Below are positions 1 to 40,297 of a DNA stretch of 40,297 nucleotides, one piece after another. This stretch comes from a virus. Lineage: Duplodnaviria > Caudoviricetes. The stretch is taken from the IMG/VR virus record IMGVR_UViG_3300021408_000173, positions 1 to 40,297 of that record. One strand, given 5' to 3'. Numbering within the stretch: the first letter of the stretch is position 1; the number at the start of each line of letters is the position of its first letter. Below the pieces are notes generated by a model that saw only the letters and a list, made by a program, of their open reading frames with translations, was not told the origin of the DNA and ran no database searches. The translations under genes and the position numbers were made by a program.

Positions 1-186
1 CTACGCCTGCCCCAAGAGCCTGCGCTTGTTGAACTGGTCCGTCACCAGCACCCCGATCCACACGCAGTCCGGCGTCCTGCACTCGTGGACCGCCACCCCG
101 CCCGTCACCACCCACGACCTCCCGCGCAGCTCGCCCGCCAGCAGCTGGAGGCTCGCCATCGCCCCGTTGCAGTACTTGCACTTCAT
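1..186 (-). CDS. Small Zn-finger protein (61 aa)
   Basis: MKCKYC...HECRTPDC; ATG overlaps the stop of the ERCC4 gene (ATGA). Confidence 0.6.
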   Translation of the reverse strand: MKCKYCNGAMASLQLLAGELRGRSWVVTGGVAVHECRTPDCVWIGVLVTDQFNKRRLLGQA

Positions 187-620
187 ACGCGGCCGCCGGT
201 GAGCAGCCCGTAGGCGACGCGCTCCGCCTCGGCCCGCCCGTCCGTGAACACGGGCGCGATCCCGTAGTCCACGCACACCCTAAGCAGGTGGTCGAGCACC
301 CGGCCGCCGTTCGCGCCCGACGACCAGCACCCCCTCACTATCTGGCGCGGGGTCCCCTCGACGAGGATGCACCTGAAGACCCTGTGCCTGGGCGTGAACG
401 TGGTCCTCATCATCCGGTCCATCTCGCGCCTGAACCTCTGCTCCCCGCGCGTCAGCGTGTGGAAGAGGTCGCTAACCGTCTTTCGCTCGATCATCACGTT
501 CCGGCCCCTGTCCGCGTAGTCCGCCTCGCCGAGAGCGACGCGCTTTATCCTCACCCTGTACTTTTGGAAGGTCCACGGGGTTCTTTCCCTCGTGTCCACC
601 AGTATCGTCGGCACCGCCAT
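183..620 (-). CDS. ERCC4/XPF-domain nuclease (putative resolvase)
   Basis: VDTRE, ADY, IERKT..DL motifs typical of ERCC4 domains. Confidence 0.85.
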   Translation of the reverse strand: MAVPTILVDTRERTPWTFQKYRVRIKRVALGEADYADRGRNVMIERKTVSDLFHTLTRGEQRFRREMDRMMRTTFTPRHRVFRCILVEGTPRQIVRGCWSSGANGGRVLDHLLRVCVDYGIAPVFTDGRAEAERVAYGLLTGGRV

Positions 621-691
621 CGTCCGCCTCCCTCACGTGCCCGCAGATCGTGCACATACCCCTCTTGTCGTAGGTGTGGGCGTCGCCCACT

Positions 692-1120
692 CTATTTCGG
701 TTCTGCCCAGCCGATCTCTTTGCTCAGCGCCTCGTCCCACCCGCCCAGCTCCTTGAAGCGCGCAGAGATAAGATTCATCCTGATCGCCTCGTCCTCGTTC
801 GCCGGCCCGACGCAGAACCTCACCCACCTGCCCAGCGCCTGCCTGTCGCCCACGGCCGCCTCTTCCAGTGTCGGTATCGGTATCCCTAGCATGTTGGCTC
901 CTTTGAGTTGCTTGAACTCTCCATCGATGCACTTGACCAAATCAGGGTAGTACTTATAAGTCTTCAGGTCCTTCTTCCACGCCTGGTCGATGCCGGGCTG
1001 CGGCGCCTGGTCCGGGTCGTCGGGCTCGTAGAACGTCATGCCCACGCCCGCGTTCCTGAAGTTGATCGAGTAGAGGCTCCTCTGCCCGAGTATCCACTGC
1101 AGCTTGACTAGAGGCTCCAT
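692..1120 (-). CDS. Hypothetical protein
   Basis: 142-aa ORF with GGAGG RBS, protein-like composition, in operon. Confidence 0.7.
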   Translation of the reverse strand: MEPLVKLQWILGQRSLYSINFRNAGVGMTFYEPDDPDQAPQPGIDQAWKKDLKTYKYYPDLVKCIDGEFKQLKGANMLGIPIPTLEEAAVGDRQALGRWVRFCVGPANEDEAIRMNLISARFKELGGWDEALSKEIGWAEPK

Positions 1121-1121
1121 G

Positions 1122-1193
1122 TCACTTCAACCTCCCGCATATGTAGGCCAGCTCGGCCATGATGACTACCAAGAGCCCCGTGATGAGCATCAT
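1122..1193 (-). CDS. 23-aa hydrophobic peptide (MMLITGLLVVIMAELAYICGRLK)
   Basis: Translated by hand; AGGAGG RBS; abuts the next gene. Confidence 0.5.
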   Translation of the reverse strand: MMLITGLLVVIMAELAYICGRLK

Positions 1194-1275
1194 TCAATCC
1201 TCCTGAGACGGCGAAGCCCGAGGGCCCACTCCGACCCCCGGGCGTCCCGCCCAACGTCCGATACGGTCGATCCCC

Positions 1276-1977
1276 CTAGGCCGCGACCGCTTCCTTCTTC
1301 GCCTTCTTCAAGACAACCTTCTTAGAGGGTTTGGGAGCCTTGGCCTTCTTCACTTCCTTCTGGACGATCTCGCGCTTCTTGCCGTCCTGCCCCTTCAGCT
1401 CGCCCTGGCGGAACTGGGTCTTGTACCACGCCAGCTGCTTCTCGTCGAACTTGATGCTCCCCGTGGCCTTGCGGACCTCGGTGATGAGCTCACCGTCGTC
1501 GGGCGCCGTCGCCCTGCTGAGGAGCGGGATGAGTACGCTCCCGGTCGTCACGCGCTTTTCCTTGCCTGCCTTGCCACCGTTTTTCTTCGCCATTGTGCTG
1601 CCTCCTTTTGATTTCAAATTGCACGACATGTACTTGTGAATGTCCGACTCCTTCACCGCAGTCTCGACGTCAAGACCTCGGTAAATCTGGTACCTCCGCA
1701 TCTCGGTGTCCGTCATCCGTTTCCCGCACCTATTGTAACCTATTAGAGTCGCGCCGTAAAGCAGCGCGAGCCTCAGCATCCACTCCGGCTTGTGGGTGGT
1801 GTCGACGCCCTCCCCGTACATGGTCTGGAAGGCGAACTTCACCACCCAGGCGTCCGCGTTCTCGAGCTTCGCGTTCATCTGCTCGTACTCGTAGTTGGGC
1901 CCCTTCCCCGCGTTGTCCGATCCGACCCACTGCGGCGCCTGCTCCACCTTCTTCTTCAAGACTATCTTCTTTTTCAT
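1276..1977 (-). CDS. Lys-rich putative DNA-binding protein with histone-H1-like tail
   Basis: 233 aa; KKAKAPKPSKKVVLKKAKK C-terminus; internal in-frame AGGAGG-ATG at 1593. Confidence 0.7.
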   Translation of the reverse strand: MKKKIVLKKKVEQAPQWVGSDNAGKGPNYEYEQMNAKLENADAWVVKFAFQTMYGEGVDTTHKPEWMLRLALLYGATLIGYNRCGKRMTDTEMRRYQIYRGLDVETAVKESDIHKYMSCNLKSKGGSTMAKKNGGKAGKEKRVTTGSVLIPLLSRATAPDDGELITEVRKATGSIKFDEKQLAWYKTQFRQGELKGQDGKKREIVQKEVKKAKAPKPSKKVVLKKAKKEAVAA

Positions 1978-2150
1978 ATCCCCTTCTCCGTGTCTATCGC
2001 GTTTTGTACGGCCGCCTCTATCGTGCGGCCCTGCCCCCTCGCCTCCGTGACGCCGTTAACATGGGGGCCAACTATGTAAGCGAACCCCAGGAACCCCGTC
2101 GCCACCCAACCCCGCTCCTCCAGGAACCGCCCAGCCTCCTCACTTGTCAT
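1974..2150 (-). CDS. Hypothetical protein (58 aa, MTSEEAGRFLEERGW...)
   Basis: Hand-translated; AGGAGG RBS; ATGA overlap with the next gene. Confidence 0.6.
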   Translation of the reverse strand: MTSEEAGRFLEERGWVATGFLGFAYIVGPHVNGVTEARGQGRTIEAAVQNAIDTEKGI

Positions 2151-2319
2151 CTAGCCCTCCTGATCCGTTCTTCATGAGCACGCCGGTCACGAAGTTCACC
2201 GTCATCTTCACGCCCTGGTATATCCACCTCGCCTTGTCGTTCTGCATGTCCGACCTCATCTCGCGCTCCCAGTTCTGCTCGAAACGGGTGAGCGCCTCGA
2301 AGAACTGTGCGTGCGTCAC
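2140..2319 (-). CDS. Hypothetical protein (59 aa, MTHAQFFEALTRFE...)
   Basis: GTG start overlapping the upstream TGA; 3' part of the 2140..2571 ORF. Confidence 0.55.
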   Translation of the reverse strand: MTHAQFFEALTRFEQNWEREMRSDMQNDKARWIYQGVKMTVNFVTGVLMKNGSGGLDDK

Positions 2320-2624
2320 TTGAAGTCCGCCAGGTAAACCCTGACGCTCAGGCCGAACTGGCGAGAGTCCGTATTGATTCCTTCCGGCACGCTCGAGAGC
2401 GTCGTCTGCGCGTAGTCCGCCGTCAGCGTGAGCATGTTGCTGACCGGGAACCGGAAGTCCATGCCGAACTGCGTGTACCCCTTGTTGTCCGACGCCAGGC
2501 CCGGCTGCTGCCCGCCGTGGATGCCCCAGCCGATCGACGGCATGCGGTCCGGGTTCTCCCTCGTGTCCCACGCGTGCGCGACCTGCGACGATAGTAACAC
2601 GAGCGCCACCAGTAAGTATTTCAT
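2316..2624 (-). CDS. Secreted small outer-membrane beta-strand protein
   Basis: Signal peptide ending AHA; amphipathic strands FGMDFRF, LTLTADY, FGLSVRVY. Confidence 0.65.
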   Translation of the reverse strand: MKYLLVALVLLSSQVAHAWDTRENPDRMPSIGWGIHGGQQPGLASDNKGYTQFGMDFRFPVSNMLTLTADYAQTTLSSVPEGINTDSRQFGLSVRVYLADFK

Positions 2625-2633
2625 AAGACCCCC

Positions 2634-3395
2634 TTAGAGCTCGAACGCCTTGAGCATGTTCCTCGGCCCACGGTCGTCGTCCTTCACGTGCTTCTTGAAA
2701 TCCAGACTTACCTTTCTACCGTCCGACTCGCCGGCCTCGCGCGCATCCGCGTTATTGTCGGTGTACCGTTGGCGGCGCGAGGTCAGCTCGTACTTCGCCT
2801 TGACAAACTCGGCAACCTGTTTGTCCTTGCGCACAACCAAAGCGGTCACTTTGGCAGCGTCTGCCTTCGACATCTCGTCCGACATGCGGTTCGCGCGGTA
2901 CCTCAAAGTGTCGACCACCCCTTCCACGTACTTAAACCTCCTGACAAGCGCCTGCTTGGGCGTCATCTCCGGGCTCGGGTTCGCCTTCGACCACCGCAGC
3001 CCCATCTGCATAAGCTCCAGCTTGAGAAGTTTGTAGACCTCGACGGCCAGCGTGACGTCGGTCTCGTAGCCCACGAACACGACCGCGCGCCGTTCGGTTC
3101 TATAGGGGTTGATCCGCGAAAAGTGTTTTGTGTTGAACAGCGCGTCGCACACCCAAGGAAGCTCGTACTCCCATCGAGGCGCCCCGGCCCGTTCCTTCAT
3201 CGACTCTTCCTTAATGTTACCGAAGCTGTCCCCCTCTTTTTCGGCCACGTCTGCCATGGAGAGGTTGTGCTTGTCCATCAGGTTCTTGGCCATGCGAAGG
3301 GCGTTCTCGACCTCGCCCTCGTGCGGGTTCTTGTCCCTGTCACCCAATGCCAAGCACTTCTTGATGGTGTCGATGATGCGATCGCGCTCGTTCAT
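2634..3395 (-). CDS. DUF2786-domain protein
   Basis: IKKCLALG..NPHEGE.ENAL..A..LM.KHNL N-terminal signature. Confidence 0.8.
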   Translation of the reverse strand: MNERDRIIDTIKKCLALGDRDKNPHEGEVENALRMAKNLMDKHNLSMADVAEKEGDSFGNIKEESMKERAGAPRWEYELPWVCDALFNTKHFSRINPYRTERRAVVFVGYETDVTLAVEVYKLLKLELMQMGLRWSKANPSPEMTPKQALVRRFKYVEGVVDTLRYRANRMSDEMSKADAAKVTALVVRKDKQVAEFVKAKYELTSRRQRYTDNNADAREAGESDGRKVSLDFKKHVKDDDRGPRNMLKAFEL

Positions 3396-3396
3396 G

Positions 3397-3684
3397 CTAT
3401 CTCGCCGCCTTGGCCAGCTTCGCGGCCGAGTAGTTCTTCATGACGTGGATCTTGGTGGGGTTGATGAGGAACGCCTGCTCGTCCAGCTTGTAGCCGCGAT
3501 CGCGCAAGTCGTTGGCAACCTGCTCGATCATGTCGGGGTCAGCCTTGCCAAAGGTTAAGAACACTTTCCTGTTGCCCGTGGTGGCCGCGTCCAGGATCGC
3601 GTTGTTCGTGTACGCCATCATCTGGTCGAGCTCCGAGGCCGATGCTACCGAAGACAACGCCAAGAGTAGAAGTAATGTTTTCAT
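3397..3684 (-). CDS. Secreted hypothetical protein
   Basis: MKTLLLLLALSSVASA signal peptide; AAGGAG RBS. Confidence 0.7.
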   Translation of the reverse strand: MKTLLLLLALSSVASASELDQMMAYTNNAILDAATTGNRKVFLTFGKADPDMIEQVANDLRDRGYKLDEQAFLINPTKIHVMKNYSAAKLAKAAR

Positions 3685-3685
3685 T

Positions 3686-4063
3686 TTAGTCTCCTTTATG
3701 GTGCTTTCGTTTGGGCTGTGTGCTCTCGTATTTGCCCTTCCTTAATTCCATCGACGGCTCCGTCCCGTCCCCCTCGTACCCGGTTTTGCTGAAGAACGAA
3801 TGCCGTATCCAGAACGCCATGAAGTCGCCGACGTACCGAACAGGGAACATAGCCACCTGCCAAACAGCCATAGCTCGTGCTTCCCAAGTCAACTCGCCCT
3901 TCTCGTTCGTCCCCGTGCAGGTGGGCTGTATCCGGTCGGTCGCCTTCCTATTTATGCGCGGTGCCTTGGGGTCCGGCTTGGAGAACTCGTAGTGGTTGGG
4001 GTTCACACCACACGAGCCATCGAAGCAATTTTCGTCTGACTGGTGATCGTGCTTGAGCGTCAT
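3686..4063 (-). CDS. Hypothetical protein
   Basis: 125-aa ORF tightly packed in the operon. Confidence 0.6.
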   Translation of the reverse strand: MTLKHDHQSDENCFDGSCGVNPNHYEFSKPDPKAPRINRKATDRIQPTCTGTNEKGELTWEARAMAVWQVAMFPVRYVGDFMAFWIRHSFFSKTGYEGDGTEPSMELRKGKYESTQPKRKHHKGD

Positions 4064-4064
4064 G

Positions 4065-4295
4065 TTAGGCCGCCTTCCGCGACGCTTCCGTGAACGTCAC
4101 GTAGATGTTCCAGTGCTCGATCGCTTGCACGACGTCCTTGCCAATCGCGCGATGACCATGCTCTTCGCAGACCGCTTCAACCGCTTCCTTCTTATCGTAG
4201 TCTAAGAGCGGCACGAAGTTCGGAACCAAGTGGCAATCTGGGCATCTTTTACAGTCGTCAAGTCCAAGCTTCTGAGTCGATTTCAAGTTTTCCAT
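4065..4295 (-). CDS. Small Zn-ribbon protein, first gene of the leftward operon
   Basis: CPDC...CEEH; AAGGAG RBS. Confidence 0.65.
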   Translation of the reverse strand: MENLKSTQKLGLDDCKRCPDCHLVPNFVPLLDYDKKEAVEAVCEEHGHRAIGKDVVQAIEHWNIYVTFTEASRKAA

Positions 4296-4314
4296 GTGAG
4301 GTCTCCTTTGGTCC

Positions 4315-4454
4315 TGCTTGATTTCCTTATACTTAATTATACGTCGGGTTACAACGAAAGTAAACGGTTTTTTGACTTGCTTGAATAATGTTGCTTGAAG
4401 TAAATTGGCTGATAAATCAGCTCGTTTTTAGCCTGCTTGGGCCAATTGCTTGAA
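4315..4454 (+). repeat. Direct repeats TTGCTTGAA x3 (core TGCTTG x5) plus a GCTGAT-AA-ATCAGC palindrome
   Basis: TTGCTTGAA at 4377, 4391, 4446; TGCTTG at 4315, 4434; palindrome 4408-4421. Confidence 0.7.
4336..4364 (-). promoter_or_regulatory. Sigma70-type early promoter
   Basis: TTTACT (4364-4359), 17-nt spacer, perfect TATAAT (4341-4336), upstream of the leftward operon. Confidence 0.8.
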
Positions 4455-4548
4455 ACTGGAGCTTTTATGTCGTGCGTGCTTGGGGCTCTTCACGTTACAT
4501 TTACACGTGTGCGAGAATCACCGTTTATTTCAGCGAGGCCCAGCGTAG

Positions 4549-5085
4549 ATGTCCAAGCCGACCAAAAAGGCCAAGACAAAACGCCACGCCGGCATGTTCG
4601 TGTCCCACGACCCGAGGAGTGGTACGGGGGGTGCGCGCCAGGGTGCTGGCCGCCCGCCGAACTGGTTCAAGCAGGCTTGCGACCAGGCCCTGCAGAAGTA
4701 CCAGCTGTTCGACCTCCTGGCCGATGGAGCCAGGGGCGAGAAGGTGGACTACATCGTGGGCGAGGGTGGCAAGCTCCGCAAGGTGCCCGCGAGGTACAGG
4801 GACCGGGTGGCCTCGATAACGGAGCTGGCGGACAGGGCGCACGGCAGGCCGACCCAGCACGTGGACGTGTCGAGCGACCAGGCGCTGATGGAGCTGCTCT
4901 CCCTCGTCACCCTGGCGGTGAAGCAGCGAGTGCCGGCGGCCTGCCCGCACTGCAAGCACAAGATGTCGTCGCTCCAGGAGCTGGCGCAGGACTTCATAAC
5001 GATCCAGGAGCGGCTGATGGACAAGGCCAAGGGCACGGTGAAAGGAGCCTTACCGGATGCGCGAGATGACAGCAAGGACGACTGA
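4549..5085 (+). CDS. Terminase small subunit
   Basis: Directly upstream of TerL; GGARQGAGRP and ELADRAHGRPTQ motifs typical of TerS. Confidence 0.8.
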   Translation: MSKPTKKAKTKRHAGMFVSHDPRSGTGGARQGAGRPPNWFKQACDQALQKYQLFDLLADGARGEKVDYIVGEGGKLRKVPARYRDRVASITELADRAHGRPTQHVDVSSDQALMELLSLVTLAVKQRVPAACPHCKHKMSSLQELAQDFITIQERLMDKAKGTVKGALPDARDDSKDD

Positions 5086-6622
5086 CGACATCCTGTTGCC
5101 GGACCCGGCAGCGCTCCCCCTCAACTCCGCAGAGTTCTTCGCCCGCCTAGCCCAGAATTTGACAGCCGAACCCATAGAGCTCCGCGACTTCGTCACCCAG
5201 TCCTGGCCGATCATCGAGCCCTCCAACTCCCTCATAGAGTCCTGGCACATCGACTGCATCTGCGAGCACCTCGAGCTCGTCATCAGCGGCGACATAAGGA
5301 AGCTGCTCATCAACCTGCCGCCCAGAGAGGCCAAGTCAAACATCGTCACGGTCCAATTTCCCTCCTGGGCATGGACCCAGTTCCCCGCCCTGAGGTTCAT
5401 CACCTGCTCCTACGCGGCATCCCTATCCATCAAGCACGCCGTCATGCGCCGCAACATCATCAACTCCAGGTGGTACCAGAAGAACTGGGGGGACACGGTG
5501 CGGCTCGCCGAGGACCAGAACCAGAAGCAGGAGTACGAGAACACGGCGAGGGGCCACATGATAGCCACCTCGGTCGGCGGCACCATCACCGGCAAGGGCT
5601 GCGACATAGAGATAGAGGACGACATGGTCAACCCCCTAGAGGCTGAGAGCGAGGCGCACCGCCAGCACGCGATCGACATGCACCAGACGGTCCTGCCAAC
5701 GCGCCTCGACAACCCGAAGACCGGGTCGCGCATCATCGTCGAGCAGCGTACGCACGCCAAGGACGTATCGGGCCATGTGCTGGAGAACGAGGACGGGTGG
5801 GTGCACCTCAAGCTGCCCATGATAGCCGAGAGGAAGACCACAGTCGTGTTCCCCAAGAGCGGCCGCGAGGTAGTGCGCGAGGTGGGGGACATACTCAACC
5901 CCGAGCGCAGAGGGCCGAAGGAAGTGGCGGATTTGAAGAAGACGATGGGCAGCAGGGCGTTCGTCGCGCAGGCACAGCAGGACCCCACCACCGAGATAGG
6001 CAACATCATCAAGCGGCACTGGTGGACCAAGGGCTTTTATAAGGTATTGCCTTCTGGTTTCAATTTAGTCATAACCTCCTGGGACATGAACTTCCAAGAG
6101 ACGAAGTCGGGCAGCTTCGTGTGCGGCCACGCGTTCGGCAGGCGCGGCGCGGACTTCTACATATTCCCCATAGAGGTGAGAGAACGAATGGACTTCGCCG
6201 AGACCGTGCCCGCCGTGCTCGGCCTCAAGGGCCAAGTGCCATCTGCCCGCGCCCACCTCGTGGAGCGCAAGGCGAACGGCGCCGCGATCATCTCGCACCT
6301 GCACAAGGTCATACCCGGCCTGATACCCGTTGAGCCCAAGGGCTCCAAGGTCGCCCGCGCGCAGGCGTGCGCTCCCTATATAGAGGCCGGCAACGTGCAC
6401 CTCCCCGACCCGAGCATCTGCCCGTGGACGCTGGACTACATCGAGGAGTGCGCCAAGTTCCGCGGCGACGACAACGAGATCAACGACCGCGTCGACGTGC
6501 TCAGTCAGGCGCTCAACTGGTTCGCGCAGATCAGGGTGGTGGACCAGCAGGAGGAGGAGGTCGTGGGCACCTTCATAGACATCAACGGCGAGGGCGCGTC
6601 CCTGGGAGGCTTCAGTGATTGA
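5057..6622 (+). CDS. Terminase large subunit
   Basis: INLPPREAKS (Walker A), ITGKGCDIEIEDD (Walker B region), SWD, VE.KANG, NDRVD nuclease motifs. Confidence 0.95.
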   Translation: MREMTARTTDDILLPDPAALPLNSAEFFARLAQNLTAEPIELRDFVTQSWPIIEPSNSLIESWHIDCICEHLELVISGDIRKLLINLPPREAKSNIVTVQFPSWAWTQFPALRFITCSYAASLSIKHAVMRRNIINSRWYQKNWGDTVRLAEDQNQKQEYENTARGHMIATSVGGTITGKGCDIEIEDDMVNPLEAESEAHRQHAIDMHQTVLPTRLDNPKTGSRIIVEQRTHAKDVSGHVLENEDGWVHLKLPMIAERKTTVVFPKSGREVVREVGDILNPERRGPKEVADLKKTMGSRAFVAQAQQDPTTEIGNIIKRHWWTKGFYKVLPSGFNLVITSWDMNFQETKSGSFVCGHAFGRRGADFYIFPIEVRERMDFAETVPAVLGLKGQVPSARAHLVERKANGAAIISHLHKVIPGLIPVEPKGSKVARAQACAPYIEAGNVHLPDPSICPWTLDYIEECAKFRGDDNEINDRVDVLSQALNWFAQIRVVDQQEEEVVGTFIDINGEGASLGGFSD

Positions 6623-8417
6623 CCTGATTTTGAGCAAGTACCGGCGCATGGTGGCGGAGAACAAGACCGAGCTCACGCGCCTGCAGGCCGAGGAGAAGAT
6701 CATCCAGGAGGCGTCGGACGTCGTGACCGACCGGCCCGACAAGGACAACTGGGTCCGCACGTTCGGCACGAACGAGCAGGAGAAGGGGTTCACGCAGGCC
6801 CTGCAGATGGACATGGTGAAGAAGGCCCGCGAGTTCTCGCGATTCGACCCGAACGCGAAGGGCGCGCTCACGACCATGGTCAACTACATCATGGGGAAGG
6901 GGCTCAGCCTCACCCCCAAGGCAGACGACCCGATGGTCTGGTACGTGTGGCGTGAGTTCTGGACCGCGCCCCGCAACCGGATGGCGCTGAAACAATTTGA
7001 GATCGTCGGGCGCTCGCTGAGGGACGGCGAGATATTCATCCGCTTCTTCACCGAGAACGGCGAGGGCGCGAAGACCGGCAAGACCACCATCCGCTTCCTA
7101 GATCCTCTCCTGGTGCGGGCCCGCGAGACCGAGGCCGGCGTAGACGCCTCCAAGACCATCAACAACGGCGTCGTCACCGACCCCGAGGACGTCGAGAAGG
7201 TCCTCAAGTACACGGTGCGCAAGCGCGCCGACACCAACGACTACTACGACGTGCCCGCCGACGAGATGCTCCACATCAAGGTGAACGTGGACAGCGACCA
7301 GAAGCGCGGCGAGACCCAGCTCCTGTCCGTCATGGACATGTTCACGCACTACCGGCAGTGGATCGAGAACAGGATCATCCTCAACAAGATGCGCTCGGCC
7401 ATCGTGCTCGTGCGCTCCATCACGGGCACCCCCGACGAGGTGGCTGCGATCGCGGCGAACACGCCAGACGCACGGAACACCGGCGGGCTAAACCAGAAGA
7501 AGAACTTCAGGGGCGGCACCATCCTCAACGCCGGCGCAGGCGTCAAGTACGAGATGCTCGCCCCCAACATCAACGCGACGGACGTGAAGGAGGACGGCCG
7601 TAACATCAAGACGAACATGGCGGCCGGCCTGAACATACCCGAGTACGTGTTCGGGGACGCGTCCAACCAGAACTACGCGTCGTCCCTCATCGCGGAGTCC
7701 CCCTTCGTCAAGTCGATCCAGTACTGGCAGATCTTCTACGAGTTCTGGTTCTCACAGATATTCCGCAAGGTCATACAGAACGCCGTCGACGCGGGCCTGC
7801 TGATCGCGCCCAACGACGAGGAGTTCATCAACAAGCTCAAGGCCGTGCGTGACATTAAGGAAGCCTTCCCCAACCAGCAGCCGCCCAAGCCGGACGAGAA
7901 CAAGGACAATCCTCCTGGCGAGGGCGGCCCCACCGAGGGACAAGACGACCCCATTAAGAAGGAAGCGCCGCAGCTGTCGCCCAAGCAACTCGCTCTACAA
8001 GAGCTCATGCCCAACGGCAAGATGGAGACGCCCACGGAGATCTTCTTCGGCTGCGACATGGACTGGCCCGAGATCGTGCACCGCGACATGAAGGCGCACG
8101 CGGAGGCACTGGCGATCGCCACCGGCAACGGCTGGATGGCCGACTCGACAGCCTGCTCCGCCTTGGGATACGACTATGCCGAGGAGGTGCGCAAGGCGCG
8201 GAACATCGAGGAGGACTCGGCCGTGCAGGACAACCCGCTCAAGGGCACGCCCTCCATGGACAACGAGTTCGCGATGGACGCCGAGATGCAGGACATGCTC
8301 GACAAGATGTCGCCCGAAGAGCGCGACAAGGTGCTCCGCGCGAAGGACCCCCGAGAGGTGGTCAGGATCATGAACGCCAAGAAGGGCGCCGAAGGCGAAG
8401 ATGAGGAGCAGCCATGA
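6615..8417 (+). CDS. Portal protein
   Basis: Follows TerL; RDGEIF, QKRGE, GDASNQNYAS motifs of lambda-like portals. Confidence 0.9.
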   Translation: MIDLILSKYRRMVAENKTELTRLQAEEKIIQEASDVVTDRPDKDNWVRTFGTNEQEKGFTQALQMDMVKKAREFSRFDPNAKGALTTMVNYIMGKGLSLTPKADDPMVWYVWREFWTAPRNRMALKQFEIVGRSLRDGEIFIRFFTENGEGAKTGKTTIRFLDPLLVRARETEAGVDASKTINNGVVTDPEDVEKVLKYTVRKRADTNDYYDVPADEMLHIKVNVDSDQKRGETQLLSVMDMFTHYRQWIENRIILNKMRSAIVLVRSITGTPDEVAAIAANTPDARNTGGLNQKKNFRGGTILNAGAGVKYEMLAPNINATDVKEDGRNIKTNMAAGLNIPEYVFGDASNQNYASSLIAESPFVKSIQYWQIFYEFWFSQIFRKVIQNAVDAGLLIAPNDEEFINKLKAVRDIKEAFPNQQPPKPDENKDNPPGEGGPTEGQDDPIKKEAPQLSPKQLALQELMPNGKMETPTEIFFGCDMDWPEIVHRDMKAHAEALAIATGNGWMADSTACSALGYDYAEEVRKARNIEEDSAVQDNPLKGTPSMDNEFAMDAEMQDMLDKMSPEERDKVLRAKDPREVVRIMNAKKGAEGEDEEQP

Positions 8418-8572
8418 GTCTCGGAACAATTATCCTAGTCATCCTTATACTGATGCTGGTGGGCGCGCTGCCCACGTGGCCGCACGCGCAGAACTGGGGA
8501 TACTACCCGAGCGGAGGGCTCGGCCTCGTGGTCTTAATCCTCCTGATCCTTTTAATTCTGGGCAAACTCTAG
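8414..8572 (+). CDS. DUF3309-family small membrane protein (52 aa)
   Basis: MSLGTIILVILILMLVGALPTWPHAQNWGYYPSGGLGLVVLILLILLILGKL; hand-translated, absent from the ORF track. Confidence 0.85.
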   Translation: MSLGTIILVILILMLVGALPTWPHAQNWGYYPSGGLGLVVLILLILLILGKL

Positions 8573-8580
8573 GAGGAACA

Positions 8581-8742
8581 ATGGAAAGCAAACTGGCAAC
8601 AGCCACGTCGGCGCAGGTGAGCAGAGTGCAGCAACGCCACTACGATTTGGAGAGCTCGATCATGAGCAGCATGCGTGAGCTGACGCTTGCGCAGAAGGAA
8701 GCGCTGGTCCTGAAGCTGCCGGCCATCATAGAAACGCTCTGA
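8581..8742 (+). CDS. Small helical protein (53 aa)
   Basis: AGGAGG RBS then ATG at 8581; resembles the next ORF. Confidence 0.7.
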   Translation: MESKLATATSAQVSRVQQRHYDLESSIMSSMRELTLAQKEALVLKLPAIIETL

Positions 8743-8915
8743 TGTCCGACCTGTCGAACTGTTCGCTTGACGACATGGAGAAGTACATGCAGACGCACGC
8801 CGACCTCAAGGCAGGCATCATGGGGCGGCTGCGCGGCCTGAGCTGCGGCCAGCTGAAGAAGCTGACCGAGCGCGTGGACGAGTGGGTCGCCAAGATCATG
8901 ACGGAAAAGGCATAG
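8742..8915 (+). CDS. Small helical protein (57 aa, MSDLSNCSLDDMEKY...)
   Basis: Hand-translated; TGATG overlap; fills the gap exactly up to 8916. Confidence 0.7.
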   Translation: MSDLSNCSLDDMEKYMQTHADLKAGIMGRLRGLSCGQLKKLTERVDEWVAKIMTEKA

Positions 8916-10070
8916 ATGAACCTCCTGGAAAGCACCATCCGATGGACAGACAACCTAAAGCGGGTCGTGCAGGACTACCCTTCCTGCGTGCGTTCCTCGA
9001 ACTGGAAAGAGATTGTGCGGCTGGCCAACTCGGGGCAGCTCGAGGCCGCAAAGACGCTGGCCGTCAAGGGCGAGGTCAACCCCGACGTGTACCGGCGCAA
9101 CGTGATGGCGCGGCGCATGCGGATCGAGCGCGTCGCCCTGTTCCAGAGGATCATGCGGGGCGAGCAGGCGCTGCGCGGCATACTCGGGCTGTTCACGGAG
9201 AAGGTCACGGGCGCCGTGCACGACAAGGCGCACTCGCCGAGCAACGCCAAGAGGCTCTACGAGGTACTCCACACCGAGTCCGTCTACATGCGGCAGTCGA
9301 TGCGCGTCTGGTTCAACGCCCTCATAAGGGACAGCGCGCGCATGGGCTTCAAGCACGCGGGCGAGGCCGTCACGGCGATGGTGAAGCCGGCGCACGAGGC
9401 CTGGAGGGACAAGAGCCCGATCATATTTAAGTGCCTCATGAAGAACGTTGACCAGGAAGCCGTATGGCTCGCTGAGAAACTATTATTTGAGGCCAAGCTA
9501 TCGTACAGCCTGAACGTGGGGCTGACCAAGGGCGCGAAGGCCAAGTACAAGGCGAACGTGGCGGCGGACAGGACGGCCAAGATATACACGGCTATCACCA
9601 AGAACAACATGGAGGGATTAAAACCTTCTGACAAGATCTGGGACCTCACCACGCAGGCCGAGAAGGACCTCAAGAGCATCATCGCGAACGGCATAGGCAA
9701 CGGCGACAACCCCGCCGTCATCGCCAGGAAGATCCAGAAGTACGTCGCTCCTGGCAAGGCGTCGGACCTGGGCGTGTCGGCCGCGCGCGGGCTCTACCGC
9801 TCCCCCTACAGGAACGCGATGCGCCTGGCCCGCACTGAGATGAACAGGACGTACGCCAAGGCCACCGCGCAGTTCGGCAAGGACAAGGCCTGGATCAAGG
9901 GGATGATGATAACGCTCTCCCCGCAGCACGACGAGGACGACCTGTGCAACTCGTACGCCGGCCAGGTCGTGTCCTCCGACAAATTTGCAGAGCTCGTGCC
10001 GTTCCACCCGCATTGCATGTGCTACGGCACCTACGTGATCGACCCCAAGTACCTTGGAGAAGAGGAATAA
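8916..10070 (+). CDS. Minor head morphogenesis protein (Mu gpF / SPP1 gp7-like)
   Basis: NAMRLARTEMNR and C...PFHPHCMC motifs. Confidence 0.85.
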   Translation: MNLLESTIRWTDNLKRVVQDYPSCVRSSNWKEIVRLANSGQLEAAKTLAVKGEVNPDVYRRNVMARRMRIERVALFQRIMRGEQALRGILGLFTEKVTGAVHDKAHSPSNAKRLYEVLHTESVYMRQSMRVWFNALIRDSARMGFKHAGEAVTAMVKPAHEAWRDKSPIIFKCLMKNVDQEAVWLAEKLLFEAKLSYSLNVGLTKGAKAKYKANVAADRTAKIYTAITKNNMEGLKPSDKIWDLTTQAEKDLKSIIANGIGNGDNPAVIARKIQKYVAPGKASDLGVSAARGLYRSPYRNAMRLARTEMNRTYAKATAQFGKDKAWIKGMMITLSPQHDEDDLCNSYAGQVVSSDKFAELVPFHPHCMCYGTYVIDPKYLGEEE

Positions 10071-10071
10071 G

Positions 10072-10311
10072 ATGGAACAGAACGCGCAGTGCATTTGTAA
10101 TAAGAAGGAGCACAACCACTCGCACCACGTGTGGGGTGGGCTGCCGCACCACCACGGCGAGAACAAGCAGGGCCAGAAGAAGGCCTGTTCCGCGCTTCAC
10201 TGGTACTGCTACGTGCCCGAGTGCAACTGCGGCGGCAACCCGAACGCGAACATGAATTTGGTGAACAAGGTCATAAGAGAGTCCCGCGGCAGAAAAGCCG
10301 TCGCCGCATAG
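10072..10311 (+). CDS. Small Cys/His-rich protein
   Basis: GAGGA RBS; CICNKKEHNHSHH...HHH...C..CNC. Confidence 0.6.
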   Translation: MEQNAQCICNKKEHNHSHHVWGGLPHHHGENKQGQKKACSALHWYCYVPECNCGGNPNANMNLVNKVIRESRGRKAVAA

Positions 10312-10319
10312 GAGGGTAC

Positions 10320-11267
10320 ATGAAGAACCGTCAGATAGACATGGAGACCGACCTCGCCGAGGCGATGAGCGGGTCCAAGATAAACGCGGAGAAGGGCATC
10401 ATCGAGGGCGTGCTCATCCTGACCGGCGACAAGGTCTCGAAGAACAAGACCATGTACGGGAAGAAGGTGCTGCAGGAGGCCGTGACCCGGTACGAGGGCG
10501 CCAAGATGTACCTTGACCACCCCAAGGCGGGCGAGACAGTCCGCTCGGTGAGAGATTTCGGAGGGACGTACCGGAATGTGAGGATCGAGGAGGGCCGCTA
10601 CCTGCGCGCCGACCTGCACCTCATAAACAAGGAAGATGTGCGCAGCACGGTCATCCCGATCGCAGAGTCGAAGCCGGCCGGCGTGGGACTGTCCATCCGC
10701 GATAAAGGTCATGGACGCGAAGAGAACGGGGTCTTCCTCGTCGAAGGATTCGCGGGCAAGGGACCGTTCTCGGTTGATCTAGTGATGGAAGCGTCGGTCA
10801 ACGAGACGCTGTACGAATCAAACCAAGGAGGAGACGACGACATGGATAAGAAAGAGTTGATGAAGTCCTTGACTGTCGACGAACTCCAGGAGGGCGCGCC
10901 AGCTCTCGTCGATGCGATCAAATCGACCGAGCGAACCGCCGTTCTGAAAGAGTTCGAAGAACAGATCAAGGCAGGACAGGAAGCACCGAAGCTACAGGCG
11001 AAGACCAGGAAGATGTTGATCCTGGCCGAGTCTGGCCTTCCCAAGGAAGTACTTGAGCGGATCAAGCCCGTCATCGAAGGGGATTTAACATCTCCTGAAG
11101 GTGCCGAGGCCATCGTGAAGGCTCAGAAGGAAATCTTGGAGAAGTACACGCCGAAGCTAACCCCCGGGGAACCCGTGGTTCGTGGTAACGGCGCCGCACG
11201 AGAAGAGCAAATCAGCGAAGGCGCAATTCCCTCACCGGAAGAGCTCGCCGAAGCGCTGCAAAGTTAA
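10320..11267 (+). CDS. Prohead protease / scaffold fusion
   Basis: SKN..Y, YLDHP, GLSI, SVDLV protease-like motifs followed by a helical acidic tail; GGAGG RBS. Confidence 0.8.
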   Translation: MKNRQIDMETDLAEAMSGSKINAEKGIIEGVLILTGDKVSKNKTMYGKKVLQEAVTRYEGAKMYLDHPKAGETVRSVRDFGGTYRNVRIEEGRYLRADLHLINKEDVRSTVIPIAESKPAGVGLSIRDKGHGREENGVFLVEGFAGKGPFSVDLVMEASVNETLYESNQGGDDDMDKKELMKSLTVDELQEGAPALVDAIKSTERTAVLKEFEEQIKAGQEAPKLQAKTRKMLILAESGLPKEVLERIKPVIEGDLTSPEGAEAIVKAQKEILEKYTPKLTPGEPVVRGNGAAREEQISEGAIPSPEELAEALQS

Positions 11268-11281
11268 GGGAGGAATAGAAA

Positions 11282-11725
11282 ATGAGTGACTTCACCGGCT
11301 ACAGACTCAGAGGGGAAGAGCTTATCTGTTCCATGCCCATCGCTTCCGGCAGTGTCGTCGAAGTAGGCGACATGTTGAAGCTTTCGGGCGGGAACGTTGA
11401 GCGCATGGGCGCGACGACCGACAACCTGGTGTTCATCGGGGTTGCGGTGGAAGCGCACGCAGCGACGGACAGCGCAGACCGCATCGGGGTCGCGCTCCGC
11501 AATGCCCAAGTGCAGTACAAGTATCCGCTTGAGGCAGCCACAACGGTCGCCATCGGCGACTTGCTCCAGGCCAACACGACCAGCCCGCACAACACTCTGA
11601 CGAAGAGTGCGACGGACGCGATCGCGATGGCCGTCAAAGAAGGGACAAGCATCACGGCAGTCGAAGTGGTGTTCTTGCTCCCAGCGCAGACCGGAGCTAT
11701 CCGGCTCGTCGGCGACGCATCATAA
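11282..11725 (+). CDS. Capsid decoration/cement protein
   Basis: Between protease and MCP; VGD.L, FIGVA.E, IAMAV beta-rich pattern. Confidence 0.7.
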   Translation: MSDFTGYRLRGEELICSMPIASGSVVEVGDMLKLSGGNVERMGATTDNLVFIGVAVEAHAATDSADRIGVALRNAQVQYKYPLEAATTVAIGDLLQANTTSPHNTLTKSATDAIAMAVKEGTSITAVEVVFLLPAQTGAIRLVGDAS

Positions 11726-11743
11726 GGGGGAGAATAAACTACC

Positions 11744-12823
11744 ATGAGAAACATCATCCAATTGGTGGAGGCGTACGAGAAAAAGTTCGCCCCTGCTGGC
11801 ACCCCGCGCGAGCTTCGCGTGGCGCACCGAGAAATCGGGAAAGAGATCAGCAAGCTGCTGACCGAAGGAAAGCTTGACGCAACCAAGGTGTCGTTCCGGC
11901 ACCTGTGGGAAAGCCTAGTCGTATCGCAGGACCTGGAGGAGAACCTGACCTCCAGCGCGTTCCCGAACATCTCCGGGCAGATCATCTCGAAAGTCATGAT
12001 CGACGCCTACGAGGCGTTCCCCAAGGAAGCGGACAAACTGATGCGCACCGTGCCTTCGAAGCTGAAGACCAGCCGCGTCGTCGGATGGACCGCCCTCGGG
12101 ACCGTCGAACGGGTGCAGGAACGTCAGGACTATCCTGAGCTCCAGCCGCCAGACGAGAAGCTGCAGACCATCAAGAACTACAAGTACGGCGGAATCTTGT
12201 CGCTGACCAAGGAAGACATCTTCTTTGACCAGACGGGCGAGCTTGTGGAACGCGCCAAGCAGATCGGCGAAGAAGGAGCTCGCTACCGCCAGGAGCTCAT
12301 GTTCGCCGCCCTCTGCGACAACGGTGGCAACTCCCTGTCCGGCGCGGACTTGTACGCGTCAGGCAATTCAAACCTCCTGACCACCAACCCGCTGGGCACC
12401 GCGGGATGGGAAGCAGTGCGTAAGGCGTTGTTCGGCAAGAAGGACGAACGCAACAAGCCCATCTGGGTCTTCGGGGATCGACCGACTATGATCGTCCCTC
12501 CCGCGCTAGTCAGCACGGCGGAGAAGCTCCAGAAGAACGAGTACGGCGATTTGGGGACAGCAAACCTCGACGTCAACCTCGCGCGCGGCGTCTTCGACAT
12601 CGTGGTCAATCCCTACTGGACCGCGAACGAGACCAGCTGGTGGTACGGGGCGTTCAAACGCCAGTTCCGCTGGGAAGAAGTCTGGCCCGTCGAAGTGTTC
12701 ATGCGCGTCGGCGAGGACACAGAAGAAGGCTTCAAAGCGGACGTCATCCAGCAGCACAAGTGCAGCTTCTACGGCGGCGCGGGTGCGGCTGACACGAAGT
12801 TCGTGTACGAGAACCAGGCCTAA
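11744..12823 (+). CDS. Major capsid protein (HK97 fold, Mu gpT-like)
   Basis: 359 aa; KYGGILSLTKE...DD-like, MIVPPAL, VVNPY motifs; position in operon. Confidence 0.88.
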   Translation: MRNIIQLVEAYEKKFAPAGTPRELRVAHREIGKEISKLLTEGKLDATKVSFRHLWESLVVSQDLEENLTSSAFPNISGQIISKVMIDAYEAFPKEADKLMRTVPSKLKTSRVVGWTALGTVERVQERQDYPELQPPDEKLQTIKNYKYGGILSLTKEDIFFDQTGELVERAKQIGEEGARYRQELMFAALCDNGGNSLSGADLYASGNSNLLTTNPLGTAGWEAVRKALFGKKDERNKPIWVFGDRPTMIVPPALVSTAEKLQKNEYGDLGTANLDVNLARGVFDIVVNPYWTANETSWWYGAFKRQFRWEEVWPVEVFMRVGEDTEEGFKADVIQQHKCSFYGGAGAADTKFVYENQA

Positions 12824-12838
12824 ACAAGGAGGAAGCAA

Positions 12839-13189
12839 ATGGGTAAAACCATGAAGGTATCATTGCTCGCCCTCCTTGCCGCGTTCGTTCTGGGTGGGTC
12901 GGCGCACGCCGCATCCACAAAGTTCACGAACGTGACGGTGACCGGAACACTGACGACGGCGACGTCGGCGGTGACCGGGAACCAGACGGTAACTGGAAAC
13001 CAGACGGTGACGGGGGTCATCACGACCTCGGCATCTACGCCTTACTCGATAAGCATCTCGAGCAAGACGGCGGCGATCCCTGCGGGCACACCGTCCGCGG
13101 CGGGCCTCATCGCGTTCGACTCGACCTACGTTATGTACGTGTCGACGGGCACTGGTCCTGGAGCTTGGGTAAAGGTTGGCGGGCAGTAA
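12839..13189 (+). CDS. Thr/Gly-rich beta-repeat protein with N-terminal signal peptide (head fibre-like)
   Basis: MKVSLLALLAAFVLGGSAHA; VTGNQT repeats; YVSTG..AWVKVG terminus. Confidence 0.7.
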   Translation: MGKTMKVSLLALLAAFVLGGSAHAASTKFTNVTVTGTLTTATSAVTGNQTVTGNQTVTGVITTSASTPYSISISSKTAAIPAGTPSAAGLIAFDSTYVMYVSTGTGPGAWVKVGGQ

Positions 13190-13203
13190 CTATAAAGCGG
13201 AGC

Positions 13204-13236
13204 GTCGAGGGGGTGCTCGTGGCGGGCCCCCTCGGC
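13204..13236 (+). terminator. GC-rich stem-loop (terminator/attenuator or RNA-stabilising hairpin)
   Basis: GTCGAGGGGG...CCCCCTCGGC intergenic stem; no U-tract. Confidence 0.5.
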
Positions 13237-13259
13237 CAACTTCGTCTAAGGGAGACACG

Positions 13260-13703
13260 ATGAAAAAACTACTGATTTCTTTACTGCTCCTGGCCGGCAT
13301 AGCCGGGGTATCAAGCGCCGTCGACACTGTGGCAACGTCCACGCCGTCGGCTAACGGGCCGTACAAGTTCATCTTCAGCGACGCGTCGGACTCGACGGGC
13401 GAGACGGCCGTGCAGAAGGTGGACATCTCGACGCTGAACGGGACGCCGACCAAGGTGCGCATCACGAAGATGAAGTGGTCCGTAGTGGGGATGAACGTGC
13501 ACGTCCTGTTCGACCACACCACGGACGACCGCGTGGCCATCCTCTCCGGCGACGGAGAGATGACCGAGGACATGGGGCCGATCATGGACCCGGGCTCCTC
13601 AGGGGGCACGGGCGACGTCTTGTTCACCTCTCAAGTAGTCACGAGCACGGCGACCGTGCGGCCGGGCTACACGGTGTTCATGGAACTCAAGAAGGTCCAA
13701 TAA
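13260..13703 (+). CDS. Beta-sandwich protein with signal peptide
   Basis: GGGAG RBS, MKKLLISLLLLAGIAGVSSA. Confidence 0.75.
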   Translation: MKKLLISLLLLAGIAGVSSAVDTVATSTPSANGPYKFIFSDASDSTGETAVQKVDISTLNGTPTKVRITKMKWSVVGMNVHVLFDHTTDDRVAILSGDGEMTEDMGPIMDPGSSGGTGDVLFTSQVVTSTATVRPGYTVFMELKKVQ

Positions 13704-13704
13704 C

Positions 13705-13968
13705 ATGCCGCTGACCCAGGCAGTACTAGAGGCGCAGCTCACCGCGATACAGGCCGCGATCACGACGGCGCTGGCCAACCCCGCGCCCAACTGGTCGGTG
13801 GGCCAGGTCAAGTTCAACCAGACCGAGTACCTCGAGTTCCTCTACAAGCAGCAGGACGCCTTGATCGAGCAGCTCCGGGCGATACCGTCCGAGGTCATCA
13901 CGGTGGCGCAGAACGGCGTGGGCCCGCTGGGACACGACGTCACAGAGTACACGGACGAGGACCAATAG
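13705..13968 (+). CDS. Head-tail adaptor (gpW-like)
   Basis: Helix / beta-hairpin (WSVGQVKF) / helix pattern; position. Confidence 0.6.
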   Translation: MPLTQAVLEAQLTAIQAAITTALANPAPNWSVGQVKFNQTEYLEFLYKQQDALIEQLRAIPSEVITVAQNGVGPLGHDVTEYTDEDQ

Positions 13969-13971
13969 GCC

Positions 13972-14349
13972 ATGCCACCTCCCCTCGCAGCCATGCGCGC
14001 GCAGGCGAAGTCCGTCATAGAGGACTGGGGGGTGTCGTGCGACGTGACCAGGTTCACGCCGACGACGGACACGTCGGGCCGCAAGACGGGGACGTTCGTG
14101 AACATCACGCCGAGCGGGGGGACGGACCCCATCATCTGGATCCAGCCCATCGCGGGCAACTCGGACGTGCGAGACCAGGGGCTGAACGCTGAGACGACGC
14201 ACCTCGCGTTCCAGAAGTGGAGCGGATCTTCACTGGAGCCCAAGGATAGAATTGATCCTCCTGGCACGAACTACGTGTACGACGTCATCGCGGCGCACGT
14301 GCTGGAGAGCCACAGGATGGCCGAGCTGAAGCAGGTCAGGAGAGTCTAA
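13972..14349 (+). CDS. Head closure protein
   Basis: Position; WIQP, KDRI...YVYDV pattern. Confidence 0.65.
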   Translation: MPPPLAAMRAQAKSVIEDWGVSCDVTRFTPTTDTSGRKTGTFVNITPSGGTDPIIWIQPIAGNSDVRDQGLNAETTHLAFQKWSGSSLEPKDRIDPPGTNYVYDVIAAHVLESHRMAELKQVRRV

Positions 14350-14705
14350 TGGAGATCAGGGGAGTCGAGCAGGTGGTGCACAACCTGTCCACCTATACCA
14401 AGAGCATGGTGGCCGAGATCGTCGCCGGCTGCGAGGTCGTGCAGGCGAAGGTCGTGAACGACGCCGTCGCGCTCGCGCCCGAGGACACGGGCAACCTGAA
14501 GAGGAACATACAGGCGGGCGACATCATCGTCGAGGACGACAACATCTCGGCGATCATAGAGTCCAACGCGGAGTACGCGAGCTACGTGGAGCTCGGCACC
14601 AAATTTCAGAAGGCCCAGCCGCACCTTCTACCAGCTTTGATAGGCAACATGCGGACGTTCGAGAAGGCCATGGCGGCCGCCGGAAAAAGGGCGAGGGCAA
14701 AGTGA
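14349..14705 (+). CDS. HK97 gp10-like tail-completion protein
   Basis: APEDTGNLKRNI, EYASYVELGT, AQPHLLPA. Confidence 0.9.
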   Translation: MEIRGVEQVVHNLSTYTKSMVAEIVAGCEVVQAKVVNDAVALAPEDTGNLKRNIQAGDIIVEDDNISAIIESNAEYASYVELGTKFQKAQPHLLPALIGNMRTFEKAMAAAGKRARAK

Positions 14706-15154
14706 AGGAAGTAGAGACGCTCGTGTTCCAAAGGATGAAGAACGACACGGTCACAGGAGGGATTAGAAACCTCCTGGGTGAGGTCGTCCCCATGACCGGG
14801 GACCCCGCCCGCATCCTCCACGCATACCAGGTGTCGGTCCCGCCGAGCCCCGGCGTCATGTTCAGCATCGTCTCGTCGGTCGCCGGGCAGGTGCCGGCGC
14901 TGACCAGGGAAGTTTTCGTGCAGTTCAGCATCTTCGCGTCCAACCACGCGGAGATAGCTCGGCGGCTGGTCCGCCTGTTCGACAGGTGGCAGCACGATCT
15001 GTCCCTCATATCGGGCGGAGCTCAAGAGGTGGGTAGTGTCTCGTCGGTGTTCGATTTCGAGGGGCCTGACGGGTTTGACGAGTCGCTCGAAGTACAGAAG
15101 AAGGACCTGCGCTTCAGGTTCTTTGTCGTTCCAAAGGCGCAGGCTCCAATCTAG
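14702..15154 (+). CDS. Tail terminator protein
   Basis: Position between gp10-like gene and tail tube; VQFSIF strand. Confidence 0.6.
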   Translation: MKEVETLVFQRMKNDTVTGGIRNLLGEVVPMTGDPARILHAYQVSVPPSPGVMFSIVSSVAGQVPALTREVFVQFSIFASNHAEIARRLVRLFDRWQHDLSLISGGAQEVGSVSSVFDFEGPDGFDESLEVQKKDLRFRFFVVPKAQAPI

Positions 15155-15167
15155 GGAGGATTAAAAC

Positions 15168-15959
15168 ATGTCTGGAAACAACCAAAACGCGTACGCCGAA
15201 TCCAAGAGGATGATCCTCGGGGTCGGGGACCTGTACGTGGACGACGTGTTCGTCGGCAACCTCAAGGGCTCGGTAACCCTCAAGGTGGCACGCGAATACG
15301 CCTATCAGCGGGCAGGCAACAACGTCGCCGACCAAAAAGGCGAGGTCACAAGCGAGGAAGCGACGATCGAGGCGGAAGTGTGCGACCTTAAGGTACAGCA
15401 GCTGCGCATTGCCTTGGGCGTCGTGCAGGCCGTCGACATCGCGACAGCGAAGATCATAAGGAAGCGGGAGGTCATTCTCCTGACCGCGGCGGGCGGAGCC
15501 GGGACGGTCCTGGGCGAAACACCCCTGGACACGGCGGCATCCCTCATCAAGGTGAGCAGCCTGGACCGGAAGACCTCATACATCTCCGGGACGGACTACA
15601 AGGTATCTGGCAGCACCAACTTCGAAGTGCTGTCCGGCGGCGCGCTCGCGTCCGGCGGAATGTACGTCGCGGTTGAGTACGACTTCTCCGACGCGGGCGC
15701 GTACAGCCTTGCGATGGGCGGCGAGACGAAGCCACCGCCGACGTTCCGCATGGACTACGTCATCCGCGACAGCTCGGGCAAGGCGTGGCAGATCACCTTC
15801 TTCAAGGCGATGACCACGACCGACTTCGAGATGGCGTTCAACGACAGGGAATCCGGCGACTTCACGGTGCACAACGTGATGTTCAAGGCGCTCGTCGACA
15901 CGACCAGGCCCGAAGGCGCGAACATGCTTGAGTTCGTGCAGGAAGACGCGATCAGCTAA
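15168..15959 (+). CDS. Major tail tube protein
   Basis: ILGVGDLY...GNLKGSV start, F.AL.D end; central inserted domain. Confidence 0.8.
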   Translation: MSGNNQNAYAESKRMILGVGDLYVDDVFVGNLKGSVTLKVAREYAYQRAGNNVADQKGEVTSEEATIEAEVCDLKVQQLRIALGVVQAVDIATAKIIRKREVILLTAAGGAGTVLGETPLDTAASLIKVSSLDRKTSYISGTDYKVSGSTNFEVLSGGALASGGMYVAVEYDFSDAGAYSLAMGGETKPPPTFRMDYVIRDSSGKAWQITFFKAMTTTDFEMAFNDRESGDFTVHNVMFKALVDTTRPEGANMLEFVQEDAIS

Positions 15960-16021
15960 TTCAATGGGAAGTAGGAACTCAGAACCCGATGAACGGGATA
16001 GAAGAAGGGGGACGAAGAGCC

Positions 16022-17080
16022 ATGAGCCAATCGTCATTCGAAGAGCAGGTAAAGGGCCTAGGGGTAACCGTCAAGTACGGCGCCAGAATAGCGACGCCGG
16101 AGCAGCCGAGGAGGAATCTCTCGCAGATCGGCTCCGAAAAGTGGCTGACCCACTGGGCGAAGCATTCTCACCAGAACTACCATTTAGTCTCGAAGTCGGC
16201 TGGCGTTAGGTTCCTCGCGGGCGCGTGCACGGGGCTGCCGGCCTTCGTGGTCGGCGCGGGCGCCAGCCTGGACCAGGACGTCGAGGCGCTGAAGGACGCC
16301 AAGGACCGCGCCGTCGTCATCGCGGTCGACGCGTCGTACAGGGCGCTAGTCGCCAACGGGATCACGCCGGACGTGGTCATCACGTTCGACTGCAAGCCCG
16401 AGCAGCAGCTCCTGTGGGAGAGCGCGCCGCCCCACGACACGACGATGCTCTTTAACACATGCTCCAGCCCGGAAGCGATCAAGTCGTGGCGCGGGCCCAT
16501 CGCCTTCTACAACCACTTCCACACCTCCGACGAGTTCTCCAAGACCATCCTGCCGGCCGTCTACCCGCACATCGGGCAGATACCGTCGTGCGGCACAGTG
16601 GGCAACATGGCCGTGTTCCTGGCGAAGCTGCTGGGGTGCACGCAGACGATGCTCGTCGGGATGGACCTCTGCTTCGGGTCGGCCGAGAAGCGCAGCGAGA
16701 AGGGCTGGCTGTACCGCGCGCGGGACTACAAGCTGGTCGACGCAGAGGAGATGGCGAGCGGCAAGAAGTGGGTGCGCACCGAGGTCAAGGTCCTCTACGA
16801 CAACGACGACCGCGTCAAGAGGTCCTATAAAGTCTCCTGGAAGGGCAAGGATTTTCAGGTGGACCCAGAGCTGGACTTCTACCACGAGACACTGCTCAGG
16901 TTCATCAAGCACTACAAAATAGAGGCCATCAACTGCTCCGAGAACGGCCGGCTGCAGGCCGACATGCCGAGCATGTCCGTGAGCCAGTGCCTGGAGACGT
17001 TCTGCAAGTCGACGATCCAGGCCGGACGACACGTGCTGCCTTACCTGGGCACGATTCTCAAAGACCCGAGGTCAAAGTGA
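16022..17080 (+). CDS. Maf / DUF115 (MAF_flag10, MptE-like) family protein
   Basis: PAFVVGAGASL, IAVDASY..L...GITPDVVITFD, GTVGN.A..LA..LG...LVGMDLCF, INCSE. Confidence 0.85.
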   Translation: MSQSSFEEQVKGLGVTVKYGARIATPEQPRRNLSQIGSEKWLTHWAKHSHQNYHLVSKSAGVRFLAGACTGLPAFVVGAGASLDQDVEALKDAKDRAVVIAVDASYRALVANGITPDVVITFDCKPEQQLLWESAPPHDTTMLFNTCSSPEAIKSWRGPIAFYNHFHTSDEFSKTILPAVYPHIGQIPSCGTVGNMAVFLAKLLGCTQTMLVGMDLCFGSAEKRSEKGWLYRARDYKLVDAEEMASGKKWVRTEVKVLYDNDDRVKRSYKVSWKGKDFQVDPELDFYHETLLRFIKHYKIEAINCSENGRLQADMPSMSVSQCLETFCKSTIQAGRHVLPYLGTILKDPRSK

Positions 17081-17739
17081 AAGAGTGGCCGCCATACGTT
17101 AAGCCCTTTAGATCCAATCCTCCTGACGGCTCGGTGGCCATCGCCCTGCCGATCAAGGACGACCTGCGCTTCTTCAAGTTCACGTACCACTCGGTGCTGG
17201 CCTTTTCGGACGTGCCCTTCGTACTGACCGTGGTGGACAACATGAGCGGGTTCAAGACCGTGCAGTACCTCGAGTCGGTCCGGCGCAACCACCAGGTCAA
17301 CCTGCTGCAGTACCAGCAGGAGCACAACGTCGCGGCGGAGTGGAACCTGGCGCTGCGCTTCATGTTCTCGTACTCGACGGTGCGGTACGGGGTGTGCCTG
17401 ACGCCGACGGTGGTGCTGGAGCCCTACTGGCTGTCGCAGCTGACGGAGACGATGAGGACGCTGGACGCCGGAATCATTTCTCCTGAGACCCGCAAGGACG
17501 ACCCGCAGCTGCTATCATCCTGCTTCGTGTTCAAGCGCGAGGTGTTCGAGGACGTGGGCGGGTTCGACGAGTCGCGGTGGCAGGGCGACTTCGCCAAGGA
17601 CTTCGCGAGGCGCGCGCAGGAGAAGGGGCACAAGGTCGTCAAGAACCACACGACCTACGTGCACAAGTTTGAGAACAACGGATTTGATAAAGTCCTGCGG
17701 CGGGCAGAACCCGCCCCAGAGAGGGAGGCAGTGCTATGA
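17077..17739 (+). CDS. Glycosyltransferase family 2-like protein
   Basis: IALP, VVDNMS, WNLAL, CFVFKREVFEDVGGFDE, DF..RA...G, YVH; GTG start overlapping the upstream stop. Confidence 0.8.
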   Translation: MKEWPPYVKPFRSNPPDGSVAIALPIKDDLRFFKFTYHSVLAFSDVPFVLTVVDNMSGFKTVQYLESVRRNHQVNLLQYQQEHNVAAEWNLALRFMFSYSTVRYGVCLTPTVVLEPYWLSQLTETMRTLDAGIISPETRKDDPQLLSSCFVFKREVFEDVGGFDESRWQGDFAKDFARRAQEKGHKVVKNHTTYVHKFENNGFDKVLRRAEPAPEREAVL

Positions 17740-18149
17740 GCGAAGTGCTAAAGCCAGGCGACACAAAGACGTTCACCGTAGGCGGCAAGGATCTGGTGGT
17801 GGAGCCCGTCAGCTACGGCAACCTGAAGAAGATCATAAAGATTATATCGAGGGCGGCGGAGAGCGCGTCGGGCGACAACGTCCTGAAGATCGCTGACCTG
17901 TTCGGGACCTACGTGGACGAGTTCGTCCCGCTCCTGTTCAGCAAGTCGAAGCACCCATGGCTGGACACCGCGTGGGTTGACGACAACCTGACCGTGCCCA
18001 TCATGAAGGAGATCGTCGAGGCGGCGATCGCGGTGAACGGGGTGAAGGATTTTTTAGCGAAGAGGGGTCCGACGCCGGAAGCAAAGACGCCAAGCCCGAC
18101 CCCAGCGACCCCACTGGAGAGTACTTCCTCTACCACACCTTCGGCCTAG
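17736..18149 (+). CDS. Tail assembly chaperone (G)
   Basis: Upstream of the tape measure; slippery T TTT TTA at 18050-18056. Confidence 0.8.
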   Translation: MSEVLKPGDTKTFTVGGKDLVVEPVSYGNLKKIIKIISRAAESASGDNVLKIADLFGTYVDEFVPLLFSKSKHPWLDTAWVDDNLTVPIMKEIVEAAIAVNGVKDFLAKRGPTPEAKTPSPTPATPLESTSSTTPSA

Positions 18150-18373
18150 CGTACGGCTGGACCCCGAGGGAAGTAGACAAGATCACGTGGCCCATGCTGT
18201 CGGGCCTGCTGTACCGGATGAAGGAGTACCCGCCGACCGACTTCGTTGTGGCGGGGATGATGAGGAAGCAAGCGCCGAAGCCGATAGCCGAGCAGTTGGC
18301 AACCGTTCGGGTGCCGGTCAGGAAAGGTAAGGTGAAGACACGTGGCGACATCCGCAGGAGAACTAGAAGTTAA
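17736..18373 (+). CDS. Tail assembly chaperone frameshift product (GT)
   Basis: The -1 frame after 18056 is open to TAA 18371-18373 and reads ...FGLAYGWTPREVDKITW... Confidence 0.75.
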
Positions 18374-20111
18374 ACTGACGCTCGACGCGGCCGACTTCAA
18401 GAAGGCCATGCAGGGCACACAGACGCAGGTCAGCGAGTTCGGCAAGACGGCTAAGGCCTTCGCGGGCACACTCGCCGCGGCCTTCTCGTTCGCTGAGGTG
18501 GCCAACTTCTTCAAGCAGTCTCTGATGGCGTACGCGGAGCAGGAGCTGGCAGTTTCCAAGCTTGTAAAGTCACTAGAGAACCAGGGCATCGCCTCTGACA
18601 AGGTGGTCAACCACCTCACCGGGTTGGCCACAGCGCTGCAGTCCACGACGGGGTACGCCGACGAGGCGATCATCTCGGCGCAGGCCCTGATGACCTCCTT
18701 TGGCCTGCAGGGCGAGCAGATGGACCGCGCCACCAAGGCGGCCATCGACCTGTCGGCGTCGCTGGGCATAGATTTGACGCAGGCAGCGCAGCTCGTGGGC
18801 AAGGCGTTCGTCGGCGAGACCGGCGCGCTGAGCCGCTACGGCATCATCATCGACAAGAACATAGACTCCTCCAAGAAGTTCGAGGCCGTCCTCGGGCAGG
18901 TGGAGGGAAGGTTCGGCGGATCCGCGGAGGCGCAGGCGCAGACCTTCACTGGACAAATGAAACTCCTGGGGGTGGCGTTCAGCGAGCTGCAGGAGACAGT
19001 TGGGTCGTTCCTCGCGGGGCCCGGGGCCGGAGTCATACACTGGTTGACGCAGCTCCTTAACAATTTAACTTCATCTCTCCAGACAATTAAGTCCGTGTCG
19101 GACGGGTTCACCTCGTTCGGAGCCTTCTTGCAGACCTACTTCATCACGGCCCTCGGGACCATCGCGGTCACGTTCCTCACCATTGTGCAGAAGCTCTACG
19201 AGCTGGCCGCACAGCTCCCGATCGTCGGGGCCGCGTACCAGGTGATGGCCAACAACATCGCGACGTCGAACCTGTGGCTGCAGGACCAGATCGTCAAGCT
19301 GCAGGCGGCCAAGCTGATGTCGATGCAGGCGACGACGACCGCGGTCACGGGCGAGAAGCAGAAACAGACTGAATATAGAAACACCGCGACCGTGCTGAAG
19401 GCCGTGACCGAGCAGTCCAGCCTGTTCGTCAAGGACGCCATGAAGGATGAGATCAAGGCGCGCGGCGAGCACGCTGAAGCGCTCAAGAAGGCGCAGAAGG
19501 CCTTCGCCGACGAGTTCATAACGACAGAGGCGGACATGTGGCTGAAGGCCGCGGAGCTTGCGCACTCGTTCTTCACCGGGGTGGGGGACGCCTTCGCCGA
19601 CATGATCGTCGACGGTAAGAGCCTGAGCGACTCGATGAAGGCCGTGTTCAGGGACATGGCCAAGCAGATCATCTCCTACATCGTCGCCATGATCGCCAAG
19701 CTCATCGCCTTCCTTATCATGCGGGAAGCCGCCAGGCAGTTCGGCGGGGCGTACGGGCAGGCGGCCGCGGCGGCCATGACCGCGTCGGCCAACGCCACGG
19801 ACTGGGGCGGGTCGGGCATGGCCACGGGCGGAATGATTAACGAGCCCTCGGTGCTGACCGGCCTGCGCAGCGGGCGCAGCCACATGGTCGGCGAGGCGGG
19901 GCCGGAAGAGGTCGTGCCCATGGGCGGCAACATGTCCAATAAGGAAGCCGGCGGGCGCGGAGGGATCACCATCAACATCTCCGGCATGTTCCTAGACGCG
20001 GACGAGAGCACGTGGCAGCGCCTCATGCGCGAGAAGCTTTTGCCCGAGATCAGGCGTGTCACCTCGTACAACCCGACCGGGCCTTTCAATAGAAGGAGGG
20101 GCGTCTCATGA
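18342..20111 (+). CDS. Tape measure protein
   Basis: 589 aa, Ala-rich helical; GELEVKL.LD start; MATGG...VGEAGPEEVVP end. Confidence 0.92.
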   Translation: MATSAGELEVKLTLDAADFKKAMQGTQTQVSEFGKTAKAFAGTLAAAFSFAEVANFFKQSLMAYAEQELAVSKLVKSLENQGIASDKVVNHLTGLATALQSTTGYADEAIISAQALMTSFGLQGEQMDRATKAAIDLSASLGIDLTQAAQLVGKAFVGETGALSRYGIIIDKNIDSSKKFEAVLGQVEGRFGGSAEAQAQTFTGQMKLLGVAFSELQETVGSFLAGPGAGVIHWLTQLLNNLTSSLQTIKSVSDGFTSFGAFLQTYFITALGTIAVTFLTIVQKLYELAAQLPIVGAAYQVMANNIATSNLWLQDQIVKLQAAKLMSMQATTTAVTGEKQKQTEYRNTATVLKAVTEQSSLFVKDAMKDEIKARGEHAEALKKAQKAFADEFITTEADMWLKAAELAHSFFTGVGDAFADMIVDGKSLSDSMKAVFRDMAKQIISYIVAMIAKLIAFLIMREAARQFGGAYGQAAAAAMTASANATDWGGSGMATGGMINEPSVLTGLRSGRSHMVGEAGPEEVVPMGGNMSNKEAGGRGGITINISGMFLDADESTWQRLMREKLLPEIRRVTSYNPTGPFNRRRGVS

Positions 20112-20869
20112 CCTATCTGATGAACGGCGGAATGTGGAACAGCCAGCCCTGGAACGGGCCGGCCAACCTCCTCACGATCGCCGGGGACATGAAGGTCCTG
20201 TACAACCAACGAATGATAGACTTGAACTGGGGCACCATAGACGGCGCCAACTTCTACCAGGTGCAGGTCAGCCTGTTCCCCGATTTCCGCTCCTGCTTCG
20301 TAGACGTGCCCGTGTCCGAGTCGGACTACCAGTTCACGGACGCGCAGACGGACGACATGAAGCGGTACTGGCGGTGGCGGCCCTCGGTCAGCTCGGGGGC
20401 GGACTGGCTCGCGCCGTGGTCCGACGTCGGGCACTACTGGCTGGACACCGGCGCGGCGGGCGAGATCGAGGTGCCACAGCACCAGTGGGTCATGTTCGAC
20501 GAGAACGACGTGACAGACATCTACTGGTTCGAGATGTTCCCAATGTCCACGACGGTGTCCAAGAACATATTCAGGTTCCAGGGGCGCAACCGCGTGGGCA
20601 CGCTGCTCTCCGAGTTCCTGACGGTGAAGGACGACGTCACCCTCATGTTCGGCGGCGCGCAGTACCTCAACCACCCGCAGCTCGACGAGTTCGAGCGCTT
20701 CAACAACACGAAGCGGACGTTCTTCCTCGCCAACTACATAATAAGCAAGCGCGGGGAACCAACGCCGCACATCTGGAAAGTAGAATTTGTACAGGACCCA
20801 GCTTTCACAATGATCGCCGCCGGACGGCCGGACCTGCTGCGCGGCACTTTGAACTTCACGGAGGTATAA
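20108..20869 (+). CDS. Distal tail (Dit)-like protein with N-terminal Fn3-like segment
   Basis: Directly after TMP; ends GTLNFTEV; LNW...YQVQV...YWR pattern. Confidence 0.6.
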   Translation: MTYLMNGGMWNSQPWNGPANLLTIAGDMKVLYNQRMIDLNWGTIDGANFYQVQVSLFPDFRSCFVDVPVSESDYQFTDAQTDDMKRYWRWRPSVSSGADWLAPWSDVGHYWLDTGAAGEIEVPQHQWVMFDENDVTDIYWFEMFPMSTTVSKNIFRFQGRNRVGTLLSEFLTVKDDVTLMFGGAQYLNHPQLDEFERFNNTKRTFFLANYIISKRGEPTPHIWKVEFVQDPAFTMIAAGRPDLLRGTLNFTEV

Positions 20870-20873
20870 GACC

Positions 20874-22730
20874 ATGGCAGCCATATTCCCAGGAGCAGTA
20901 GCCACGCAGCTTCAGCTTTTGACGGCGATCAACAACACGAAGGTGTTGCTGGACGTGAACGCCGGGATCGGCGACACCACCATCACGGTGGACGACGCCT
21001 CCCCGCTGCCGACGTCAGGCTACCTGACCTTTAACGATAACGCGGACTCGCCCGAGACGATCCACTACACGGGAAAGAGCACCAACGACCTGACCGGTGT
21101 CACGCGCGGCGCCGACGGGACCTCCGCGTCCGCGCACACGGCCGACGGCGTGAACGCCCTAGAGCAGCGCTGGAACGCTGACTACCACAACATTCTCACG
21201 TTGGAGTTCGTCGCCGTCGAGACATACCTGTCCGACAGGTTCGGCATAGGGTCAAGCCCAGTTATACCTTCTGGCAAGACGTTGACCATCGCCGCCACCT
21301 CGAACCAGCTGGTCTTGGGGACTACGCGCACGGTGACGGTCACCGCCCCGACCCCGGCAAGCGCCTCAAGGACTTGGACAATCCCAGACCTTTCAGGGGA
21401 CATGACTTTCGCGGCCATCGGGGGCGCGCAGACGATCACGGGCGCGAAGACTTTCACATCAAGCACTTTATTGCTCCAGGAAGCCGCCGGCTCCGACGTG
21501 GTCACCATCGCGGTGGCCTCCCTCGGGTCAGGCCGCACCTACACGGTGCCGGACGCGGGTGGCGCCGCGGAGTTCGTTATGACGGGCGGAGCGCAGATCG
21601 TGACGGGCGCCAAGACATTCGCGTCTAGCGCGCTGCTTCTGCAGGAGGCGGGCAGCACTGACGTCGTGACGATCGCGGTGGCCGCACTGGCCGCTGGGCG
21701 CACGTACACCGTCCCTGACGCGGGCGGTGTGGCGGACTTCGTGATGACGGCGGGGGCACAAACTATCGGCGGCGTTAAGACGCTGAGCTCGGCGCCCATC
21801 ATCAGCGCCCTGACAGCCTCAACGGTCCCATACCTGGACGGCAGCAAGCAGCTGGCAAGCTCGGCGATCACGCCGACCCAGCTGGGCTACTTGGCTAACA
21901 TATTCGGGTACAGACGCCCCGTTCTTCAATTCATCAGTGTCACCGCAGTTGACGTAGAGAACAACACGGGCATATCGAATCAAACGCGCATCGTGTTCCC
22001 TGACGGCGAGTTCAGAGACGTGACAGAGGACACGGCCAGCACGAACAAATACCGCCGCTTCCTTATTACCGCCGCCGCAGAGTTCACCTCCGGCACAGAA
22101 GACTCCGGCGTTCGCTCCGGCATTTCAGAGGCAACGAACACCTGGTACGCCATATACGCCGTGAAGTCTGTCATCAACGCGGTCAACTTCGTCCTGGCTG
22201 GGGACACGACGCTCCCGCTCCAGGCGAACTTCTCCACCCTCAACAGCCGCTACGGTACGAATGGCTGGGTGTACCTCGGCATGATCCGCAACGGCGACGG
22301 GGCCGGATCGACGGGAGACATTCTTGACTTTGTTCAGCACGGCAACAGAGTGATGTTTCGCAACACGAACGCTGACGCCAACTTCGGCGGAGCGCATTGC
22401 GGTCTAATCCTCGCAACGTCTGCGGGTACAACCTCGCTTGGATGGGTCTATGCTGCGGGGACGGGAACGGCACAAGTCCCGAATAACATCCTCATGGGCG
22501 ACGCATTTTTTGGTCGGGATACAGGGACAACGGAGATCACATTCTTCGCGACGGGCACTCGAACTTTATACCGTCATCAGAATGGTACATCAGGCCGAAT
22601 TGGAGTAAGTATATTCACATCGCTTTCCGCCGGCGTCAGCGTCGGCTCAGGAGCCTCGAATCCAATGATTATAGAACTACAAGGGTGGGTTGATAACGCT
22701 CTTGGCATAGGCTTTAACCCAGTTTTGTAA
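20874..22730 (+). CDS. Tail fibre / receptor-binding protein
   Basis: N-terminal ETIHYTG...VTRG.DGT.A.AH; 55-aa tandem repeats; lower-GC C-terminus. Confidence 0.75.
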   Translation: MAAIFPGAVATQLQLLTAINNTKVLLDVNAGIGDTTITVDDASPLPTSGYLTFNDNADSPETIHYTGKSTNDLTGVTRGADGTSASAHTADGVNALEQRWNADYHNILTLEFVAVETYLSDRFGIGSSPVIPSGKTLTIAATSNQLVLGTTRTVTVTAPTPASASRTWTIPDLSGDMTFAAIGGAQTITGAKTFTSSTLLLQEAAGSDVVTIAVASLGSGRTYTVPDAGGAAEFVMTGGAQIVTGAKTFASSALLLQEAGSTDVVTIAVAALAAGRTYTVPDAGGVADFVMTAGAQTIGGVKTLSSAPIISALTASTVPYLDGSKQLASSAITPTQLGYLANIFGYRRPVLQFISVTAVDVENNTGISNQTRIVFPDGEFRDVTEDTASTNKYRRFLITAAAEFTSGTEDSGVRSGISEATNTWYAIYAVKSVINAVNFVLAGDTTLPLQANFSTLNSRYGTNGWVYLGMIRNGDGAGSTGDILDFVQHGNRVMFRNTNADANFGGAHCGLILATSAGTTSLGWVYAAGTGTAQVPNNILMGDAFFGRDTGTTEITFFATGTRTLYRHQNGTSGRIGVSIFTSLSAGVSVGSGASNPMIIELQGWVDNALGIGFNPVL

Positions 22731-22778
22731 AGAAATTAAATCCCAGCAGCCTTATTAATAGGCGAAAGAGGAACGCAC

Positions 22779-23099
22779 ATGAAAAAAATAGCAGGATTGA
22801 ACGAGAGACTGTTGACGTTGTCTGAAGAAGAAGTAAATGAGAAGATGCCAACACGTAGGTCGTTGTTGCTTGGCATCGGCAACACAAAGATGGACACAGC
22901 GGACGACTCTCGCCGTGTACGGCGCATCCTTATGAAGATCAGGGCAAAGGACACGGACACGTTGGCTCTCGAAAATGACGACCTTAATTTTCTGGAAAAG
23001 CACTTTGAGAAGAACCCTGCTGGCCTGCCGTCTTGGTTCCAGGGGCAGATACTGGATCTTCTAGCATCGGCCGAGAAGATTGAACTCGAGATAAAATAA
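22779..23099 (+). CDS. Hypothetical protein (possible fibre chaperone)
   Basis: GAGGA RBS; AT-richer; follows the fibre gene. Confidence 0.6.
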   Translation: MKKIAGLNERLLTLSEEEVNEKMPTRRSLLLGIGNTKMDTADDSRRVRRILMKIRAKDTDTLALENDDLNFLEKHFEKNPAGLPSWFQGQILDLLASAEKIELEIK

Positions 23100-24778
23100 T
23101 GGCATCAGTCGCCTTCACAGCGGAGATGGACAAACAGCGGGGCGTGACACCTCGCACCAAGGTCGAGTTCATCGACAAGGACGCGAACGTCACGGACGTC
23201 ACCGCCAACTACCTGGGAGGGGCAAACTTCGAGCAGGTGCGCGAGCGCGCGCCCGACGAGATACAGGCCGGCCAGTTCGACATCACGATGTCCAACGAGA
23301 CCAACCTGTTCTCGGAGTACGTGCCCGGCTCCCTGCTCTACGGGGTAGACTACCACGGGGCCAAGATCAGGATCAGCCAGGGGTTCCTACTGCCGGACGG
23401 CACGCTCGAGTACGAGATGCAGGGCGTCCTCTTCATCGACCAGCTGAAGACGGACCCCGTGTCCTCGCGCGTGACGCTCCGGTGCAGGGACCTTCTCTGG
23501 AAGATCATGGACCAGAAGCTGCACGCGCGGCCCGACTCCGAGATACCGGTGCCCGACTCCGGCAACGTCGGGGACGGCGTGGTGTCCGGCGTGGCCAAGC
23601 TGCCCTTCATCACCGTCAACGAGACCTGGACCGTGACATGTACAACTCCTGGCGCCGACGGCGTGGCCCAGTTCTCGGTCTCTGGTTCTATATCAGGGTC
23701 TATCGGGCCAGCCACTAGCGGCACGGAGTTCATCTCCGCGGCCAAGGGGATACGCTTCACGATCCGCGGTGGCGCGACCAACTGGTCCGCCGGGGACAAG
23801 TTCATATTCCTCCTGACGCAGAGCCCGGAGTGGGACGGCGTGAACGCGGGCAAGATCATATGGTCGATCCTTACAGGGTACGACTGGGACTCCGACACGC
23901 AAGAGGCGTTCGCGGACTCCGTGTTCAACCTGGACCACACGCAGTCGGACGCCAACGAGGACCTGGACTACGAGGCCTTCGCCACCGTCATCTCGATCAT
24001 CGACTCCATCGGGGTCTTCAACCTGAAGGGCTACATACCCTACGACTCGGACGCAGTTCAATATCTCCAGAGTCTCATCGTGATGTTCCTGGGGTCCATC
24101 TACACGGGCAACGACGGCCGCATCAAGATGACCACGTACGTCCCGTCGTTCACCCCGAACTTCCGGACGTTCTCGGACACGGCCCAGATCATGCAGCTCT
24201 CGTACAGCAGGGGCATCGACGAGGTCATCAACCACGTCTCCGTCGACTACAAGGGGTCGGACACGTGGCCGTGGCTGAGCGAGGAGCTCACGCTCGACGG
24301 GCACTTCGTCAACCAGGACGACACGTCGGTGGCCGACCGCGGGCAGCTCTCGCAGGCGTTCACCATCCCGTGGTACTCGACGGGCGGCAACCACATACAG
24401 GATTTCGCCTCCAAGCTGATCTCCAGGTACAAGGACCCGCCGCTCAACATCGAGTTCACCACGCGCATGGACGCGCTCCTCACGGAGATAGGCGACCGGG
24501 CCATCGTGGAGGACTCGAAGTCAGGCCTCTCCGGGATCATCGGCGAGGTGACCAGAATAGTTAAACAATTTGACGGCACGCCGGCGTCCATCCAGATGCG
24601 GCTGCGGCAGGACTCCACGACCAACACGCTCTTCGGCGCGATCGGCTCCGAGGAGGACGAGGGTGATGGCATCAGCCCGCAGACCGACGACTACGACACG
24701 GCCACCACCACCGACAAGCAATTCGCATACTTCTCCAAAGTCGGCGGGCCACATCCGCCGCAGTACTCGGTGTTCTGA
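23099..24778 (+). CDS. Baseplate hub / tail tip protein
   Basis: QG..FID, L.CRD, GSIY...DGRIK, INHVSVDY, EIGD patterns of hub proteins. Confidence 0.7.
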   Translation: MASVAFTAEMDKQRGVTPRTKVEFIDKDANVTDVTANYLGGANFEQVRERAPDEIQAGQFDITMSNETNLFSEYVPGSLLYGVDYHGAKIRISQGFLLPDGTLEYEMQGVLFIDQLKTDPVSSRVTLRCRDLLWKIMDQKLHARPDSEIPVPDSGNVGDGVVSGVAKLPFITVNETWTVTCTTPGADGVAQFSVSGSISGSIGPATSGTEFISAAKGIRFTIRGGATNWSAGDKFIFLLTQSPEWDGVNAGKIIWSILTGYDWDSDTQEAFADSVFNLDHTQSDANEDLDYEAFATVISIIDSIGVFNLKGYIPYDSDAVQYLQSLIVMFLGSIYTGNDGRIKMTTYVPSFTPNFRTFSDTAQIMQLSYSRGIDEVINHVSVDYKGSDTWPWLSEELTLDGHFVNQDDTSVADRGQLSQAFTIPWYSTGGNHIQDFASKLISRYKDPPLNIEFTTRMDALLTEIGDRAIVEDSKSGLSGIIGEVTRIVKQFDGTPASIQMRLRQDSTTNTLFGAIGSEEDEGDGISPQTDDYDTATTTDKQFAYFSKVGGPHPPQYSVF

Positions 24779-26538
24779 TGGGATACCTTAACCTCGTCGG
24801 GGCCTTCCGGTACAGGGAGCCGTTGTTCCGCTCCAAGCTAGACGCGCTCGCGGAGAACGACGCGCAGCTCAAGACCGACGGCTGGGCGCAGAACACGAAG
24901 ACGCTCTTCTACCAGGCTACCGTGCCGACGGGCTGGACGCTCGACGCCAGCCAGAACGACAAGGGCCTGCGCGTCGTCGGCTCGACCGGGGGAGGCGTGG
25001 CCGTCAGCGGACAGGCTCTGTCGGCGACCATCACCCTCGCGCACACCCACAGCATATCGGCCGCCGGCGGTCACACCCACGCCTACGCCAACCACACGCA
25101 CCGGTTCGGAGTCGCATCGTCCTCGGCGCCCTTCGGCATCAACTACGCCGACCTCGGCGGGTTCATCTACAGGTACAACTCCTTCGGCGGCTCCACCTCG
25201 ATAAGCATTTTAGACGCGGTCTTAACAACTCCTGGGGCGTTGACGCTAGGCACCGAGCCGAACCACGACCACAGCGGGGTCACGGACTCTTCCCTTACCA
25301 ATTTCGTGTTCGCGTACGCGGACGTCATCATCGGAACCAAGAACGCGCCAGGAGGAACATACACGGACCTCACCGCGTTCTGGACCACCGGCGCGGACAT
25401 CGACTTCGACCCGTTCGACCAGTACGCGGACAACGACGCATACAACCTGGGCAACCTCATGCCTTCCGGGACCGTCATGATATTCGGGCAGCAGGCCGCG
25501 CCAATCGGGTGGACGAGGATCCTGACGACCAACGACCGCATGCTGCGCGTGGTCAGCGGCGTCGGCGGGGGACTGGGCGGGACGCAGCTCATGTCCTCGG
25601 GCGTGACCATCGCGCACGCGAACAACCTGGCGGTGGTCGGCGACCACACCCACACCGTGCCGAGCCATCAACACCTCCTGAACCAGTCCAGCGCCTCCTT
25701 GGCCACGGCCAACCCGCACACGGCGGCGACCGGGTACATACAAGACAGCGGCATCATTCCAGGGAACATGGCCGAGAGCGACGACGCGGGGAGCGCGGCA
25801 AGCCGTTCGTGCATAAGGACGCGCACGACGAGCTCAGGGTCGGGCAGCACCGGCGCGTCAGGTGGCCACACCCACGCGCTTGTCTCCGCGCTGGCCGACT
25901 TCACCATGGCCTACGTCGACGTCATCCAGTGCTCGAAGGACGTGGCCGGCGCAAGCTCGGTGTACACGGACATGACCGCGGTCTTCGCCTGGAAGAAGCT
26001 CGTGTCGAAGCAGCGCCTCAACAAGCTGGCCGCGAACGACGCCTACATCCAGTTCCACACGACGCCGACCGGGACGAAGGCCCTCTTCTACATGTCGAGC
26101 CCGCCGGCCGGGTGGACCAAGGACACCACGCAGCACGGGAAGGCGCTGCGCATCGTGTCGGGGGCGACCGGCGGATCGCCCGGCGGCGGCGCGCACCTCC
26201 TGTCGGACGTCATCTCGCTGCAGCACACGCACGGGATACCGACCGAGGCCGACCACACGCACAGCATGAGCCACACGCACCCCTTCGACACGGGCAGCCA
26301 GAGCGTGAACCCGAACACGGGCTTCCAGGTCAGGTCGCGCACGGCCGGCGGCCAGATGGGGCGTCAGGTGGCGGTCAGCTCCCCGTTCAGTGCCCAACAG
26401 CTTTTGACAACGACCCTCGCGCCGCAGGAGACGGACACGGCCGCGGCGGGGTCTCACAACCACGGCGGCACGACGGGCTCGGCGCTCTCAGACGTGAGTC
26501 TGGCGTACGCGGACGTCATACACTGCACAAAGGACTAA
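24778..26538 (+). CDS. Tail fibre with three repeated collar-like/HxH modules
   Basis: P.GWT...LR.V..GG, HTH clusters and AY.DVI..KD/N each occur three times. Confidence 0.8.
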   Translation: MGYLNLVGAFRYREPLFRSKLDALAENDAQLKTDGWAQNTKTLFYQATVPTGWTLDASQNDKGLRVVGSTGGGVAVSGQALSATITLAHTHSISAAGGHTHAYANHTHRFGVASSSAPFGINYADLGGFIYRYNSFGGSTSISILDAVLTTPGALTLGTEPNHDHSGVTDSSLTNFVFAYADVIIGTKNAPGGTYTDLTAFWTTGADIDFDPFDQYADNDAYNLGNLMPSGTVMIFGQQAAPIGWTRILTTNDRMLRVVSGVGGGLGGTQLMSSGVTIAHANNLAVVGDHTHTVPSHQHLLNQSSASLATANPHTAATGYIQDSGIIPGNMAESDDAGSAASRSCIRTRTTSSGSGSTGASGGHTHALVSALADFTMAYVDVIQCSKDVAGASSVYTDMTAVFAWKKLVSKQRLNKLAANDAYIQFHTTPTGTKALFYMSSPPAGWTKDTTQHGKALRIVSGATGGSPGGGAHLLSDVISLQHTHGIPTEADHTHSMSHTHPFDTGSQSVNPNTGFQVRSRTAGGQMGRQVAVSSPFSAQQLLTTTLAPQETDTAAAGSHNHGGTTGSALSDVSLAYADVIHCTKD

Positions 26539-26542
26539 GGAC

Positions 26543-26959
26543 ATGAACGACGAAGCCAAGAAGGTAACATGCGCCTGCCCGCTCAACGGACAACTGTGCG
26601 TGGACGGTGTGCGCTCCGATTTCCCAGACGGGCCGATACACGGCGTGAAGGTGAAGTGCCGGTGGTGGACGCACGTGGTCGGCAAGGACCCGCAGACCAC
26701 GAAGGACTTTGACTTCTTCGACTGCGCGGTGGCGTGGCTCCCGGTGACGACGCTGGAAAACTCGCAGATGAGCCGACAGACGTCGGCGGCGGTGGACAAG
26801 GTGGCCAACGAAGTGGGCGGGCTGAAAACGAACATCGACAACCTCGGCCGGGCGGTGGCGGTGGCCGGGCAGAACATCAGGCAGGGGATCGAGGCAGGAA
26901 CGATACAGGTGCTGGTACCTACTAAAGAAAAGGATCTACTCGAGGGAGGCAAGTCATGA
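26543..26959 (+). CDS. Cys-rich hypothetical protein with coiled-coil
   Basis: CPL..C..CRWW..GKDPQT..DCAVAWLP. Confidence 0.7.
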   Translation: MNDEAKKVTCACPLNGQLCVDGVRSDFPDGPIHGVKVKCRWWTHVVGKDPQTTKDFDFFDCAVAWLPVTTLENSQMSRQTSAAVDKVANEVGGLKTNIDNLGRAVAVAGQNIRQGIEAGTIQVLVPTKEKDLLEGGKS

Positions 26960-27267
26960 AAAATTTATTCTCCTGGTTGCTCGCCGCCGTTGTTTGCGCA
27001 CAGTGCGTGGAGTGGACCAGGCTAACGGGCACCGTCAAGGGTATCAACTTGAAGGATTCGGCCATCGTCATCCAGATGAAGGACGGGGACATCCTAACCG
27101 TACCGGTCGACTACCAGGTCAAGATCGTTAACAAGCACAACGAGCTGCGCGGGCTTAAGCAGGTGGAGCTCGACGAGAAGGTCACGCTTACTAGGGTGCC
27201 GGCAGATAAACCAATCGAGGACACCGAAGGCCTGGCTCCTCCCGACCCAAAATTTCGTGGCCTCTGA
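26956..27267 (+). CDS. Secreted/membrane small beta-barrel protein
   Basis: Hydrophobic N-terminus; GTVKGI...L..V.L.EKVTL. Confidence 0.6.
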   Translation: MKNLFSWLLAAVVCAQCVEWTRLTGTVKGINLKDSAIVIQMKDGDILTVPVDYQVKIVNKHNELRGLKQVELDEKVTLTRVPADKPIEDTEGLAPPDPKFRGL

Positions 27268-27859
27268 TGACCCATCCTTATACAAGCGGGACGAGGATCG
27301 CGAGTGGCGCAAGGAAGTAGATCGCGATCGCGGGTGGCAAACAACCGCTATCAATGTTCTTCAGGAGCAATTAAAAAACCTGAAACGAACTGTGCAAGAG
27401 CACCAGCATACACTGCGCGGCGAGAAGGGCGAGCCTGGGTTGGTGGCCGAGTATTCAAAGCACGATGGACAGCTCACCAAGTTAAATGCAGTAGTGTTCC
27501 AGGACTCGACGGGGAAGCATGGCCTGGTGCACGACGTTCAGGAGTTAAAGTCCGGGGAAATGGGCAAGGAGCGTCGGTGGAAGTACTTAACGCCCATTTT
27601 CATTGCCTTAGTCTCGCTCGCAGGGTCCTTGATTTTAGGATGGGACAAAATTTCAGCGTTTTTGAAGTCGCAGCAAAAGCCTCCAGACGAGCTGCACCAG
27701 ATGATGGAGCGAGCAAAGCGGCCACGGAAGCGCGTCACTAAGGTCCGTTACCGCGTAGTCCCAGCCCCGGCAAAGCCGCCGGTGGAGGAGGGCGCGAATG
27801 ACAATGCCGATAAAGCTGTGCCCGAACGACGGGGCGACGATGCAGGTCACGTGGAGTGA
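27257..27859 (+). CDS. Coiled-coil membrane protein (holin/lysis-associated candidate)
   Basis: Heptad region then one TM helix (IFIALVSLAGSLILGW). Confidence 0.6.
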   Translation: MASDDPSLYKRDEDREWRKEVDRDRGWQTTAINVLQEQLKNLKRTVQEHQHTLRGEKGEPGLVAEYSKHDGQLTKLNAVVFQDSTGKHGLVHDVQELKSGEMGKERRWKYLTPIFIALVSLAGSLILGWDKISAFLKSQQKPPDELHQMMERAKRPRKRVTKVRYRVVPAPAKPPVEEGANDNADKAVPERRGDDAGHVE

Positions 27860-28040
27860 GCCTTTCGGAATTGATTTCCTCTGTCCTGTGTGCATGGTCC
27901 CGGCGACCGAGAATTTCGATAAGTGTCCGGTTCTCAAGGACCGGCGGAGAAGCCAGCGTGATGAAGGAGAAGAGAATGATAAAGCACTCGGAGGTCCACT
28001 GGGCGACGTTCATCAACCTGGGAAAGCAGTTGGTTGGTAA
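27798..28040 (+). CDS. Small Zn-ribbon protein (overlapping both neighbours)
   Basis: GGAGGAGG RBS; CPND...CPVC. Confidence 0.45.
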   Translation: MTMPIKLCPNDGATMQVTWSEPFGIDFLCPVCMVPATENFDKCPVLKDRRRSQRDEGEENDKALGGPLGDVHQPGKAVGW

Positions 28041-28401
28041 GCCGTACAGGTTCGGGGAGGAGGTCAACCTGAAGGAGACCGACCCCGCCAATATCAAGGC
28101 CATCGACTGCTCTGAACTGGTCGAATGGCTTTTCGCACAAGTAGGAATAATAGTTCCCGACGGTTCGTATAATCAGTTCAAGGTCTCCAACCCGGTGCAA
28201 GGCGACATCAAGATAGGCGACCTGGGATTCAAGTGGGTGCCGGAGACCAAATCGATTCACCACGTAGGCGTATGGATCGGAGACACGGTCCTAGAAGCAA
28301 AGGGTAAAGATTTCGGAGTCGTACTGACGCCGAGAGCAGACTACGAGAAGTCCACGCACTTCGCCATGTGGCGCCGGCTCACGGCCGTAGTAGACGCATA
28401 A
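27976..28401 (+). CDS. NlpC/P60 peptidase, putative endolysin
   Basis: GKPY.FG, IDCSEL, GDL.F, HVGVW, EA catalytic motifs; AAGGAG RBS. Confidence 0.88.
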   Translation: MIKHSEVHWATFINLGKQLVGKPYRFGEEVNLKETDPANIKAIDCSELVEWLFAQVGIIVPDGSYNQFKVSNPVQGDIKIGDLGFKWVPETKSIHHVGVWIGDTVLEAKGKDFGVVLTPRADYEKSTHFAMWRRLTAVVDA

Positions 28402-28415
28402 ACTAAAGGAGGATT

Positions 28416-28904
28416 GTGATGAATATCTGGGAAAAGATTAAGCTGATGTGGAAGGGCCGCTCTATCGCGGAGAATTTGATAAGCATCAAGAGTCGCTGGA
28501 AAGACGCCGGGTTCTGGGCGACGCTGATTGGTAACGTCCTCGCGCTCGTCGGCTCTCTCAACGGGTTCGTCACGCCGCAGACCGCCATCATCGTCAACGC
28601 CATCCTCGGCGCACTATACAACTACACGCGCGGGCTGGCAAAGTCACAGAGCGACGGCGTCTCGCCGTTCAAGTCCTCCAGCGAGTTCATCATGGGCCTC
28701 GTCACGATGACCAACAACGCCCTCATCGACATGCAGACCGGGGGCGTCACCACCGGCGTCTTGGCGGGCACCTCAGTTGTCTTAACGCACGCGATCGCAG
28801 CCGCTCGAGACATGGCCAACATGCGCCCGTCTGAAGCTGTGAAGCGAGCCGAAGGCACCGACGCCGAGGCGAGCGCCGGCGGCGCAGCCGTTAAGGGGAA
28901 ATAA
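28416..28904 (+). CDS. Holin-like membrane protein
   Basis: After the endolysin; two repeated K..(GF/EF)..hydrophobic hairpins; AAGGAGG RBS. Confidence 0.6.
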   Translation: MMNIWEKIKLMWKGRSIAENLISIKSRWKDAGFWATLIGNVLALVGSLNGFVTPQTAIIVNAILGALYNYTRGLAKSQSDGVSPFKSSSEFIMGLVTMTNNALIDMQTGGVTTGVLAGTSVVLTHAIAAARDMANMRPSEAVKRAEGTDAEASAGGAAVKGK

Positions 28905-28923
28905 AAGTGAGGGGGGTTCGGGT

Positions 28924-29172
28924 ATGGCGAAGAACAACAAGCCCAGATCGGTTACGATCAAGGTAACATGGGCACAATGCCCGAACAGGGAATGCGACAG
29001 CAGGCAGTGGGAGAAGTGGGACATCCAAGTTGTCGGGGATATTTTCTCCTGCGGTACCTGCGAGGCATCACTAGAACGTCCCGTATTCCTGCCGCTTGTA
29101 AAGGGCAAGAAGTCGGCGAACGTACTTTGTGACGAGTGTAAGCTACGTGTTTGCCCGCCCCACGAAAAGTAG
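28924..29172 (+). CDS. Zn-finger protein
   Basis: CPNREC, CGTC, CDEC...C. Confidence 0.6.
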   Translation: MAKNNKPRSVTIKVTWAQCPNRECDSRQWEKWDIQVVGDIFSCGTCEASLERPVFLPLVKGKKSANVLCDECKLRVCPPHEK

Positions 29173-29494
29173 TATCCTGCACGATCTCGGCCAGGCGGGG
29201 GTGGTAGTCGACACCTCCCCTGGAGAGCCTGTGCTGGCGATGGCCGACGGCATGATTATCAGGGCGAGGAACAGCGAGAAGGTGGGCGTGGGTTTTTACG
29301 TCCTCCAGATAATCATGCTCCCGGGCTTCGACAGCTGGACGATCAGATACGCGAGGCTCGTCGAGACGCCTATGGTCATGCCCGGGCAGAGGGTGCAGTG
29401 CGGGGAGCGGATCGGGATGGCGAGCGACCCACCTCTCTGGATTGACCTGCAGGACCTGAAAGGGGTCCTTCGGCCCATACCGATCGAAGCGTAG
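29129..29494 (+). CDS. Degenerate M23 (LytM) peptidase-fold protein
   Basis: GEPVLAMADG, YARL, V.PGQRV..GERIG; Zn-binding histidines missing; start uncertain. Confidence 0.7.
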   Translation: MTSVSYVFARPTKSSILHDLGQAGVVVDTSPGEPVLAMADGMIIRARNSEKVGVGFYVLQIIMLPGFDSWTIRYARLVETPMVMPGQRVQCGERIGMASDPPLWIDLQDLKGVLRPIPIEA

Positions 29495-29592
29495 GATCGC
29501 GTTTTAAGCCCCTTAAACCCATCAGACTGATCCTACCACGTTTTAGCTACCCAAGGCCAGCCAGACGCTGCGCCGTCTCTCCTACGGATGAC

Positions 29593-29847
29593 CTACACGC
29601 CGGCTCTGAGCAAATAAGCGGCCAGTAAGAACAAACCGAGGAACATGGCCAACAATCCAACCAGGACATGCACCCAGTAGTGAGCCATGAACAAATGGCC
29701 GGTTTCCCCTATGTCCCCGCACTTGTCGCAGATCATGGGAGGTCTGATCTTGGACACCTTTGGAAGGACCGACCGACGGCAGTGCACGCAGATACGGGAC
29801 TCGTCGTGGATCATGTGCGCACAGTGCGGGCAAGGTTTCATCGCCAT
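29593..29847 (-). CDS. Zn-ribbon membrane protein
   Basis: CPHC..CVHC..CDKC then a C-terminal TM helix. Confidence 0.7.
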   Translation of the reverse strand: MAMKPCPHCAHMIHDESRICVHCRRSVLPKVSKIRPPMICDKCGDIGETGHLFMAHYWVHVLVGLLAMFLGLFLLAAYLLRAGV

Positions 29848-30350
29848 CAGAGTGCCTTCCCCCCGTGCCGATAAGGCCGCCGGGAATTAAACATAAGCTT
29901 CGCAATAATTGCTCCTGGTAGGTTCCAGCCCTTCCTCTTGTACCAACTCATCAAACGAATAACAACGTCAGCGCCCTCGGCCTCCGCGCCGGAGAACTCT
30001 GGGATCTTGTCGTCCTTGGGGTTGCCGTGCCTAAGCCACTCGAGTATCTCGCTGGCCTCGCTGTGGACCAGCGCAACGCACTCGCCGTCCGTCGGCATAG
30101 GGTCGTGCCACCCGTGGCTCTCGTTGATGTCGTACGCCACCTGCATCAGGAGATTAAATGTCTGGACGAAATCGCGCTCTAGGCCGCCACCAATACTGAT
30201 TTTCTGGCGCGCGTCCACCTGTCCTTTACCTTGTCCCACGGTTCCTTCTCCGCCCAGCTTGTCTCCGCCACCGACACCTCCGTGGTTATCGGTACCGGGA
30301 AGTTCTCCCTGTCCTCCATCCCCTCCACCAACGCTTCCTTTGCTTTCCAT
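29847..30350 (-). CDS. MazG-like nucleotide pyrophosphatase
   Basis: N..HGW, ALVHSEASEILE..R, E.ADVVIR, K..FN..RPYRHGGK; start at ATG 30350 (AGGAGG) or GTG 30218. Confidence 0.85.
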   Translation of the reverse strand: MESKGSVGGGDGGQGELPGTDNHGGVGGGDKLGGEGTVGQGKGQVDARQKISIGGGLERDFVQTFNLLMQVAYDINESHGWHDPMPTDGECVALVHSEASEILEWLRHGNPKDDKIPEFSGAEAEGADVVIRLMSWYKRKGWNLPGAIIAKLMFNSRRPYRHGGKAL

Positions 30351-31993
30351 ACTTGATCCCTCCTGACCTCGACTCCCATTTCGTCGTGCACCGTAAGGAA
30401 CGGGTGCGCGTCCAGACCCGACAGATTCTTGAACACCCTGTTGATGCCTCGCTTCATGACGAGGGCGGCCGGCCCCTGGCAGAGGACGTTGGCCGCCTTG
30501 TAGCACAGCTCGCGCGGCACGTGGTAGCGCCGTCCGAACTGGTCCTGCACGTAGCCGTCTCTGAGCAGGTCGCCCTGTGACTGCAGCATGAAGTCCCGCG
30601 CCTCGGGTATCTCCATGAAGTATTTGTTCTTGCGGTGCTGCGCGTCTCGCAGTGAAAGCCCCGCGCGCTGCGCGTACCTCTTAGTGCCCATTCCAAAGAT
30701 CAAGCTGAAGTTAAGTTCTTTAGATTGGAACCTTAATTTTTTTATGGCTTTTTCGTCGAGTCCGTCGAAGCAATTTTTTCCAAAAATATATTTACCCGCG
30801 GCCATGTGGAAGTCCACTCCTCTACGGACTTCGGCAAGCAGTCGATCGGCTCCAGCGGCGCAGGCAAATAAAATAAACTCAATCTGTTTGTAATCCGAAA
30901 AGAGGAAGACATAGCCTGGTCTAGGCGTGACTGCTCGTCGGACAAGACCTGGGTCTCTAAGCATCTCGACATTGCCGCCGCGACCTCCTCCCGGTATGTT
31001 TTGAAAATTTGGGTCAGAGCTGCTGAATCGTCCTGTTTTGATTCCATGTTCATCGCTCCCAAAGGGCCAGAAATTAGGATGAATGATTTCATCCACTTGA
31101 TGTTCTAAGAACGCCTCGAAGTACGTGCCTGTGATTTTATTCAACGACCGTAACTCGTTCAGTGTCTTGACAAATTTGTGATCCTTCAGAGCCTGCATGT
31201 ACTCGGTACCGGTGGCCATCAGGCCGGTCTTGGTCTTCTGCCCCGTGTCAAGACCCAGGCTGAACAGCGCCGTCTCCAACTGCTGAGGTGAGTTCGGGTT
31301 GAACTTGCAGCCCACTTGATCGTACAAACTCTCCTGAAGCTCCGCGATCCTGATTTTATTCCCGACAATCGCCTTCTTGCAGTAGTCCTTGTCTATGTGG
31401 ATTCCCCAGCGCTCGATCTCCACCGTGTTCGGGATGACGGCGCGCTCGATCTCGTAGACCCGCTTTTGGCCGCCGCGCATGACCGGCTCCATTTTCCATA
31501 TCATCTTGAGCGTGATGTCGAGGTCCTTCTCGAGGTACTTCCTCATGATCCCGCGCGGGACGTCGGAGTAGTTGGCGTCCTTCTTGCCACGGCGCCGGAG
31601 GCCGGAGAGGATGCGCTTGACCTCCTTCTCCTCGTCGGCGGGGATCCCGAGGTGGCGCGCCGCGCAGTCCTTGAGCTTCAGGTTGGGCTCGTACTCGTTG
31701 TTCATGTAGGTCATCAGCATGCCGTCGTGGACGGTGCCGTCGATGGGGAGCGCGCCCTCCTTCCCCATCTTGAGGTCGAACTTCACGTTCCACCCCATCT
31801 TCTCGACCTTCGGGTCGGCGAGGACCTTCTCCATCAACGCCCACTCGCGCGTCTTGGGCTCGGCCAGGAGAACGTGTCCTGCCTCGTCTTCTATGCCACC
31901 GAGGAAGATCTCGGCCCCCTTCCAGGGGTCTAGCCCGGTGGTCTCGAAGTCGAAGGCTACTCTCTTACCCGCAATGATTGGTAACTTTGACAC
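30179..31993 (-). CDS. Family A DNA polymerase (3'-5' exonuclease + polymerase)
   Basis: DFETTG, WNVKFD, KTGRFSSSDPNFQNIP, DYKQIE, R...K..NF, TVHDE; GTG start with AAGGA RBS. Confidence 0.95.
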   Translation of the reverse strand: MSKLPIIAGKRVAFDFETTGLDPWKGAEIFLGGIEDEAGHVLLAEPKTREWALMEKVLADPKVEKMGWNVKFDLKMGKEGALPIDGTVHDGMLMTYMNNEYEPNLKLKDCAARHLGIPADEEKEVKRILSGLRRRGKKDANYSDVPRGIMRKYLEKDLDITLKMIWKMEPVMRGGQKRVYEIERAVIPNTVEIERWGIHIDKDYCKKAIVGNKIRIAELQESLYDQVGCKFNPNSPQQLETALFSLGLDTGQKTKTGLMATGTEYMQALKDHKFVKTLNELRSLNKITGTYFEAFLEHQVDEIIHPNFWPFGSDEHGIKTGRFSSSDPNFQNIPGGGRGGNVEMLRDPGLVRRAVTPRPGYVFLFSDYKQIEFILFACAAGADRLLAEVRRGVDFHMAAGKYIFGKNCFDGLDEKAIKKLRFQSKELNFSLIFGMGTKRYAQRAGLSLRDAQHRKNKYFMEIPEARDFMLQSQGDLLRDGYVQDQFGRRYHVPRELCYKAANVLCQGPAALVMKRGINRVFKNLSGLDAHPFLTVHDEMGVEVRRDQVWKAKEALVEGMEDRENFPVPITTEVSVAETSWAEKEPWDKVKDRWTRARKSVLVAA

Positions 31994-32120
31994 TATGGTA
32001 TTCCTTGTAGACCATCCCAAACCCCTTGCACGTCACGCACGTGTCGAAGTCTCGCCAGCCGGATCCGGAGCAGTCGTTACATTTTACACAGTCAACCTCA
32101 GGCCCTTCACTCGGTTCCAT
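31965..32120 (-). CDS. DnaJ-type Zn-finger mini-protein (51 aa)
   Basis: Hand-translated: CNDCSGSG...CVTCKGFG (two CxxCxGxG). Confidence 0.65.
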   Translation of the reverse strand: MEPSEGPEVDCVKCNDCSGSGWRDFDTCVTCKGFGMVYKEYHSVKVTNHCG

Positions 32121-32535
32121 ACAGTTCCCCCCGTTGCTTGATCGCCGCGTCGTACACCTTCGTCGCGCACCCGTCTGGGTCCTTGCGGACCTGACATTCC
32201 CAGAAGCGCATGACCGTGAAGCCCATCGTCTTCAGGCTCCGCAGCACGCGCCTATCCCGCTTCTTGTTATTCGTCACCTTGTCACGCCAGAACCTAACGT
32301 TGGACTTCGGCTCGGCGTAGTGCCTAGGGCAGCCGTGCCAGTAGTCCCCGAACACGTCAACTATCAACTTCAAATCTGGAAAGTAAAAGTCAGGCTTACC
32401 CGGTAACTCCGCCCACTGCGTGTAGATCATTCCCCTCTTCTTCAGCGCGGCCGCCAACAGTCTCTCGGGCATGGTATTCTTTCCGCGGATCGCCGACATG
32501 ATCCGGCTTCTAGTCGCCTTGTCTACAGTGTCCAC
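32107..32535 (-). CDS. vsr: Very short patch repair (T:G mismatch) endonuclease
   Basis: MD...RSRIMSAIRGKNT.PE, LPGKPD, YWHGC, FW..K...N..RD, WEC. Confidence 0.92.
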   Translation of the reverse strand: MDTVDKATRSRIMSAIRGKNTMPERLLAAALKKRGMIYTQWAELPGKPDFYFPDLKLIVDVFGDYWHGCPRHYAEPKSNVRFWRDKVTNNKKRDRRVLRSLKTMGFTVMRFWECQVRKDPDGCATKVYDAAIKQRGELYGTE

Positions 32536-33098
32536 TCGTTCACGCGCGTGTAGTCCAGCCGCAGCGTGCCCCTCGAGTTGAGAACCTTGTGCCGCTGGAG
32601 AATGAATTTATTATCCTCCTGGCCGCCGTTAAAGATTGGTGCGCTGGTCAACCGTATGCCTGCCTTCATTATTAGGGGTTCAACGACTAGCACCAGCCTG
32701 TCCACGAAGTTCCAGCGAAGCATGAAGTCGTACGTGGTTGCCCCACCGCACACCACGATACGCTTGCCCCTGCGGTAGTCTAGGAACAGGCGGACGTCGC
32801 TCTGGTGCGGCTCTACAGTCCAAGCCACGTCGTCGGCTGCCCTCGACGTCAGCTCGAGACTCTTCTGCCTGGTCAGCAGCGCCACGGGCTTGCGGACCCT
32901 GGGCATCTCATTAAGCGCGTTCCGCCCGCCCAGCACGATGTCCGCCTGCCGGACCTCGCGCCAAAACTCTTCCTTGTCCTCGGCGCTGGTCCACCCCCCG
33001 TACTTCTCCTGGTTGGGCGCCCCGCCGTCGCTGCGCGCGATGCTCCCGTTAAGGGTGCAGCAGGCGACCATGATGACGGTCGCGCGCTCGCCTTTTAC
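32523..33098 (-). CDS. Dihydrofolate reductase / RibD-C-like protein
   Basis: VIMVACCTLNGSI, WTSAEDKEEF, VLGGRN, VCGGATTY, VDRLVLVVEP; start ambiguous (ATG 33071 or frameshift fusion). Confidence 0.8.
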   Translation of the reverse strand, partial: VKGERATVIMVACCTLNGSIARSDGGAPNQEKYGGWTSAEDKEEFWREVRQADIVLGGRNALNEMPRVRKPVALLTRQKSLELTSRAADDVAWTVEPHQSDVRLFLDYRRGKRIVVCGGATTYDFMLRWNFVDRLVLVVEPLIMKAGIRLTSAPIFNGGQEDNKFILQRHKVLNSRGTLRLDYTRVNEWTL

Positions 33099-33937
33099 TT
33101 GACGAGCTTTGGGCCGCGTATCGGTGGAAACGGGCTGTAGAACGCCATCATCTTTTGGAAGATCGCGTTCGCCGCCCACTGGTCTCCTTCGAGTGCCTGG
33201 ACCGTGACGTCTTTCGTTAAACCCAGATTTGCCGGGTACATCGCCTTTTCTCCGCATAACTCCTCCCTCGTTATCATCTCTTCTGCCGCCGTCCACTGGT
33301 CCTCGTACAGGTGGGCGTTGGACACCTGGTACGACAGGTTGCCGGGCACGACGTCGAGGCCCGCCGCTATCAGCTCCTGGATGAGGCGCGCGCCGAGTAT
33401 GTCGTGTGGCAGGCCGAAGTACAGGTCGGCCGACCGCTGGATGACGGACATGTGGAGGTGCCCGTCGATTATGTGGACGTGCCAGAGCATCACGCACGGC
33501 GCGTTGGGGCCCGGCTTCAGCAGGTCGTCGTTCGGGTTCCACGACAGGAGGACCGCCTGCCGGCTGCTCGGGTCGGCGTCGAGCTTGTCGATGACGGCCA
33601 TGAGCTGGTCGAGGCGGCCGAACCTGTGGCGCCACCGGTACCCGGTCGCGGACTCGACGAGGCCGTCCTTGTTGGCGAACGGGTCCCAGTTCTTGAAGCC
33701 CAGGTCCTGCATGAACTTCACGTCCGACTTCCCGCCCATGAACCAGACCACCTCGGCCGCCGTCCACATCGGGTTGATGTTCCGGAGGTTGAGGATGGGG
33801 AATGAGCCGAGGCGGAAGAAGGCGCCGTCCACCGCGCGGACCATCTTGCCCGTCCGCCGGTTGTGCTCGGGCTTCGCCTGCATGACGCGCTTCAGGAGAA
33901 ATGAATAATAGGTGTCGAACTCAGTCTTGTTTGGCAT
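33095..33937 (-). CDS. Thymidylate-synthase-fold enzyme, predicted dCMP (hydroxy)methylase
   Basis: RTG, E..WF, DQL, SRQ, PC148V, QRSADLYFGLPHD179, HLY; Asp replaces the ThyA Asn. Confidence 0.85.
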   Translation of the reverse strand: MPNKTEFDTYYSFLLKRVMQAKPEHNRRTGKMVRAVDGAFFRLGSFPILNLRNINPMWTAAEVVWFMGGKSDVKFMQDLGFKNWDPFANKDGLVESATGYRWRHRFGRLDQLMAVIDKLDADPSSRQAVLLSWNPNDDLLKPGPNAPCVMLWHVHIIDGHLHMSVIQRSADLYFGLPHDILGARLIQELIAAGLDVVPGNLSYQVSNAHLYEDQWTAAEEMITREELCGEKAMYPANLGLTKDVTVQALEGDQWAANAIFQKMMAFYSPFPPIRGPKLVK

Positions 33938-34346
33938 CTGGCTTCTCCTTGGCCGGGTCGTATGACTTGATGGCTTTGGCTAGCCACTCGCCCTCCGCTA
34001 ACTCCACGTGGCCGTCCTCGTCGTCCTCATAGAGCGCAGCAGCCTCCCCGAAGGTGAACGCGGCGTAGTTGATCGCGTCCGCCATTGACTCGAGGATCGC
34101 CGCCACCTGTTCCTTCGACGGCTTCTCGGGTCTGCCCTGCTTGTCGACGGACCATGATCCGACCTGCGACAGTGCGCGCTTTACCTTCATGTCAACCATC
34201 TGCAGCGCGCCGCGAATGCCGTTCACTTCCCAGTAGTCGCGGAGGTCTATCCCGCCCTTGTTATAGTCCTGATCCCGCTGACCACCCGCTAGCTTAAGGG
34301 CGGTCCCCAATGCTTCCAGGTAAAATTCCTTCTGTCTTTTTTCCAT
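33921..34346 (-). CDS. Nucleotide-modification-associated alpha-helical protein (DUF1599/DUF6378-like, MazG-related)
   Basis: R..DY, K.KR, ES..D.INYAAF; adjacent to the TS-like gene. Confidence 0.6.
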   Translation of the reverse strand: MEKRQKEFYLEALGTALKLAGGQRDQDYNKGGIDLRDYWEVNGIRGALQMVDMKVKRALSQVGSWSVDKQGRPEKPSKEQVAAILESMADAINYAAFTFGEAAALYEDDEDGHVELAEGEWLAKAIKSYDPAKEKPDAKQD

Positions 34347-34452
34347 GAGTTTCCCTCCAGTTTTGCCACATGAAGTACGGTATCAAGGGGATGAACGCCA
34401 TGACCGTCAGAACGAAAACAACCCCTTGAAACACGAAGTCGCGTTTTCTCAT
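34294..34452 (-). CDS. Small membrane protein (52 aa)
   Basis: AAGGAGG RBS; ATGA overlap with primase stop; TM helix. Confidence 0.5.
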   Translation of the reverse strand: MRKRDFVFQGVVFVLTVMAFIPLIPYFMWQNWRETHGKKTEGILPGSIGDRP

Positions 34453-36971
34453 CGCCCAGCCTCCTTGACGAACTTGTACATCATCCGACCATGCTTGTGG
34501 TACTTGATCCTTTTCCACCCGGCCTTGTTCAGCGTCTCCTCCGAGTCGAACAGCCGGGTGCCTAGCTGCCGTTCGTTGGACCACGGGCACTTCGCGCCGA
34601 TCATCTTGGCGAGGAGCCTGAAGTCCGTGAGGAGTTCCCGCGTCGTGCACTTCAACTCTATTTTGCTGCCCACCTTCTCAAACTTGAGGGACGAGCCGAG
34701 CAGTGAGCCGTGCCGGTCGTGTAGCGTGCTGATGAAGTAGAGCACGTCGTCGGTCCCCTCGTCCTGCTGCTGCTTCGCCTTCGTCTGGCTCTCCAGCCAA
34801 AAGTTGACCAGGTCGTGCGGCCGGCGGTAGAGCTTCAGGGGCATGTACCCCCAGAAGGCGTCGAGGATGATGCACATGAGGGCGAGGTACTCGTTGAACC
34901 GCTCTTTGCCGTGCGCGTGGAACTCCCGCATGATCCTGTGAACCTCTCCTGACCGGACCCTCGGCAGTATGTACTTGGACACCAGGAACAGGAGAGAGGA
35001 CATGATCTCGTTGCGGTGCTGCTTCAGCTGGCCGAACACCTTGGCCTCGTGAAAGTTGGCGCGGCCATACGCTTGGATGTCTAGACCGATCTCCATTGTC
35101 CTGTCGATCAGCTCGTGCCTGACGAAGGGCTCGATGCCGTTGGTAAGCACCAGGCAGTTCGTGTGCTCCATGATGACGCCGCGGTCGACCGAGACCTGGC
35201 GCTTCGCCTTCATCCCGCCCGTCGCTGCGATCAAAAGGAAATCAATAAGGGGGGCCGTCATGTTATGTGTCTCGATGTTGTCTAGGAGGAGGACGGGGTA
35301 GCGGCTTGCCATCTCGTACGTGGCCGCGACTGTCGAAGCCGAGTGGCTGAGAAGCTCCTCGCCATAGACCAGCAGACTGACGAGCTTCGACGCCGTGGAC
35401 TTCCCATACGCGGTCTTAGCGAGCAGCCTCACTATCGGCTTCGGCCGTATGTAGTCCCGGAAGAACCCACCCACTAGCCAACAGACCATGAGGTACCGGT
35501 CCTCGTCGGACATGGCCAGGTTCTGCATAAATAAATTCTCCAGATGCTGCAGCCCAGCCGCAGGCTTCGATGTTGGGAGCACGGGCACAGCCATGGCAGG
35601 GGTGGGGAGGTCCAGCAGTATCTTCTCCTTGTTGATCGCGTTCTTTATGTGGATCGCCGGGCCGTCGCCTATCTTCAGGAGCTTGTCCGTGCCGGCGTGG
35701 ACGTAGAGGTGCCCGTTGTCGTACATGGTCCACACGCCCGTCTTCGAGAACTCGCTCTGGTCGAAGGCGTTGTTCTTGACGTGCTGCATGATGAACTTCC
35801 CGGTGGTGGTGGCCTGGTTGATGAGGGGCGAGACCTTCGACAGGTAGGAGGTGAACGGGCCGAGCTCGGCGCTGACCTTCACGGCCTGGTACCCCTCGCG
35901 GACGTAGAAGAGCTCGCTGCCGACGCTCTTGAAGAACGCGCCCTTGTGCACGAGGTGGTCCCACACGGCGCCGGCCCTCTCGACGAGCGCCTCCTCCGAC
36001 TTCGAGACCTCCATCGCCACGAGGCCGGCGCCCGACCCGTTCAAGGGCACGGTCTTGTTCAGGAGGTCTGATCTCGACGCCGAGCCGATGAGGTCGCGCA
36101 GCTTCTCGGTGGTCCCGCCGTACCGCATGAACCAGTCGGTCAGGTCTTCCTTCTCTTCTTTGAGTGGTAGGGGCACGATCGCGCAAGTCTTGGCATATTT
36201 GGCGATGAGCTTTTGTCTAGCCTGAGCCCCCTTAAGTCCAGCTGCATCATTGTCGGGGATGACATAGACATCCTTGCCCTTAAACTGGCTAGACCATTCC
36301 GGTTTCCAAGTGAGAGCTCCTCCGGCCGGAGTGACCGCAGAGATACCATATTGGCAGGCCAGTATAGCATCCAGCTCTCCCTCCACCACAAACACCTTGT
36401 TGCCCCTAACACTTTCAATCGGATACAGACGTGCCGACCCGTATCCCTCCCGCCAGGATACCATCTTCGGACCGCCATCTTTGAACAGATCGTAGCGTCT
36501 AATGTTGACACACCAGCCCTCCTTGTTGAATATCGGGATGGTCAGGCGCTTGCCATCGTAGCCCAGCCTGAACCTGCGGGCGGTGTCCCGTGTTATACCC
36601 CTGATCTTCTCCAGCCTTGACAGCACAAGGTGGTTGGCGAGCAGCGCCTCGGCCGGCTTGCGGTACGCCTCAGGAGGAACCAACGGCTCTACAAATCTAC
36701 TCCAGAGCTGCCGCACCGCCTTGTTGAACGGGACCTTCTTGAAGTCCACCCAGAACGAAATCGGTGAGGTGCACTTGTACCCACAGCCGTGGCAGTACGC
36801 GCCACCTGTGTCCAAGAACACCTTCATAGAGGGATGGCTGTCCTCGCCCTTACCATGCTTCTCCGGGAACGGGCACGGCAGGTTGTCCTTGCCATTCCAG
36901 CCCTCGAAGAGTTCCTGGTAGAACTCCTTGACGTCCATCGCCTCGGTTATCTTCTTGACTCTAGAGTCCAT
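34449..36971 (-). CDS. Primase-helicase (CHC2 Zn finger, TOPRIM, P-loop domain)
   Basis: CPF..H...CHGC; VEGELD; PDND; AYGKST Walker A; LLLDN Walker B. Confidence 0.9.
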   Translation of the reverse strand: MDSRVKKITEAMDVKEFYQELFEGWNGKDNLPCPFPEKHGKGEDSHPSMKVFLDTGGAYCHGCGYKCTSPISFWVDFKKVPFNKAVRQLWSRFVEPLVPPEAYRKPAEALLANHLVLSRLEKIRGITRDTARRFRLGYDGKRLTIPIFNKEGWCVNIRRYDLFKDGGPKMVSWREGYGSARLYPIESVRGNKVFVVEGELDAILACQYGISAVTPAGGALTWKPEWSSQFKGKDVYVIPDNDAAGLKGAQARQKLIAKYAKTCAIVPLPLKEEKEDLTDWFMRYGGTTEKLRDLIGSASRSDLLNKTVPLNGSGAGLVAMEVSKSEEALVERAGAVWDHLVHKGAFFKSVGSELFYVREGYQAVKVSAELGPFTSYLSKVSPLINQATTTGKFIMQHVKNNAFDQSEFSKTGVWTMYDNGHLYVHAGTDKLLKIGDGPAIHIKNAINKEKILLDLPTPAMAVPVLPTSKPAAGLQHLENLFMQNLAMSDEDRYLMVCWLVGGFFRDYIRPKPIVRLLAKTAYGKSTASKLVSLLVYGEELLSHSASTVAATYEMASRYPVLLLDNIETHNMTAPLIDFLLIAATGGMKAKRQVSVDRGVIMEHTNCLVLTNGIEPFVRHELIDRTMEIGLDIQAYGRANFHEAKVFGQLKQHRNEIMSSLLFLVSKYILPRVRSGEVHRIMREFHAHGKERFNEYLALMCIILDAFWGYMPLKLYRRPHDLVNFWLESQTKAKQQQDEGTDDVLYFISTLHDRHGSLLGSSLKFEKVGSKIELKCTTRELLTDFRLLAKMIGAKCPWSNERQLGTRLFDSEETLNKAGWKRIKYHKHGRMMYKFVKEAGR

Positions 36972-37032
36972 AAAAGAGAGGTCCCCGTGGGGTGTCAGAC
37001 CTCACGAGCCCACACCGCCACGGGGGATTCTC
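36972..37032 (-). terminator. Long stem-loop with UUUU abutting the primase start (terminator/attenuator)
   Basis: CCCCGTGG-CGGTGT...ACACC-CCACGGGG then CTCTCTTTT ATG on the - strand. Confidence 0.6.
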
Positions 37033-37042
37033 ATATTCTCTC

Positions 37043-38074
37043 TTAGCCCAACCGTTTCTGCACGGCCTTGGCCAACAGCTTCAGCACGTCCTTGATACCG
37101 TCACCCTTCTTCATTTCAACCTTCAGGGCCTCGGCAAGAGGACTGATCTCGCTCATCTCCAGCTTCGCCTTCGCGTCATGCGCCAGCGCACAGAACGAGC
37201 GGAGGACGGCGCGGGGGTTCTTCAACTTCGTCGCGTCGAAGCCTAGCTCTTTGAGGGCAGCCTTGACTTTGGATGCGGGTAGGTCAGCAACGTCGTCGGG
37301 TTCTGGGACAACGAACTCGGTGTCGTCATCGTCCTCTTCCTCATCTTCGTCGTCTTCCTTGTCTTCCTTTTCATCCTTCTCTTCAGCTTCCTCTTCGTCC
37401 TCTTCCTCGTCGTCTTCCTCTTCATCTTCTTCTTTGACGAGCTCTAGCTTGGAGATGTCGACGCGGTACTTGTCGCCTTCTTCGGTCTTCACGCGCGCCT
37501 TGCCGTCGTCCATCAACTCGATGACTTCTCCAGTCTTGTCGCCCCACTTAACTTGGGAGCCTTCCTCGATCTCGGAGTCAGATTCTTTGTCTTCCTTTTC
37601 TTCCTTGTCGTCCTTCTCGTCGTCCGACTCTTCGCCCTCTTCGCTCTCGCCGATCAGGCGATTGACGTACACGTTAAGGAAGTCGTTCTTCGTTTTGACC
37701 TGACCCTCGAACGTCTTGCCGATCATCTGGTCGGCCACTTCGCCGTCGGTGATGTCGGAGATGTCCTCAGGCAGGGAGATGTTCATGCGGCTCAGCTTCT
37801 TCTTGAACCACCCCATGTTCTCGGACGTCTCGAGGTTGTCGTTGATCTCGATCTCGGTACCGATGAACTCCTCGGCCCCGCCCACGCACTTAAGCTGGGT
37901 CTTGAACGTCGGCTTCCCTTTGTCGGACATCTTGAAGCCGGTCACCCGGCCGTCTTTGCCCTTCTTAAGAACCTTGAACTGGTAGGTCCCGTCGGGCAAC
38001 TCGCCGCCGCCGGCAGAGTCCGCATCCTCCCACATCTTCTGAAGCATTGCTTTTTCTTTCGCGTTTACAGCCAT
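37043..38074 (-). CDS. ssDNA-binding-like protein (DUF669-like) with acidic tracts
   Basis: LPDGTY.F.V start; follows the Sak4-like ATPase; long D/E tracts; GAGGAGG RBS. Confidence 0.7.
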   Translation of the reverse strand: MAVNAKEKAMLQKMWEDADSAGGGELPDGTYQFKVLKKGKDGRVTGFKMSDKGKPTFKTQLKCVGGAEEFIGTEIEINDNLETSENMGWFKKKLSRMNISLPEDISDITDGEVADQMIGKTFEGQVKTKNDFLNVYVNRLIGESEEGEESDDEKDDKEEKEDKESDSEIEEGSQVKWGDKTGEVIELMDDGKARVKTEEGDKYRVDISKLELVKEEDEEEDDEEEDEEEAEEKDEKEDKEDDEDEEEDDDDTEFVVPEPDDVADLPASKVKAALKELGFDATKLKNPRAVLRSFCALAHDAKAKLEMSEISPLAEALKVEMKKGDGIKDVLKLLAKAVQKRLG

Positions 38075-38155
38075 TCGTTGCCTCCTCGTGTTTTTTAGAT
38101 AAAGACAGCCCAGGCCTGTGCACAGGATAATCCCCTGCACGGTGAGGTCCGCCCT

Positions 38156-38944
38156 TTACTTTCGTTTGAGAATTATTTTTTTACTACTGGATTTTTTGTT
38201 ACTGCTAGCTTTGCCGAGCAGGAAGCGCTCGACGAGTTGGAAGCCGCCTTCCTCTGGAATGACAAGAGACTCCGGCAGGCCTCCCTTTGTTCGGTCCTTG
38301 GCTTCGACTGTGCTCGTGGGCTGGAACTGCATGCGCCGTTCTAACTCTCCTGAGTCGGCAGCCTCGTCGCCGAACCCAAGGTAGGCCATGATGTCGGCCA
38401 TGGGGAACAGCACCTTGTACGCCTGGGAGTGCATGGCTGGGATTATCTTCGAGGTCCTGATCGCGCGGCCCTTCTCTTCGGTCGACTTCGAGTGGTCCAG
38501 GAAGAATAAACCATAAGGCAGCTTCGTCAGTTTATTGATCTCCAGATTGAACTCGGTCGTGACCAGGTCGTACGCCTTGCCGTAGGGTTCGTCGGACTGG
38601 TGCTCGATGCCGCGCTTATCAAGGATATACTTCCTACACATGAGGTACAGCGGGTCGATCGTGTCGATGGCGATCGCCGTGTAGCGCTTTGGTTTGTTGA
38701 GGATTAGATACTTAACAATTTTCTTGAAGTGCAGCCAGTCGTTGATGGTCTGCTTGAAGGCCTTGATGAACCGCAGACCTGGGTCCGTGGACAAGAAGAG
38801 GACGTTCTCGCACTGCGCCACGAACGACGACTTGCCTATGCCCGGAGGCCCGTAGACAATCCATATCATCTCCTGCATCACGGCGCCTTCCATCGTCTGG
38901 TCCTTGGGCAGCTCGAAATCCGATGTCTCTGTCGTCTTACTCAT
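38156..38944 (-). CDS. AAA_24 / Sak4-like recombination ATPase
   Basis: YGPPGIGKSS, IAIDTID, H, AKDR. Confidence 0.85.
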   Translation of the reverse strand: MSKTTETSDFELPKDQTMEGAVMQEMIWIVYGPPGIGKSSFVAQCENVLFLSTDPGLRFIKAFKQTINDWLHFKKIVKYLILNKPKRYTAIAIDTIDPLYLMCRKYILDKRGIEHQSDEPYGKAYDLVTTEFNLEINKLTKLPYGLFFLDHSKSTEEKGRAIRTSKIIPAMHSQAYKVLFPMADIMAYLGFGDEAADSGELERRMQFQPTSTVEAKDRTKGGLPESLVIPEEGGFQLVERFLLGKASSNKKSSSKKIILKRK

Positions 38945-39479
38945 GTTCTTCCCCCTCTGACAATTTTATGCACTCCACGCCGCAGGTCTCCAGCACCTCT
39001 ATCGCGGTCCCGCCCTCCGGCCACAACTCCTCGTACACGACCGTGTCGATCCCCGCGTTCACTATCTTCCGCGCGCACGGGACGCACGGGGACAGCAGGG
39101 TGTAGAGCGTGGCGCCCTCGACGGCCGTCCCGTGCCTGGCCGCCTGCACGATCGCGTTCTCCTCGGCGTGGCAGCACAGGCACCTCGCGTAGTCATCGCC
39201 GGCCGCCGCGCCCTCGGCGCACCGCGGGCACCCACCTTCGTCGCAGTTCTTCCATCCCCGCGGGGTCCCGTTGTACCCGACGGACAGGACGCGGCCGTCC
39301 TTCGCTAGGACCGCGCCGACCGCCCTCTTCACGCACGCGGAGCGGAGCGCCACCGTCCCGGCGAGCTGCATCAGCCAGGAACCTACGGATGGACGCGACC
39401 GCGCGAAGCTTTGCTTGGGCATCTCGCAGCCCGGCTTGCCGCACCACGGCGTCCTCGACAGCGGGTTGCAGACGCACAT
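38937..39479 (-). CDS. dCMP deaminase (ComEB-like)
   Basis: RSAC..R.VGAV, GYNG.P, HAEENA, PCVPC; start at ATG 39479 after GGAGG. Confidence 0.92.
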   Translation of the reverse strand: MCVCNPLSRTPWCGKPGCEMPKQSFARSRPSVGSWLMQLAGTVALRSACVKRAVGAVLAKDGRVLSVGYNGTPRGWKNCDEGGCPRCAEGAAAGDDYARCLCCHAEENAIVQAARHGTAVEGATLYTLLSPCVPCARKIVNAGIDTVVYEELWPEGGTAIEVLETCGVECIKLSEGEEHE

Positions 39480-40297
39480 CAGTCGGCCTCCTCTGCCGGG
39501 AGCTCCTCGTGGGCGCGGTCCTTGATGCGGTACAGCCCGAGGGTGTCGTCGTTTATCCCGTCGAGACACAGCTTCATGAAGGGGCAGACTCCCATCGCCG
39601 TGCACTGCGTGGTGTTCTGGTAGTAGTACTGCTCCTTCTCGCACCGGTCGACCTCGCCCAGGAACCTGGTGAGCTCCTCGTAGAAGCGGTCGATGTCGCG
39701 GGGGTCGAATGTCAGGGTCTCCCTGTAGAAGTAGTTGGAGGTGTTGATGAGGTACTCCTCGACGAGGCGCTTGCGGAACTGCTCTAGGGACTCGTTCTGC
39801 TTCAGGCGGATGCCCGGCTTCTTCACGACGTTGTAGACCACCTCGGTGATCCCGAGCTTCTCCTTGTTCTTGGCCCACACGTATCCGATGATCTGGTTGT
39901 CGAGCGGGAGCTTCGAGACGTAGCCGGCGTCGAGGCGCGACGTGGTCTTGTGCTCGACGAGCTTCACCTTCTTGGTCTTCTTGTGCCGGACGATCAAGTC
40001 GGTCTTGCCGCGGTACTGGAACACGGTGCCGTCAGGAAGCTTAATAGGAATGTCGAAGGCGGACTCGGCCTCAAGGACGTCCCAGTTCTTCAGGTCCTGC
40101 GGGAGCCATTGCTTCACGTACCCGCTTATCATCCCGAAGACGATGGACGACTGCACCCATATCTTGTCCGACTCCTCGGGCGTCAGCCCAGGCGACTCGC
40201 TCGACTTCTCGCACGCCTTCTCAGCAATCAATTTCTCCTGGTCAAGGTCGTACTTTCCCTTGGCGGTGTAGATACGGTCCATGGCGTCGTGGAACAA
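39479..40297 (-). CDS. PD-(D/E)XK (Cas4/RecB-like) exonuclease, 5'-truncated
   Basis: FH, E..F, GKTDL, EHKT, Q...Y, C....CPF..LC. Confidence 0.85.
   Translation of the reverse strand: MFHDAMDRIYTAKGKYDLDQEKLIAEKACEKSSESPGLTPEESDKIWVQSSIVFGMISGYVKQWLPQDLKNWDVLEAESAFDIPIKLPDGTVFQYRGKTDLIVRHKKTKKVKLVEHKTTSRLDAGYVSKLPLDNQIIGYVWAKNKEKLGITEVVYNVVKKPGIRLKQNESLEQFRKRLVEEYLINTSNYFYRETLTFDPRDIDRFYEELTRFLGEVDRCEKEQYYYQNTTQCTAMGVCPFMKLCLDGINDDTLGLYRIKDRAHEELPAEEAD

Follow-up and report, generated by a model that had tools for sequence, protein, structure and literature searches.

Gene content of the locus

The DNA analysed here, called the window in its full length, is a 40,297-nucleotide stretch of a Caudoviricetes genome (IMG/VR record IMGVR_UViG_3300021408_000173). 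The features that concern us are all on the minus strand:

29847..30218, minus: MazG-like nucleotide pyrophosphatase, 123 aa counted from a GTG start at 30218
30179..31993, minus: family A DNA polymerase (PolA) with 3′-5′ exonuclease; alternative TTG start at 32020
31965..32120, minus: small Cys-rich ORF, 51 aa
32107..32535, minus: Vsr-family T:G mismatch endonuclease, 142 aa
32523..33071, minus: dihydrofolate reductase (DHFR) homologue, 182 aa
33095..33937, minus: thymidylate synthase (TS) homologue, predicted dCMP C5-methylase, 280 aa
33401..33403, minus: GAC, encoding Asp179 at the position that selects cytosine
33644..33646, minus: codon of Thr98, which replaces Tyr94
33921..34346, minus: helical protein, weakly DUF1599-like
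34449..36971, minus: primase-helicase-type replication gene, directly upstream (context)
38156..38944, minus: Sak4-like annealing ATPase, the sole P-loop motif in a scan of the window (context)
38937..39479, minus: dCMP deaminase (PF00383), its HAE and PCxxC zinc motifs both intact; possible start at 39422

The module genes share one strand with overlapping or 24-bp junctions, and a single terminator-like site was found on that strand, where shuffled sequences give about 10 on both strands; the module is presumably co-transcribed. The 51-aa Cys-rich ORF is absent from related loci and probably incidental. Both the polymerase (E 6.5e-65) and the MazG-like gene (PHROG pyrophosphatase, E 2.4e-23) are as originally predicted; the best matches of PolA among cultured phages stay below 29% identity, and a MazG-like gene also follows PolA in related loci L007, L008 and L024. 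The DUF1599-like assignment of the 33921-34346 ORF is weak and partly supported, through indirect links: there is no Pfam match to DUF1599 (PF07659) at E≤0.1, but the first ESM Atlas match (0.90) is to a cluster in which 10% of members bear DUF1599, and a profile of the ORF aligns with the Xp12 pyrophosphohydrolase over its C-terminal domain (probability 41%, E 2.8e-4). In relatives this slot, directly before the TS, is occupied by PF18909 (L007, L008, L014) or, in the deeper relatives L010 and L017, by a thymidylate-kinase-like gene.

A thymidylate synthase homologue with cytosine-type residues

On re-reading the sequence we recovered the predicted Cys148, Val149 and Asp179 (GAC, 33403-33401), within the translated motifs P147-C148-V149 and QRSADLYFGLPHD179I. 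Aligned with T4 gp42 and with E. coli ThyA (from NC_000913.3), C148, V149, D171 and D179 correspond to ThyA C146, H147, D169 and N177, while Asn145, Thr98 and Trp84 correspond to Leu143, Tyr94 and Trp80. The product matches Pfam Thymidylat_synt (E 9e-42) and scores under all 8 NCBIfam thymidylate synthase cut-offs; its AlphaFold model (pLDDT 95.7) has ThyA structures as top Foldseek matches (TM about 0.76), and its long C-terminal tail is ThyA-like. In E. coli numbering, Asp177, Asn143 and Asp169 are kept in all 44 close homologues (45-92% identity), so Asp179 is not a sequencing error.

The gene departs from canonical ThyA (Asn177, His147, Leu143, Tyr94 and the NCBIfam cut-off) and from T4-type hydroxymethylases (Asp/Glu143, Ser-x-Tyr, short C-terminus), with Asn145, Thr98 and the long tail in their place. 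T4 gp42 itself shares Cys148, Asp179 (the numbering coincides by chance) and a Ser two positions ahead of the Tyr site, but has Asp145 and Tyr96, no C-terminal tail and no need for DHFR. The 5-hydroxy-dCMP synthases of RB69, DLP3 and RL38J1 share the TS fold and Asp177, but carry Asn169, the mark of 5-hydroxy-C synthases (PMC13326640), and in RB69 and DLP3 also Glu143, as opposed to Asp169 (here Asp171) with Asn143. The combination found, a catalytic Cys in a TS fold with Asp177, a non-acidic residue (Asn) at 143 and Asp169, is that of Xp12-type methylases, and the module of Xp12 and PaMx74 (MT664984 QNN97215-QNN97212) shares Trp80, Phe83 and the long tail as well. In the tree the lineage forms a separate clade (support 96/92) in an open polytomy with ThyA, not joined to the Xp12 clade; identity to the Xp12/PaMx74 type is 34%.

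A further departure is at Thr98, where ThyA, T4 gp42, Xp12 and PaMx74 have Tyr94. Thr is present in 43 of 44 close homologues, and the natural homologue of L017 bears Tyr; more distant Asp177 proteins have Tyr at this position in 124 of 131 cases. Tyr94 of ThyA has been described as the base taking off the C5 hydrogen, the residue is present in all alignable tested enzymes, and the T4 gp42 mutant Y96F forms no product. The original prediction passed over this substitution. The lineage further differs from Xp12 and PaMx74 in having Val, Leu or Ile instead of Pro147, His instead of Tyr176, and Gln165, where Xp12, PaMx74 and T4 carry a hydrophobic residue; the altered site also includes an invariant His153 and His178. 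Ser96 aligns with T4 Ser94, a site that is also Ser in Xp12. Because the other catalytic residues are all invariant across 45-92% identity, decay of the enzyme is argued against.

DHFR and Vsr genes beside the synthase

As a single sequence the predicted DHFR matches weakly (RibD_C, E 5e-5; PHROG DHFR, E 3e-4), but when 7 sequences of the window lineage are combined with those of Xp12, PaMx74 and RDJL1, the resulting 10-sequence profile matches Thermotoga maritima DHFR (1cz3) along its full length (E 4e-21), and a W-x4-D-K motif is common to the window, Xp12, PaMx74 and RDJL1 genes. The Vsr gene clears TIGR00632 (104 vs 97.85 bits), its profile matches E. coli Vsr (1cw0, E 3e-34) and its PD and WHxC motifs align with that enzyme, with Asp64 where the GCFW motif has Cys. 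Neither gene is mentioned in the main texts of the two closest studies (bioRxiv 10.1101/2024.12.05.627091; PMC8670742).

With near-identical contigs counted once, nine loci cover the TS neighbourhood and six the deaminase. The expected co-occurrence was borne out in part: DHFR follows the TS in 7/9 and Vsr is present in 6/9, and their absence from 2/9 and 3/9, respectively, means that neither is obligatory beside the TS. In L046, a relative whose replication genes are the same, ThyX, a deaminase and Vsr are found instead. The Arg of the SxRY motif is missing from the ThyX homologues of L046 and L047; apparent ‘non-Arg’ ThyX in L140 and L165 look like regular-expression mis-hits and were left out of the count. 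A pattern scan of 185,579 species genomes found no relative, no integrase was seen among the window ORFs scanned, the window ends neither overlap nor join in frame, and two low-depth runs of one sample showed no variants between them over positions 1-6000.

The gene belongs, above cut-off, to the Vsr family of E. coli Vsr and of the enzymes of Burkholderia phages KL3 and AH2, with a proposed role in 5mC-to-T repair. The KL3 and AH2 genes adjoin C5 methyltransferases, whereas no C5 DNA methyltransferase was found in the window or in related genomes G001, G002 and G003, and the target of this Vsr would be genome-wide 5mC. That absence, against a C5-methyltransferase motif near 44 of the best 80 viral Vsr loci, favours the nucleotide-level 5mC reading; 30 of these 80 have flanks with no candidate 5mC source. 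Xp12 offers a second T:G repair enzyme in a like setting, an MBD4-like glycosylase beside its module block (E 5e-14), the place taken here by Vsr. Tetranucleotide counts gave no clear footprint of Vsr repair (CTAG O/E 0.93 in the window), and its clearing of 5mC-derived T:G mismatches is a predicted role.

Deaminase, kinase and published systems

The dCMP deaminase, present in 6/6 covered loci, lies outside the interval of the original prediction and was passed over there. It completes the published Xp12/MetaGPA module, in which 5mdCMP serves DNA and thymine comes by deamination, and with it come both a branch that makes thymine and a genuine alternative, a dTMP bypass without 5mC in DNA. Similar sets are known: Xp12 links a dCMP deaminase, DHFR, a helical pyrophosphohydrolase and PolA, and MetaGPA contigs of the mSCD-B5 type combine an Asp177 TS with a PF00383 deaminase, a pyrophosphohydrolase and PolA, and share with the window changes at both differential positions, 177 and 147 (bioRxiv 10.1101/2024.12.05.627091; PMC8670742). 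Differences are that our deaminase is 5.0 kb from the TS, beyond the ±3 kb of the MetaGPA rule, and that, compared with Xp12, it lies 5 kb upstream in an unrelated genome of 43-45 kb. The Xp12 enzyme and five of seven Asp177 metavirome enzymes yielded 5mdC in E. coli, the other two giving none; the pairing of TS and deaminase is enriched among modified-C contigs (104/149 vs 17/277); the characterised deaminase acts on the triphosphate; and 5mC selectivity of deaminases is polyphyletic and unreadable from sequence (bioRxiv 10.1101/2024.12.05.627091).

The predicted lack of a dNMP kinase was confirmed: the window, G001, G002 and Xp12 gave no kinase in searches with a P-loop regular expression, PF21448, PF02223, PF11753 and T7 gp1.7, and PF02223 matched in G003 only. 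These negatives, like those for methyltransferases, cover the window, to the left of which lie a further 4480 bp of the source contig. The kinase-like gene before the TS in L010 and L017 fits a nucleotide bound for DNA.

Restriction-site palindromes

C-rich 6-bp palindromes are not avoided in the window (484 seen vs 465 expected, ratio 1.04) or in Xp12 (0.94), compared with ratios of 0.28, 0.41 and 0.15 in PA73, phiKMV and T7, all lytic phages of gammaproteobacteria; BcepGomr (0.69) was dropped as an unmodified control on account of its deazaguanine pathway genes. In G001 avoidance is mild (0.85, z -4.0). Three Vsr-bearing viral genomes with no ThyA-type gene also lack avoidance (1.04, 1.18, 1.22), and because these uncultured genomes resemble the window the proxy is compatible with 5mC but weak and non-discriminating. 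TGATCA (BclI) and GAATTC (EcoRI) are missing from the called genes of the window and from Xp12.

Predicted pathway and alternatives

Judged from sequence, the module probably encodes an Xp12-type pathway that converts dCMP to 5-methyl-dCMP and places 5-methylcytosine in phage DNA. Asp177, Asn143 and Asp169 as in Xp12 and PaMx74, together with the Xp12-like gene set, favour this reading. Cys148 would attack dCMP held by Asp179, with the carbon and hydride coming from methylene-THF, in a pocket that Asn145 and the long tail would close, where T4 uses an Asp to let water in; DHFR would re-reduce the dihydrofolate. A host or unrecognised kinase would make 5mdCTP for incorporation by PolA, and the deaminase would convert some of the 5-methyl pool to thymidine nucleotide, making a dUMP-type synthase unneeded. 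The weakest step, and a conjectural one, is the possible removal of dCTP or dUTP by the helical pyrophosphatase-like proteins. Vsr would nick the T:G pairs that 5mC deamination leaves, which are invisible to uracil glycosylase, and PolA would fill the patch. The presumed purpose is evasion of type II restriction; Xp12 DNA resists 196/218 type II enzymes (PMC7653180). Counting against the pathway are the loss of Tyr94, the retained Gln165, a clade that does not join Xp12, the lack of a dNMP kinase, the two of seven metavirome enzymes that made no 5mdC, the weak palindrome result, the loci missing Vsr or DHFR, the 30/80 Vsr loci with no 5mC source, and L046.

It is unlikely, though the deaminase in every covered locus makes it worth weighing, that 5-methyl-dCMP is deaminated at once to dTMP as a mere bypass, leaving little or no 5mC in DNA and Vsr as a passenger or a cleaner of leakage. 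Such a bypass would suit the lack of a kinase in the window and two circular relatives, the lack of ThyX or a second TS in the window, and L046, where ThyX occupies that slot alongside a deaminase and Vsr, as though its job were simply to supply thymidylate. Yet fully 5mC-substituted Xp12 likewise has no recognisable kinase, L010 and L017 do have a kinase-like gene, the L046 ThyX itself lacks a conserved Arg, and both the enrichment of the gene pair in modified-C contigs and the triphosphate substrate of the characterised deaminase (bioRxiv 10.1101/2024.12.05.627091) speak for modified DNA.

We consider quite unlikely a product that is 5-hydroxymethyl-dCMP or otherwise altered at C5 and to which the two glycosyltransferase-like genes (Maf/MptE-like and GT2-like) at 15989-17739, which also occur in G002, might add later decoration. 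Ser96, which aligns with T4 Ser94, and the altered site, with Thr replacing Tyr94, an invariant His153 and His178, could be read this way, but Xp12 has the same Ser, position 143 is neither Asp nor Glu (D145N abolishes T4 gp42 activity), and the tail and DHFR linkage favour hydride transfer. The glycosyltransferase-like genes were rejected as part of the module: they sit on the other strand among tail genes, and G001 lacks them while having the same TS. Very unlikely, finally, is a dUMP-using synthase in the ordinary dTMP pathway, or an enzyme weakened by the loss of Tyr94: deaminase, TS and DHFR are also the textbook dTMP set, and Gln165, the tail and the best structural matches are ThyA-like, but Asp177 is kept in all 44 homologues, Asn-to-Asp at 177 turns ThyA toward dCMP (PMC8670742; PMC13326640), His147 is lost as in modified-contig enzymes, and the remaining catalytic residues are invariant.

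The original prediction of a dCMP methylase with DHFR, 5mC DNA and Xp12 as precedent thus stands as the best-supported reading, strengthened by the Asn143 and tail signatures; the dCTP depletion it proposed stays conjectural, it had missed the thymine branch and the Tyr94 loss, and the idea is not new, a nucleotide-level 5mC module having already been described and tested (bioRxiv 10.1101/2024.12.05.627091; PMC8670742). New in the window lineage are the separate clade, Thr for Tyr94, and Vsr in place of an MBD4-like glycosylase. More tentatively, and with considerable doubt, the clade could be an independently derived dCMP methylase without the Tyr94/His147 pair, with context-free T:G repair recruited repeatedly by fully 5mC-substituted phages (Vsr here, MBD4-like in Xp12). 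The boldest reading is that the pairing of Vsr with a deaminase flags other 5mC makers so far hidden, among them the ThyX of L046 and L047, which would be flavin-dependent dCMP methylases.

Xp12 and metavirome contigs are established cases of nucleotide-level 5mC substitution. If the pathway proposed here is true, its enzyme would be a natural TS-family member working without Tyr94, useful for understanding how the C5 proton is abstracted. The Vsr could serve as a T:G detection reagent and, as a phage Vsr acting outside a fixed methylase motif, would show how an all-5mC genome avoids drifting to T.

Genome setting

The window represents most of one tailed-phage genome. Over 17,200 bases it matches locus L012 exactly; the L012 contig measures 44,777 bp, so that 4480 bp are missing to the left of window position 1. 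This stretch was removed from the source contig as non-viral and may be phage DNA; the complete relative G002 is 44.7 kb long. The record, classed as a provirus of 88% completeness, is present in two runs of one soil metagenome sample, and its closest cultured matches are remote (38% for the thymidylate-synthase (TS) homologue, <29% for the polymerase). A pattern scan of 185,579 species genomes found no relative, and no host was assigned. The relevant features are:

4549 to 29494, plus strand: terminase, portal, head, tail and lysis genes
15989-17080, plus strand: Maf/MptE-like gene (PF01973, E 1e-31), with a weak PseD flagellin-modification match
16987-17739, plus strand: GT2-like gene
40297 to 29593, minus strand: replication arm
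33095-33937, minus strand: TS homologue, predicted dCMP C5-methylase
37043-38140, minus strand: protein of 365 aa that has a long acidic stretch and is conserved among relatives, with no family match
38937-39479, minus strand: dCMP deaminase (PF00383, E 2e-21)

The relative G001 has the replication arm in common with the window at 49-71% identity but no head or tail gene match at E 1e-6; in G002 both parts are shared. The module thus moves together with the replication arm. The Maf/MptE-like and GT2-like genes sit between the major tail and tape-measure genes, are found in G002 and absent from G001, and possibly act in virion-protein glycosylation. By position only, we would guess that the 365-aa protein is SSB-like.

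Module composition and proposed pathway

The original prediction grouped the TS homologue with DHFR, Vsr, PolA and MazG-like genes in a nucleotide-level 5mC system, and family or profile matches support all four labels. A further label, DUF1599-like, drew no direct family match and keeps indirect support. The deaminase, on the same strand as TS, had been missed. Counting near-identical contigs once, including the window and leaving out L011 (Asp143 in E. coli ThyA numbering, used below; hydroxymethylase type), DHFR follows TS in 7 of 9 loci covering that place and Vsr is found downstream in 6 of 9; all six covered loci have the deaminase, and in 4 of 5 PolA is followed by a MazG-like gene. The slot before TS holds a nucleotide-handling candidate every time: a DUF1599-like protein (window, L015, L016), PF18909 (L007, L008, L014) or a thymidylate-kinase-like gene (L010, L017). 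Xanthomonas phage Xp12 likewise carries a pyrophosphohydrolase, TS, deaminase, DHFR and PolA. The same co-occurrence is reported for 104/149 modified versus 17/277 unmodified contigs in a preprint, which proposes that the deaminase turns 5mdCTP into dTTP (bioRxiv 10.1101/2024.12.05.627091). Kinase searches were blank for the window, as the original prediction had it, and also for Xp12, so the missing kinase is no evidence against a 5mC reading.

From the genes, residues and co-occurrence observed here we infer a set of reactions, which we consider probable as a whole: the TS homologue would convert dCMP to 5mdCMP, DHFR would recycle the folate, PolA would incorporate 5mdCTP into DNA, thymine would be supplied by deaminating part of the 5-methyl pool, and Vsr would repair T:G. 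Depletion of dCTP is the least supported element. The deaminase would also suit a bypass to dTMP without 5mC in the DNA, which we regard as unlikely beside the reported association with modified contigs.

Residues of the TS homologue

Re-reading the TS-fold gene gave Cys148, Val149 and Asp179 (GAC, 33403-33401), as first stated. Aligned to proteins from annotated records, Asp179 corresponds to Asn177 of E. coli ThyA and Asp179 of the dCMP hydroxymethylase T4 gp42, and Val149 to ThyA His147; the structure model is ThyA-like (pLDDT 95.7). Asp177 selects dCMP in TS homologues (PMC8670742, PMC13326640). Hydroxymethylases are recognised by a short C-terminus and by an acidic residue at the third position ahead of the catalytic Cys, and T4 D145N gave no product (PMC6400193), while Asn169 marks 5-hydroxy-C synthases (PMC13326640). 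The window TS has Asp177, Asn143, Asp169 and a full C-terminal tail, as do the Xp12 and PaMx74 (Pseudomonas phage) enzymes. Asp177, Asn143 and Asp169 are common to all 44 close homologues; 131 of 149 more distant representatives have Asp177, of which 105 have Asn143 and 1 has Asp/Glu143. On this pattern, dCMP methylation is the reading that fits the window TS at the sequence level. The Xp12 enzyme and 5/7 such metavirome enzymes produced 5mdC (bioRxiv 10.1101/2024.12.05.627091); the enzymes assayed there may include one from the window's clade. A hydroxymethyl or other product appears improbable with Asn143 and the full tail.

Some features do not fit. Thr replaces Tyr94 in the window and 43/44 close homologues, whereas Tyr94 is kept in 124/131 distant Asp177 proteins and every reference enzyme; T4 gp42 Y96F gave no product (PMC6400193). 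His147 is also absent, which together with the missing Tyr94 removes both residues of the usual proton-abstraction network. The window's His153 and His178 are invariant, and they or a water might compensate; Gln165 is retained as in ThyA. The loss of Tyr94 would suit a weakened enzyme, and Gln165 a dUMP enzyme, to which, alongside the universal Asp177 of the close homologues, we give little credence. In a 30-row tree (window, 13 of 44 homologues, 5 loci, 11 cultured references), a 16-row clade is supported (96/92), adjoining two deeper rows bearing Tyr or Trp, and the window clade, Xp12 clade and ThyA meet in one unsplit fork. Judged by this tree, the window TS is a separate lineage, its sister relation to Xp12 being unsupported.

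Natural fusions also occur, in which an Asp177/Asn143 TS homologue is joined with a dCMP deaminase (P0065) or a PRA-PH pyrophosphohydrolase (P0132). At L011:9018-11219, in an unrelated phage, PRA-PH, DUF1599-like, Asp143/Asp177 TS and deaminase genes stand in a row, and a histone-deacetylase-domain gene comes next; this is probably a module of the hydroxymethyl type.

Palindrome avoidance

Against an expectation from shuffled synonymous codons, the window shows no avoidance of 6-bp palindromes that contain two or three C per strand (ratio 1.04, z 1.1), while it does avoid those with one C (ratio 0.59, z -4.8). The former ratio is 0.94 in Xp12, 1.01 in G002, 1.11 in G003 and 0.85 in G001, and 0.28, 0.41 and 0.15 in the comparison phages PA73, phiKMV and T7. 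The result is compatible with modified C; the test is non-discriminating, as ratios of 1.04-1.22 were also obtained for three viral genomes that lack a ThyA-type gene. Neither TGATCA nor GAATTC occurs in the window's called genes (about 10 and 8 expected) or in Xp12, and TGATCA is depleted in G002 too.

Vsr, proposed T:G repair and ThyX-bearing loci

The 80 best of 495 viral Vsr loci include 44 with a C5-methyltransferase motif in the flank (scored by regex), 5 with a deaminase, 1 (G002) with a window-type TS and DHFR, and 30 with none of motif, TS or deaminase. No C5 methyltransferase was found in the window or G001-G003, leaving TS as their only visible 5mC source. MBD4-type glycosylases also act on T:G. 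Xp12 QNN97216 (L001:8735-9217), annotated as hypothetical, has a match to the glycosylase domain of human MBD4 (E 5e-14); its gene directly precedes the Xp12 5mC block, 13 phage records carry such a gene, and the protein is likely the T:G repair counterpart of Vsr. In literature searched outside subscription reviews, we found no paper that links a dCMP methylase to Vsr or to an MBD4-like enzyme, and no ThyX-type dCMP methylase; 'Vsr' does not figure in the main texts of two MetaGPA papers (bioRxiv 10.1101/2024.12.05.627091, PMC8670742).

Locus L046, related to the window in primase (41%) and PolA (39%), carries ThyX together with a deaminase and Vsr; neither ThyA nor a C5 methyltransferase was found in its 80% complete record. 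G009 has Vsr and deaminase without ThyA, ThyX or C5 methyltransferase. Both cases speak against a simple rule for Vsr. Two ThyX homologues lack the Arg of SxRY, which is kept in 77/80 viral ThyX loci:

L046:4235-6420 (G006): reads SLHY; adjoins Vsr and dCMP deaminase
L047:4960-6400 (G007): reads STIW; adjoins Vsr and dCMP deaminase

The L046 genes occupy the slot between primase and PolA held by TS in the window, preceded by MazG-like and DUF1599-like ORFs (both labelled by eye). Such Arg-less ThyX proteins are either a counter-example or a lead: they could be flavin-dependent dCMP methylases, or serve a plain dTMP pathway. The dCMP-methylase/5mC pathway itself is already in print, and the gene set of the window is real and would be a new variant of it.
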